Shown piece after piece: positions 1 to 64,000 of a DNA stretch of 64,000 nt; the stretch's first letter is position 1; every line of letters starts with the position of its first letter. The notes under the pieces are model-generated. The model was given only the letters and a program-made list of their open reading frames with translations, did not search any database and had not been told where the DNA came from. The translations under genes and the position numbers were made by a program. The DNA is from Macrostomum lignano (Eukaryota). The stretch lies in NCBI GenBank assembly GCA_002269645.1, contig NIVC01000819.1, positions 210,328 through 274,327 on the forward strand, written 5' to 3'.

Positions 1-478
1 ACCCACCTGACTAACTGACCCACCTGACTAACTGACCCACCTGACTAACTGACCCACCTGACTGACTGACCCACCTGACTAACTGACCCACCTGACCAAC
101 TGACCCACCTGACTAACTGACCCACCTGACTAACTGACCCACCTGACTAACTGACCCACCTGACTAACTGACCCACCTGACTAACTGACCCACCTGACTA
201 ACTGACCCAACTACCTACCCAATGACTAACTGACCCACCTGACTAACTGACCCACCTGACTAACTGACCCACCTGACTAACTGACCCACCTGACCAACTG
301 ACCCACCTGACTAACTGACCCACCTGACTAACTGACCCACCTGACTAACTGACCCACCTGACTAACTGACCCACCTGACCAACTGACCCACCTGACTAAC
401 TGACCCACCTGACTAACTGACCCAACTGACCTACTGACCAATTTGGCTACTGACCCACCTAACTAACTGACCCACCTG
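1..478. repeat. 17-bp minisatellite (ACCCACCTGACTAACTG)n, intronic
   Basis: About 28 near-perfect head-to-tail units, ending just before the ctgtgctgcag acceptor at 486. Confidence 0.97.
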
Positions 479-486
479 TGCTGCAG

Positions 487-1130
487 GTTGCGGCTCAATG
501 ACCTTCAAGTCGCGAGGCGATCAGTGCAACGGCAGGCTCCGCAGTCACCTGCACTACGGTTCGAAGCCCTACGAGACGGCCCTGCGCTGCCAGTGGCTCA
601 TCGGCGGCTCCTCGACTCACTCAGTCCTGCTGACGTTCCCGGAGTTCCGCACAGCTAGCGACAGAGACTATGTTGACGTATACGAAGGCCGGGGAACGTC
701 CGGAAAGTTGATAAAGCGTTTCTATGGCAACGGAGAGCATCGGCCGAAGTACCCGTGGATCACGGCGCAAGGACTGACGAACTACCTCAAAGCCGACGCT
801 TCCTACATGACCGTAGTCTTCGTGACCGACCGAGCTCCGGCAAGTCGGAATCGCTCCGTGGAGACGCACAAGGGATTCACGCTCGAGGCGCACATGGTTA
901 TGCGTGAGTGTGGCAGCCCCGGCATGCCTATCAAGATATCCAAAATTACTGAGAGCCTTCAAGCCTACAGCCAATCAGAGACCAGCGGAGTAACAGGCTA
1001 GTCAGAGAGAATGAGAGAGAGAGAGAGAGAGCCAGCCAATCAGAGATCAGCAGAGTGACAGGCTGGTCAGCGAGAGAGAGAGAGAGAGCCAGCCAATCAG
1101 AGACCAGCAGAGTAACAAGCTGGTCAGCTG

Positions 1131-1199
<69 letters not shown>

Positions 1200-2402
1200 A
1201 ATTAGAGACCAGCAGAGTGACAGGCTGGAGAGAGAGAGTCAGCCAATCAGAGTAACACTGAGCAGAGACAGGGAGAGAGACCCAGCCAATCAGAGACCAG
1301 CAGAGTAACACCTAGTAGAGAGAGGGAGAGAGAGCCAGCCAATCACAGAATGTATATTGATATTTTCACTATCTGAACTGTAATTCTGAAATTGCAGGTG
1401 TCCGGCCTTCTTATTTAGTAAGCGACAACTTTCAAAGCTTACTACTTTTGCAATAAAAATGTTTTTTGTCAAATCAGTCATTCGCTAAAAATCAGAAGTC
1501 GCTAAAAATGACTGCAGAGAGAAAGCGAAGGCACGGTCTGCTCATCGGAGCTCTACTTGTACTATCGGGAGAGTTTTTGCCGAAACCGGAACGGGGTTCA
1601 CCCGATCTTCAAGTACGGATACAGGACCGGCCGTGAGTTCAAGTTCGGGCTTTCCTGTGCGCCCTGCCGGTCATAGACTGACGTTTCTCTGCGGTCATAG
1701 ACTGGCGTTTCTCCTCGGTCATAGTCATAGACTGGCTTTCTTTGCGGTCATAGACTGGCGTTTCTCTGCGGTCATAGACTGGCTTTTCTCTGCGGTCATA
1801 GACTGGCGTTTCTCTGCGGTCATAGACTGGCTTTTCTCTGCGGTCATAGACTAGCGTTTCTCTGCGTCTGTAGTCATAGAATGGCGGTTCCATTGGGTTA
1901 TAGAGTTGCTTCACTCTGCGATCATAGAGTTGCTTCTCTCTGCGATCATAAATTGCATTGTTTCGATCACAGAGCAGTTGTTTTCTGCGCTCTGAGCTGC
2001 TTCAAAGTGCGCCTGCCTCCAGCGGTCATATGGGACCCGCAACCCCACCTCTCCGTCTCAGTGTCGATGGTCCGAGAGCTGGAGCAGAACCTGAGGCGCA
2101 GGCAGAACCGCTCGTTGACTGACAGCGACAGCTCGTACTTCTCCCAGATACTGTCCGCTCCGTCCGGTCAGACTCAGGCTCTGCTGCGCCGGAAGCGGGA
2201 GGTCAGCCAGTCCGTGCTGCGCCGTCACTACTGCTACTCGGATGAGGCGATCAGGCGGGAACCGAATTGGCGGCAGAAATGCTGCTGCGGCAGCTGCAGC
2301 CGCCTGTTCTTCATCGTGCAGTGCCGCCATCCGTACGAATCCGTGCCGTCTGGCTCCTGCGACCTGCACTGGGAGCGACTGCCGCTGCGGCTGACTGACT
2401 GA
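487..2402 (+). CDS. 3' part of a CUB-domain extracellular protein (partial; earlier exons upstream of the window)
   Basis: Exon 487-903 reads CGS...CNGRLRSHLHYGSKPYETALRCQWLI...VLLTFPEF...DYVDVYEG...KRFYG...MTVVFVTD...KGFTL, a CUB fold pattern. Its GTGAGT donor at 904 (phase 1) fits a TCAG acceptor at 2061, giving exon 2062-2402 (MVRELEQ...RRKR...KCCCGSC...). A possible extra exon 1518-1632 would need the weaker donor at 897. The C-terminal exon boundaries are uncertain. Confidence 0.7.
1005..1340. repeat. (GA)n microsatellite within degenerate AGCCAATCAGAGACCAGCAGAGTAAC repeats
   Basis: Pure GA run at about 1133-1197, with imperfect longer units on both sides. Confidence 0.9.
1670..1878. 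repeat. 24-bp minisatellite (GCGGTCATAGACTGGCGTTTCTCT)n
   Basis: About 8 imperfect units in the CUB-gene intron. Confidence 0.9.
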
Positions 2403-2524
2403 CTGACCAGAATATACGGACAAATTCTACTTTTAATAGATAGATTTCTGGACGCTTCAGTAAATACTGATACAGGTGAAATTACTTAATCCTTGATATT
2501 TGACAAATTCCTTTGAAATCTATT

Positions 2525-3435
2525 AGTGTGAGCTGAGCTCATTAGACACGAGAATCAGTGTGAGCTGAGCTCATTAGACACGAGAATCAGTGTGAGCTGA
2601 GTTCATTAGACACGAAAATCAGTGTGAGCAGAGCTCATTAGACATGAGAAACAGTGTGAGCAGAGTTCATTAGACACGAGAAACAGTGTGAGCAGAGTTC
2701 ATTAGACACGAGAAACAGTGTGAGCAGAGCTCATTAGACATGAGAAACAGTGTGAGCAGAGCTCATTAGACATGAGAAACAGTGTGAGCTGAGCTCATTA
2801 GACATGAGAAACAGTGTGAGCAGAGCTCATTAGACATGAGAAACAGTGTGAGCAGAGCTCATTAGACATGAGAAACAGTGTGAGCAGAGCTCATTAGACA
2901 TGAGAAACAGTGTGAGCTGAGCTCATTAGACATGAGAAACAGTGTGAGCAGAGCTCATTAGACATGAGAAACAGTGTGAGCTGAGTTCATTAGACATGAG
3001 AAACAGTGTGAGCTGAGCTCATTAGACATGAGAAACAGTGTGAGCAGAGCTCATTAGACATGAGAAACAGTGTGAGCAGAGCTCATTAGACATGAGAAAC
3101 AGTGTGAGCTGAGCTCATTAGACATGAGAAACAGTGTGAGCAGAGCTCATTAGACATGAGAAACAGTGTGAGCAGAGCTCATTAGACATGAGAAACAGTG
3201 TGAGCAGAGCTCATTAGACACGAGAATCAGTGTGAGCTGAGTTCATTAGACACGAGAATCAGTGTGAGCTGAGTTCATTAGACACGAGAATCAGTGTGAG
3301 CTGAGTTCATTAGACACGAGAATCAGTGTGAGCAGAGTTCATTAGACACGAGAATCAGTGTGAGCTGAGTTCATTGGACACGAGAATTAAGTGTGAGCTG
3401 AGTTCATTAGACACGAGAATTAAGTGTGAGCAGAG
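2525..3435. repeat. 32-bp minisatellite (CAGTGTGAGCAGAGCTCATTAGACATGAGAAA)n upstream of ferritin 1
   Basis: About 28 contiguous units with no spacers; the same unit recurs at 21115-21305 upstream of ferritin 3. Confidence 0.96.
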
Positions 3436-3559
3436 TGAAATCTGACCTGTCCACCGCAGAGCAAAGTTCCCTTAAAGTGCAAGGCGATTTGAATAACACG
3501 CACTGAGCCCAGCTGGCACGCAGAGCAGTGTCAATGACGCAAAGCCGTTGCCAGGTGAG

Positions 3560-3818
3560 TTGCAGGGTCGGAGAGAGTCGTGAGCAGCGAGAGGCGTCTG
3601 CGAAAGTTGTCAGCAAAATGCAGAGTTCAACCAGAGGCCACGGCGATAACAAGTTTCCTGTGCTGGCATTTCTTGACCTACTGATAAGACGGTCTCTGAC
3701 TTTCAATATGAATTGGCAGTCACTTCGGAATTTCTTTAGTTTAAATAATTTAAAGGACTCTCAATTCTTACCAAGCCAAGTTGACTTACTCTTTGACACA
3801 AAACCAACACAAGCGACA
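3560..3818 (+). promoter_or_regulatory. Ferritin upstream region conserved in all three copies, containing TGATAAG (GATA-type site)
   Basis: Aligns by eye with 16565-16816 and 21330-21585. CTACTGATAAGACGG is invariant (TGATAAG at 3682, 16695, 21453). Confidence 0.5.
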
Positions 3819-6807
3819 ATGGCCCGGTTATCTCTGCTCTCAGCGATTCTGCTGCACCTGGTTGTTGTCTCCATGCAGCAGGGTGACGATGAGGCTCTCG
3901 GTGAGTTGCCATTGTCCGGCCTTCGGTGCTACTTGTGATCTGGGCTATCGCCACCTTCACATTATTTTATGATTCGAAGGCCGATTTTGATAATTAGTGA
4001 GATAAGTTATTGCATGAAGCTAAAATGAAATCTCAATTTTAGCCTCTAGTAAAGTTTTTACTCAGATCGATTGACTCGTGAAAATCCCTTTTATAAAGCG
4101 CATAACTCTCAGATGAGTATTGAGAAGCCGAGCAGAGGCCATAGAGACACTGAGAAGCCAAGCAGTGGCCAGAGAGACAGTGAGAAGCCGAGCAGTGGCC
4201 AGAGAGACAGTGAGAAGCCAAGCATGTGGCCAGAGAGACAGTGAGAAGCCGAGCAGTGGCCAGAGAGACAGTGAGAAGCCAAGCATGTGGCCAGAGAGAC
4301 AGTGAGAAGCCGAGCAGTGGCCAGAGAGACAATGAGAAGCCGAGCAGTGGCCAGAGAGACAATGAGAAGCCGAGCAGTGGCCAGAGATACACTGAGAAGC
4401 CAAGCAGTGGCCAGAGAGACAATGAGAAGCCGAGCAGAGGCCAGATAGACACTGAGAAGCCAAGCAGTGGCCAGAGAGACACTGAGAAGCCGAGCAGTGG
4501 CCAGAGAGACAATGAGAAGCCGAGCAGAGGCCAGAGAGACACTGAGAAGCCGAGCAGTGGCCAGAGAGACAGTGAGAAGCCGAGCAGTGGCCAGAGAGAC
4601 AGTGAGAAGCCAAGCAGAGGCCATAGAGACAGTGAGAAGCCGAGCAGTGGCCAGAGAGACAGTGAGAAGCCGAGCAGTGGCCAGAGAGACAGTGAGAAGC
4701 CATATCTTCACCACTGGAGCAGAAACTTCTACACAAGATTTTAAGCTACTCAGCAAGTAGTATAAACCATGCATAGCCGTTGCTGAACCCCCGCAATCCG
4801 CAGAAATTCGACAGCGATTCAACAGCACCTCGGTGTCGATGATCAACGACCAGATCCAAAGAGAGTTCAACGCCATGTACCTCTACGAGACAATGGTAAG
4901 TCTTTCCTGATCCCACGCATTGCCAAGGTCGCCACCCAACCAACTTAATTATGTTAAACCCTACGGAGCGTCATACTCTGGGGGTACCTTGAGCTCACGC
5001 CCACTTCGCTCGTATTCAAAGTTCATGGTAATTTTTATATTGTTAATTTTATTAAAAACTCCACCACCGTGTGGATCTCGATCAGTTGAACCCCAGGGTT
5101 TTGACGCCGGTTTCTTTCGATCCAAATCCCTGGCTCAAATTCTAAAAACCGAGTTTGCCGACCGCCACGCCCGCAGGCCAGCTACTTCGGCAGGCCCAGC
5201 GTCGGTCTTCCCGGCTTCAAGAAATTCTTCAAGAAAGCCGCCGACGAGGAGCGCGAGCATGCACACAAACTGATCGACTACCTCAACATGCGGGGCGGCC
5301 ACGTCAGGCTGAAGCCAATTACCGTGAGTGCCTGGTCACCCGGTCACCTAACATCTGGTCAACTAACACCTGATCACCTAACATCTGATCACCAACACTT
5401 GGCCACCTAACACTTGGTCACCTGATCCCCTGGTCACCTGATCCCTGATCACCTGATCCCTAGTCACCTGATCCTTGGTCACCTGATCCCCTGGTCACCT
5501 GATCCCTGATCACCTGATCCCTAGTCACCTGATTCCCTGGTCACCTGATCCCTGGTCACCTGATCCCTAGTCACCTGATCCCTGGTCACCTGATCCCGGG
5601 TCACCTGATTCCCTGGTCACCTGATCCCTGGTCACCTGATCCCTAGTCACCTGATCCCTGGTCACCTGATCCCCGGGTCACCTGATTCCCTGGTCACCTG
5701 ATCCCTGGTCACCTGATCCCTGGTCACCTGATCCCTGGTCACCTGATCCCCTGGTCACCTGATTCATGGTCACCTGATCCCTGCTCACCTGATCCCTGTT
5801 CACCTGATCCCCGGGTCACCTGATTCACTGGTCACCTGATCCCTGGTCACCTGATCCCTGGTCACCTGATCCCTGGTCACCTGATCCCCTGGTCACCTGA
5901 TCCCTGGTCACCTGATCCTCTGATCCCAGTTCCCGGTCATTATAACAATTTTATATTTATTTTTCAGACTACAGATTAAGCTTCAATGTAGCCCCACAAA
6001 CTCATCTTTGTTGCAGCCTCCCAGCAAGTTCGAGTGGTTCTCCGCCCTTGACGCAGCCGAGACGGCTCTTGGCGCCGAGAAGAACATCACGCTGGAGTTG
6101 TACAGACTGCGAGATCGGGCTGACATGGAGAGCGACCCGCATGTGAGTCCTGCTGTAGATGGCTGCTCTGATTACTCTCTTAGTTGCTAAATTAGCTTAC
6201 GAAAATATGAGCGCCATTCCCTGAAAATACTGGCGCCATTCTTTGTGAAATATCAGGTGCAATTCACTGTCAAAGCAATTAATTCACTCTCGTATTTTGA
6301 GGGCCTTTTCGTCTTCACGCATTGTTCTAATGGCTCATCCATCGAACCCAAACGGTGTCGAAACGGTGACTGACTGACAGCAGGTCACCTGATCCCCTGG
6401 TCACCTGATCCGCCTACACTCTGACGCACGTCATTGATTGGCTGGTTGGGTCAGCTGTCAGTTGCCCCAGCTGACTCACCCTCAACCTCCGCCCCGACGT
6501 TCCAACCAAAAGCCAGCCAATCAGCAACTTGCAGAACTGTTTAGCAGACTATTATTCTATCATATTATTTTATTTTCTGCAAAAACTCACCTTTAGCTTA
6601 ATAGCAAATAACTGTGCGCGTGGTATTCCTCATGGTATTCCTCAAATTGCTACTCAATTCTTGAACTTTCAGCTGGTGGACTTCATCGAGTCCGAGTTCC
6701 TGACCGAGCAGGTGACGGGCATCCGGGATCTGCGGGAACTCATCGCCCGCCTCAACAAGGCTGGCAGCGGCCTTGGCGAGCTCATTTTGGACAAGGAGCT
6801 CAACTAG
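3819..6807 (+). CDS. Secreted ferritin copy 1, ferroxidase centre intact (193 aa)
   Basis: Exons 3819-3900, 4804-4895, 5177-5323, 6017-6142 and 6673-6807, all GT-AG and phase-compatible. Signal peptide MARLSLLSAILLHLVVVS. Ferritin motifs QIQREFNAMYLY, ADEEREHAHKL, ALGAEKNI, DPHLVDFIESEFLTEQV correspond to human-H E27, Y34, E61, E62, H65, E107 and Q141, all present. Confidence 0.96.
4119..4700. repeat. 30-bp minisatellite (AGCAGTGGCCAGAGAGACAGTGAGAAGCCG)n in ferritin 1 intron 1
   Basis: About 19 units; accounts for the repetitive ORFs at 4039-4876. Confidence 0.96.
5330..5930. repeat. 14-15-bp minisatellite (CCTGGTCACCTGATC)n in ferritin 1 intron 3
   Basis: Dozens of imperfect units; shorter homologues lie in the same intron of copies 2 and 3. 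Confidence 0.95.
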
Positions 6808-7145
6808 AGACTGTGGAGGAGAGGACTGACGCAAAGTCTCATAGGTGTAGCTGATTAGCCTGAATTCAGGACCAGCATAATGACGCTCAAGGTTTCAGAT
6901 TAAATATCGACGTGACTCCATTTTCTGATATCGGCGCTTTAACTACGAGCGCATTATCCGAATTCCTTTTAACTATCAATGATTTGAACAAAATAATCTG
7001 CGGTGAGTCACTCCAGCATAGTTGTATTAGAGGATCGACTTTACTACAATGGAGAAAGCATATTTTCATTTATTCACCAACTAGTAACGAATAAACATCT
7101 GATTTTACTTCGATGCATCGCTCGAACATTTTCCGGCTTTGAAAA

Positions 7146-7193
7146 AAAACTTGCATTCAAACTTGCATTCAAACTTGCATTCAAACTTGCATT
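7146..7193. repeat. 12-bp repeat (AAACTTGCATTC)x4
   Basis: Four exact units. Confidence 0.9.
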
Positions 7194-7394
7194 CAGTAGA
7201 AGTTGTGCTTTACCCTTAACTGGAAATTAAACTTCGATGAAAAAATTTGGGAGTTGAACTGACTAGATTTTAGAATCACGTGACTTTTTGCTTTAACAAC
7301 CTCAGATATAACAAAACGAGTAGTATACTATTAGAAACATATCACAGAAAACAGCAACGCAACCGTAGAAAAACAGCATCGTCACAAGTAGAGA

Positions 7395-7601
7395 CAAAAC
7401 AGCATGACAGCATAGAAAACAGCATGACAGCATAGAAAACAGCATGACAGCATAGAAAACAGCATGACAGCATAGAAAACAGCATGACAGTATAGAAAAC
7501 AGCATGACAGCATAGAAAACAGCATGACAGCATAGAAAACAGCATGACAGTATAGAAAACAGCATGACAGCATAGAAAACAGCATGACAGCATAGAAAAC
7601 A
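7395..7601. repeat. 20-bp minisatellite (CATAGAAAACAGCATGACAG)n
   Basis: About 10 units, directly abutting the C-terminal end of the piggyBac relic. Confidence 0.93.
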
Positions 7602-7602
7602 A

Positions 7603-9568
7603 GTTGCAGCAAGAGATAGGAGGCCAGCTTGAAAAACTACTTCTGCGTTCTTCTACTTGTCTTGTAGGGCTCACAACTCAATCCTGTCCACTCCTCCCAT
7701 GCTTTGGTTGTAGTCTAGAGCTGTTTGAGATTTCAGCAGGTGCTGCTCCTGACCGCCTGGCTGAACCCTTGTAACTTGCACACTGTGCCAGCACTGTCTA
7801 GCATGTACACGGTCTTTAACCCAGAGGCTCGCCGATTCACAATCTTCACAGCTAGCAGCTCCCCACGCCTAGAAAATGCGTTGGATGGTGGGTGCAACAC
7901 CTGCTGCTTCAGAGCCGCGTTGTGCTCGCACTGTGCCTGTCAACAGAGTGTCTCTCTGGAGCAACCAGTCAGTGAGCCGTGCCGAGCAAAACCAGCTGTC
8001 ACAAAAGATCCTGTATCTGAGGTTGAAGATATCCCGAGACAGTTCTACGATGATGCGTTCCGACAGCGACAGCTGCTGCGCATCCTGGTCCAACAGGTTG
8101 TTTTGGGCTACAGTGGAGTGGATCAGAAAGTTCCAACAGGTTGTTTTGGGCCGCAGTGGAGTGGATCAGAAAGTTCCAACAGGTTGTTTTGGGCTACAGT
8201 GGAGTGGATCAGAAAGTTCCAACAGGTTGTTTTGGGCTACAGTGGAGTGGATCAGAAAGTTCCAACAGGTTGTTTTGAGCCGCAGTGGAGTGGATCAGAA
8301 AGTTCCAACAGGTTGTTTTGGGCTAGAGTGGAGTAGATCAGAAAGTTCCAACAGGTTGTTTTGAGCCGCAGTGGAGTGGATCAGAAAGTTCCAACAGGTT
8401 GTTTTGGGCTACAGTGGAGTGGATCAGAAAGTTCCAACAGGTTGTTTTGGGCTACAGTGGAGTGGATCAGAAAGTTCCAACAGGTTGTTTTGGGCTACAG
8501 TCGAGTGGATCAGAAAGTTCTAACAGGTTGTTTTGGGCCGCAGTGGAGTGGATCAGAAAGTTCCAACAGGTTGTTTTGGGCTACAGTGGAGTGGATCAGA
8601 AAGTTCCAACAGGTTGTTTTGGGCTACAGTGGAGTGGATCAGAAAGTTCCAGCTGGTTGTTTTGGGCTACAGTGGAGTGGATCAGAAAGTTCCAACAGGT
8701 TGTTTTGGGCCGCAGTGGAGTGGATCAGAAAGTTCCAACAGGTTGTTTTGGGCTGCAGTGGAGTGGATCAGAAAGTTCCAACAGGTTGTTTTGGGCTGCA
8801 GTGGAGTGGATCAGAAAGTTCCAGCAGGTTGTTTTGGGCTGCAGTGGAGTGGATCAGAAAGTTCCAACCGGTTGTTTTGGGCCGCAGTGGAGTGGATCAG
8901 AAAGTTCCACAAATAGCCTCTGTTCAATTCGGCTGGACAGTACAGCTTGCCGAGCTTTGCCATTTTGTTGGGCATGTACTGAAGAAAGTGGAGCCTACCT
9001 TTGTAAAGTACCAATGACTTGTCAACAGTAATATTTTGAAGTGGCATGTACTTATTTTGACAGATGGACTGGACTTTGTTTAAAAAGGGTCGATCTTGCA
9101 CAGTGGACCAGCTTCTTTAACCTCCGTGCAATCGTAGCAGCGAAACCAGGTCATGGTGAGATGACTCATGGCGGAAGAAGTCCTGATGATGCATAAGATC
9201 GGTTGACCAATACATGCTAATATCTGGCTTCTGTACTACTCCCATGTGCAGCGGAATCCCGATAAACTGCATTTCATTCAAGCTGCATGCTGGCTTCCAA
9301 TTTAGGAGCTTCCATGGCAGCTCTCCGTTTTCTTGTTGACTTTGCGTAACAGCCCTGTCTGCTCTGGCGGTTGTCCAGGCGCACAAACTTTGCAGAAGAC
9401 TGTCGGGAAGAAACTGACCAAGGATGGCAGCCATGCAATTTTCAATGTTGTCCGGCACAAGAAAATCCGGATGCAGACCAGGCACAGACCAATAAGTATA
9501 ACTAGACTGCGCATGTGGGGCAAGAAATGTGTGCCTCTTTCCAAGTAGGATAAATGGGGTCGCCATCA
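7603..9568 (-). mobile_element. Degenerate piggyBac (PGBD4-like) transposase relic, interrupted by a minisatellite
   Basis: Minus-strand fragments EMQFIGIPLHMGVVQKPDISMYWST, ITVDKSLVLYKGRLHFLQYMP...GYLWNFLIHS, IFCDSWFCS...LLTGTVR and DYNQSMGGVDR match the three DDD-motif regions of piggyBac. It has stops and frameshifts; no TIR or TTAA was found. Confidence 0.88.
8090..8910. repeat. 43-bp minisatellite derived from piggyBac coding sequence
   Basis: About 19 units of CAACAGGTTGTTTTGGGCTACAGTGGAGTGGATCAGAAAGTTC; the reverse complement encodes the transposase segment (W)NFLIHSTVAQNN. Confidence 0.95.
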
Positions 9569-10342
9569 TAAACCCGAGATATCACAAACCCGAAATATCA
9601 CAAACCCGAAATATCATAAACCCGAAATATCATAAACCCGAAATATCATAAACCCGAAATATCATAAACTCGAAATATCACAAACCCGAAATATCACAAA
9701 CCCGAAATATCACAAACCCGAAATATCACAAACCCGAAATATCGCAAACCCGAAATATCACAAACCCGAAATATCACAAACCCGAAATATCACAAACCCG
9801 AAATATCACAAACCCGAAATATCACAAACCCGAAATATCACAAACCCGAAATATCACAAACCCGAAATATCACAAACCCGAAATATCACAAACCCGAAAT
9901 ATCACAAACCCGAAATATCACAAACCCGAAATATCACAAACCCGAAATATCACAAACCCGAAATATCACAAACCCGAAATATCACAAACCCGAAATATCA
10001 CAAACCCGAAATATCACAAACACGAAATATCACAAACCCGAAATATCACAAACCCGAAATATCACAAACCCGAAATATCACAAACCCGAAATATCAAAAA
10101 CCCGAAATATCACAAACCCGAAATATCACAAACCCGAAATATCACAAACCCGAAGTATCACAAACCCGAAATATCACAAACCCGAAATATCACAAACCCG
10201 AAATATCACAAACCCGAAATATCACAAACCCGAAATATCATAAACCCGAAATATCACAAACCCGAAATATCATAAACCCGAAATATCACAAACCTGAAAT
10301 ATCACAAACCCGAAATATCACAAACCCGAAATATCACAAACC
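9569..10342. repeat. 16-bp satellite (AAACCCGAAATATCAC)n, left half
   Basis: About 48 units; continues after the LTR element. Confidence 0.97.
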
Positions 10343-10645
10343 TGTGGCGGACAAGTGCAAGCACACCTGAAGACGGCCGTTTAGATGCCCTCGCGCTCCC
10401 TGCTCATCACGCCGCGTCTATGCGCCACCAACCCCGGAGATTAGGGGTGGGGGTTCGCCCACCCAGCCTGAGCTACGTGGGGGTTGGGGTTGACTGACTA
10501 ACTAGCGCGTTGGCCTATTTAACCTGATTGTGCGCAGACGCTTGTAAGAACCTTTTGCTCTCCGCAAATACAATTTCAAGTCTGCACGCAGTAGCTACTG
10601 CCCGCTTCATTGGTGAGCCCGACAACCCGCCATTTCGTCTAACAC

Positions 10646-11318
10646 ATGGCGCCACCCACTGAGTCAACTGTTGCACTCAAGCTGCCCACGTTTTGGGCCA
10701 TGCAGCCACGCGCGTGGTTCATCCAGGCAGAGGCCCAGTTCCAGCTGCGCGGCATCACCCAGGACGACACCAAGTATCACCACTTGGTCGCCTCGCTTGA
10801 TCAACAAACCGCCGAGCGCCTGCTGGACGTTCTGGAAAGCCCTCCGAGCGAGGACAAATACGGCAAACTGAAAGGGCGCCTGCTCGGCACTTTCAGTCTC
10901 ACCCGGCAGCAGCGAGCTAGCCGTTTGCTCAGCATGTCCGGCCTGGGAGATCGCCGGCCGTCCGAGATGATGGACGAGATGCTGGCCCTGCTTGGTGATC
11001 ATCGATCAGCTGCCCGTGGACATCCGGATGGTGCTCGCATCCGCCGACTTCGAAGACCCCCGGGCAGTCGCGCAGCTCGCCGACCAGCTCTGGGTCAGCC
11101 GGCCCCAGCCAGTGGCCGCTTCCGCCCAGTTGGCAGGTCCGCCGGAGGTTTGCGCTGCGCGTCAGGCTGCGCGTCTCCGCACCACGTCGCCCCGGCCTGG
11201 GCACCGCGGCACCCGCGCCCAGGAGCTGTGCTACTTCCACCGCAAGTTCGGCGCGAAGGCTAGGCAATGCGAGCAGCCCTGCAGCTTTCCGGGAAACGGG
11301 CCGGCCGGCCGCCAGTGA
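10646..11318 (+). pseudogene. gag of the CsRn1-like element, frameshifted near 10997
   Basis: LKLPTFW...PRAWFIQAEAQF...GDRRPSEMMDEMLALLGDH in one frame; DQLPVDIRMVL...CYFHRKFGAKARQCEQPC in another. Confidence 0.88.
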
Positions 11319-11366
11319 CCATCGCGGCGGCCGGCAACCTGCTGCTCATCCGGCCGGCGGTTCCTG

Positions 11367-14300
11367 GTGGACACAGGCGCCGAGGTAAGCATTTTCCCAG
11401 CCTCTGCAGATGATGCCCGCGCCCGTTCACCTGGCCCGCCGCTGTTCGCCGCGAACGGCACCCGCATCCGAACCTTCGGCGGCCGCAGCATCACACTGGA
11501 CGTCGGCCTGAAGACCTGCACCTGGCCATTCGTGTTGGCCGAGGTCTCCCGGCCGTTGATCGGCGCCGACTTCCTGCGCCACCACGGCCTGCTGGTGGAC
11601 CTGCCCAACCGCCGCCTTCTGGACGCCGCCTCCCTGGCCAGTGTGCAATTGCTGGCTGGCTCCGGTTCTGCGCCTCAGCTCGCCGCCGCGGTTGCCAGGG
11701 ACCCGTACAGCCGGCTGCTGGCGGAGTTCCCCAGCATCACGGAGCCCAGCTTCAGCAAAGCCACGCCGCGGCACGGCGTGGAGCACTACATACCGACGAC
11801 GGGCCCGCCGATGCATGCTAGAGCGCGCCGCCTGCCGCCCGACAAGCTGGCCGCGGCCAAGGAAGAGTTTCGCAACCTGGAGCAGCTCGGCATTGTGCGG
11901 CGGTCCAGCAGCCCCTGGTCCTCGCCGCTGCACATGGTGCCCAAGACTTCCGGCGGTTGGCGGCCCTGCGGCGATTTCCGGCGGCTCAATGACGCCACGG
12001 TGCCCGACCGCTACCCCGTGCCGCATATCCAGGATTGCTCAGCGCGCCTGAGCGGCTGCACAGTGTTCTCGAAGATCGACCTGGTGCGGGGCTACCACCA
12101 GATCCCGGTCGCGCAAACGGACATCCCGAAGACCGCCGTCATTACACCGTTTGGGTTGTTTGAGTTCCTCCGCATGCCGTTCGGGTTGAAAAATGCGGCA
12201 CAGGCCTTCCAGCGGTTAGTAGATTCGATATGCCAGGACCTGCCGGCCGTCTTCGCGTACATCGACGATTTCCTGGTCGCCAGCAGCAGCCCCGAGCAGC
12301 ACGAGGAGCACCTGCGGAAGCTGTTCCAGCGCCTCGCTGACAACGGCCTGTTGCTCAACCCAGCCAAGTGCCAGTTTGGCCGCAGCGAGATCGATTTCCT
12401 CGGCCACAGGATCAGCGCTGCGGGCGCCATGCCGCTGCCGGACAAGGTCGACGCAGTCGCCAGGTTCGCGCCGCCCACGACGGTGAAGGGTCTCCAGGAG
12501 TTTGCCGGGATGGTGAACTTCTATCACCGCTTCGTGCCCCGCGCAGCCCGTTTGCTGCGCCCGATCTACCAGGCCATGGCCGGCAAGGAGAAGCTGGTGC
12601 GGTGGACGCCGGAGCTGACCGAGGCCTTCGACAAGACCAAGCAGGCGCTGGCCGACGCGATCATGCTGGCGCACCCCAGGCCCGACGCGCCGCTGGCCCT
12701 CACCGTAGATGCTTCTGACACCGCCGTGGGCGCCGTCCTCGAGCAGCGTGTCGGCCCCGCCTGGCAGCCGCTCGCATTCTTCAGCCGGCAGTTGCGACCT
12801 GCGGAGGTAAAGTACAGTGCCTTCGACCGCGAGCTCCTGGCACTGTACCTAGCGGTCCGCCACTTCCGTTACCTCCTTCAGGGGCGCCACTTCACAGCCT
12901 ACACGGACCACAAGCCGTTGGCCGCCGCCATGGCCAAGCTGTCCGACCCGTGGTCCGCTCGGCGGCAGCGGCACCTGGCGTACGTGAGCGAATTCACCAC
13001 GGACGTCCAGCACATCGCCGGCAAAAACAATCCGGTGGCCGACGCGCTGTCCCGCTGCACCGTGGCCAGCGTGCTACCCGGCATCGATTTTGCCGCGATG
13101 TCGCAGGCCCAACATGCCCCGACCGAGTTGCCGCCGCCCGGCTCCGGCCTCCGACTAGAGCGCGTGACCCTCCGCCCAGGCCTGGAGCTGCTCTGCGACG
13201 TCTCCACCGGCCACCCCCGCCCGCTGGTGCCGCCCGAATTCCGACGGCCGGTGTTCGACGCCATCCACGGCCTCGCGCACCCATCAATCCGCAGCTCCCG
13301 CCGCCTCGTTGCAGACCGTTTCGTCTGGCCCGGCCTCAACCGCAACGTCGGCCGTTGGGCTCGCAGCTGCCTCGCCTGCCAGACGACTAAGGTCCAGCAG
13401 CATGTTGTCAGCCCGCCAGACAGCATCCCGGTGCCCCGCGACCGCTTCGCGCACGTGCACATCGACCTGGTGGGCCCGCTTCCGCACTCTCAAGGGTGCT
13501 CGCACCTGCTGACCGTTGTCGACCGGTTCACGTGTTGGCCGGAAGCAATTCCGCTGGCAGACACGTCCGCCGCTACCTGTGCGGCCGCATTCGCGCACTG
13601 GATTGCCCGTTTCGGTGTGCCAAGCGACCTCACGTCAGACCGCGGCCCGCAGTTCACCTCGGAGCTGTGGTCCAACGTGTCCCGCTTGCTTGGCACGCAG
13701 CTGCACCAGACGACGGCCTTCCACCCACAGGCCAACGGGCTTGTGGAGCGGTTCCACCGGCAGCTCAAGGCTTCCCTGATGGCGCGGCTGACGGGGCCGT
13801 CCTGGACTGCCGAGCTGCCCTGGGTGTTGCTCGGCATCCGCACCGCTCCCAAGGAGGATCTCGGCACGTCATCGGCGGAGTTGGTGTACGGAGTCCCACT
13901 GGCGGTGCCGGGCGAGTGTCTGCAGGCCAGCTCGCCTACGGGCCATGACGGGTTCCTCACGCGCCTGCGCCAGGCCGTGCAGGCTTTCCGCCCGCCACCG
14001 ACCTCCCAGCATGGCCGCCGCCCCACCGCCCTGCCTGCTGTCTTGGACACCTGCACGCACGTCTTCGTCCGCCGCGACGGGCACCGACCGGCGCTGCAAC
14101 CGCCTTATCTAGGTCCCTTCAAGGTGCTGGAGCGCGGCGCTAAGGCTTTCCTCCTCGACCTCGTCACTAGGCGGGACTTCGTGTCGGTGGACCGGCTCAA
14201 GCCAGCGGCGCTTGACCCTGCCAGCCCGGTTTCGACGCCTCAAATTCGGCCAAGGGGGCGGCCGCGCGAGCCCACCGTCCCGGGCGCCGCGACGGCCGAA

Positions 14301-14426
14301 CCGCTGCGCCGCCGCCCGCCGCGGCGCCGCCAGCCACACCGCCGTTGCCGTCGAGTACCGGAGGCCACCGCTGGGGGGGAGCCGTGTGGCGGACAAGTGC
14401 AAGCACACCTGAAGACGGCCGTTTAG
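11367..14426 (+). CDS. pol polyprotein (PR-RT-RNase H-integrase-GPY/F), open over 1019 codons
   Basis: DTGA protease; RT LRMPFGL and YIDD; RNase H DAS...[10 protein letters not shown]...TDH; integrase H...H...[25 protein letters not shown]; YLGPF. Confidence 0.96.
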
Positions 14427-14651
14427 ATGCCCTCGCGCTCCCTGCTCATCACGCCGCGTCTATGCGCCACCAACCCCCGAGATTAGGGGTGGTGGTTCGC
14501 CCACCCAGCCTGAACTACGTGGGGGTTGGGGTTGACTGACTAACTAGCGCGTTGGCCTATTTAACCTGATTGTGCGCAGACGCTTGTAAGAACCTTTTGC
14601 TCTCCGCAAATACAATTTCAAGTCTGCACGCAGTAGCTACTGCCCGCTTCA

Positions 14652-15480
14652 AACCCGAAATATCATAAACCCGAAATATCACAAACCCGAAATATCACAA
14701 ACCCGAAATATCACAAACCCGAAATATCGCAAACCCGAAATATCACAAACCCGAAATATCACAAACCCGAAATATCACAAACCCGAAATATCACAAACCC
14801 GAAATATCACAAACCCGAAATATCACAAACCCGAAATATCACAAACCCGAAATATCACAAACCCGAAATATCACAAACCCGAAATATCACAAACCCGAAA
14901 TATCACAAACACGAAATATCACAAACCCGAAATATCACAAACCCGAAATATCACAAACCCGAAATATCACAAACCCGAAATATCACAAACACGAAATATC
15001 ACAAACCCGAAATATCACAAACCCGAAATATCACAAACCCGAAATATCACAAACCCGAAATATCACAAACCCGAAGTATCACAAACCCGAAATATCACAA
15101 ACCCGAAATATCACAAACCCGAAATATCACAAACCCGAAATATCACAAACCCGAAATATCACAAACCCGAAGTATCACAAACCCGAAATATCACAAACCC
15201 GAAATATCACAAACCCGAAATATCACAAACCCGAAATATCACAAACCCGAAATATCACAAACCCGAAATATCACAAACCCGAAATATCACAAACCCGAAA
15301 TATCACAAACCCGAAATATCACAAACCCGAAATATCACAAACCCGAAATATCACAAACCCGAAATATCATAAACCCGAAATATCATAAACCCGAAATATC
15401 ACAAACCCGAAATATCACAAACCCGAAATATCACAAACCCGAAATATCACAAACCCGAAATATCATAAACCCGAAATATC
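14652..15480. repeat. 16-bp satellite (AAACCCGAAATATCAC)n, right half
   Basis: About 52 units, in register with the left half once the LTR element and one TSD are removed. Confidence 0.97.
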
Positions 15481-15494
15481 AGGTTGTTTTGGGC

Positions 15495-16560
15495 CGCCTC
15501 AGGTGGATTTACACTGCCATTGTTAGACCGGCCATCTCCTTTGCCGGCTACATTTGGAACAGTGCCCTAGAGGTGAAAGGGCTTCTTGAAGCTCCTAATA
15601 GGGTGCAAGGCCGCGCTTCTTGAGCTATCATGAGCGCGACTCCCTCTACGCCCTTTGCTGGCATGAACTCCTTTCTGGACCTTCCCGGTGACCTCTTTGT
15701 CAGAGGGGCGGCAGTAAAGACCACCCGCCGTCTGCTCGACGTGGGTGGCCCTCATCCAGAAGCAGTTCACCTTTAGAAAGCGGAACCTCCGGCTAAAGCT
15801 AGTCACAGAATAGCGTGAAGGCATAGAGGGGGCGTACACTACAGGGTCCCAAATCAACTCCGCCTCTGACTACGGCTACTGCATCGTATCTGGAGGGAGA
15901 ACTGCGGCGACCTTCTCCCAGCACACCGCGGCACCTGCTCCACCGTTTCTCAGAACGAAGTTCTCGCCATCAGCTCCTGCGCCATAGAGATGTACAATCA
16001 GTGTGTCTGAGGGAAGGAGATTACCCTCCACTCAAACATTCAGTGGCGATCAACGCGCTCGGATCAACCAGTGGGTGGCTTCAAAGCACAGGGAGATGTG
16101 GACGAATGCCCCCGACTGCCAGAAATCTCCCCTGTCCTTCCCCCGCCCTCCACAGCACCCTGCTTGGACTCAGCCGCAGGGACATCAGGGCGGTGCCCAT
16201 GGCTCTCTCGGTCATTGCTGTTTTGCCAGGCATCGCCACCTCCAGGAAAAAATCCGTAGCGAAGAATGCCCTTTCTGCGTCTCCGGTGTCGAGAATGCGG
16301 AGCACTTCATCTGTGAATGCCCCGCCTTTACTCAGGACAGGCTCGCCTACCTCGGCCCAAAACCGGACCTCTCCGAGGTTTTTAGGCCCGAGAATCTCCT
16401 CCGAGAATCGCGGAGGGGGACCGCGCTGCGGACACCGGCACCACCGGATCTCCCTGCGCGACACCGCAGCACCAGCTGCCCGTGGTCGCCAAGGGGTTAG
16501 GGGAATCGCCACCCCGCTGTGTCCGGATGCCCGGAGCGCCCTGCAGCTGAGTCAAGAAGT
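15495..16560 (+). mobile_element. 5'-truncated, degenerate non-LTR retrotransposon (R1/LOA/I-like 3' end)
   Basis: RWIYTAIVRPAISFAGYIW...MSATPSTPFAGMNSFLDLP (post-RT region), then GHCCFARH...CPFC...ENAEHFICECP (C-terminal CCHC knuckle); frameshifted. Confidence 0.8.
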
Positions 16561-16816
16561 GCTAGCTAAGGCCGGCAGGGTCAGAGAGAGCCGTGAGAAG
16601 TAAAAAAGTAATCAGCAAAATTCAGAATTCAACCGGAGGCCAAGTTGATACGAGTAACAAGTTTCCTGTGCTGGCCTGAAATTTCTTGCCCTACTGATAA
16701 GACGGCCGATATGAATAGGCTGTCAGTTCGGAAGTTGCTTTTCCTTCCTTTAAAAGACTCAACTTTTACCAAGCCAAATTGACTGATTCTTCGAAAGAAA
16801 ACCAACAGAAGCGACT

Positions 16817-18850
16817 ATGGCCCGGTTCTCTCTGCTTTCAGTGATTCTCCTGCACCTGGTGGTTGTCTCCATGCAGCAGGGCGACGATGAGACTCTCGGT
16901 GAGTTGCCGTTGTCCGGCCTTCGGTGCTACTTGTGATCTGGGCTATCGCCACCTTCACACGACCTGGCGTATTTTGATTTCATAAGTTCAAGAAGCTAAA
17001 ATTAAATCTAGTTTAAGCTTAATTTTGGCCTCTAGTAATGCTTTTAATCAGATCGACTAACTTGTAAAATACCTCTGTAAGGCTCATAACTAACTTATAA
17101 TGCTCAGGCATTGAGAAGTCAAGCAGTGGCTAATAGAGACAGTGAGAAGCCATATCTTAAACCACTGCAGCGCTGCAAAATCTTCAGACAACATTTTAAG
17201 CTACTAGCAGGTAATACGAGCGCATAAAACATGCACGTTGCTGAACCCCCCGCAATCCGCAGACATTCGACAGAGGCTCTGCAGCATCTCGGTGTCGATG
17301 ATCAACGACCAGATCGAAAGAGAGTTCAGCGCCATGTACCTCTACGAGACTGTGGTAAGTCTTTTTCCTGACCCCACGCATTGCCAAGGTCTCCACCCAA
17401 CGACCTTAATTCGTGCTAAACTCTGCACAGCGTCTTACTCAGGGAGTACGAGCGTACCTTGAGCTCACGCCCACCCTCTAACTTGCTCAGAGTTTATGGA
17501 AACTTTTCTATCAATAATTTTGTTAAAACAAACTCTTAGCCATCGTGTGAAACTCTATCCGTTGAACCCCCGCTTTTAACCTCAGTTTCATTCAATCCGA
17601 ATTCCTAGCTCAAATTAAAAACGCAAGTTCGCCGACCGCCACGCCCGCAGGCCAACTACTTCGGCGGGCCCAGCGTCGGTCTTCCCTGCATCAAGAATTT
17701 TTTCAAGAAGGCCGCCGACAAGCAGCGAGAGCGCGCGCACAAACTGATCGACTACCTCATCATGCGGGGCGGCCACGTCAGGCTGAAGCTGATTATTGTG
17801 AGTGCTTGTTCACCAAGCCACTTCACACCTGGTCACCTAACACCTGGTCACCTAACACCTGATCACCTAACACCTGGTAACCTAACACCTGGTAACCTAA
17901 CACCTGGTCACCTAACACCTGGTAACCTAACACCTGATCCCCTTGTCACCTGATCCCTGGTCACCTGATCCCCTGGTCACCTGATACCCTGGTCACCTGA
18001 TCCCCAGGGTTAACTGACCCCCTGGTCACCTGATCCACTGATCACTTGATCCTCTGATCCCAGTTCCCGGTTATTAGAACAGTTTTATATTTATTTTTCA
18101 AACTACAGCTTAAAGCTTCAATGTAGCCCCATAAACGTATCTTTGTGGCAGCCTCCTGGCAAGTTTGACTGGTCCTCCGCCCTTGCTGCAGCCAAGATGG
18201 CTCTTGACGTCGAGAGGAACATCACACAGGAGTTGTACAGACTGCGAGATCGGGCCGTCGACATGGGGAGCGACCCGCATGTAAGCCTTACTGTAGATGG
18301 CCGCTCTGATTGGGTACTGAACTAGTCTGTCAAATATTGAGTGCATTTCTGTCAAATCGATAAATTCATTCTCATGTATTTGGGGCTTTCTATGCTTCAC
18401 GCATAGTTCTAATGCCAACAAAACACCAGCCAAAATGCTACGCTGTGAGGCACCTCGCTGATTGGCTGGCTGGCTCAGCCCCAGCTGACTCACCCCCAAC
18501 CTCCGCCCCGAACTCCCTACCACCAGCCAGCCAATCATCAGCGTCAGTATTTTTTCAAGAGACTATTATCCATATACTAAAATATACTAAAAATTCTATC
18601 TAAGTCTTCCATTTGCTACAAAAATGCTCACCTTCAGCATAACAGAAAATAACTGTATATGTCTCTATGTCTACGTGCACTCTACAAAATTGATACTCGA
18701 GTCTTGAAATTTCAGCTGGTGGGCTTCATCGAGTCCGAGTTCCTGACCGAGCAGGTGACGGGCATCCGGGATCTGCGGAAACTCATTGCTCGCCTGTCTA
18801 GGGCTGGCAGCGGCCTTGGCGGGCTCATTGTGGATAAGGAGCTCAACTAG
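16817..18850 (+). CDS. Secreted ferritin copy 2, ferroxidase-degenerate (194 aa)
   Basis: Exons 16817-16898, 17263-17354, 17651-17797, 18152-18280 and 18716-18850; open frame and all GT-AG sites kept. Helix B reads ADKQRERAHKL; three-fold channel segment reads DPHLVGFIE. Confidence 0.93.
17820..18060. repeat. GGTCACCTAACACCT / CCTGGTCACCTGATC repeats in ferritin 2 intron 3
   Basis: Shorter homologue of the 5330-5930 array. Confidence 0.88.
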
Positions 18851-19084
18851 AGACTGCGGAGAGGTCGGAGAGGACCGACGCGATGTCATGCGTGTAGCTG
18901 ACTTGCCTGACTGCAGGACCAGCATTATGACGCTCAAGCTGGGTTTCAGATTATCGATGACTCCATTTTCTGATACCAGCGCTATAATTACGAATTATAG
19001 TATCGTATAGTATCGTTATCCGAATTCCCTGGTCACTTAACACCTGATCAATCTTGTCCAACGGCACCTATGGTCATCTTGTAC

Positions 19085-19250
19085 TACTGGCGCCACACGA
19101 AAGACCCACATGAGCAAGCGTGACAGCAACACGCCGAAGCGGAAATATTCATGTGTAGGATGCCAACCTCGCTTGGTTTCGGGCACGCCTGTCGTCAACA
19201 GGTCGGCGCTCGCTTGCCTGCCCGTGCTTGGTCCTGCAGCTGCATGGCCG
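19085..19250 (+). repeat. Dispersed repeat, second copy at about 26716-26895
   Basis: Both start TGGCGCCACACGAAAG and share CACGCCGA(A)GCGGAAATA...TAGGATGCCAA...TTGGTTTCG...GTCGGCGCTCGC. Confidence 0.75.
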
Positions 19251-19939
19251 CCGCTGCAGTAAAGTGCATGCGGTTTTTACTGTATTTTGTCTTGATCAAT
19301 TGATAAAGATAAATTTAAGTTTGCACCTGTTTGTAAATAATTTTTCAAATTGGTTCAGTTTTCTATTAGCAAAAACCATGAATGAAATAATCCAGGCAGC
19401 AACAGTCCAAACCGTCACTCTAGACCAAGATGTCAAGGGGGGAAATGGCTGAGATGTCGGTCAGAAGCTACATGTAGTTTATTGAATTTTCATATTCCAT
19501 TCTTCGTTGCCGAGTTTGAGGACGAAAGACGTCAGACTGTTGGGGCGGCGCTGATTGCTACATGTAGTTTTCATTCTGAAACGCAGGTATCCGGCTGAAG
19601 TGATACATTTTTGGCTCAACAAATTGATTGAAGGATAGCCGATCCCCTCCCTGCAACAGACTGAAGCTATCAGTTCGCCGGAACAAAAGAACCTTACAAC
19701 GAAATTGAGCTAATCGAGCTTCTTATTTAAACACCCCCTTCATATTATAGCTCATATTCTCTGTTAGCATAACCGAGATTGTTAACATCAAATACAGTGG
19801 CCTCTAAATTAACATTCCTTGTGATTGCATCGTCAGGAAAAGTTTGTAGAATCTGCCGCCTTAGTTATTTGTCCCTCTAACTGATAAAAGAAGCTATTCA
19901 TTCACAGAGCCGTAGTAGTGAGAGTCCAGAAGACGTAGG

Positions 19940-21100
19940 ACACCCCCATAATAAAATATTTCAGCTTCTTCACCAGCGGGGCTGAAACCGCTCCCTCTTC
20001 TTGACAAGCCGCCCCTGGTTGGTAGAGCTCTCAGTGTTGGCAGTAAGTGCCGGCTGCTCAGGCGCCGGCTGATTGCCGAGATGCAGTGCAGCCCCAATGT
20101 CGGAAATGCTCTCAGTGTCTCCCAGGTCACTTTCGAAGAAAGAAACGCCGAACTTGCGAAGCCAGATGAAGCGCCGAAAAGCCTTGCAGCTGTCCGGTTT
20201 CCGTGCGCACCCAGTACAAGCTCGGACAGTCGCCCACCCTAGCTTTCCATCTCAGCAGCCACAGAGTCCCAGCGACCACGCTGAAGCCAGACTGGCTGGC
20301 CCGCTGTCAGATGCTAAGCGGACGTGCACCGCAGTTGTACATTTGTACTGCTCGGATCCGCTCTTTCTAAAATGCTTCGATGCTGTCGTGGACGTCAGCC
20401 TCTCGAGGTCGCAGCAGGCCCTGCACAGTTGTGGGCAGGTCGCATCCAAGCTTTCGGCCGAAGGCCACCCCAGCCGGACTTGGGAAGCCGCTGCCCGACA
20501 GGAGTGTTCCGGTAGTGCAGGAGTGCCGTCTCCAGGCTTTGGCCAGTCTCCTTGCACTTCTTCATCCGATCCTTCGCTGTTTGCACTTACCGCTCTGCTC
20601 TGCCGTTCGACTACGGATACGGTGGGCTTGGTGTCCTGTGCTCGACTAAACCTCGTAATCAGTTGACGGAGCGCCAGGTCCGAGAAGCCGTCGCTGATAA
20701 GCTTCTCATGCACACCGAAGTTCTGCAAGTGGTCCTGCAGTACTTGCACTACAACCAGGCTGTACACCAGGTAGGAGGCGCCGCTGTACTCAAATAGATC
20801 AGACGAGTAGATTTAGAAGGGGAAGTCGGAATCTCCACGGACGTCAGAGCCTCTTTTGGCTGCGTCTTCATGTTCCGCTGGCAGACTTCGAACTGGCTGA
20901 CTGTGCGCTCGATGCAGTTGTGCATGCCAGGCCATGGTAGAAGTAATCCCTGGCATTCAGGCCCATCTTCACGATGCCAGGGTGCCCCGCGTGCAGGATG
21001 TTGAGGATGGAATTCCTGGTGCTGTCTTCGCGCACGTAGATGCTGTCTTTCAGACATAGAAGCCCTGAAACGAACGTCAGATCGCACCGGAGATCCTAGA
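19940..21100 (-). mobile_element. Degenerate Gypsy integrase relic
   Basis: Minus-strand fragments ILNILHAGHPGIVKM, WPGMHNCIERTVSQFEVCQ (zinc-finger region), FGVHEKLISDG, VVERQ and ALLHYRNTP; multiple frameshifts. Confidence 0.8.
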
Positions 21101-21114
21101 ACGAGACAGACAAC

Positions 21115-21305
21115 TAGACACGAGAATCAGTGTGAGCAGAGTTCATTAGACACGAGAATCAGTGTGAGCTGAGCTCATTAGACACGAGAATCAGTGTGAG
21201 CTGAGCTCATTAGACACGAGAATCAGTGTGAGCTGAGCTCATTAGACACGAGAATCAGTGTGAGCTGAGCTCAATAGACACGAGTATTAGTCTGAGCTGA
21301 GCTCA
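21115..21305. repeat. 32-bp minisatellite, short copy upstream of ferritin 3
   Basis: About 6 units of the 2525-3435 unit. Confidence 0.93.
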
Positions 21306-21585
21306 TCGCATGCAAAGGTGTAGCTAGGTGAGGCCGGCTGGGTCAGAGAGCCGTGAGAAGTAAAAAAGTTATCAGCAAAATGCAAGCAAGAATTCAACCA
21401 GACGCCAAGTTGATAACAGGTTCCTCTGCTGGCCTGGAATCTCTTGCCCTACTGATAAGACGGCCGATACGCTTGAATCTGAATGGGCTGTCACTTCAGA
21501 AGTTGTCAGCTTACTTCCTTAAAAAGGCTCAATTTTGGCCGTGCTAAGTTGACTGATTCTTTGACACAAACCAACAGAAGCGACA

Positions 21586-23433
21586 ATGGCCCGGTTCTCT
21601 CTGCTTTCAGCGATTCTCCTGCACCTTGTGGTTGTCTCCATGCAGCAGGGCGACGATGAGACTCTCGGTGAGATGTCATTGCTTGGCCTTAGGTGCTTCT
21701 TGTGATGTGGGCTATCACACATTTTTTATGGTTTGAAGACCGGTTTCATTTATTTGTGGGATGAGTTCTTGCATGAGGCTAAAATGAAATCTACGAGTAT
21801 TTTTTTATTTAAATCTGTAGTAATGATTTTAATCTGCTTTCTTGTAAAAAGTCTTAAAATCTGTTTACAAGGCGCAAAAATAAACTATAATAATGCTCAG
21901 GTGAGTATTGAGAAGCCAAGCAGTGACCATAGAGACAGTGAGAAGCCAAGCAGTGGTCATAGAGACAGTGAGAAGCCAAGCAGAGGCCAGAGAGACAGTG
22001 AGAACCCATATCTTCCACCACTGCAGCAAAAACTTCTTACACAAGATTTTAAGCTACTCAGCAAGTAGTATAAACCATGCATAGCCGTTGCTGAACCCGC
22101 GCAATCCGCAGACATTCGACAGCGATTCGGCAGCAGCTCGGTGTCGATGATCAACGACCAGATCCAAAGAGAGTTCAACGCCATGTACCTCTACGAGACA
22201 ATGGTAAGTCTTTCCTAATCCCACGCATTTTCAAAGTCGCCACCGACCCAACTTTTTAGTGCTATGTTTATGTTGAACCCTGCGGAGCGTCAGTGGATGC
22301 GAGCGTACCTTGAGCTCACGCTCACCCTCAAGCTTGTTCAAAGTTTGTGGTTGTTTTTTCTAAATACGAGCTAGTTTTGTGTGGGTGGACTCCAGATATT
22401 TTGACATCTGTTTCATTCGATTCAAATCCCTGGCTCAAATTCCAAAGGGCAACTTTGCCGACCGCCCGCCCGCAGGCCAGCTACTTCGGCAGGCCCAGCG
22501 TCGGTCTTCCCGGCTTTACGAAATTCTTGAAGAAAGCCGCCAACAAGGAGCGAGAGCGTGCGCACAAGCTGATCGACTACCTCAACATGCGGGGCGGCCA
22601 CGTCAGGCTGAAGCCAATTACCGTGAGTTCCTGGTCACCTGGTCACCTAACGGATAGCGATAACTTAACACATGATCAATCTAGTCACCTGCTCATGTGA
22701 TACCCTGGTCACTTGATCCTCTGATCTTAGTTCCTGGTGATTATAACAATTTTATATTTATTTTTCAAGTTACAGCTTAAAGCTTCAATGTAGCCCCATA
22801 AATTTATCTTTCTTGCAGCCTCGCAGCAAGTTCGAGTGGTTCTCTGCCTTTGACGCAGCCGAGACGGCTCTTGGCGCCCAGAAGAACATCACGCTGGAGT
22901 TGTACAGACTGCGAGATCGGGCTGACATGGAGAGCGACCCGCATGTGAGTCCTACTGTAGCTGGCTGCTCTGATTGGGTGCAGAATTACCATGTCAAATA
23001 TTGGGGGCATTCCCTGTCAACTTACTAAATTTGTTCTCATGTGTTCGGGGCCTTCTTGTCTTCACGTATTGTTCCAACGGAGCTCATTAGTAAAACCCAA
23101 ACGGTCAAAACGCTACGCTCTGAGGCACGTCGCTGATTGGCTGGGTGGGTCAGCCCTCAGCTGACTCACCCCCAACCTCCGTCCCGACGTGCAGCATGTC
23201 TTCCATTTGCTACAAAAATGCTCACTTCGACTTTACTGAAAATAACTGCATATGCACATATTTTATGCAAAATTGCTACTCAAGTCTTGAACTTTCAGCT
23301 GGTGGACTTCATCGAGTCCGAGTTCCTGACCGAGCAGGTGACGAGCATCCGGGATCTGCGGGAACTCATCGCCCGCCTCAACAAGGCTGGCAGCGGCCTT
23401 GGCGAGCTCATTGTGGACAAGGAGCTCAACTAG
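21586..23433 (+). CDS. Secreted ferritin copy 3, ferroxidase-degenerate (193 aa)
   Basis: Exons 21586-21667, 22112-22203, 22476-22622, 22819-22944 and 23299-23433; open frame. ANKERERAHKL (E61K, H65R) and ALGAQKNI (E107Q). Confidence 0.94.
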
Positions 23434-24329
23434 AGACTGTGGAGATGACTGTGGCAAAGTCGTAGCTGATTTGCCTGACTGTACGAGCTAGGACCAGCAT
23501 TATGACGCTCACGGTTTCAGATAATCGATTATTCAAATTTTTTGATATCAGCGCCATAATTACGAGTGTATTAGCCAAATTACATGTACATGTACCATTG
23601 ATTATCGATTATTTGAACAAAATAATCTGCGGCGAGTCACTCCAGCATAGTCGCATCATAGGATCGACTTATTTCTAATAGAAAATGCATATTTTTATTC
23701 ACCATCTAGTAACGAAATAAACACCTGATTTTACTTCGATGAGTTGATAATTGTTGTTGGCCCGCATTCAATAGAAGTTTCTTTCACCCTGAACGTGATG
23801 CAATGCAAATTGATCGGTTTATCAGTAACAGAACAGCTGTGTTGATGACATGGCTTTTATAATGTGATTTGATGTCTCAATTTGAAAGGTCCAGGTGTGT
23901 AGCAAAAAGGGATCTAGCCATGTTTCCTCATTAACATTCTGAGGTGGAGCTTATGGGTTATGCTTTTGTTAAACTCCACACCTTACGGAAATTTCTAAAG
24001 ATCACTATATCCATACCTACAGTAGAATAGCATCAGCAGAGGTTCATAGACACAGTTATTTGCTCCATTTAGCAGGTCTTAAACAAAGTCGGCTGCGTTA
24101 GCCAGTAGGCAGTCCAATGCCACGGCGTCTTCGAAGTCAATGTCAGATCGTCTGGATGCGCGGTTGAAGCGCGGGTTAACGATGGCGGCAAAGAACTCGC
24201 GAAGCCTATTTCTGAGCGATCGTTCGCAGACTCATCACCTGCCGGTTTAGCGAAACACGCGGCCTGTTGCCCTGCCAGGGCGTGAATGGCGGACAGGCCA
24301 CGCGCCCTCGGGCATCGCGGACACTGCAG

Positions 24330-25612
24330 CAGAGACAGCATGACACCATGCACTGTCATGCTGTGACGCTGTCTTCACCTGCATTCACTGATCTGTTCAA
24401 AGAAGACTTTAGTTTTGAGCTATACCAGAGTGGGTGGCAGGAGGCGCGGATCGACGCGCAGACAACAACAACAACAACACAACAAAATACGCTGTCAGGA
24501 TGGCAAAAGTCAGCGTCACAGGGCGCGCTTCATGGCTTGGGCGCGAACAAAGGCCGCGCCACCGGCAGTGTCCGGGGCGCCGGCGTCAGCCAGCAGACAG
24601 TCAACGTAACGCCGAGTTCGCGCTTGACCTCGCCGGTAGGGTGCCTACAGCGTGAGCAGCAGCACCTCCTGCACCGGCTGTGGCAGTACGACTCGGCGCG
24701 GATGAGATGGCCTGCGAGCTGGAGTCGCCGACGGCGCAGTAGATCGCTTGGACGTGGCAGGCCAGCGCGGCGATAGAGTGCCGCGTTGTTGACTCGCTCG
24801 ACGCCGATGTTGAAGGCGGCGCGCAGCAGGCCAGCGTGCGCCGCATCGACTTGCTGTTCAAGTGAGTCCGTCAGCGTCCAGGTCTCGGCGTTGCACAGCA
24901 GGACGGTCTCGATTACCGCCTGGAACAGCGCCGCCCTCTTGCGGTCCGGTAGGGCCTCGGACTGCAGGACTGCCCTCACAGAACGAAAGGCAGCCCAGGC
25001 AAGCCCGCGGCGGCGTCGCAGGTCCTCGCGAGCGTCTGGAACCAGACCGTCGAGGTAGACGAACTGCTGACATCGCGGGAGCTCGGTCGCCTGCCCGTCA
25101 GCGCCTCGGCAGAAAATTGCAGCCTCGATGTCGTCCGGCACGCAGAGCACAACGGTCTTCTGCGTGTTGACCACCAGGCCGACGCTCGCCGCAACGGCAA
25201 CTAGCCTGTCCAGCTGCCGTTGGGCGCCCTCGACGGTCGAGGACAGCAGGGCGAGGTCGTCAGCGTAGCCAAGCACGCTGAGCCGCTTCTCCGGTTGACG
25301 TCGACCCACGCGTCGCCGCAGCAGAAAGCCGTCGTCGTCGGTAGGAAGAGCAGTCCGCAGCACCCAGTCAAGCACCAGGACGAACAGGAACGGCGCCAGC
25401 GTATCTCCCTGAAGCACTCCGGAGGAGATCTCAAAGGAGTCCTATAGGCCGTCCGGTGTTGTCACAGCAGCTGTCGTATCACGGTACATCGCCATGATGG
25501 CGGAGATCAGCTGCTCAGGCACGTTGTACGCGCAAAGCACCACTGGAAGCACGGCTCTGACAACCGAGTCGAATGCCTTCTTGAAATCGATAAAGATTAG
25601 AATCAGGATCAA
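24330..25612 (-). mobile_element. 5'-truncated RTE-clade LINE
   Basis: IFIDFKKAFDSV...GVLQGDTLAPFLF...LGYADDLALL...VNTQKT RT motifs. One in-frame TAG at about 25444 and a 1-bp deletion at about 24680. (TTG)n run on the minus strand at about 24460-24488. The 3' boundary is approximate. Confidence 0.9.
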
Positions 25613-25792
25613 AGCCTGAGGCGCGCAGATCAGGTGCAGAGCATTCGTTCCGTTCGCGAAGCTGGGTGTTGACCAGGGGGTTCATGAGAATCGCCCGCAG
25701 ACGAATTGCCCGCCGAGATTTGCCCGCAGGAGATTTGCCTGCAATGCTTTTTTCTGTAGCACATTTAGCCATGCGGCAGATTCTGTCTGCAT

Positions 25793-26136
25793 CAGGGGCG
25801 TCACCACCGGGGAGGACAGGGGGGACATTGTCCACCCCAGTAAAAGTTATGGCGGGGGCCATGCCAATGCTTTGTTCCCCCTCCCACCTTTGTTGACCTG
25901 GTACGTTATGGAAATCAATAATTTTGCTTCAGGGCAACAAAACATAATGCTTGCGGCGCCAGAATGAATGCCTGCGGCTCTAAAATGGTGCCTGAGGCGC
26001 CAAAATGATCGCTGACAACACCTACATGTATGATTCTGAAACAATGTACATGTACTGTTGGAAATCTGTCATGTACATGCACATGTACAATTCTTGGCTT
26101 TATCCCCCCACCATAAAATCAATGGCGACGCCCCTG
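25793..26136. mobile_element. hAT-type MITE (344 bp)
   Basis: TIRs CAGGGGCGTCACCA / TGGCGACGCCCCTG (13/14 match); perfect 8-bp TSD GTCTGCAT (25785-25792 and 26137-26144). Confidence 0.88.
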
Positions 26137-28152
26137 GTCTGCATTGCCCCCTAAAATGCTTAGTAAGTCTTATAAAGAGATTTAGGAGACGAAACCGATC
26201 CCCATGGCATATGCAGAAATTACGTCGTAGCTCACCGATGTAACCCCTGCATGTGAGTTTATATAAAAATGAAAACCTACAAGAAAAATCTGAATTTGAT
26301 ATGCAATTTACTATCGAAATGTTTTGATCGGGTAAATCTCATTAAGACTTATTAAGCATTGGGGGGGGGGCAATGCAGACAAAATTTGACCCGTGGCAAA
26401 ATGCGCTGCACGGAAAAAGACTTGATGTGTACAGTAGCAAGAGCTTGGACTTGCGCTCAACAACAAGTCCCCACAGTGAATTCCCGGGTCGTGGCTTTGG
26501 TAAGAGCAAAGAACTTCTTGACTATAGTGTTCCCTGAAATGAACAAGTGGCGTCACCACACGTATCTCGCCAGACGGCCTTGAGCTAGCGAGAGAGTGTG
26601 GCTGGAGTTCAATGGCTCGACCCGAAGCGTGTCCTATATGATGCATGCACAACTGCGAGCTAGATGAAGCTGAGACTCACTGCAATATGAACATGCAGCT
26701 CTTACAATATACTATTGGCGCCACACGAAAGCCACATGGGCAATTAGTATATAGCGTGGCAGCAGCACGCCGAGCGGAAATACACATATAGGATGCCAAT
26801 CTCACTTATTGGTTTCGAGCACACTTGGCGCTCAACACGTCGGCGCTCGCTGTCTGTCCATGCTTAGTCGTGCAGTAGAAGACTCAGCGGTCGCCTGCAG
26901 CAATACTTTGTAGCTTCAGCAATAACTATAACAATTGCCGCAGCTTTTCTAGACAAGTCACAAAGCTTTTAGGCTCCAAATCATTGTGGCACAGCCGTTT
27001 AAAAAATATATTGCTGAAGATGTTGCTTGCTCCTGGCCTGGCAATTGCTGGCAACCGCTGAGTAAAAGAGTTATGTTTTAACGTACTATAACAAATGAAG
27101 TTTTATTTTTAGCTCTAGAATAGCTAGTCCAATTATGTGCCAAAAATTTGACCAAGATTTTTAGCATATTTTTAGAGGATAGTAGTAATGGAGAGATAGG
27201 CCTAGTGGATAATTGCCATTGCAATAATTTTTCCACTTATTCAACCGACCGAACCAACCAAAATTCAGGATAGTGCGAATTAAGATATTATATAAAATTA
27301 AAACCTAAAGTACATTTTGAATGTCCATGATTGCCAATGCCATGACAATCCTTTGGCTTTGATATTTTAGAACCTGCGATGGACAATATTTTAATTATAT
27401 TTTATTTAACTCTCTAATCATAGGAAAATAATTTTCAATCAATCAAAACTTTTCAAGCAATCAAAATTTCCTATGATTGCTTTTTTATGACAATGACAAA
27501 ACACAAAATTTGCCAATCAATTTTTTATACTAGGGGGCCTATGCTACTCTTTTTCTATTATGAAATAAATTATAGCTATAGGTCTAGAATTAGTAAAAAT
27601 ATAGAAGGTAAAATTTAAAGAAGGTACATTTTAGGGCCTAATTTATTTGTGAGATTAAGAATTACTATATATATAGTCATATATCAAACAAAAAGCAAAT
27701 CATAATTAGGCCTATCTTAGGTGAATTTAAAAGTTGTAGCTTTATAATAGGCCTAGAATTTTATATGTAGGCCCCTAATATCATTGTATGTTTTATAATT
27801 ATAAGCTAAGTATTTAAATAATTCATTTAAATATTAGGCCTATAGGCCTAGTTTATATAATAGCCAATAAATATTTTTGTTATAAGCTAGGCCTGGGGCT
27901 AGGCAATAGGCCATATATAGTCTAGGCCTAAGGCTATTTCTAGGCTTATATTGTCAAATTTTACTAATGACATTTATTATTATTTAATTAATTTAATTAA
28001 TTAGTTATTATTTAATATTTTTATAGACTAATAAGCTTATATTAGGCTTATTTATTTGCATTTAATGGGGTGTTAGTTTGTTGTTGTCTATTCTAATAAT
28101 TTGTCTATTAGAGCCTAGGCTAGGCAGACAAAGTTTTGTCTTTCAAAAACTA

Positions 28153-29140
28153 TAAGGGATGTCCAAAAAGTAGTGATACTTTTAACCGTAGCTCTCATTC
28201 TATAGCTTCCTGTGATTAACAAAATTATGAACTGATAGCAGCAAATCTCTTCTACAGACTACTTTTTGAATTTAAAAAATTGATATTAGAGAACAAAAGT
28301 TATACCCATGAAAGTAACAGTACCTACATGAGAGAGTTACACAAATTATAGGCTGAGCTTCACGAGATCCATGCCAAGTAAGCTTCAATGAATTGTTGAT
28401 TTTGGCTTGTCCAACCTGTTAGCAATCTCTCTAATGGTCATTTGGGAGTCCTCATCAAGAAGATCCAGAATGGAGTCCACTAGTATATAAGGTCAATAAA
28501 TCTATGGCCATCCCATCCGATGCTGATCTGCCAAGTCAGTCCTTCCCTTGTTGAACTGCTCAATCCATTGATAAACTGTCATTTTGCTGACCACAGAGGA
28601 TCCGTGCGCAGAGCAAAGTTTAGTGTGAATTTCTGAGGCACTATGGCCAGCGCCCCAAAGAGTAAATATGGTACTTTGCTAAGCAACAACTGAGTGCACA
28701 TCTATGTGTTGTTGTTGAGTATGGGCAATGATGAATGAATTGCAAAATGCAAGCTACTCTGTTTGCAAGTAAAGTAATGAATTTAATGCTTTATATTTCT
28801 GTGCATGATTCTGTCCATTAACAAATTTCAGTCAGTCACAGTGAGCATCATTTTGCAATTGGGCTTTGATATTGCTTAAACAAGACATTTATTGATGCCT
28901 ACTTAATGAATGAGTGCAGAAGTTGACTATTATAAATTTCAATATAATTTGTGTAACTCTATGGTACAGGTACTGTTACTTTCATGGGTATAACTTTTGT
29001 TCTCTAGTATCAATTTTAAAAATTCAAAAAGCAGTCTGTAGAAAAGATTTGCTGATATCAGTTCATAAAATTTTAAATCATAGGAAGCTATAGAACAAGA
29101 GCTATGGTTAAAAGTATCACTACTTTTTGGACACCCCTCG
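28153..29140 (-). mobile_element. Internally deleted mariner derivative with about 198-bp inverted arms
   Basis: Arms 28153-28350 and 28943-29140, flanked by TA. The interior encodes mariner N-terminal HTH motifs SASEIHTKL...KMTVYQWIEQFNKGRTDLADQHRMGWP and EDSQMTIREIANRLDKPKSTIH, with stops. Confidence 0.88.
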
Positions 29141-29614
29141 TATTAGCCTGTTAAATATTAAGAAATGGGGATAAAGATATAAAGTAAAGTAGAGAGCTGC
29201 CCAATAGCTTCTAATTATTACTTTTGTTAAAATGCTATATAGCTATAAGGATATTGGTTTCTTTGAAACTATGCTATAAGACCTAGGGCCTATTGAAGAA
29301 AAATGTTTTAGAAAAGAGATATAATATGCAACAATGTCCAGGGACATGGGGAGGGGGGATAGGGGGGATGTATCCCCCCAAAGAGCCTGACCAAAACTTT
29401 TTTGTTGCCCTTTGTTGCTATACATGCTACCATGTGACTCTGTCATAGCACTTTCACCCTGGTGTATCCCCCCATAGGAAAGTTTGCCAGGTTGCCCCTG
29501 CCTCTAATAACAAATGCAATTATCTGTGAGCAAGCTAACACCTTGTGCACATTACTTGATTGCATGCATTAGCATTATCTCTGCCAATAGAGCTCACTCT
29601 GTACACTTGAAGCC

Positions 29615-32180
29615 ATGCTCAACCGCTGTCGCCTTGTCGCCGCCACCGCTGCTCGCCTCGGCTGCCGTCGGGGCCTGTCATCTGGCGGAGCTCCGCCGCC
29701 ACCCCGGCCCTCCCGCCTGCTGCTGGCTGCCGCTGTCGGCACCGCCGCTGCCGCCGCCACCGTCGCTTTTGTTGATCAGCGCCGGCGCCTTGCCGCCCTG
29801 CCCGGAGGCGCCCTGACCGCCGTCACCGCCGCTGCCGCCTCGGACAATGTCCAGCCAACTGTCTACAGCGAGACCAAGGACCACGCGCTGTACCTCACCA
29901 TCCATTTGGACCCTCGCGCCGATAAGCGGGAGGTGCTTCGCGTTGCTGCCAATCTGCAGAAGCTGGTGGACAAGGTGGGTAAAGATCTTGGGTGCATTCT
30001 TTTGATGTGCCGCCGCATTGAAGTTCTTAGTCCATCACAGTCCTTTGATGTGCCGCCGCTCTCAAATTCATCACAATTCTTTGATGTGCCGCCTGATGTG
30101 CCGCCGATCTCAAGTCCATCACAAAGTCCTTTGATGTGCCGCCGCTCTCAAGTCTATTACAGAGTCATTTGATGTGCCGCCGCTCTCAAGTCTATTACAG
30201 AGTCATTTGATGTGCCGCCGCTCTCAAGTCCATCACAGAGCCCTTTGGTGTGCCGCCTCTCTCAAGTCCATCACAGAGCCCTTTGGTGTGCCGCCTCTCT
30301 CAAGTCCATCACAGAGCCCTTTGATGTGCCGCCTCTCTCAAGTCCATCACAGAGCCCTTTGATGTGCCACCGCTCTTGTCTTAACCTTCTTTCACACCCC
30401 CACCCATCCCAGGTGTGCCCACCGGATCTGCGGGATGAATCTGACGAGACCTGGGCGGGCGTGGGCTTCGGCTACAGCTTCTACCGGGCCGCTGTCGGCC
30501 AGTCGGGCAGCGCCGCCTCCGTGGACTTCAGCTATCCGCACAGGCGCGGGGCTCTGGGCGAACTGCCGAGCACTGGCGGCGATTTGTTCATCCACGCCAA
30601 GTCTAACCAGGTGCGTTTCTGCGCTGCCACAGGGTCAGAAATCACCAGATGATTCATTTGTGTGGATTTATAAAGTTCTTGTTGCACTTTTAGCTAAGCA
30701 GACACTGTATTCCACTAGGGAGCCAGTGAGAGTGGCCATTGGGGATGAAAATGGTACAGTTAATTTCTATCTCGGCTGCACCCAGGTGAGCAAGCTGTTT
30801 GAGCTGTGCCAAGCCGTGACGGCCGCCATGCCCAAGGGCTCGGTCCGCTCATTCGAGGACATCTACAGCTTCGTGTACCGGAACGGGCGCGACCTTAGCG
30901 GCTTCATCGACGGCACGGAGAACGCGGCTGACGAGGAGAGTCGCAAGCAGATCGCTGTGGCCCGGGGCGGCGGCAGCTTCGTCATCACGCAGCGCTGGAT
31001 TCACGACCTGGCCAAGATCCGGGACTCCAAGCCGGCCGAGCTGGAGAGCTTCGTTGGCCGGGACATCACGGACAGCACCGAGCTGCGGCGCAAGTCCATC
31101 TCTTCTCACGTGGCCAGGATGACTGGGGGCAACGCCTTCGAGCAGAAGAAGCAGTTCGAGATTGTGCGCCAATCCATGCCTTATGGGTGAGGATTGACGG
31201 CCATGCTTGGACCCGCTTCTCAGGGCGGTTCCCGATTGGTGTCAGGGTGATTCCCGATTAGTGTCAGGGCGATTCCCGATTGGTGTCAGGGCGATTCCCG
31301 ATTGGTGTCAGGATGATTCCCGATTGGTGTCAGGGCGATTCCCGATTGGTGTCAGGATGATTCCCGATTGGTGTCAGGGCGATTCCCGATTGGTGTCAGG
31401 GCGATTCCCGATTGGTGTCAGGGTGATTCCCAATTGGTGTTAAGGCGATTCCCGATGGGTGTCAGGATGATTCCCGATTAGTGTCAGGGCGATTCCCGAT
31501 TAGTGTCAGGGCGATTCCCGATTGGTGTCAGGGCGATTCCCGATTGGTGTCAGGATGATTCCCGATTGGTGTCAGGGCGATTCCCGATTGGTGTCAGGGC
31601 GATTCCCGATTGGTGTCAGGGTGATTCCCAATTGGTGTTAAGGCGATTCCCGATGGGTGTCAGGATGATTCCCGATTAGTGTCAGGGCGATTCCCGATTA
31701 GTGTCAGGGTGATTCCCGATTAGTGTCAGGGCGATTCCCGATTAGTGTCAGGGTGATTCCCGATTGGTGTCAGGGCGATTCCCGATTGGTGTCAGGATGA
31801 TGATTCCCAATTGGTGTCAGGGCGATTCTCGATTAGTGTCAGGGTGATTCCCGATGGGTGTCAGGGCGATTCCCGATTAGTGTCAGGATGATTCCCAATT
31901 GGTGTCAGGGCGATTCCCCATTGTTGTCCGGCCGATTCCCTATTCTCAGTCGCACCTGCAATCGCCAAGCCGCTCCCCAACCCCCAGCACGGTGTCCGGC
32001 GAGTCCGGTCTGTTCTTCATCGCCTACGCGGCCAGCCCGGACAACTTCAACTTCATGCTGGACCGCATGGTCGGCAAGGGCAGCGACTCGCACTCCGACG
32101 ACATCATGCGGATCACCCGCTGCGTGGCTGGCAACTACTGGTACTTCCCGCCCACCTCTGAGCTGGCCAAGTTCGCCTGA
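29615..32180 (+). CDS. DyP-type (dye-decolourising, YfeX-like) haem peroxidase with N-terminal targeting extension (383 aa)
   Basis: Exons 29615-29974, 30413-30610, 30786-31186 and 31988-32180, GT-AG and phase-compatible. Family motifs PSTGGDLFIH, GRDLSGFIDGTEN (GxxDG distal Asp), SFVITQRWIH, VGR, SHVARM (proximal His), IVRQSMPYG (distal Arg), GLFFIAY and GNYWYFP. Confidence 0.94.
30000..30375. repeat. 38-bp minisatellite in DyP intron 1
   Basis: About 9 imperfect units of CTTTGATGTGCCGCCGCTCTCAAGTCCATCACAGAGCC. Confidence 0.92.
31225..31920. repeat. 22-bp minisatellite (GATTCCCGATTGGTGTCAGGGC)n in DyP intron 3
   Basis: About 31 units. Confidence 0.95.
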
Positions 32181-32214
32181 GTGAGCTGGCCTGAGGCGGC
32201 AACCTGATACTGAA

Positions 32215-32300
32215 TAGAGATAGAGATAGATAGAGAGATAGATACATAGATACATAGATACATAGACACATAGATAGATACATAGATAGATAGATGATAG
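32215..32300. repeat. (ATAG/ATAC)n microsatellite downstream of DyP
   Basis: Visible tetranucleotide run. Confidence 0.9.
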
Positions 32301-33864
32301 ATGACCTTGCCACACCAAGGTCATCAGAGAGAAATGCCCGCACTTGGTTGCTCCTCTGCTAACGAATAGTTTCTATCAACAACAAAAAAACTATGAATTA
32401 GTTTGCTGATTTAAAAAACATTTCTTGGAATAGATTATTACATTTATTCTTAAATATTCACACACTTGTAATCGTTGCGACATTCTATTGACACTGTGTC
32501 TGCTTGCTCTTATTCATCCAGCTATAACGTACTCTCTGTACTTTATACTGCAGTGCCGCAGCGAATCGAAATGATAAAAAAGAAAAGGATCCTCCGTCTT
32601 CCTTCAGCTCTGCGCTGCACTGGGTTTTTATAGTTTTATTAGTAATCTGATTCCGCATCTGATCTCTATTTTTTGCTATAATACTTTTCCAAATGACTAG
32701 TTTGTTATAATAGTAACAGTTCCGGTGTTAATGATTGGTATGGCTATCTTAAAGACGAGGCACGTCGATTTCGTTTTTCATCTTGTTCTTTGATTTTGTT
32801 GCCTAGGTTTTCTATAGGAATAAATCAATTGTGCTCTTTTTAAAGACTTCACATTCGCTTCTCTGAACGTATTAGAAACATTAAAGCTGAGATATTGTTG
32901 TTTTTTTCTTTCAGTTTGCTTGGCTTTCTTGCTAACTCGAGTGTTAAGTATTATCTTATTGGTGCCTGAATTGGTGCCGGTGCCGCGGTGCGTCACTGGC
33001 CAAGCCTGGTAGATCTCTCTCTACATTGCCTTTCCTAGGTCATTATCATTGCAAGCTTATCATAGTTGCAGCGTGACAGCGTTGAAACTTGACTGTGTAG
33101 TTGCCTGTGCATTACCTGTGTATTGCTGCTGTGCATTGAACGATTACAGATCCGAGAATTTTCTCAGTCTGTGTAAATGATATCTGCAGGTTTCTTTTAT
33201 ATGAGCTAGTGTGTGCAGCGTTCCTTGTTTTATGCCTGCACATGAACAATCTAAGCCCAGTAAAAAGTTCTGTGTACATGTAGTGCAGGGGCCCCGAATA
33301 CAGAACTGTTTTCTGACACTCCTGACAGCTTTATGTTCTACAAAAGTTGATGCAGCATGTACCAAATATCAAAGATGAGTATTTTGCGAGTCAAAGTATA
33401 AAAACGTGAGATACATATGTACATGTACGGTCTTTTTTGTGACAAACGAATAAACGAACCGCATCGTGGAACGTACAAATTAAATTTGGCGTAATTTATC
33501 AATTTAAATTAAATGACCCATCAAATGCAAATGTACATGTAATGTCATACTGTATGTTTATTATGACTGCAAATAAGAAAAAAACTCATTGAACTAAACA
33601 GGCGCGAATCCAGAAATTTTTTTTGGGGGGAGGTGTTGCGTACGGCTTGTACGCCGGTTAGGGTTCTTGCGTTCTGATTGGCTGGGGGGTTTTGTCTGTC
33701 TGCCCAGACCGGCCTAGGCCGGGTGGGGGGTTTTCTGAATCATGCTGGTTAGTAGGTAAATTATAATATAAGTGCGCACCGGCCTTTCAAGCCTTTGTTA
33801 CTTTTCTACCCTGCAATCGCTTCTCGCATCGTATTCATTTGGCCACGCTGCCTCAAAGTACAAC

Positions 33865-34960
33865 ATGGCGACGAGTCTGAGCATTTCCGAGCCACGCGTG
33901 TTTCTCGCCCACCCAGGACAGCCACACACGCCTTGGAATCGTTGGATCGAAGGATTCAAGATTTACCTGGAGGCCTTGAATCTAAATGAAGCATCGGATG
34001 CACGCAAGAAGGCGATTCTCATTCATCTGCTGGGCGAGGAGGGCCAGAGAGTCTACGCGCTGAGAAATTTGCCCACGACGAGCGTTGATACGTTTGACAA
34101 GCTGGTGGCTGCACTGAAAACGATCTTCGGTCAGTCGCACAGCACGATCAGCAACCGCTACAAGTTCAAGTCGCGCGCCCAGATGCCAGGCGAGCCAGTC
34201 AGCCAGTTCGTCGACGCCCTCCGAGAACTCGCGGCAGACTGCGAATATGGCGTGACTAGATGATCCGGGACCAGATCATCGAGAAGACCCATTCGCCGTG
34301 CATCCGAGAGCGACTGCTCATGGAGAAGGAGCTCGAGCTGGATAGGGCGATGACATTGGCGGTTCAGGTCGAATCTGCAATCAACGACGCCAAGAAGCTG
34401 CGCGACGGCAAGAGCGACAAGGACGAGTCCCGCATCCAGAAGGTCAGCCAGCGTATGCCATCACGCAAGGGACCCAAGCATGCGGCACCGCAGAAATCCG
34501 GCACAGAGACACGGTGCGGCAACTGCGGGAGGGCCGGGCACGCTGCCCGCGCCTTAGAGTGTCCAGCGAAAGACAAGACCTGCTTGCACTGCCACAAGGT
34601 CGGACACTTCAAAGCTTGCTGCCGACAGCGACGCCAGGTTCGCACCGTAAAGGACGAAGACGACGAGCCATTCGTAGTATCTGCGGTAGAATACGAAGCG
34701 TCGCTCCTTAACTTCGCGACGTGCAGCATCGCTGACATCGACGTCAGGCTCCTATTGGACACGGGCTCAAGAGTCAACATCATCAACGAGAAGACCGTGA
34801 AACGCCTGCTGAAGCAACCGGTCATCACGCCGACTCCGAAGCAGCTGTTCTCGTACACAGGCTCTGCAATTGACGTGCTCGGGACCGCAGAGCTGTGCGT
34901 TGTGCACCGCGGCAAGTCCGCCATCTGCCGCTTCTTCATCGCACGACGAGGTGCCTCAAT
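33865..34960 (+). pseudogene. gag-protease of the Mag-like element, with two frameshifts (about 34255 and 34955)
   Basis: W..WIEGFKIYL...KKAILIHLLGEEG...RYKFKSRAQ...ADCEYG, then MIRDQII...CGNCGRAGH...C...CLHCHKVGHFKAC...LLDTGS, in different frames. Confidence 0.88.
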
Positions 34961-37771
34961 CCGCACCTCAAGCTGGGATTCTCAATCCGAGTCAACGCAA
35001 TCAACAACATCGATGATATCGCTGGAGAGTTCCCGGGAATCTTCGACGGCATCGGTATGGCCAAGAAGTTTTGCCATCGACCACAGCTGCGCCAGGATGC
35101 GACACCGACAGTTCAGCCGCTGCGCCGGGTGCCGCTGGCACTTCAGGACCGCGTGAAGGACGAGCTAAGCAAGATGGAGGCCGCAGGTGTCATCGAGAAG
35201 ATTGATGCCTCTCCCTGGGTGTCCAATCTAGTCGTATCCAAGAAGAAGAATGGCGACCTGCGACTGTGCGTTGATCTGCGCAACTGCAACCAAGCGATCA
35301 ACCCGGATAAGTTTCCCGTGCCGACCCAGGAGGAGCTGGCCGCAGAGTTTGCAGGCGCGCAGATCTTCAGCAAGCTGGACCTGAAGCAAAGCTACCTGCA
35401 GATCCCACTGCACCCCGGCAGTAGGCAGCTGACCGCGTTCATCACTCACTGCGGGCTCTACCAGTGCACGAGGGTCCCGTTCGGCATGTCCAGTTCTGGT
35501 GCCTGTTTTCAGAAAATCCTGTCAACCGTTCTGGCCGACATCAAGGGTGTCCGGCACTCAGTGGACGACATTGTCATTCACGGCGTCAACTCTGACGAGC
35601 ACGGCAAGCGGCTTCAGACAGTACTCGAACGTCTCAGCGAAAACGGGCTGACGCTGAACAAGGAGAAATGCCAGATCGGCGTCCCGGAGATCGTGTTCTT
35701 GGGCTGCAGGATCTCAGCCGATGGAGTTCGACCGTCCAAGTCTAACATCGAAGATGTGCTCCGCATCCCGGCACCGACGACAGCACGGGGCGTCTCGTCA
35801 TTCCTGGCAACCGTCAACTACTTCGCCAAGTTCATACCCGACTTCGCCAAGACGGCGAGACCACTGCGAGAGCTGCTCAAGAAGGACACCGTCTTCCACT
35901 GGACGAGCGAATGCAACGCTGCTTTCGCCGAGCTCAAGCAACAGCTGACGAGTCCGCCGGTGCTAAGCCACTTCGACTGCAACGCTGACACCATCGTCGA
36001 GTGCGACGCGTCTGACTTCGCGCTTGGCGCGGTGCTGCTTCAACGCGTAGGCGAGTCAGAGAAGCCGGTGGCCTACGCCTCGCGAGCACTGACGCCAACG
36101 GAGTCCAGATACTCAGCTAGCGAGAAAGAGGCCCTGGCGTGCATCTGGGCTCTCGAGCGCTGGCACATCTACACCTACGGCAGACGGCTGACTTTGCGCA
36201 CTGACCATTCGGCTCTCAAGGCACTGTTGTGTACCCAAGGCACCGGGCACAAGCCGCTGCGCATCCACCGATGGAACGACCGGCTCCTGCAGTACAACTT
36301 CAGCGTCGAGTATAAGCCTGGAAAGGACAACGTTGTGCCAGACTTCCTGTCCCGTTTCGAGCGACCACCCGAGTCGACAGACAGCGACGATGACGACGAC
36401 GAGATCGCCGACATCCACCAGGTGCTAGACGGGATTCTATCGGCCGAGCTGCTGGACAAGCACTCGCAGGCCGATCCGCTCATTCGCAGTGTCTCCGCAA
36501 AGCTTCAAGCCAACTGGAAGGAGCCGCCAACAGATGAGGAGAAAATCTTCTTCAAGCTCCGAGACGAGATGTCAACGGTCGGCAACTTCCTGGTTCGCGG
36601 CAACCGCGTGGTTGTGCCCGAGAGTCTGCGCGCCACTGCACTAGCGCTGATCCACCAGGGACATTGCGGCATCGTCAAGATGAAGCACCGAGCTCGCGAT
36701 ACCGTCTGGTGGCCGGGAATCGACGCCCAACTGGAGGATCTGGCCAAGTCCTGCGTCAGCTGCTGCTTGGCGGAGAAGTGGAAGCGACCCGCTGCTCCAT
36801 CGCAGACGACCGAGTTTCCCAAAGAGCCGTGGCACACGATTCAGCTTGACATCTTCGGCGAGATCCACGAAGCGCCTGCCAGCAGCCGATTCGCAATCGT
36901 TGCCATTGACCTGCACTCCAAGTGGCCAGAGATTCGGACTACGGCTTCGGTGACGGCCGAGGTCATCGCCGACTTCCTCAAGGACCTGTTCGCTCGATGG
37001 GGACTGCCAGGCAAGATCGTGACTGACAACGGGCCGCAGTTCACCAGCCACGCCTTCGAGGAATTTCTAGCCAGCCACGGTGTTCAGCATGCGAAAACCT
37101 CGCTGTACCATCCGCAGTCAAACTCGAATGTCGAGCGCCTCAACCGCACCCTGAAGGAGTCGCTGAAGGCGCACCTCAAGGACGGCATCAGCTTCAAGGA
37201 GGCAATCCGCGAGTTCCTGCAATGCTACCGGTCGACAGCGAATGCAACCATCAGCCTGACGCCGGCTGAGCTGATGGTCGGTCGGCCGTTTCGAGGACCT
37301 CTGAGCCAGTGGAGTCGAGGCATCCGCCCCCTGAGTCCAACGGTGCCATCGGGGACCGAGCGTCGAGTCCAGGCCAACAAGGAGAAGGCCAGGCTGGCCA
37401 CCGACCGGCGCCGAGGAGCCCGACCCTCGAGACTGCAGGCTGGTGACTCCGTGCGCGTCCGCAGGCCACAGACGGCCAACAAGCTGGCGACAAGGCTCGG
37501 CGAGACTCGAAGGATCACCCGGCGGCTGGGCCCGGAGTCCTGGCTGCTAGACGACGGCACGCGATGGCACTCTGACAACCTGGTTCGCGTTTCGAGTACA
37601 CCGTCAGCGGATAGCGACACGACTGATGCCGGACTCGGTGCTCTGATGGCGCCAACACCAGCGCCAGCGCTAGCGCCGCCGGCAAGGGCGCCGACCAACG
37701 AGACGCCGCCGACTCCGCCGAGACGAAGCGACCGAACCAGAAGAGCTCCGGTCCGGTTCAGCCCGAGTTGA
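34960..37771 (+). CDS. pol (RT-RNase H-integrase) of the Mag-like element, open frame
   Basis: LCVDLR, FSKLDL, RVPFG and SVDD (RT); CDAS...EKEALA...TDH (RNase H); HQGHCG...CVSC, QLDIFG, TDNGPQF and NVERLN (integrase). Confidence 0.94.
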
Positions 37772-40113
37772 TTCGCGAACTGAATAACTTTTGACGCATG
37801 TGCGCACTCTATGGACTGTTGTGTTCCCCATGCATTGCTTCTGTTTGCTTTTTCGAGGGGGTGATGTTGCGTACGGCTTGTACGCCGGTTAGGGTTCTTG
37901 CGTTATGATTGGCTGGGGGGTTTTGTCTGTCTGCCCAGACCGGCCTAGGCCGGGTGGGGGGTTTGCTGAATCATGCTGGATGGTAGGTAAATTATAATAT
38001 AAGTGCGCACCGGCCTTTCAAGCCTTTGTTACTTTTCTACCCTGCAATCGCTTCTCGCATCGTATTCATTTGGCCACGCTGCCTCAAAGTACAACAGGAG
38101 GTAGCTGCTATACCAAGCACCACAACCCAAATATAGGAAATTACACTGTACATGTAATATTTTTATAGAGACCTGGCCAGTTGCAGCCAAAATGTATGTG
38201 GCCTAATTTTTTTGGCCGCGGCTGACAGGGGCCATGGCCCCCTTTCTGGATCCGCTCCTGGAATTAAACATGTACATATGTAATTGCATGCTTATAGTGC
38301 CCCCCCCGGTTCCCCCGAGAGCAACGCTGAGCTGGCGGCCCGGATCAACGGCCGCGTGTGCATGCACCCCTGGGTCGCAATTTGCAGAGGCGACGGCAGC
38401 AGTGTTGACGCCACTGCCTGCGGTCCCCATGCACACATGAGGCACTGGGCCCCCGCTCGCCGACCTGCTGCTCAGCCCCGCCTTGTGGGAGACTCCGCTG
38501 GGGCCAGGGCGCTTCACCATGCCTCTGGACTGACACTCCTCACTGACTTGCAGGCTCTAGTAGGCCGCGCCTTACCCCTCAGTCTGCAGCTCGGCTGGAC
38601 TCAGATGCTTTCCACCAGCGGGTGCTTCGCTCACCCCTGCACCAGCGTCTGTTTAATAATAATTTTAAAAAGAATAAAAATGCATACAGAGCTCTCGTTT
38701 TTTAAAGATGATAATCATTTACGCTAGAAATGAAGCTAGATATCTCGGAAATTAGTGTAGCCACTTAATAACAGCCATTAAATTGTATGCAGAAAGTTCT
38801 GCTAAAAGTTAATCAGTAAAAACTCAAACTCTCTTATATAAATTAACTTGTTTTAAATAGTAAATAGCGAAATTTTAATTTTCGCTTTTTTGTCCTCGAT
38901 CGTCATCCGACAACTAACTATAGTGACGTTCTAGTGATAATGTCTAAATAGACTTCATCGCCCTTTTAGTCATTAGAAAGTTGAGTTTAGTTTTAATAAA
39001 AAAATTATATTAGATACCGAATAGTTCATTGATCATGAACAAGTCAACTTGAATAAACAAATTCATTTGGCATTTCATAACGTAAAAGTAAAGTAAGCGA
39101 CGCGTGTAACACGACAGGCAGAAATAGACTGACGCTTATTAATAATAATTTAATTATTTAATGTTTATTTACTTTAATTAATATTTAGTGTAATTTAATT
39201 AATTTTAATTAATTATTTATTGCGTTAGGTTAGCTAGATCTAGCACTAATCTAATTATTCGTGTGGCTGGAATGGGAAACTGGAAACAAGTCACTGGAAA
39301 TGAGCCTAAAGTCGTAAAGATTTACTATTAGGGCCTACTATCTTTCCCTATAATAGGCCTATGACACTGTTTGTTGATCACTCATATGATCAGTTGATAA
39401 ATTTATTCTATTTGGCAATGGTAGGCCCTACAGTTATTCTGTTTTGGCACTACCAATACCAACAAATACAAAATAGCTAAAGCTAATGACAATGTAGGTT
39501 TGAATTTCCAATAATTTGAACAGTATACAACATATTGTATTAATAAGTTAAAGATGTACACACAATCCAATTGAAACACTGGATGGATGGCTTCCATGCC
39601 CATACATACAAGCTTTCTATTTTATTTATCAAACAATATAATACAATTTTATTAGTAGGCCTTACAAAAAAAAAGAATTTATTACTAAATTAGGAGCCTA
39701 GATTAATATTTAATGTGAGTTTTACAATTGGAACTCGTAATTACTATTGATATCATGTATAGGCCTATATTTAAAATAAACAGAGTAGGCGGTACTGCAG
39801 TAGGCCTAGGCCTAGTTTATATACTCTATCTATAGCCATTAAAAATGCATATATAACTTAGTCCATATAAGTTACTTAATTACTTAATTATTTATTAAGT
39901 AAAATATATTATAATATTAATATTAATATATAATTATTAACTTAATTATATAATTACTTAGAGGTAATTCACAAAGTATATTTGGCATACATAAATAATT
40001 GAAAAGCATTTAAATAGGCAATTTTAATAGAAAGTTTAAAATGACTCATAACTGGGTTGGCTATGGCAGGCATATGCAAAGTAAGATACAAGTACTAATA
40101 GAGTAGTAAACTT

Positions 40114-40392
40114 CCTGATTGCAGCGCATGGGCATTTTGGCGGACGGCGTCCGGCGCGGATCTAATACGGCGCGGCGCGGCGCGTACGGCGCGCGGCGAT
40201 TAGTACGGCGCGGCGCGGTACTAATTAGATGCCGAGGCATTTAGGCTTGATAAGACAGTCATAGTTACTCCTGCCGTTTACCCAAAACTGCGTTAATTTT
40301 GCTTTAGAGTTTCTTTCATAGGTAAGTCATTTCACAGCGTGGCGCAGGTTGTGTAGGCGTCTGGCGTACTTAAGCCATGCGCTGCAATAGGG
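40114..40392. mobile_element. hAT-type MITE (279 bp), CCCTATTG-end family
   Basis: TIRs CCTGATTGCAGCGCATGG / CCATGCGCTGCAATAGGG; perfect 8-bp TSD GTAAACTT (40106-40113 and 40393-40400). Confidence 0.85.
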
Positions 40393-43058
40393 GTAAACTT
40401 TGGCCAATTGGTTTTTACCTATGTTAAAATTGAACCTACATTAAGTTTAAATTTAAAATATATATATAGGTTAGGCCTAGTAGGACTAGGAATAAAGTGG
40501 CTGCACATTGGACCCATACTCCTAAAGATATTTTTGGGGAAAATTCTTATATGCCACTTGGACAATTTTAGGACAAAGAGCTTGGCCTGTTTTACTATCA
40601 TTTTATTGAAAAAACTAACTGGCCATTCTTTTGAGCTTCCAAAATTTCCTGATTTTTATGTCCCTTATGGGGATTTGCATGCATTTTGACAATTTCTGTT
40701 AACTTTAAGCATTTTGATGATTTTTCTGGCAAGAGTTACACTCATCTTGTCTTGCCTAAAAGTTTCATTTTGTCACTAGAAGTAAGTAGCAAAAAGAATT
40801 AGGCTGGCAACTCTTTCCATTCAAAAGTTATGGCCATTTTAAATTTTATATGTACATATACATGTACATATTTTTTAACAAAAAAGTTCGCTTAAAATGA
40901 CCTGCAGGAACTTACTTACACCCAATGTGCAAGCATTCTTAGCAGTTATGCACTTTTTACTAAAAAACAAATCCTCCCAACCCCATATTTTCAAGCAAAT
41001 TCGTCATAGTTTTGAAAATGTACAAAAATGTATATCATGTTTGATAGTCTGTATCTTTGTAATTGTATGTCCTAAACATGTAAACTATATGTCGTTTGAA
41101 AGATCTATTTGTCTATTTTTCAATGAATTTAAAAACATAGCCATATCTTACATATCAAAAAAGTTATAGCCATTTAAAGAAGACCACTTTTTCATGTTTT
41201 TTTTTGTTTTTGCACATGCTAAAAATAGGCTCACTGGACACCCTAACCTAGGCATACATGGTATATATTAAAAAAGTAGAAAAGTTTTTTGGCATGCTAA
41301 TTCTTTGCACAATAGTGTAGCATAGGGCTTATAAAAAATAAAAATTATATGGCTCCATAGTCAGAGCTATCTAATAGCTATCGCTATGCCATAAAAAATT
41401 TGTAGTCTTTTTAAAAATATACAGTGATACTTGTCACTTTTAAAATAAGTATTCTACATTAATGGGCCTAAGAAAGACAAAATATAAAAACTAAAAAGCA
41501 AATAAATGTATTTAGGTTGCAAAGAAAAACATTTTAAAAGTAGGCCCTATTGTTATAATGCAAAAAGGTCCTTTATTATTGCAATGCAGAAAAGGGTCTT
41601 TTATTGTTGCAATGTTAAAAAGGTCCTTTATTGTTGCAATACCTCAATTTGCAATCCTTCTTTTATTTTATCAGTGCACACTCAGGAGATTTGATCTAAC
41701 CCTCCTATGTATAAGGTGCAAAGCAAAAATATTATTGTATAAACAATTCATACTTAGGACTATGGCACTAGAAGACAAGCAGAATGGGGTGGCTGACCAA
41801 GGAATAAGTGGTAGATGAGTCATCATGCAGTCATGCTGTTTGCTTAGTTTGTTATATACATTGGCTATATACATTTCAACATCAATTTAATGTTGGTAAA
41901 AACCAATTGGCATAAGTAGCCCTTATACCTAATAGCCCAAATCAAATGCAATTTCATTGTCACACAGTTTTTACTGACATTAAACTGACATTAAAATGTA
42001 CATAGTGGAGTGGATATCTGTATATTAGATAACAAATGGAATGGGGTAGCTAACTAATAGAGGAATAGTAAAAAAAGTCATCATGTAGAATCATGCCATT
42101 TGCTTAGTTTGTTATATACATTATCATTACATTAGCTACATACTATATACAATTGTGTGTGGTATAGCCTTTGGCTAATCATATACAAGTCTTAGCATTT
42201 GCTAATCTTCCATTGGAGTTGCACTATCTTGGCATCATGATCAATTAGTCCTTGTTACAGATTAGCCACCTTAACAAAACTCTCCTTGACAGTTTGCTAA
42301 ATTCCATGCAGCTCTTATATGGAGATGTTTCTCCTAAGAAGGTAACTGCTAGCTAGTCAAGGTATACTGCTCAAAGGCTAAGCTATATCCTAAGCATGGT
42401 CAGAATAGTTAAGCTAATAGTATTTTCCATGACCATTGACTTAGCAGTCATGGGAATGGTGAATGGCTCATCTAGTAGCTTCCCCAAAATTGTCTTGCTA
42501 TCATTACATATTCTGCTATGACTTGCTAAGCAGTGCAATAAATCAACCCAATTTTGGACTTACTTGCTTGCATAACATTACTTGCCTATAGATTAATCTT
42601 ATCTTGTGACCAAGGATCTTTGAACCTAGCTGCTTGAGTAAAGCACTTAAGAGCCTTTAGGTAAAAGAGTAGGCTCTAAAAAATTGATATATTCCATATA
42701 TATGTTGCCTTAGATTTGGTGCTAATGCAAGTAATTAAGTATCAAACAAGGAGCCTTAAATATCTTGCTTGTTTTTATAGCATATAGCCATATTGACAAA
42801 AAGTACTATGTACTAAAAGCATAAAAGTATATCATAGATATAGCCATAGTACAAAATACTTTTTGAACAGAATACTATCACAATCCATTTAGAAATCATA
42901 ATAATTCATTTTTTCCATTTTTTATTTAAAGTCTCTGCATGAAATATCACCAATTTCAAGCTAAACTATGCTATATTTTCCCCAATATTTACAGATTAAA
43001 AAAAGCAAAAAATTATAATCTTGAAATCAGGTAAAGTGGCTTGCTTGATGAAGAGTAG

Positions 43059-43721
43059 ATAAATAAAGGTAAATATCAACATGAAGTATTATTTGAGTTG
43101 CCGATGCATTTCGTCCATTTGCATTAGGACATCGTCAGGGTCTTTTTATTTAAAAAACAATTTGAACGAATATTTAGTATATATAGATAGTTGAGAGTAA
43201 CAAGAGTAGTTGAATTGAGTTTTTAATTGATGGTTTAAAACTTGTACATAGTAATCAATTTTTTGATACATTATTGGTTGGGTAAAGTGCATATCAGTTT
43301 CAAGCCAGTCCGGTCATTGACAAATCAGCTAAAAAATTCTGAGTTGACGGCTAGCCCCACCCATCGCAAGTTGGTTATTTAACGTGGGCTGTTTGGTCTT
43401 AATGTACAGGGCTTCTAATAGGCAGAGCATGTGATCTCTATTACAAAAATCAATAGCCTTTATCATTTCGTGTGGTTCAGCCTCACAACAAGAATTGCAG
43501 GTTAGCAGGTGTTCGTTAATAGCAGAGTTTTTTAGAGGTCAGAGAGCACTGGCTAAAAAACTCAATTCAACTACTCTTGTTACTCTCAACTATCCATATA
43601 TACTGAATATTCGTTCAAATTGTTTCTTAAATAAAAAGACCCTGACGATGTCCTAATGCAAATGGACAAAATGCATCTGCAACTCAAATAATACTTCATG
43701 TTGATATTTACCTTTATTTAT
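43059..43721. mobile_element. Fold-back element with about 167-bp inverted arms
   Basis: 43059-43225 is the near-perfect reverse complement of 43554-43721; about 330-bp spacer with no recognisable ORF. Confidence 0.8.
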
Positions 43722-45414
43722 ATAATCTTGAAAAATTGACTATTATATATTTTCATACAAAAATTGGTTTAGTGGTTACAAAGTTATGTTTTAAAATACA
43801 AAATGATAATTTTTTGGTATTATAAATCATAGTTTATTATTGGAAAATACACTATAAAGGTAAAAAAACTTTAGTGAAAATGGTCATGAATTTTTTATTA
43901 TTAGACCAATTTTTATAAACTAAAAAATACTCAACAAATCAAAACAACAAACAAGAAAGAAAACAAAATACTCAACAAGATATAAAATGCAAATATTTTA
44001 ATATTTTTCAAATTTATAAATCTCACTTATGGCCCTAACAATATGATGAGATTCAAAATGGCTATTTCTAATATTGAAAGACTTCTTATATAGATATACT
44101 TTATCTTTGTTTTTATTTAGGGTCTAATTCCATCTGAGAATAGAATAGAAGCTATTAGATCCATAGCCATTAGAGAATAGGTTCTAGTGCTAGAAGTCTA
44201 GCCATTGCCAATGCCAATGTAAACATCTATATATTGACCAAAATTTCATTGGTGGTCTAGGCCTATTCTTATTATATAAATGCCTCTACTGCGTCTAAGT
44301 AGGCCATATGGCATGCAAGGCAAAACATTCCTACTTGCATGGGTATAGGATTCTTGTACAATTCTTGTACTTGCATGGGCCTAGTGCAAGCTTAGGACTG
44401 GCATATGGCTTATATTTTTTATGTATTTCTGCCGAAATGGGGTAGCTATGCCTTGATCACTTTTTCTAGTTGCACTAACAGTATTGATATAAATATGAAT
44501 AGTTTTTATACATTGTATACCAGATTAAATGCAAAAGTATGGTAGAACATTCTATGGTTTGCCAAAGAAAGCTAGCCCTCTGTGCTATTATTTAGTCTTA
44601 GTATATTGGTATATAAGATAATTGTTAATTATATTGTATACTACTATTTACAAAAATATATTTTGGCTTTTATTGCACTAAATATAATTTTTTGTGAATG
44701 CTGTTTGGTATAGTTTTGAATATTTAAGTGTCTATAGGCAAATGAGAGCAAATATCCAAGGACAAATCTCAAGTTCTAAATAAAAAGAAGTCTATTAAAA
44801 TAAAAAAGGTGGAAAAAGCTCATGATATAGATGATACTTACTTATAAAATGCTTTTTAGGTTTTTGCCTCTAATCCTAGATTTTAAGAATATTTCTAGAA
44901 TTCTAGTGCTAATAAATATTACAATTATACAATTATATAATCTTATTCAAGGCTAATTTCTTTATACTGTATTTAATGAAAAGGTCTAGGCCTATATATA
45001 TAGCAAGATTAGTAGATAGAATATTGGTAATATTATCAGGAAATATTATATATTATAAGTTATTATTAGGTTATATTTTTTATAAGTTATATTAGTAACC
45101 TATATTTAAACTAAAGAAAATTTTGACAGTAGGATATATGATTATTATAATTAAAATATTTGGCAAATTATAGTATTACTATGTGGTAGCTAGTTTTGGT
45201 AATGTAAATTGCTATATATAGCAGTTGCCAATACCCATATGTACCCATGGCCAAGTATAAGTATTTAAAGTAAGCTCTTTATGCAAACAAACTACTTAGA
45301 AAAGTAGTTGCATCAACTTATCTAGCTAAACCTGATTTTGAATCGAATAAAGGTATTTCCATGCCTGAGTGGCTACTACCAGTAGCTAATAAAGCCCTGC
45401 TCTCCTATTGCTGC

Positions 45415-47681
45415 ATGCCGTCCCCATTGACTTCGATTCGCCTGTGCGGCGTCAGCGTCGTCTCCCGTCGCTGCCTTCACTCCAGCGGCGTCCTCCAGGT
45501 TGGCCGCACCTGGGAGTCCAAGCCGGTGCCGGGCAGCGTTGAGCACCTGCAGCCGCAGGCCTGGGCCAAGCGGCTGTTCGATCTGCACGCGGCTGAGGCC
45601 GCCCAGAAGCAGAAACTGGAGCAGTCTGGCCAGGCGGCTGCTCAGCCGGAGCCCACCAAGGTGCTCATGATCCGGCGCCTGCTGCCCTGGAAAGCCAGCA
45701 CCTACTATGAAAAGTGCCTGCTGTACAAGCTGGGCATGGAAAAGGACACCCCTATGCGGCAGTGGCTGCCCCTGCCCAATATTCCCAGTGTGGCTGATGA
45801 TCTGCGGAAAGTGCAGCACCTGTTGCAGGTAAGCTTGGCGTTTATTTGCTTCTTTTGTGTCGGATCTTAGTCTTAGAATCCTTAGAGACAAAATAGCACT
45901 GCTGCTTTTATTTGATTGCTTCTTCTCTTGTATGAGCCGTTTGTCAGAATCGCCTCTCAATCCAAAGTCAATAATCATTACCCAGTTCCAAGCCTATAAA
46001 AATATCGCACCTGAGTCCTATCCAACAAAAACAGAGGCCCATAGAGAATCGCCGCTGAGCACAGAGATCCATAGAGAATCTCCCCTGAGCACAAAGACCC
46101 CTAAAGAATCGCCCCTGAGCACAGAGATCCATAAAGAATCGCCCCTGAGCACAGAGACCCCTAAAGAATCGCTCCTGAGCACAGAGACCCCTAAAGAATC
46201 GTCCCTGAGCACAGAGATCCATAAAGAATCGCCCCTGAGCACAGAGATCCATAAAGAATCGCCCCTGAGCACAGAGATCCATAAAGAATCGCCCCTGAGC
46301 ACAGAGATCCATAAGGAATCGCCCCTGAGCACAGAGACCCCTAAAGAATAGCCCCTGAGCACAGAGATCCATAAAGAATCGCCCCTGAGCACAGAGATCC
46401 ATAAAGAATCACCCTGAGCACAGAGACCCATAAAGAATCGCCCCTGAGCACAGAGATCCATAAAGAATCGCTCCTGAGCACAGAGACCCCTAAAGAATCG
46501 CCCCTGAGCACAGAGATCCATAAAGAATCGCCCCTGAGCACAGAGATCCATAAAGAATCGCCCCTGAGCACAGAGACCCCTAAAGAATCGCCCCTGAGCA
46601 CAGAGACCCCTAAAGAATCGCCCCTGAGCACAGAGACCCCTAAAGAATCGCCCCTGAGCACAGAGATCCATAAAGAATCGCCCCTGAGCACAGAGACCCC
46701 TAAAGAATCGCCCCTGAGCACAGAGACCCCTAAAGAATCGCCCCTGAGCACAGAGACCCCTAAAGAATCGCCCCTGAGCACAGAGACCCCTAAAGAATCG
46801 CCCCTGAGCACAGAGACCCCTAAAGAATCACCCCTGAGCACAGAGATCCATAAAGAATCGCCCCTGAGCACAGAGATCCATAAAGAATCGCCCCTGAGCA
46901 CAGAGACCCCTAAAGAATCGCCCCTGAGCACAGAGACCCCTAAAGAATCGCCCCTGAGCACAGAGACCCCTAAAGAATCACCCTGAGCACAGAGACCCAT
47001 AAAGAATCGCCCCTGAGCACAGAGATCCATAAAGAATCGCCCCTGAGCACAGAGACCCCTAAAGAATCGCCCCTGAGCACAGAGACCCCTAAAGAATCGC
47101 CCCTGAGCACAGAGACCCCTAAAGAATCGCCCCTGAGCACAGAGATCCATAAAGAATCGCCCCTGAGCACAGAGACCCCTAAAGAATCACCCTGAGCACA
47201 GAGACCCCTAAAGAATCGCCCCTGAGCACAGAGATCCATAGAGAATCGCCCTCCCTCGCCGCAGATCCAGCCGCTGACGATGCCAGACGGGCTGCCGGCC
47301 ACCGAGGCGGACCTGTCCAACTGCTACACAAACGAGTGCGGCGAGCTGCGCATGCGCCGCCGTCTCGCCGGCTCCGCCGTGGAGGTCCAGCCGGAGCGGC
47401 ATGCCGAGGCCGAGCTGGAAGCCTCCAAGCGCCGAATCCACTCGATGCCGCGCTACCACGAGCGCCGCTGGAAGGCCTGCCTGATGTTTAGCGAGTATTT
47501 CACCCAGCACCACCGCTACCAGCACATGCAGGACGGCTCCGCCTACCGCTACTCGGGCCTGTGGCGCCGGGACGCCGCCATGAAGCAGAGCCTGTCCAGG
47601 CGGACCAACCCGGACGGCACTAAGCGGCCCAATCTGAACTTTGAAGCCGATTTTAATGCGTTTCCTTGGCGCAATTATTGA
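45415..47681 (+). CDS. MRPL30: Mitochondrial ribosomal protein L30 (uL30m)
   Basis: Exons 45415-45828 and 47265-47681 (alternative ATG at 45361). KVLMIRRL...YYEKCLLYKLG...PNIPSVADDLRKVQHLLQ/IQPLTMPDGLP...NCYTNECGEL parallels metazoan MRPL30; Arg-rich presequence. Confidence 0.88.
46030..47250. repeat. 30-bp minisatellite (AGAATCGCCCCTGAGCACAGAGATCCATAA)n in the MRPL30 intron
   Basis: About 40 units, two main variants plus 29-bp variants. Confidence 0.97.
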
Positions 47682-47829
47682 ATGCTTGCAAATATACCTG
47701 CCTACTGATTAGCACATGTTAGTTCTCTTACAATATGCTGCACTCCGTGGCCAACTGCTCTTGTAGTCTTTTTGCTATTAGCGTAGTCTTTGTTTACCCG
47801 ATCCACTTATAGTATTGGTTTTAATTTTA

Positions 47830-48195
47830 TCCTCATATAGTCTTGGTTCTCACCTGATCCCCAATATAGTCTTGGTTCTCACCTGATCCCTAATATAGTC
47901 TTGGTTCTCACCTGATCTGATCCTCATATAGTCTTGGTTCTCACCTGATCCCTAATATAGTCTTGGTTCTCACCTGATCTGATCCTCATATAGTCTTGGT
48001 TCTCACCTGATCCATAATATAGTCTTGGTTCTCACCTGATCCCCAATATAGTCTTGGTTCCCACCTGATCCCCAATATAGTCTTGGTTCTCACCTGATCC
48101 CTAATATAGTCTTGGTTCTCACCTGATCCCCAATATAGTCTTGGTTCTCACCTGATCCATAATATAGTCTTGGTTATCATTTGATCCCCATGTAG
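47830..48195. repeat. 29-bp minisatellite (ATATAGTCTTGGTTCTCACCTGATCCCTA)n between MRPL30 and ATP6AP1
   Basis: About 12 units. Confidence 0.94.
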
Positions 48196-48256
48196 TCTTG
48201 TAGCAATTTTGCCAACTCGAATTCAATTCTGATGTCCCCTCAGCAACCCAGCTGCC

Positions 48257-51200
48257 ATGCCGCATCAACTCGCTCTATTGGCTTTTCTGGCCTCCCTGGC
48301 CTGCGCCTCCGCCTCGGTGCCCGCCGTTGTGGTCAGCAGCCGCGGCTCCGTCGACTCCCTCGCCAGCCTGTCGTCGGCTCGCCTGAACTCTCAGCAGCTG
48401 GCCGAAGCCCTGCACCGCTCCGCCGGCGGCCTGCTGCTGGTCGTCACTGTCGATGAGGGCCTCTCCCTGCCCGACTTCGCCAGGTCCGGCGGCGACGTCT
48501 ACTCGGCTGGCCAGGGCTCGGCCAGCCCCTTCGCCAGCGTCGCCGGCTTGTCGGAGAAGCTCGGCGGCCGGCACCTGCTGGTGGCAGAGGCCGACAAGCT
48601 GCTGCCGGCGCTGCGAAGCCTCGACTGGCGCGGCGGCGCCCCCATCGATGTCGCCAACGATGGCAAAGAGGTCGACCGAGTGGTCGAAGCTGCCACTGCT
48701 GCTGGCGGTGCCTCGCGGCTGGTGCTCGCTCGGGCCGCCGACGCCGGCGCCGCTGATCGGCTGCTTGGCGCTGCGTGCGCTGCGCTGCAGGTGAGCTGAT
48801 GATCTGACTGACTGACTGACTGACTGACTAGGTACGACGGTATTTTGGCTGTTTTAGGGAAAAGCAATTTTCAAAAAAATTCTGAAACTTACATAGATTA
48901 AAACGCAGTCTTTTAAAATATTTATTTATAGTTCGCTTATTTATCTCTCTACTAGTAGTATATGCAGCATTAAAAAAGTTTTTTCCGCTTTTTTTCCCAG
49001 TCTCGCGGCCTGCCATTCGTCGCCGTCTTCACCGCCACCCACGAGTCGGATCCGGCTCCGGCCGCCGCCGATGCCGCCGCCTCTGCTGAGGCCGCCGTCT
49101 CCGCTGGCCGCCACCTGCTCGCGGCTCCGACCGCTTCGCCCAGCTCCAATGGCACCTTTGTGAACTGCAGCAGCGATGTGCTGCTGTACTTCGCCTCCCT
49201 GCAGGTTGGTTTTCTGAAACTGTGTCTGGATTTGTTATTCTGAATCTTTCAAACAAATTCTTGGGTATTCGCCATAAGCTCTGCCGGGAATTGCGCCTAA
49301 ACCTCCCATAAAAATTATCTAGTTGCCTCTCTGAAGAATCGCCCTTCTTAATCTCTGAATAAATCCCTATTGGAATAAGTGGTATTTTCGCGGACGGCGT
49401 CCGGCGCACTTTTTCTTTTTCCTCATAGTCATGGCGCATGGCGCGCTACGCGCGCCATGCGCCATGACGCACAGCAGCTCACAGGTAAGATGCAAGGAGG
49501 ACATCACGCGCTACATACAGCGCTGCTGAACAAGGATGAGAAGCATGCACAGGAGAAAGTCAGCAGCACGGTGCAGCATTACCCTTGTGGCGATCCCATG
49601 TAACAATGTAAGTCGTTACTTGTTACAGTACACTATTCACTGTTCTATCTAATGTAACACTGCATTCTACCAAAAAATAAAAAATAAAATAAAATATTTT
49701 CCTTTTCCTTTTTACCTTTGTTTTTGCCATTTGCTTACTTTTTATGTTTGTTTTGTTTTAAAAATTAGAAATTTAATTAAAAATTTTTTAAATTTCTATT
49801 TTCGGTTTAACGATCTCAATTTCTCATAATATAATATAGATAGCCCGTAACCGTCCCGTATATTGGCGCACAAAAATTGTTGCTATGTTGTAAAAAAAGG
49901 TCTTTTATTGTCGCAAGGCAGGTAGTGGCGGGCGCACAACGGCGCACACGAGGGTTTTTGTGTCGGCGCACGGCGCACAATTTTGGGAGAGGCCAAAATT
50001 TGTTCCGGCGCACACTCTGCCACCTTCCTGACTATGGCGTCCATACCACCTTAGGATTTGAAGATTGTCATGACGCACCGTCCAGGCCACTTTATGATTG
50101 CCATGGCGCACTAGATGCACTGTCCACAGTGTCTGAAAACTTATTCCAATAGGGGAATAAATCGCCTCAAAACTCGAAAGAATCGCATTAAACTCTCCAG
50201 ATAATCGCCCTAAACCCCTCAGGATAATCGCCCTAAAGCCCTCAGGATAATCGCCCTAAAGCCCTCAGGATAATCGCCCTAAACCCCTCCGGATAATCAC
50301 CCTAAACCCCTCAGGATAATCGCCCTAAAGATAATCGCCCTATACCTCTCAGGATAATCGCACTAAACCCTCAGGTTAATCGCCCTAAACCCCTCAGGAT
50401 AATCGCCCTAAACCCCTCAGGATAATCGCCCTAAAGCCCTCAGGATAATCGCCCTAAAGCCCTCAGGATAATCGCCCTAAAGCCCTCAGGATAATCGCCC
50501 TAAAGCCCTCAGGATAATCGCCCTAAAGCCCTCAGGATAATCGCCCTAAAGCCCTCAGGATAATCGCCCTAAAGCCCTCAGGATAATCGCCCTAAAGCCC
50601 TCAGGATAATCGCCCTAAACCCCTCCGGATAATCACCCTAAACCCCTCAGGATAATCGCCCTAAAGATAATCGCCCTATACCTCTCAGGATAATCGCACT
50701 AAACCCTCAGGTTAATCGCCCTAAACCCCTCAGGATAATCGCCCTAAACCCCTCAGGATACTCGCCCTAAACCCCTCAGGATACTCGCCCTAAACCTCTC
50801 AGGATAATCGCCCTAAACCCCTCAGAATAGTCGCCCTGAACCCCTCAGGATAATCGCCCAATAGCCTACACAAACCGCTCGCACATGTAAACCTCATAGC
50901 GTCGGACCGTGACTCCAAAAGCTGCCCTGACTGTGCCAGGAGATCAGCCGCTGAGCCCCTCCCTAAACTCTCACCCCGCCGCAGGTCCAGCTGACCCAGA
51001 ACAGCAAGGTGAAGACGCTGCCGCCCGTGCTCCCCGTAGCCGACGGCTCCTCCATCATCGACACCAAGCTCAGCACGTGCAACGCCGCAGGTGGGAATCG
51101 AACCCTGGCCCTGTCGTTTCCCGATTCGGCTCTGCAGTCGCCTCTCGCTGCACTGAAGCTCACTCTGAACTTCGTCGGCGACACCAAGAGCTCAACGAGT

Positions 51201-51650
51201 CCCTGGAGCATCGCCTCCGGCACCGCTTCGCTCTCCTGCAAGTCCGGCAGCTCCGCCAACTGCACCAACGTGGCCGAGACTTCCCTGACGCAGGAGAGTC
51301 TGGCCAGCTTCATCACGCCCAACGGTAGCTGCTACCACTGCACCAACAACACCAGGCTGTCCACCAGCGGCGGCACCGGTAGCAACGGCTCCGCGGCGCT
51401 GACTCTGATCTTCGGCAAATTCCAGCTGCAGCCATTCGGCATCCCTGCCGACGGCAAATTCTCCAAGAATGTCAACGACTGCGTCGGATTCTTCTCTGTT
51501 GAGGTCTGGTTCAGCCTCTTGGTGCTGCTTGTGATCACCGTGATCCTCATGTACGGCGTCCTCATGCTGGTCAGTGTGGCCACGCCTGACCGATTTGACG
51601 ACCCCAAGGGCAAAACCATCCAGGTTAACGTGCAGGACGGGGGCAACTGA
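48257..51650 (+). CDS. ATP6AP1: V-type proton ATPase subunit S1 / Ac45 (467 aa)
   Basis: Exons 48257-48790, 49001-49204 and 50985-51650. Signal peptide, GRHLL processing-like segment, luminal N-glycosylation sequons, FQLQPF...NDCVGFFS, a TM helix and the diagnostic PDRFDDPKGKTI tail. Confidence 0.92.
49365..50154. mobile_element. hAT-type MITE (790 bp) in ATP6AP1 intron 2, CCCTATTG-end family
   Basis: Perfect 16-bp TIR CCCTATTGGAATAAGT; perfect 8-bp TSD GAATAAAT (49357-49364 and 50155-50162). Confidence 0.92.
50195..50860. repeat. 23-bp minisatellite (GGATAATCGCCCTAAACCCCTCA)n in ATP6AP1 intron 2
   Basis: About 29 units, including an internal higher-order duplication. Confidence 0.95.
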
Positions 51651-51714
51651 GGCTTGAGTAGCTTATGGCCCGGCATTGCGGACTTGGACTCACTTTCACT
51701 GTTTGCGACTGGCT

Positions 51715-51721
51715 GGCTGAC

Positions 51722-51764
<43 letters not shown>

Positions 51765-51765
51765 G

Positions 51766-51852
<87 letters not shown>

Positions 51853-51853
51853 G

Positions 51854-51932
<79 letters not shown>

Positions 51933-51933
51933 G

Positions 51934-51972
<39 letters not shown>

Positions 51973-51973
51973 G

Positions 51974-52032
<59 letters not shown>

Positions 52033-52033
52033 G

Positions 52034-52080
<47 letters not shown>

Positions 52081-52100
52081 GTGTCTGTCTGTCTGTCCGT
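51715..52100. repeat. (GTCT)n microsatellite
   Basis: Long tetranucleotide run just after the ATP6AP1 stop. Confidence 0.97.
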
Positions 52101-52899
52101 TTGTCTGTCTATCAGTCCATCTGCCAGTTACTCAGTAAGCTGTATCAGCAGGTCGTACTGGTTAAAAGGAAAGTCAATTATTGTTTTTTCATGTGATTAT
52201 CAAAATTCACTAACGTTGCCATACCTATTAGAAACATATTGATGTGTATTCCGTATACTGTAATCTTATTATTTAAAATGTGATTATTTCATAACTTTTA
52301 TCAATCGTAGGTATTGATTTGAGAGCCCCTACTCTCCCATCCATCCTATGCTATTGTTACTAAAAAATTATTTCCTTATCTGGCACGGAAAATTTATATC
52401 TGTCATTATTATAATTATTGTTGTTCTGTTCGCTGTGCACTACTTAAATTAGTAGAAGCGTGCGAAAGTGTCACTAAAATATTTGCTGTTGTTTCTGCTA
52501 CTCCGATATCGAGTTGAGCTACGGCTCTCAGTTAAGCTCTACTGCATATATTATCTCGATTCTGCTTATTCAGTTTCCTTGGTGAATATTAGTGCAGTGG
52601 CAAACTCTTGAATAGTTTTTGAAGCATAATAATATTGAGAATTTCATTATAAAATTATAATTATTAATAAATTCTGCTCTTGTGTTAGCCGTAGGGTTTC
52701 GCTGACCTATTTAATCATTCAAACCGTGTTGATCTTTGCTAAGAATTAACAGTAGTAAAATTACAAGCATTTTCACTAGCGAAACCAAGCAATTGTCGCG
52801 GGCGGACAGACACCAGCGTAGACACGGTGAAATGACACTGGATCCTCCGGAGCGGTCTGTTTAATAGCAGCAGTCAATCACGGTTGTTAATTGTTTATT

Positions 52900-53157
52900 A
52901 CACCCAATCAACAATCAATAACAATAATTGATTACTTGATTGGCAGATGTGCACCTGAAGGCTGCATACGGCTGTTCAGTCCAGGGACAGGAGGGGGGTC
53001 GCCACACACCCTCAATTACGCCAGCCCAATGCTGGCACCCATTTTACAGCTGGGTAAACCAAAGCAATGCAGAGTTAAGTGTCTTGCTTAAGGACACGAA
53101 TTGTGGGACTGGGAATCGAACCCCGGACCTTCAAGTCTAACCACTAGGCTACAACCC
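52900..53157 (-). mobile_element. tRNA-derived SINE
   Basis: Minus strand has Pol III A box TAGCCTAGTGG and B box GGTTCGATTCC, then GTGTCCTTAAGCAAGACACTTAAC...CCCAGCTGTAAAATGGGT (CORE-like central domain). The 3' end is approximate. Confidence 0.75.
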
Positions 53158-53423
53158 TTCAGTACGAGCTATATCTAGAGCTGAAATAGGTAAATAAGAA
53201 AGTTGCTTGGGGTGTCGTGCGGGGCTCCCAGCGCTGCCTTCTTGAGTCAGTTTCTGGCATGGGGGTGACATGAGGCAGCGGTCAATGAGCGCGATGTTCT
53301 TTCAAATAATTTCACCAACTCCCGATCTCTTTCAGCCGGCCGGCCCGCCCAGCTGCTTGGTCAGTCCTCTTGCCATCACTCAGTTCCATTGATCAGCTAT
53401 CCGACCAGGGCGGCAGCCGCGCC

Positions 53424-60498
<7,075 letters not shown>

Positions 60499-60689
60499 GC
60501 TGCTTTGCGGGGAGGGGCTTGCTTTTATTTATTCTTAACTGCGCACCCTGTAATATTAGTATTAGTTTTTATTACTGACCATAATAATATGCAGTCAGTT
60601 GAATATGACAGAACTTAACTGCTGCACTGAGGGTGCGGCTCGCGTGCTGAGCTGTTTCAATTCTAACTGTCTAGCTGTCTCCATATAGA

Positions 60690-60828
60690 TGTGCCTGTGT
60701 GTCTGTCTGTCTGTCTGTCTGTCTGTCTGCTGTCTGCCTGTCTGTCTGTCTGTCTGCCTGTCTGTCTGTGTGTGTCTGTCTGTCTGTCTGTCTGTCTGTC
60801 TGCCTGTCTGTCTGTGTGTGTCTGTCTG

Positions 60829-60867
<39 letters not shown>

Positions 60868-61305
60868 GTGTCTGTCTGTCTGTCTGCCTGTCTGTCTGTG
60901 TGTGTCTGTCTGTCTGTCTGTCTGTCTGCCTGTCTGTCTGTGTGTGTCTGTCTGCCTGTCTGTCTGTGTGTGTCTGTCTGCCTGTCTGTCTGTGTGTGTC
61001 TGTCTGTCTGTCTGTCTGTCTGTGTGTGTGTGTCTGTCTGTGTGTCTGTCTGTCTGTCTGTCTGTGTGTCTGCGTCTGTCTGTCTGTCTGTGTGTGTGTG
61101 TCTGTCTGTCTGTCTGTGTGTGTGTGTCTGTCTGTCTGTCTGTCTGCCTGTCTGTCTGTGTGTGTCTGTCTGTCTTTCTGTCTGTCTGTCTGTCTCCCTG
61201 TCTTTCTGACTGTCTGACTGTGTGTCCGTCTTAGTGTTTATGACTGCCTGTTTGTCTGTCTGTCTGTTGTCTGTCGTCTGTCTGTTGTCTGTCTGTCTGT
61301 CTCAT
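60690..61305. repeat. (GTCT)/(GT) compound microsatellite
   Basis: Visible run after RTF1. Confidence 0.96.
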
Positions 61306-62069
61306 ATCCATTCACTCACTGAAAACAAGCGCTGTTTACGTGCCAGTGTTCAGTCAATCGAATAACAGGCTTCTCGACCGACTCAATAGCCAGTCATTGT
61401 TTGCGATCAAGGTTCAGGGCTGCCAGGGCAGATGAAGTGGAGTGGGGGTTGGTGTGTCTGTCCCCGGAACCCAGGCCAGCAGTCGGCTTTGTCTTGCAGC
61501 TGTGTTGCTACAAAAATAGTTCAGAGTTCAGCGATCCGCGAGTTCTCCGCCCTGCAGAAAAACCAGTTTTTGTCCGATAGATTTTTCCGCTTCGTCCGAT
61601 GCCCCAGCTTTCTGTTTGGTCCGTGACAGCCCGCGCGAGGCTGGAGTCAGTTTGTCATGGCTAATGCCGGATGTTTGTTTCAGTCGTTTTTTACGAATCA
61701 AGTTGTCAATCAGTGTGTGTTTGTCATCTCCAGCGTCGGCCCAGTCTCCCTGTCCATCAGTTTGTATTTTGCATTTTTTCATATTTTTAATAAATTACCT
61801 TAAGCTTTATAAAATTAGTGAATCTATCAGCCCCCCCCCCTAAATTTTCTTTATTCTGTCCCTGTGTACAATTCTTGGCTCGATCTGCTGCGTTAGAAAC
61901 TTCGCACTGATGACAGACCCCCTTGCTAAGTGACTGCTTAAAGCTGATTAATTATCTATTAATTACATGTGTTGGCTCGTGCTCTGTTCGACTGGCTGAA
62001 TTATGCGATAGATCAGACCTTCGCTTTTGTTTTTTTGATTGTCTGTTTGCTTACCTGTGCTTTGTCTTC

Positions 62070-64000
62070 CTGTGCTTTGAGTCTCTTCCTGCCCTTTGAG
62101 TCTCTTCCTGTCCTTTGAGTCTCTTCCTGTCCTTTGAGTCTCTTCCTGTCCTTTGAGTCTCTTCCTGTCCTTTGAGTCTCTTCCTGTCCTTTGAGTCTCT
62201 TCCTGTCCTTTGAGTCTCTTCCTGTCCTTTGAGTCTTCCTGTCCTTTGAGTCTCTTCCTGTCCTTTGCGTCTTCCTGTCCTTTGCGTCTCTTCCTGTCCT
62301 TTGTGTCTTCCTGTCCTTTGAGTCTCTTCCTGCCCTTTGAGTCTCTTCCTGTCCTTTGAGTCTCTTCCTGTCCTTTGCGTCTCTTCCTGTCCTTTTGAGT
62401 CTCTTCCTGTCCTTTGTGTCTTCCTGTCCTTTGCGTCTCTTCCTGTCCTTTGTGTCTTCCTGTCCTTTGAGTCTCTTCCTGCCCTTTGAGTCTCTTCCTG
62501 TCCTTTGAGTCTCTTCCTGTCCTTTGCGTCTCTTCCTGTCCTTTGAGTCTCTTCCTGTCCTTTGCGTCTCTTCCTGTCCTTTGAGTCTCTTCCTGTCCTT
62601 TGAATCTTCCTGTCCTTTGAGTCTCTTCCTGTCCTTTGTGTCTTCCTGTCCTTTGAGTCTCTTCCTGTCCTTTGCGTCTTCCTGTCCTTTGCGTCTCTTC
62701 CTGTCCTTTGAGTCTCTTCCTGTCCTTTGAATCTTCCTGTCCTTTGAGTCTCTTCCTGTCCTTTGTGTCTTCCTGTCCTTTGAGTCTCTTCCTGTCCTTT
62801 GCGTCTTCCTGTCCTTTGCGTCTCTTCCTGTCCTTTGTGTCTTCCTGTCCTTTGAGTCTCTTCCTGTCTTTTGAGTCTCTTCCTGTCCTTTGAGTCTCTT
62901 CCTGTCCTTTGAATCTTCCTGTCCTTTGAGTCTCTTCCTGTCCTTTGTGTCTTCCTGTCCTTTGAGTCTCTTCCTGTCCTTTGTGTCTTCCTGTCCTTTG
63001 AGTCTCTTCCTGTCCTTTGTGTCTTCCTGTCCTTTGAGTCTTCCTGTCCTTTGAGTCTCTCCTGTCTTTTGAGTCTCTTCCTGTCCTTTGAGTCTCTTCC
63101 TGTCTTTTGAGTCTCTTCCTGTCCTTTGTGTCTTCCTGTCCTTTGAGTCTCTTCCTGTCTTTTGAGTCTCTTCCTGTCCTTTGAGTCTTCCTGTCCTTTG
63201 AGTCTCTTCCTGTCCTTTGAGTCTCTTCCTGTCCTTTGCGTCTCTTCCTGTCCTTTGAGTCTCTTCCTGTCCTTTGCGTCTTCCTGTCCTTTGAGTCTCT
63301 TCCTGCCCTTTGAGTCTCTTCCTGTCCTTTGCGTCTTCCTGTCCTTTGAGTCTCTTCCTGTCTTTTGAGTCTCTTCCTGTCCTTTGTGTCTTCCTGTCCT
63401 TTGAGTCTCTTCCTGTCTTTTGAGTCTCTTCCTGTCCTTTGTGTCTTCCTGTCCTTTGAGTCTCTTCCTGTCTTTTGAGTCTCTTCCTGTCCTTTGCGTC
63501 TCTTCCTGTCCTTTTGTTCTTCCTGTCCTTTGAGTCTTCCTGTCCTTTGAGTCTCTTCCTGTCTTTTGAGTCTCTTCCTGTCCTTTGCGTCTCTTCCTGT
63601 CCTTTGTGTCTTCCTGTCCTTTTGAGTCTCTTCCTGTCCTTTGAGTCTCTTCCTGTCTTTTGAGTCTCTTCCTGTCCTTTGCGTCTCTTCCTGTCTTTTG
63701 AGTCTCTTCCTGTCCTTTGAATCTTCCTGTCTTTGAGTCTCTTCCTGTCCTTTGTGTCTTCCTGTCCTTTGAGTCTCTTCCTGTCTTTTGAGTCTCTTCC
63801 TGTCCTTTGCGTCTCTTCCTGTCCTTTGTGTCTTCCTGTCCTTTGAGTCTTCCTGTCCTTTGAGTCTCTTCCTGTCTTGAGTCTCTTCCTGTCCTTTGCG
63901 TCTCTTCCTGTCCTTTGTGTCTCCTGTCCTTTGAGTCTCTTCCTGTCCTTTGAGTCTCTTCCTGTCTTTTGAGTCTCTTCCTGTCCTTTGCGTCTCTTCC
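62070..64000. repeat. 17/19/20-bp satellite (GAGTCTCTTCCTGTCCTTT)n running off the window end
   Basis: About 100 units with GAG/GCG/GTG and length variants. Confidence 0.97.

Follow-up and report, generated by a model that had tools for sequence, protein, structure and literature searches.

What use could a flatworm make of a catalytic ferritin gene that stands in tandem with two close copies whose ferroxidase site has been lost? The question is raised by the 64-kb stretch of DNA analysed here (the window), the terminal stretch of Macrostomum lignano contig NIVC01000819.1, where three five-exon ferritin genes, c1, c2 and c3, follow one another on the + strand inside 20 kb. The original prediction had described them as one catalytic and two ferroxidase-degenerate copies with the same exon phases, open frames and intact splice sites, and had proposed for the latter two a recent, lineage-specific origin as L-like subunits. 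The features concerned are as follows.

3819..6807, + strand: c1 (BOX15_Mlig015913g2), 193 aa, predicted to be secreted, full ferroxidase set, GT-AG model
3819-3900, 4804-4895, 5177-5323, 6017-6142, 6673-6807, + strand: exons of c1
5246..5260, + strand: ferroxidase codons of c1 (E61 5246-5248, E62 5249-5251, H65 5258-5260), with E107 at 6077-6079
9565..15481, + strand: Ty3-like LTR retrotransposon between c1 and c2, outside the ferritin system
16817..18850, + strand: c2 (BOX15_Mlig024579g1), 194 aa, dead-site, predicted to be secreted, GT-AG model
16817-16898, 17263-17354, 17651-17797, 18152-18280, 18716-18850, + strand: exons of c2
17720..17734, + strand: mutated site of c2 (K61 AAG 17720-17722, Q62 CAG 17723-17725, R65 CGC 17732-17734)
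21586..23433, + strand: c3 (BOX15_Mlig009973g3), 193 aa, dead-site, predicted to be secreted, GT-AG model
21586-21667, 22112-22203, 22476-22622, 22819-22944, 23299-23433, + strand: exons of c3
22545..22559, + strand: mutated site of c3 (K61 AAG 22545-22547, R65 CGT 22557-22559), with Q107 CAG at 22879-22881
3819..3900 (c1), 16817-16898 (c2), 21586-21667 (c3), + strand: exon 1, the signal-peptide exon by sequence features, MARLSLLSAILLHLVVVSMQQGDDEAL plus one base, phase 1

All three genes are already covered by the RNA-seq-based annotation (c1 as Mlig015913.g2, c2 as Mlig024579.g1, c3 as Mlig009973.g3), and gene annotation in M. lignano was derived solely from RNA-seq and transcript evidence (PMC5730564). 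Our models, which run from the c1 ATG at 3819 to the c3 stop at 23433, return the annotated proteins: that of c1 equals P0085 and also the core of P0088, that of c2 is exactly P0005, and that of c3 is P0084 / PAA76470.1. Every intron is bounded by GT-AG, and since the exon lengths are 82/92/147/126(129)/135 the intron phases are 1,0,0,0 in each gene, as had been predicted. The layout is an extra 5' exon for a hydrophobic signal peptide followed by three ancestral ferritin introns. The exon-2 acceptor used is the downstream one, TCCGCAG/AMATTCG, with which the annotated proteins are obtained exactly; an upstream in-frame AG occurs in c1 and c3 but is destroyed in c2, where an additional C shifts the frame by +1. 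Exon 4 begins CAG/CCTCC, and an upstream in-frame extension reading 'LQCSP...' was assigned to the intron, since the alignment of c1 with solved ferritins has no gaps. Matches to Pfam Ferritin (PF00210, cut-off 24.5 bits) cover profile positions 3-141 of 142 at 115 bits for c1 (E = 2.7e-33), 80 for c2 (2.6e-22) and 99 for c3 (3.9e-28), and when the window was searched by tblastn with human FTH1, the ferritin-like exon sets recovered were exactly these three. The 10 kb that separate c1 from c2 are due to insertion of the retrotransposon, whose pol ORF (11367-14426) encodes RVT_1, RNase H and integrase domains and lies between arrays of 16-bp repeats (9565-10342 and 14650-15481); about 6 kb are missing at the corresponding place in a collinear locus (L004).

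A residue map, drawn against human FTH1 and FTL sequences, bears out the division into one catalytic and two degenerate copies. The peptides that had been quoted are all present on the + strand (ADEEREHA 5240-5263, ALGAEKN 6065-6085, ADKQRERA 17714-17737, ANKERERA 22539-22562, ALGAQKN 22867-22887). c1 has all seven ferroxidase residues (E27, Y34, E61, E62, H65, E107, Q141), as do both of its homeologues, and matches the H-type ferritin 6lp5 without gaps (E = 1.8e-44); judged by these residues, its di-iron ferroxidase centre is complete and the subunit is of H type. E61K and H65R are common to c2 and c3. To these c2 adds E62Q and D131G, so that its site reads K61, Q62, R65, and c3 adds H60N and E107Q; neither has a complete ferroxidase set. 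ALGAQKN, quoted earlier for c3, is indeed there, but the E107Q that it contains is confined to the window's copy, in a clade whose constraint is borderline (p = 0.055). The site codons are GAG GAG CGC GAG CAT GCA in c1, AAG CAG CGA GAG CGC GCG in c2 and AAG GAG CGA GAG CGT GCG in c3.

The trio is not an isolated one, as might have been supposed from the window alone. The ferritin family of M. lignano comprises at least 11 genes: c1-c2-c3 recurs in the same order on two further collinear contigs, making three loci in all, and two dispersed paralogues, m592 and m176, bear the identical lesion. All 11 have open frames and GT-AG introns. The deposited annotation lacks the c2-like copies of the two other loci. 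The family also includes a truncated exon 1-2 fragment (L002 4077-5318) and a frameshifted member (P0008). The dead-site genes, eight in number and spread over five contigs, all combine E61K (AAG) and H65R with the same two flanking synonymous changes, and K61 and R65 are invariant, with no reversion or decay. On this codon evidence the lesion is identical by descent and precedes the split of c2 from c3, as had been proposed. It was inherited by all four dead-site types (c2, c3, m592 and m176), which have since lost further ligands type by type (E62Q/K, E27Q, E107Q, and Asp131 to G/N/K); Asp131 of the 3-fold, iron-entry channel is gone in three of the four. Conservation extends to E134, to the E helix and to an N-I-T sequon.

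How old is this division? An unrooted NJ tree has the form c1 | c3 | (m592,(m176,c2)), in which the dead-site genes are one clade when the root is placed on the c1 stem. Outside M. lignano, no protein among 1.84 billion cluster representatives exceeds 47% identity, the best flatworm relative being from the tapeworm Hymenolepis at 45%; the catalytic/dead-site split therefore arose within the Macrostomum lineage, and by sequence comparison, within the reach of the databases, its origin is lineage-specific. That it was also recent is true only in a relative sense, as introns diverge by ~0.3 between paralogue types versus ~0.03-0.06 between duplicated loci, which puts the split at about 5-10 times the age of the genome duplication. 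The term L-like is apt only in that the ferroxidase site has been lost. The Macrostomum ferritins are H-derived, at 38-41% identity to human H versus 29-34% to human L, and c2 and c3, which are 80-92% identical to c1 in protein, are ruled out as orthologues of vertebrate FTL. Nor was the acidic nucleation cluster of the L chain (E57, E60, E61, E64, E67 on the cavity face of helix B) gained, the Macrostomum residues being K/R57, D/N60, K61, E64 and H67.

The product of exon 1 has an n-region, M-A-R, followed by a 14-residue h-region of mean Kyte-Doolittle hydropathy 2.5-3.0 in all 11 family genes. This stretch is without counterpart in cytosolic ferritins and has low pLDDT in the AlphaFold2 model of c2; sequence features predict an N-terminal signal peptide on catalytic and dead-site subunits alike. 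The model of c2, the most divergent copy, has a pLDDT of 82.5, a canonical A-E layout (helices 35-63, 70-96, 117-144, 149-180 and 184-192) and a target-normalised TM-score of 0.93 (rmsd 1.4 Å) to shrimp and human H ferritins, so that c2 is predicted to retain the canonical fold. Cys34 and Cys71 are new in c2, c1 and c3 being cysteine-free, and the pI, which is 5.2 for c1, rises to 6.4-8.0 for c2. No Rfam family reached its gathering score anywhere in the 64-kb window, an iron-responsive element (IRE) included, and upstream CNNNNNCAGWGH motifs considered as IRE candidates form only 0-3 of 5 stem pairs.

The dead-site copies are real genes under purifying selection, with omega about 0.4. A codon-model fit gives 0.41 on the dead-site branches, with omega = 1 rejected (p = 2e-6), and 0.17 for the three c2 homeologues (omega = 1 rejected, p = 0.0013), among which direct counting finds 6 non-synonymous versus 8 synonymous changes (binomial p = 0.007). 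In the c3 clade the neutrality test is borderline, as noted, the direct count is 12 non-synonymous versus 6 synonymous (p = 0.2), and the window's c3 carries the private replacements K73T, P109R, L118F and E107Q. Homeologue exons are free of any indel, versus 6-26 gap events in their introns, and codon bias is kept, GC3 being 0.78-0.80 in every copy versus an intron GC of 0.43-0.50. The dead-site genes are transcribed according to the RNA-seq-derived annotation, reads being not assignable among near-identical homeologues. Neither want of transcription nor a dN/dS near 1, named with the original prediction as signs of young pseudogenes, was thus found, c3 alone being borderline in the latter. 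It seems to us quite unlikely that these are redundant duplicates under relaxed constraint, drifting to pseudogenes in a duplicate-rich neopolyploid genome with no two-subunit logic behind them. Such drift would fit the high omega, which does not distinguish c1 from the other branches (difference p = 0.51), the figures and private changes of c3, the c2-like copies missing from the annotation, and the truncated and frameshifted relatives; it is hard to square with neutrality being rejected both for the dead-site branches jointly and for the c2 triplet, with 8 of 8 open frames and GT-AG ends at 32 of 32 introns despite the intron divergence and frequent intron indels, with the retained codon bias and the constancy of K61/R65, or with a confident fold prediction for c2. 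Redundancy is a known feature of the Mlig_3_7 assembly (PMC5730564), and mis-assembled haplotypes, or collapsed or expanded repeats of a single gene, might be suspected, but this we regard as vanishingly improbable: differences between the copies amount to 8-20% in protein and to about 30% in introns of unlike length, and two other contigs carry near-identical counterparts of each type in unchanged order.

What, then, are the dead-site subunits for? We incline, by analogy with the insect HCH/LCH ferritin, to a secreted cage of catalytic and dead-site subunits, a reading that seems plausible while falling somewhat short of probable. Subunits of the c1, c2 and c3 types would all enter the secretory pathway and co-assemble as 24-mer shells in which c1-type subunits oxidise Fe(II) and dead-site subunits serve as non-catalytic structural partners, the new basic side chains of K61/R65 pairing with the remaining carboxylates (E27, E62/E107) and so filling the former metal site. 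In the vertebrate L chain Lys62 pairs with Glu107, a parallel to the plug proposed here. In favour of a two-subunit cage, the trio is kept at three collinear loci with 11 of 11 genes intact; purifying selection, indel-free exons, codon bias and the predicted fold are all retained; and insects offer a precedent in neighbouring, co-regulated HCH and LCH genes (PMC4783870). Against it, 0.4 is a high omega for a ferritin and is no different on c1; neutrality of c3 is not formally rejected, and c3 has several private replacements, E107Q among them; the L-type acidic nucleation residues were not gained; an insect-style H-L disulfide is impossible because c1 is cysteine-free; and no promoter region in the set diverges more than that of c1 (74-78% identity), so that co-regulation is not assured. 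The loss of Asp131 would be explained equally well by a shift to a function without iron and by a passive structural role.

It is possible, if less likely, that the dead-site ferritins took on a non-iron role as abundant secreted or storage cages of their own (yolk, egg or another metal) rather than as partners of c1. Four types persist, diverge and shed further iron ligands along with the channel Asp131; the pI shift of c2, the missing IRE and a strong codon bias, which suggests high expression, would all agree, as would an omega in the range usual for reproductive or secreted proteins that evolve fast. Ferritins are major yolk proteins in planarians (PMC10697840), where aluminium, not iron, occurs in the vitellaria according to a study cited there as reference 68, and many invertebrates possess atypical ferritins that, by prediction, do not bind iron (PMC8395497). 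On the other side, the supplements of published M. lignano studies yielded no expression or localisation pattern for these genes, function cannot be transferred from a sampled ferritin since none is close to the Macrostomum family, and tight linkage and co-duplication with the catalytic copy are equally expected of partners. The two ideas might be joined: returning to the two-subunit cage, it is conceivable, although we would not count on it, that the lineage independently evolved a two-subunit secreted ferritin by way of the Lys61/Arg65 plug and then four dead-site isoforms that progressively lost the iron-entry channel. If so, plug and channel loss would point to a cage for non-iron use, for instance as a protein of eggs or yolk or to carry some other metal.

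Dead-site ferritin subunits as such are already known from vertebrates, insects and other invertebrates. Planarians have several ferritin paralogues (PMC10697840). Their yolk ferritins, like that of schistosomes, show flatworm ferritins in bulk use beyond ordinary cytosolic iron storage, but the Macrostomum proteins reach at most 47% identity to any flatworm ferritin. To our knowledge, Macrostomum is without vitellaria. The vertebrate L chain is likewise a non-catalytic subunit from an H-like ancestor in which a ferroxidase carboxylate has given way to a basic residue (E62K in L, E61K with H65R in Macrostomum) and E107 is usually kept; it differs in being cytosolic, in the positions changed (E27Y, E62K, H65G, Q141E) and in its acidic nucleation residues. 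Atypical ferritins, as a rule IRE-less and altered at several residues of the ferroxidase centre and channel, are reported to be widespread in invertebrates (Adameyko et al. 2021, PMC8395497), the sponge HdF2 having E27Q, E61S, E62K, H65S and E134A. The Macrostomum dead-site genes share these traits but are set apart by a signal peptide, by their tandem arrangement with a catalytic sister, and by a single K61/R65 lesion that can be traced through later duplications. A further resemblance is to Fer1HCH and Fer2LCH of Drosophila, mosquitoes and Trichoplusia, where signal peptides are borne by both subunit types (as predicted here), a catalytic subunit is paired with one devoid of the ferroxidase site, and the genes are chromosomal neighbours (PMC4783870), much as c1, c2 and c3 form a neighbouring, co-duplicated, signal-peptide-bearing array within 20 kb at three loci. 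However, the Macrostomum dead-site genes are nested in a Macrostomum-specific H-like clade, so the origin is independent, and they differ further in having no IRE, in a c1 that bars the H-L disulfide, and in four dead-site types where insects have one.

Exactly three ferritin-like exon sets are present in the 64 kb window when it is searched by tblastn with human FTH1, and we built their exon models by hand from splice signals and reading frames.

Ferritin genes of the window
c1, + strand, exons 3819-3900, 4804-4895, 5177-5323, 6017-6142, 6673-6807: catalytic ferritin, 193 aa
c2, + strand, exons 16817-16898, 17263-17354, 17651-17797, 18152-18280, 18716-18850: ferritin that has lost the ferroxidase centre (dead-site), 194 aa
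c3, + strand, exons 21586-21667, 22112-22203, 22476-22622, 22819-22944, 23299-23433: dead-site ferritin, 193 aa

The five peptide strings quoted in the original prediction are found on the + strand where expected, and its picture of three genes with common exon phases and intact splice sites holds: all introns are GT-AG, the phases are 1,0,0,0, and Pfam Ferritin matches all three proteins (E = 1e-22 to 1e-33). In c1 and c3 there are two in-frame exon-2 acceptors, spaced by 27 nt. The upstream one (CATAG/CC) was rejected, as c2 has lost its AG (CATAG to CAC) and has an additional C that shifts the frame, and the downstream site yields all annotated proteins. The latter (TCCGCAG/AMATTCG) is the only one intact in all copies, and the segment between the two reads as intron-like because its length is 27 or 28 nt among paralogues on other contigs. 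Reading exon 4 further upstream in frame ('LQCSPTNSSLLQ') was also rejected, since only the acceptor CAG/CCTCC gives a c1 protein whose alignment to solved ferritins is gapless.

The window corresponds to the final 64 kb of contig NIVC01000819.1, with 100% identity across 22 kb, and the nearest database proteins to c1, c2 and c3 are all from Macrostomum lignano. The c2 and c3 models are identical to BOX15_Mlig024579g1 (P0005) and BOX15_Mlig009973g3 (PAA76470.1), respectively, and for c1 identity is with UniProt A0A1I8HI12 and with the BOX15_Mlig015913g2 core; the trio is already in the databases, auto-named 'Ferritin'. The deposited annotation of Mlig_3_7 (GCA_002269645.1) has RNA-seq as its only source (PMC5730564): transcripts assembled along the genome with StringTie/TACO were combined with de novo transcripts mapped to it and with data on trans-splicing and poly(A), so that an annotated gene matching an exon model exactly is evidence of transcription and correct splicing. 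The concern that c2 and c3 might be untranscribed is thereby answered, with the caveat that reads from near-identical homeologues (the counterparts of the trio at duplicated loci) cannot be told apart in assignment. Full-text searches by gene identifier and by genus plus protein name turned up no publication that discusses these genes, and as regards expression pattern a generic FTH1 GO entry is the sole hit in the supplements of PMC5816591, PMC5946080, PMC7336406, PMC12896417 and PMC12732829.

The product of exon 1 begins M-A-R followed by a 14-residue hydrophobic core and is predicted, from its sequence, to be a typical signal peptide; this stretch has no counterpart in cytosolic ferritins and is of low confidence in the predicted c2 structure. 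If the 147-nt and 126-nt exons correspond to vertebrate FTH1 exons 2 and 3, as we take them to, then introns 2-4 are ancestral ferritin introns and exon 1 was added. The c2 model otherwise has the canonical ferritin fold (pLDDT 82.5), with a target-normalised TM-score of 0.93 against shrimp and human H ferritins, and the pI is higher in c2 (6.4-8.0) than in c1 (5.2). Two cysteines were gained in c2, N34C and G71C (codons 34 and 71; exons 2 and 3), and are kept by each of the three c2 homeologues; c1 and c3 lack cysteine altogether. In human numbering the two c2 cysteines are residues 13 and 50, which lie at opposite ends of the bundle of helices, and an inter-subunit bond therefore seems likelier than an intra-subunit one. 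An N-I-T sequon beside residue 107 is retained in 10 of the 11 family genes. All family members end in ...DKELN (c1 6793-6807 and equivalents), which resembles the ER-retrieval signal KDEL/DKEL plus one residue and probably goes back to the 'FDK' motif conserved at ferritin C-termini.

The trio belongs to a larger family. Two contigs, NIVC01001813.1 and NIVC01000816.1, align collinearly with the window (93-97.6% identity) and carry c1, c2 and c3 in the same order, in agreement with the documented redundancy of the neopolyploid M. lignano genome (PMC5730564). Two further dead-site paralogues are dispersed: m592 (P0003), on contig 592, and m176 (P0004), on contig 176, where it adjoins a Dicer gene. 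Each of the 11 genes has an open frame and canonical splice sites, and this, with the trio order repeated on two contigs, rules out misassembled haplotypes. At the two collinear loci, L004 (4669-7309) and L005 (595-2865), the c2-type genes are intact (194 aa, GT-AG introns) and missing from the deposited gene calls, so that c2 is annotated only in the window among the three loci.

Active-site residues by gene type, in human H numbering
c1, all three copies: E27, Y34, E61, E62, H65, E107 and Q141 all retained
Dead-site genes, 8 of 8: K61 and R65
c2: K61/R65 plus Q62 and G131
m592: K61/R65 plus K62 and N131
m176: K61/R65 plus Q27, Q107 and K131
c3: K61/R65 plus N60; Q107 in the window's copy only

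From the paralogue sequences a putative order of loss can be read, with K61/R65 first, followed by E62, E27, E107 and D131. That the first lesion predates the split of c2 and c3, as proposed in the original prediction, extends to every dead-site gene: K61 is AAG and R65 is CGY in all of them, and all have the neighbouring synonymous changes CGC>CGA and GCA>GCG, so the lesion is identical by descent. In an unrooted NJ tree of the 11 coding sequences, bootstrap values are 100% for c1, 82% for c3 and 98% for (m592,(m176,c2)). The dead-site genes form one clade when the root is placed on the c1 stem; support for a 'single origin' therefore comes from the common lesion, with which the NJ tree is compatible, rather than from a rooted phylogeny. 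Non-coding site patterns among the copies conflict strongly, and m592 resembles c3 in its upstream part but c1 from intron 3 on; the copies have therefore probably undergone some recombination or gene conversion with one another. Exons 4-5 of c1 and c3 are nearly identical and their flanking introns more than 20% different, a pattern that either gene conversion or strong exon constraint may have produced. The lesion, too, could have spread by conversion instead of by strict vertical descent.

Within M. lignano the ferritins of this family are at least 77% identical, and a HMMER search of 1.84 billion cluster representatives found no close relative elsewhere, with identities of at most 47%; the matches that follow come from a brachiopod, tapeworms, insects and crustaceans and are H-type ferritins of the ordinary kind. 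At current sampling, the lineage-specific origin first proposed for the catalytic/dead-site split is therefore upheld. Measured by neutral divergence, the split is nevertheless roughly 5-10 times as old as the genome duplication.

Pairwise Nei-Gojobori dN/dS values are noisy (0.46-0.72), and more is to be learned from the homeologue triplets, which record only changes after site loss. The c2 triplet has 6 non-synonymous and 8 synonymous changes (omega about 0.23, binomial p = 0.007), that of c3 has 12 and 6 (omega about 0.58, p = 0.2), and that of c1 has 5 and 1, which are very small counts. We also applied a self-written codon-model likelihood test (not codeml; GY94, F3x4 frequencies, NJ topology fixed).

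Codon-model omega and test against omega = 1
All branches: omega 0.41, p = 6e-7
Dead-site branches: omega 0.41, p = 2e-6
c2/m592/m176 clade: omega 0.41, p = 1.6e-5
Within the c2 triplet: omega 0.17, p = 0.0013
c3 clade: omega 0.41, p = 0.055

The ratio near 1 that would mark young pseudogenes is thus rejected for the dead-site branches, with the c3 clade at the margin, and the codon model detected no difference in omega between c1 and dead-site branches (p = 0.51). Between paralogue types, introns diverge by about 0.29-0.35 as against dS of 0.08-0.20 and dN of 0.03-0.13; GC3 is 0.78-0.80 in all copies versus 0.43-0.50 in introns, and homeologues differ by 6-26 gap events in introns and 0 in exons. 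Together, the triplet counts, the codon model and the exon/intron contrast show that selection maintains the dead-site genes, c2 most clearly. The constraint is loose by ferritin standards, and the case is weakest for the c3 copy of the window, to which simple decay may apply; for c2 such decay is unlikely. Dead family copies do exist, as a truncated fragment (L002 4077-5318, exon 1 with an additional Val codon and exon 2 only, 5 kb upstream of m592) and a frameshifted member (UniProt A0A1I8F5K3, P0008), and c2 and c3 are unlike them in appearance.

The surroundings of the trio contain several other features, among them exons of other genes.

Other features of the window
498-1001: CUB-domain ORF
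2525-3435 and 21115-21306: 32-bp minisatellite upstream of genes
4121-4701 and 21909-22008: 30-bp minisatellite in intron 1
5337-5918 and 17825-18056: 15-bp minisatellite in intron 3
9565-15481: Ty3-like LTR retrotransposon between c1 and c2 (pol ORF 11367-14426, DUF7041 ORF 10646-11263), bordered by 16-bp tandem arrays (9565-10342 and 14650-15481)
24530-25417, - strand: separate reverse-transcriptase fragment
29615-32180, + strand: DyP-type peroxidase gene (ORFs 29615-30172 and 30435-31190)
33772-37771, + strand: second Ty3-like retrotransposon, with gag-like ORFs and a 958-aa pol (RT, RNase H, integrase)
51009-51650: V-ATPase accessory subunit Ac45/VOA1 transmembrane domain
51.6-52.2 kb and 60.7-61.2 kb: long CTGT-type microsatellites
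55600-59430: RTF1-like Plus-3 domain, divided between two exons

The ferritin minisatellites occupy matching positions across paralogues, on other contigs too, with differing copy numbers (e.g. 28 vs 6, 19 vs 3), and explain most of the intron length difference. The insertion between c1 and c2 postdates the duplication of the loci, because L004 lacks about 6 kb there. The peroxidase gene (Pfam Dyp_perox_C, E = 5e-16), about 6 kb downstream of c3, keeps its position at both collinear loci, where it is annotated as 376-384 aa; its best solved relatives are bacterial YfeX/EfeB-like 'deferrochelatase/peroxidases', and its Ala/Arg-rich N-terminus resembles a mitochondrial presequence. To our knowledge, DyP peroxidases are uncommon in animals.

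The best-supported reading of the array, we infer, is a secreted shell in which catalytic c1-type and dead-site subunits would mix, with Lys61 and Arg65 perhaps pairing with the carboxylates left in the former di-iron site. Real room is left for a non-iron role: none of the dead-site types has gained L-type nucleation residues, three of the four have lost Asp131, a c1-c2 disulfide is impossible, neither Rfam at gathering threshold nor a motif scan detected an IRE, and omega is about 0.4. There is also precedent in planarian yolk ferritins (PMC10697840) and in the 'atypical' ferritins of invertebrates, for which iron binding is predicted to be absent (PMC8395497).

The result is at present an annotation-level refinement of deposited genes, and non-catalytic ferritin subunits and signal-peptide ferritins are already well known; the new element is an unusually legible, stepwise record of the dismantling of a ferroxidase site, the lesion being young enough for each step still to be read in the paralogues. 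M. lignano is amenable to transgenesis and RNAi and would thus be suited to studying the recurrent evolution of non-catalytic subunits in ferritin cages and the roles of secreted ferritins in flatworms. If dead-site subunits do co-assemble with c1, the mixed shell would be functionally convergent with those containing the vertebrate L chain and insect LCH, and would represent a third independent origin of the ferritin H/L division of labour after vertebrates and insects. In insects, the HCH and LCH genes are also neighbours, and they also encode signal peptides (PMC4783870).

What the first reader, a model, noticed from the sequence alone, without database searches (positions are those of the whole stretch)
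29615..32180. Intron-containing animal DyP-type peroxidase with a bipartite mitochondrial-type leader
Seen: a complete DyP fold with GFIDG, proximal His (SHVAR) and distal Arg (VRQSMPYG), split by three GT-AG introns, so it is not bacterial contamination. The first about 55 residues are Arg/Ala/Leu-rich with no acidic residue (MLNRCRLVAATAARLGCRRGLSS...), followed by a hydrophobic stretch (LLLAAAVGTAAAAATVAFV) and a basic cluster. Established: DyPs are mainly bacterial and fungal; E. coli YfeX oxidises porphyrinogens and was first described as releasing iron from haem; presequence-plus-hydrophobic leaders sort proteins such as yeast cytochrome c peroxidase to the intermembrane space. Inference: a mitochondrial haem peroxidase acting in peroxide removal or porphyrin/haem turnover, possibly from an old horizontal transfer. 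How unusual it is among animals needs a search.
Basis: partly seen in the sequence, partly recalled or inferred. Interest (0 to 1): 0.75.

Follow-up and report, generated by a model that had tools for sequence, protein, structure and literature searches.

The report
Flatworm DyP haem peroxidase, mitochondrial-type leader
This is a real, intron-containing gene of the flatworm Macrostomum lignano for a bacterial-type (DyP/YfeX-like) haem peroxidase; the gene and its animal family are already catalogued, but its conserved 75-80-residue leader looks like a two-part mitochondrial sorting signal, which nobody appears to have tested.

Summary
Four exons (29615-29974, 30413-30610, 30786-31186, 31988-32180, + strand) joined by three GT-AG introns give a 383-aa protein. 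It is 100% identical to UniProt A0A1I8HSY2, "Dyp-type peroxidase", from Macrostomum lignano. It is a complete class B/P DyP: it has the GFIDG motif (D228), H294 and R314, and its AF2 model matches KpDyP at TM 0.90.

It is not rare. Orthologues of 375-390 aa occur in molluscs, brachiopods, bryozoans, annelids, nemerteans, priapulids, hemichordates, Placozoa, other flatworms, nematodes and acanthocephalans. Protist homologues also exist. The family was described in 2022 as the "unexplored" subclass P1, and a cestode member has been shown to have peroxidase and catalase activity.

Oyster, acorn worm and schistosome share 5-7 intron positions, so the gene is old in animals and not a recent transfer.

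Across 90 homologues the leader has one architecture:
- about 34 basic, acid-free residues
- a Gly/Ala-rich, marginally hydrophobic segment
- a linker
- a V-x-A-A motif 4-5 residues before the domain in most

Paralogues with classical short signal peptides look different. I read the leader as a bipartite signal for the intermembrane space. That is an inference with no localisation data, and the cestode preprint reads the same helix as an export signal.

The parts
29615..29974 (+). Exon 1 (codons 1-120): the whole leader plus the first ~41 residues of the DyP domain
   Evidence: ATG with in-frame stops upstream. Donor is AAG|GTGGGT. Homologous intron-less contigs L005/L001 end their first block at 29976/29977.
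29615..29716 (+). Presequence-like N-region, residues 1-34 (MLNRCRLVAATAARLGCRRGLSSGGAPPPPRPSR): 7 Arg, no acidic residue, R-3-type motif R19-G-L21|S22
   Evidence: In the family the median is 34 aa, 7 K/R and 0 D/E, and 86% of 90 homologues have no acidic residue. An R-3-like motif occurs in 48/87 near position 22, and the amphipathic moment exceeds shuffles in 89%.
29717..29773 (+). Gly/Ala-rich hydrophobic sorting segment, residues 35-53 (LLLAAAVGTAAAAATVAFV), followed by D54 and R56-R58 (29780-29788)
   Evidence: The family's best 12-mer is 50% Gly+Ala with marginal hydrophobicity. The AF2 model places a low-confidence helix at residues 45-60.
29828..29839 (+). A72-A75 (VTAAAA|SDNVQ): candidate second processing site of the small-x-small type, just before the folded domain
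   Evidence: 76/90 homologues have AA within 12 residues before the domain, and 66 of those 76 have it 4-5 residues before the conserved Q. V is the commonest residue (45/76) two positions before the first A. Bivalve 2-DE spots match the form cut here.
29975..30412 (+). Intron 1 (438 nt, phase 0), mostly a 38-bp minisatellite (30094-30376, 7.4 copies)
   Evidence: The position is not shared with oyster, Saccoglossus or Schistosoma.
30413..30610 (+). Exon 2 (codons 121-186)
30611..30785 (+). Intron 2 (175 nt, phase 0)
   Evidence: The position is not shared with the three other animals.
30786..31186 (+). Exon 3 (codons 187 to the first two bases of codon 320). Carries GFIDG with distal Asp D228 (30909-30911), proximal His H294 (31107-31109) and distal Arg R314 (31167-31169).
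   Evidence: H294 is invariant, and D228 and R314 are >=90% conserved in a 44-sequence alignment. They align with KpDyP D143 and R232.
31187..31987 (+). Intron 3 (801 nt, phase 2), almost entirely a 22-bp minisatellite (31220-31944, ~33 copies)
31988..32180 (+). Exon 4 (last base of codon 320 to codon 383, plus TGA at 32178-32180)
   Evidence: AATAAA-like signals at 32819 and 32880. An (AGAT)n microsatellite lies at 32214-32302, downstream of the stop codon, in the presumed 3' UTR.

Best explanation
A single-copy nuclear gene of Macrostomum lignano encodes the 41-kDa precursor of a class B/P (subclass P1, YfeX-like) DyP-type haem b peroxidase.

Shown by sequence and model: the catalytic domain (about residues 80-383) has the two-ferredoxin-like DyP fold, with proximal His294 and the distal Asp228/Arg314 pair that cleaves H2O2 heterolytically in class B DyPs.

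Inferred: the 75-79-residue leader is a bipartite mitochondrial signal.
- Residues 1-34 act as a matrix-targeting presequence, with a possible MPP cut after L21.
- The basic flank plus the Gly/Ala-rich segment 35-53 arrests the precursor in the inner membrane (stop-transfer).
- A second cut near A72-A75 releases a soluble enzyme of about 34 kDa and pI about 6 into the intermembrane space.
- There the enzyme takes up haem and consumes H2O2 while oxidising a small reductant. Porphyrinogens or cytochrome c are candidates only.

Exon 1 carries both the leader and the start of the domain, and the next in-frame Met is M201. A leaderless isoform therefore cannot arise by internal initiation in this species, unlike relatives that have a phase-0 intron at the leader/domain boundary and annotated leaderless isoforms.

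Confidence by part: DyP haem peroxidase about 0.95; mitochondrial import about 0.65; intermembrane space, soluble or anchored, about 0.55.
For: Enzyme identity:
- Pfam Dyp_perox_C 2.4e-30 and TIGR01413 6.6e-40, covering residues 80-379.
- PDB sequence matches to KpDyP, YfeX and VcDyP at about 1e-37 to 1e-35, with the catalytic motifs aligned.
- AF2 mean pLDDT 86.7, with most 10-residue blocks of the domain at about 95 or above. Foldseek TM 0.90 to KpDyP/VcDyP and 0.88 to YfeX.
- H294 is invariant; D228 and R314 are >=90% conserved.
- A cestode homologue binds hemin and shows peroxidase and catalase activity.

Leader:
- 90 homologues share a median 80-aa leader. The n-region is 34 aa with 7 K/R and 0 D/E.
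- Amphipathic moment exceeds shuffles in 89%, and an R-3-like motif occurs in 48/87.
- The hydrophobic segment is 50% Gly/Ala and lies about 33 residues before the domain.
- A V-x-A-A motif sits 4-5 residues before the domain in 66 of the 76 sequences that carry it.
- Paralogues with genuine signal peptides differ: n-region 0-10 aa, a Leu/Ile/Phe-rich h-region, and a 17-43-aa leader with at most about 20 residues between the h-region and the domain.
- Protist homologues (Mucochytrium, an MMETSP transcript) also have basic-plus-hydrophobic leaders.

Leader removal in vivo:
- Mytilus gill spot at 30.4 kDa, pI 6.0, and quagga mussel spot at 27.0 kDa, pI 5.7.
- Calculated values: 42.1 kDa / pI 8.9 for the precursor, 39.4 kDa / pI 7.2 after an MPP-only cut, and 33.8 kDa / pI 6.0 after the AA motif.
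Against: - There is no localisation experiment for any member. No dedicated predictor (TargetP, MitoFates, DeepLoc) could be run.
- The M. lignano presequence itself is only weakly amphipathic (z 0.15 against shuffles), is Pro/Ala-rich, and its composition is skewed by GC3 of 0.84.
- The authors of the only biochemical study read the homologous helix in Echinococcus as a signal peptide for export. A Taenia extracellular-vesicle proteome lists the enzyme.
- The gap of roughly 20-33 residues between the hydrophobic core and the putative second cleavage site is, from memory, longer than in cytochrome b2 or c1.
- The 2-DE spots could be leaderless splice isoforms rather than processed precursor. 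One identification rests on 2 peptides.
- The hydrophobicity values use scale values recalled from memory.
Confidence: 0.55

Rival explanations
1. The leader is an ER signal anchor or long signal peptide. The enzyme enters the secretory pathway and acts extracellularly or at the body surface against environmental or host-derived peroxide.
For: The EmDyp preprint predicts a TM helix near the N-terminus and calls it a signal peptide for export. Secreted DyPs exist in fungi and as Tat substrates in bacteria. The family does contain secretory-looking paralogues (P0126, P0106, P0114, P0118, Trichinella P0122). A Taenia EV proteome lists the enzyme.
Against: From textbook knowledge, signal peptides have short n-regions. 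Here the n-region is about 34 aa, strongly basic, acid-free, S/T-rich and often carries an R-x-(F/L)-S-T motif. The h-segment is 50% Gly/Ala, and by an approximate scale it would not integrate at the ER. The conserved small-residue motif lies about 20-30 residues beyond the hydrophobic core rather than next to it. Family members with true signal peptides look clearly different.
Confidence: 0.15
2. The protein is imported into mitochondria but not released. After removal of the presequence it stays anchored in the inner membrane by residues 35-53, with the catalytic domain facing the intermembrane space. Alternatively it is cut inside the Gly/Ala-rich helix by a rhomboid protease, as in yeast Ccp1.
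For: The leader evidence is the same as for the best explanation. From general knowledge, Gly/Ala-rich helices are typical rhomboid substrates. The long linker between helix and domain would suit a tether.
Against: The two bivalve spots (27-30 kDa, pI 5.7-6.0) fit loss of the whole leader. They do not fit an anchored form of 39 kDa / pI 7.2. The AA motif conserved 4-5 residues before the domain suggests a defined processing site.
Confidence: 0.15
3. Matrix enzyme: the hydrophobic segment does not arrest import, and the peroxidase works in the matrix next to ferrochelatase and the respiratory chain.
For: The segment is only marginally hydrophobic. The related transcript L001 appears to have an MTS-like start without a hydrophobic segment, though it has a frame problem.
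Against: The hydrophobic segment and its basic N-flank are conserved in nearly all 90 leaders across phyla. That conservation is not expected if the segment is functionless.
Confidence: 0.08
4. Recent horizontal transfer or bacterial contamination: the gene is a bacterial yfeX that landed in this assembly or lineage.
For: Closest solved structures are enterobacterial. Source databases name the animal genes 'YfeX-like'.
Against: The gene has three spliceosomal introns and eukaryotic retrotransposon neighbours. It is 50-64% identical to orthologues across more than 10 animal phyla, against about 35% to leaderless ~300-aa sequences that are probably bacterial. Oyster, Saccoglossus and Schistosoma share 5-7 intron positions and phases. 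Subclass P1 also holds Amoebozoa, Excavata and SAR.
Confidence: 0.02

Closest known systems
Class B / class P DyP-type peroxidases: E. coli YfeX (5gt2), Klebsiella KpDyP (6fks), Vibrio VcDyP (5de0)
   Same: About 300-aa two-ferredoxin-like fold (TM 0.88-0.90). Shares GXXDG with the distal Asp, the distal Arg in VRQS(L/M)PYG, and the proximal His. About 31-37% identity. YfeX is a peroxidase that also oxidises protoporphyrinogen in vitro.
   Different: The bacterial enzymes are cytoplasmic, and class B is described as made without an N-terminal extension (PMC8230527). This protein has a 75-79-aa leader, spliceosomal introns and an animal genomic context.
Metazoan/protist DyP subclass P1 (Sugano-lab classification, PMC9719856), including Echinococcus EmDyp (bioRxiv 10.1101/2022.11.07.515413)
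   Same: This protein is one of the Platyhelminthes sequences of that kind (UniProt A0A1I8HSY2). It shares the domain, the catalytic residues, a total length of 375-390 aa, and the N-terminal helix seen in cestode relatives (P0123: MNGLRRLLSLARPAVPITRRILPPTIGALGVYILM). EmDyp binds hemin, oxidises DAB and luminol, shows catalase activity and is induced under aerobic conditions.
   Different: The 2022 tree paper calls P1 'unexplored' and does not mention mitochondria or signal peptides. The EmDyp authors interpret the helix as an export signal and describe alternative 5' splicing giving a cytosolic form. The M. lignano gene has no such option, because the leader and domain start share one exon and the next Met is M201. 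Its three introns are all at positions not shared with other animals.
Bipartite intermembrane-space presequences: yeast cytochrome b2, cytochrome c1, cytochrome c peroxidase Ccp1 (textbook knowledge, not tested here)
   Same: The order of elements matches: a basic, acid-free presequence with an MPP-type motif, a basic flank, a moderately hydrophobic stop-transfer segment, and a second processing site with small residues. The total length of about 80 aa resembles cytochrome b2. Like Ccp1, the cargo is a haem b peroxidase.
   Different: There is no sequence homology, since Ccp1 belongs to the peroxidase-catalase superfamily. The spacing between hydrophobic core and second site is longer. Processing enzymes and localisation are unknown.
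Dictyostelium DyPA (7o9j)
   Same: A eukaryotic class B/P DyP with the same fold (TM 0.79-0.82, 27-28% identity).
   Different: DyPA belongs to subclass P4, lacks any leader and is cytoplasmic by EYFP tagging.

Membership tests
DyP-type peroxidase superfamily (Pfam Dyp_perox, TIGR01413) | Profile match above the curated cut-off over the whole domain | tested here: met
   TIGR01413 137.4 bits (cut-off 100.5), residues 80-379 against profile positions 1-323/323. PF20628 105.9 bits (cut-off 20).
DyP-type peroxidase superfamily | GXXDG motif with the distal catalytic Asp | tested here: met
   G225-F-I-D228-G229. D228 is >=90% conserved in 44 sequences and aligns with KpDyP D143.
DyP-type peroxidase superfamily | Proximal haem-ligand His and distal Arg | tested here: met
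   H294 is invariant and R314 is >=90% conserved. R314 aligns with KpDyP R232, and H294 aligns with the His of the KpDyP TSHLSRV motif.
DyP-type peroxidase superfamily | Two-domain ferredoxin-like alpha+beta fold | tested here: met
   AF2 mean pLDDT 86.7. Foldseek E 1e-29 and TM 0.90 (target-normalised) to 6fkt/5de0.
DyP-type peroxidase superfamily | Binds haem b and oxidises substrates with H2O2 | not testable with these tools
   Shown only for a cestode homologue in a preprint.
Class B / P (YfeX-like) | Closest to class B structures; domain of about 300 aa | tested here: met
   The top sequence and fold hits are all KpDyP, YfeX, VcDyP or Enterobacter DyP.
Class B / P (YfeX-like) | Produced without an N-terminal extension and cytoplasmic, as class B is described in PMC8230527 | tested here: not met
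   A 75-79-aa leader precedes the domain. This is the main departure from the bacterial class.
Subclass P1 (eukaryotic; PMC9719856) | Groups with metazoan, amoebozoan, excavate and SAR sequences in a phylogeny | tested here: inconclusive
   I built no tree. By similarity tiers, animals are at 44-64%, protists (Mucochytrium, Echinamoeba cluster) at about 37-41%, and leaderless ~300-aa sequences from metagenomes or unnamed assemblies at about 35%. The paper lists 16 Platyhelminthes branches in P1.
Bipartite mitochondrial intermembrane-space presequence | N-terminal basic, acid-free, amphipathic targeting segment | tested here: met
   Residues 1-34 have 7 Arg and 0 Asp/Glu. In the family, 86% have no acidic residue and 89% have a moment above shuffles. 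M. lignano itself is weak on amphipathicity, z 0.15.
Bipartite mitochondrial intermembrane-space presequence | MPP cleavage motif (R-2/R-3) | tested here: inconclusive
   The pattern R19-G-L|S22 is present, and an R-3-like pattern occurs in 48/87 homologues near residue 22. This is a pattern match only, with no cleavage data.
Bipartite mitochondrial intermembrane-space presequence | Moderately hydrophobic sorting segment with a basic N-flank, then a second processing site | tested here: met
   Segment 35-53 is preceded by R31/R34. The family segment is 50% Gly/Ala. The AA motif occurs in 76/90, 4-5 residues before the domain in 66 of them. The mature size and pI in two bivalve 2-DE studies fit this cut.
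Bipartite mitochondrial intermembrane-space presequence | Membrane-potential-dependent import and intermembrane-space residence | not testable with these tools
   No experiment exists in the searched literature. There were 0 papers with 'Dyp-type peroxidase' plus 'mitochondrial proteome', and none of the 25 top-ranked papers listed in the six-term search held 'intermembrane space'.
Classical ER signal peptide | Short n-region, Leu-rich h-region of 7-15 aa, cleavage a few residues after the h-region | tested here: not met
   The n-region is 34 aa, the h-region is Gly/Ala-rich, and the candidate site is about 20 aa downstream. Paralogues that do meet these criteria exist for contrast.

The most novel reading that the evidence does not exclude
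The DyPs of subclass P1 are an ancestral eukaryotic intermembrane-space haem peroxidase. They would be a non-homologous counterpart of yeast cytochrome c peroxidase, placed beside the last steps of porphyrin synthesis. They were retained in most invertebrate phyla and some protists and lost in vertebrates, tunicates and fungi. This would be the first DyP assigned to an organelle, and it would overturn the 'secreted' reading given for the parasite enzymes now proposed as drug targets.
Probability: 0.4. Interest if true: 0.6.

Novelty: new member of a known kind. Interest (0 to 1): 0.4.

Why it matters
Mitochondrial peroxide handling in animals is usually described in terms of peroxiredoxins, glutathione peroxidases and, in some tissues, catalase. 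A haem peroxidase of bacterial type in the intermembrane space of most invertebrate lineages would add a component that the vertebrate and insect models lack.

There is also a practical side. Mammals lack DyPs, and parasitic flatworms have been proposed to use theirs against host or endogenous oxidants, so the Echinococcus enzyme has been suggested as a drug target. Whether that enzyme faces the host (secreted) or the respiratory chain (mitochondrial) changes how such a target would be approached.

Macrostomum lignano is a laboratory flatworm in which, to my knowledge, transgenesis and RNAi are available, so the question is directly testable there.

As it stands, the gene is an already catalogued member of a described family. 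Only the reading of its leader is new.

Tried and rejected
1. A leaderless paralogue. P0003 (318 aa) looked like a cytosolic isoform. On its contig L001, the 'start' is a GTG called by a prokaryote-style gene finder with no in-frame ATG, and an MTS-like ORF sits in another frame. I rejected it as evidence for a leaderless form.

2. Public genomic contigs. An exact look-up of the window protein found nothing on record, so I could not look for paralogous copies with ancestral introns.

3. Literature on DyP localisation in mitochondria:
- 'Dyp-type peroxidase' plus 'mitochondrial proteome' gave 0 papers.
- In the six-term search, none of the 25 top-ranked papers listed held 'intermembrane space'.
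- Searches by gene identifier found only the EmDyp preprint and a schistosome ovary single-cell paper.

4. Dispersed repeats. I tested whether the intronic minisatellites belong to a dispersed repeat family within the window. Both are confined to their introns.

5. Second copy. A search for another DyP copy in the window found none.

6. Weak Pfam hit. A Glyco_hydro_4 hit (E 0.0046, below cut-off) was dismissed as noise.

7. Peroxisomal targeting. The C-terminus is ...AKFA, with no SKL-type tripeptide here or in the orthologues I inspected.

8. Phylogeny. I built no tree with bacterial classes, because most library representatives carry no taxon names. I relied on identity tiers and the published tree.
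Full report
**1. The observation.** The region holds a four-exon gene on the + strand.
- Joining 29615-29974, 30413-30610, 30786-31186 and 31988-32180 gives a 1152-nt reading frame of 383 codons plus TGA.
- The three introns are GT...AG, with phases 0, 0 and 2.
- Exons are GC-rich (0.63-0.70; GC3 0.84) compared with the introns (0.46-0.55) and the flanks.
- In-frame stops lie just upstream of the ATG, and there is only one copy in the window.
- Two intron-less contigs assembled from sequencing runs of close relatives (89% and 85% protein identity) align to the window as four blocks that end at the predicted junctions. This supports the splice sites.
- Intron 1 is largely a 38-bp minisatellite and intron 3 a 22-bp minisatellite of about 33 copies. 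Both are confined to their introns.

**2. Whose gene it is.** The spliced product is 100% identical over its full length to UniRef A0A1I8HSY2, "Dyp-type peroxidase", Macrostomum lignano. This is a free-living flatworm (Platyhelminthes, Macrostomorpha). The gene lies between two Ty3/gypsy-type pol ORFs (11367-14426 and 34895-37771) and near a reverse-transcriptase fragment. "Animal, not contamination" is correct.

**3. What the protein is.**
- Residues 80-379 match the DyP superfamily model end to end: TIGR01413 at 137 bits against a cut-off of 100.5, and Pfam Dyp_perox_C at 2.4e-30.
- The best solved relatives are class B enzymes: Klebsiella KpDyP, E. coli YfeX, Vibrio VcDyP and Enterobacter DyP, at E about 1e-37 to 1e-35. 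The GFIDG, SHVAR and VRQSMPYG motifs align with the KpDyP catalytic motifs.
- In a 44-sequence alignment H294 is invariant, and D228 and R314 are at least 90% conserved.
- An AlphaFold2 model has mean pLDDT 86.7, with nearly all 10-residue blocks of the domain at 93 or above. It superposes on KpDyP and VcDyP at TM 0.90 and on YfeX at 0.88.
- The first 78 residues are of low confidence apart from a helix at 45-60.

The enzyme identity is therefore secure. Activity is inferred, but a cestode homologue binds hemin and shows peroxidase and catalase activity.

**4. How unusual it is.** It is not unusual.
- Proteins of 375-390 aa at 50-64% identity come from many molluscs, a brachiopod, bryozoans, annelids, a nemertean, a priapulid, three hemichordates, Trichoplax and many trematodes. 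NCBI mostly names them "dye-decolorizing peroxidase YfeX-like".
- More distant members (40-45% identity) include cestodes, nematodes (Trichinella, Trichuris) and acanthocephalans. Protist relatives reach about 37-41%: Mucochytrium quahogii, an MMETSP transcript, and a cluster containing an Echinamoeba sequence.
- A 2022 survey already placed 51 metazoan sequences in the tree and defined subclass P1 as Metazoa plus Amoebozoa, Excavata and SAR. It noted their absence from fungi, tunicates and vertebrates and called the subclass unexplored.
- In a library of 1.84 billion representatives, only 62 clusters reach E <= 1e-30. Leaderless sequences of about 300 aa from metagenomes and unnamed assemblies, probably bacterial, sit near 35% identity.

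**5. Age of the gene.** I mapped exons exactly for oyster, Saccoglossus and a schistosome.
- The three share five intron positions with the same phases, and oyster and Saccoglossus share two more.
- One shared intron is phase 0 and lies exactly at the boundary between leader and catalytic domain.
- A gene with that structure was therefore present in the protostome-deuterostome ancestor. A transfer into a particular animal lineage is excluded, and the protist relatives point to a still older eukaryotic gene.
- M. lignano has none of these introns. Its three introns are at positions not seen in the other three species. This points to wholesale intron loss, perhaps through a retrocopy, followed by gains. 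I did not pursue it further.

**6. The leader.** This is the part of the finding that still carries interest. In M. lignano:
- Residues 1-34 hold 7 Arg and no acidic residue, and contain R19-G-L|S22, an R-3-type pattern.
- Residues 35-53 are the hydrophobic stretch.
- D54 is the first acidic residue, followed by R56-R58.
- A72-A75 precede the domain.

Across 90 full-length homologues the same plan recurs:
- The median leader is 80 aa.
- The n-region has a median of 34 aa with 7 Lys/Arg, 8 Ser/Thr and 0 Asp/Glu, and 86% have no acidic residue.
- The amphipathic moment exceeds sequence shuffles in 89%, with median z 1.4.
- An R-x-(F/L/I/Y/M/V)-(S/T/A)-(S/T/A/G) motif occurs in 48 of 87, near residue 22.
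- The hydrophobic segment is half Gly/Ala and only marginally hydrophobic.
- About 33 residues separate that segment from the domain.
- An AA dipeptide occurs in 76 of 90, 4-5 residues before the conserved Q that opens the domain in 66 of those 76. Val is the commonest residue two positions before the first Ala.

The family supplies its own contrast. Some paralogues (Schistosoma P0114 and P0118, P0126, P0106, Trichinella P0122) carry textbook signal peptides. These have n-regions of 0-10 aa, Leu/Ile/Phe-rich cores with at most 8% Gly/Ala, and total leaders of 17-43 aa with at most about 20 residues between the core and the domain. The long leader is thus a different device. Its order of elements matches the bipartite presequences of cytochrome b2, cytochrome c1 and Ccp1. 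That comparison rests on textbook knowledge and was not tested here.

**7. Is the leader removed?** Two independent bivalve gill 2-DE studies identified the enzyme. Their tables state that these are observed values.
- Mytilus: 30.4 kDa, pI 6.0.
- Quagga mussel: 27.0 kDa, pI 5.7.

For the Mytilus orthologue I calculate:

| Form | Mass | pI |
|---|---|---|
| Precursor | 42.1 kDa | 8.9 |
| After an MPP-type cut only | 39.4 kDa | 7.2 |
| After the AA motif | 33.8 kDa | 6.0 |

The abundant tissue form therefore lacks the whole leader, including the hydrophobic segment, and is soluble enough for 2-DE. This fits two-step processing. It would also fit a leaderless splice isoform: NCBI annotates such isoforms in Littorina and Tubulanus, and the Echinococcus gene makes one by alternative 5' splicing. 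In M. lignano that route is closed, because the leader and the first 41 residues of the domain share exon 1 and the next Met is M201.

**8. Mechanism proposed.** The precursor is imported through the presequence pathway, arrested at residues 35-53, and trimmed twice. This releases a haem b peroxidase of about 34 kDa into the intermembrane space, where it removes H2O2 using D228/R314 chemistry.
- The electron donor is unknown.
- YfeX oxidises protoporphyrinogen in vitro. From general knowledge, the last porphyrinogen-handling enzymes of animals face this compartment. That makes porphyrinogens a candidate, and ferrocytochrome c is another by analogy with Ccp1. Both are speculation.
- Confidence: peroxidase identity about 0.95, mitochondrial import about 0.65, intermembrane space about 0.55.

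**9. Rivals.**
- *Secretory reading (0.15).* This is the published interpretation for the cestode enzyme, and a Taenia vesicle proteome lists the protein. It is disfavoured by the n-region, the composition of the core, the spacing of the candidate site and the contrast with true signal peptides.
- *Anchored or rhomboid-cut intermembrane-space form (0.15), or matrix form (0.08).* Both remain possible.
- *Contamination or recent transfer.* Excluded.

**10. Verdict.** The gene is already in UniProt, its animal family has been described, and one flatworm member has been assayed. Interest is therefore moderate. What is new is a well-supported but untested reading of the conserved leader as a bipartite mitochondrial signal. 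That reading conflicts with the only published interpretation and can be settled with standard experiments.

Noticed in passing
window 29975-30412, 30611-30785, 31187-31987; loci L002, L003, L004: All three M. lignano DyP introns are at positions not shared with oyster, Saccoglossus or Schistosoma. Those three share 5-7 intron positions and phases among themselves, including a phase-0 intron exactly at the leader/domain boundary. This suggests loss of all ancestral introns (possibly a retrocopy) and later gains. Two of the new introns are almost wholly minisatellite.
   Followed up: partly
window 10646-14426 (+) and 33772-37771 (+): Two long Ty3/gypsy-type pol ORFs (RVT_1, RNase H, integrase zinc-binding and core domains) of 1019 and 958 aa flank the DyP gene. 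The first is preceded by a DUF7041 ORF at 10646-11263, possibly gag-related. They look intact enough to be recently active elements.
   Followed up: partly
window 24530-25417 (-): A 295-aa ORF with a partial reverse-transcriptase domain (RVT_1, 9.5e-09). It is probably a decayed retroelement.
   Followed up: no
window 55600-56319 and 58504-59430 (+): Two ORF pieces each match half of a Plus-3 domain (Rtf1-type). They are probably exons of one host gene downstream of the DyP locus.
   Followed up: no
window 59500-60084, 60695-61302, 62065-64000: Large short-period tandem arrays: 18 bp x 32, (CTGT)n x 158, and a 19-bp unit x 105 that runs off the end of the window. The last one explains the extreme AT and GC skew there. 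Together with the intronic arrays, minisatellites are a striking feature of this window.
   Followed up: partly
locus L001 1-330 (Logan SRR30276804): A related Macrostomum-like DyP transcript has an MTS-like ORF (MLARGASYLLNRSGVSAVRSVRGFAST...) in a different frame from the domain, and no hydrophobic segment. This could be an assembly frameshift or a paralogue with a simpler, matrix-type leader.
   Followed up: partly
proteins P0114, P0118, P0142, P0145, P0126, P0106, P0122 (not in the window): Schistosomes, Trichinella and some unnamed invertebrates carry extra DyP paralogues with classical short signal peptides. The family has apparently been retargeted to the secretory pathway several times.
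   Followed up: partly
window 32214-32302: An (AGAT)n / 16-bp compound microsatellite lies 34 nt downstream of the DyP stop codon, in the presumed 3' UTR.
   Followed up: no
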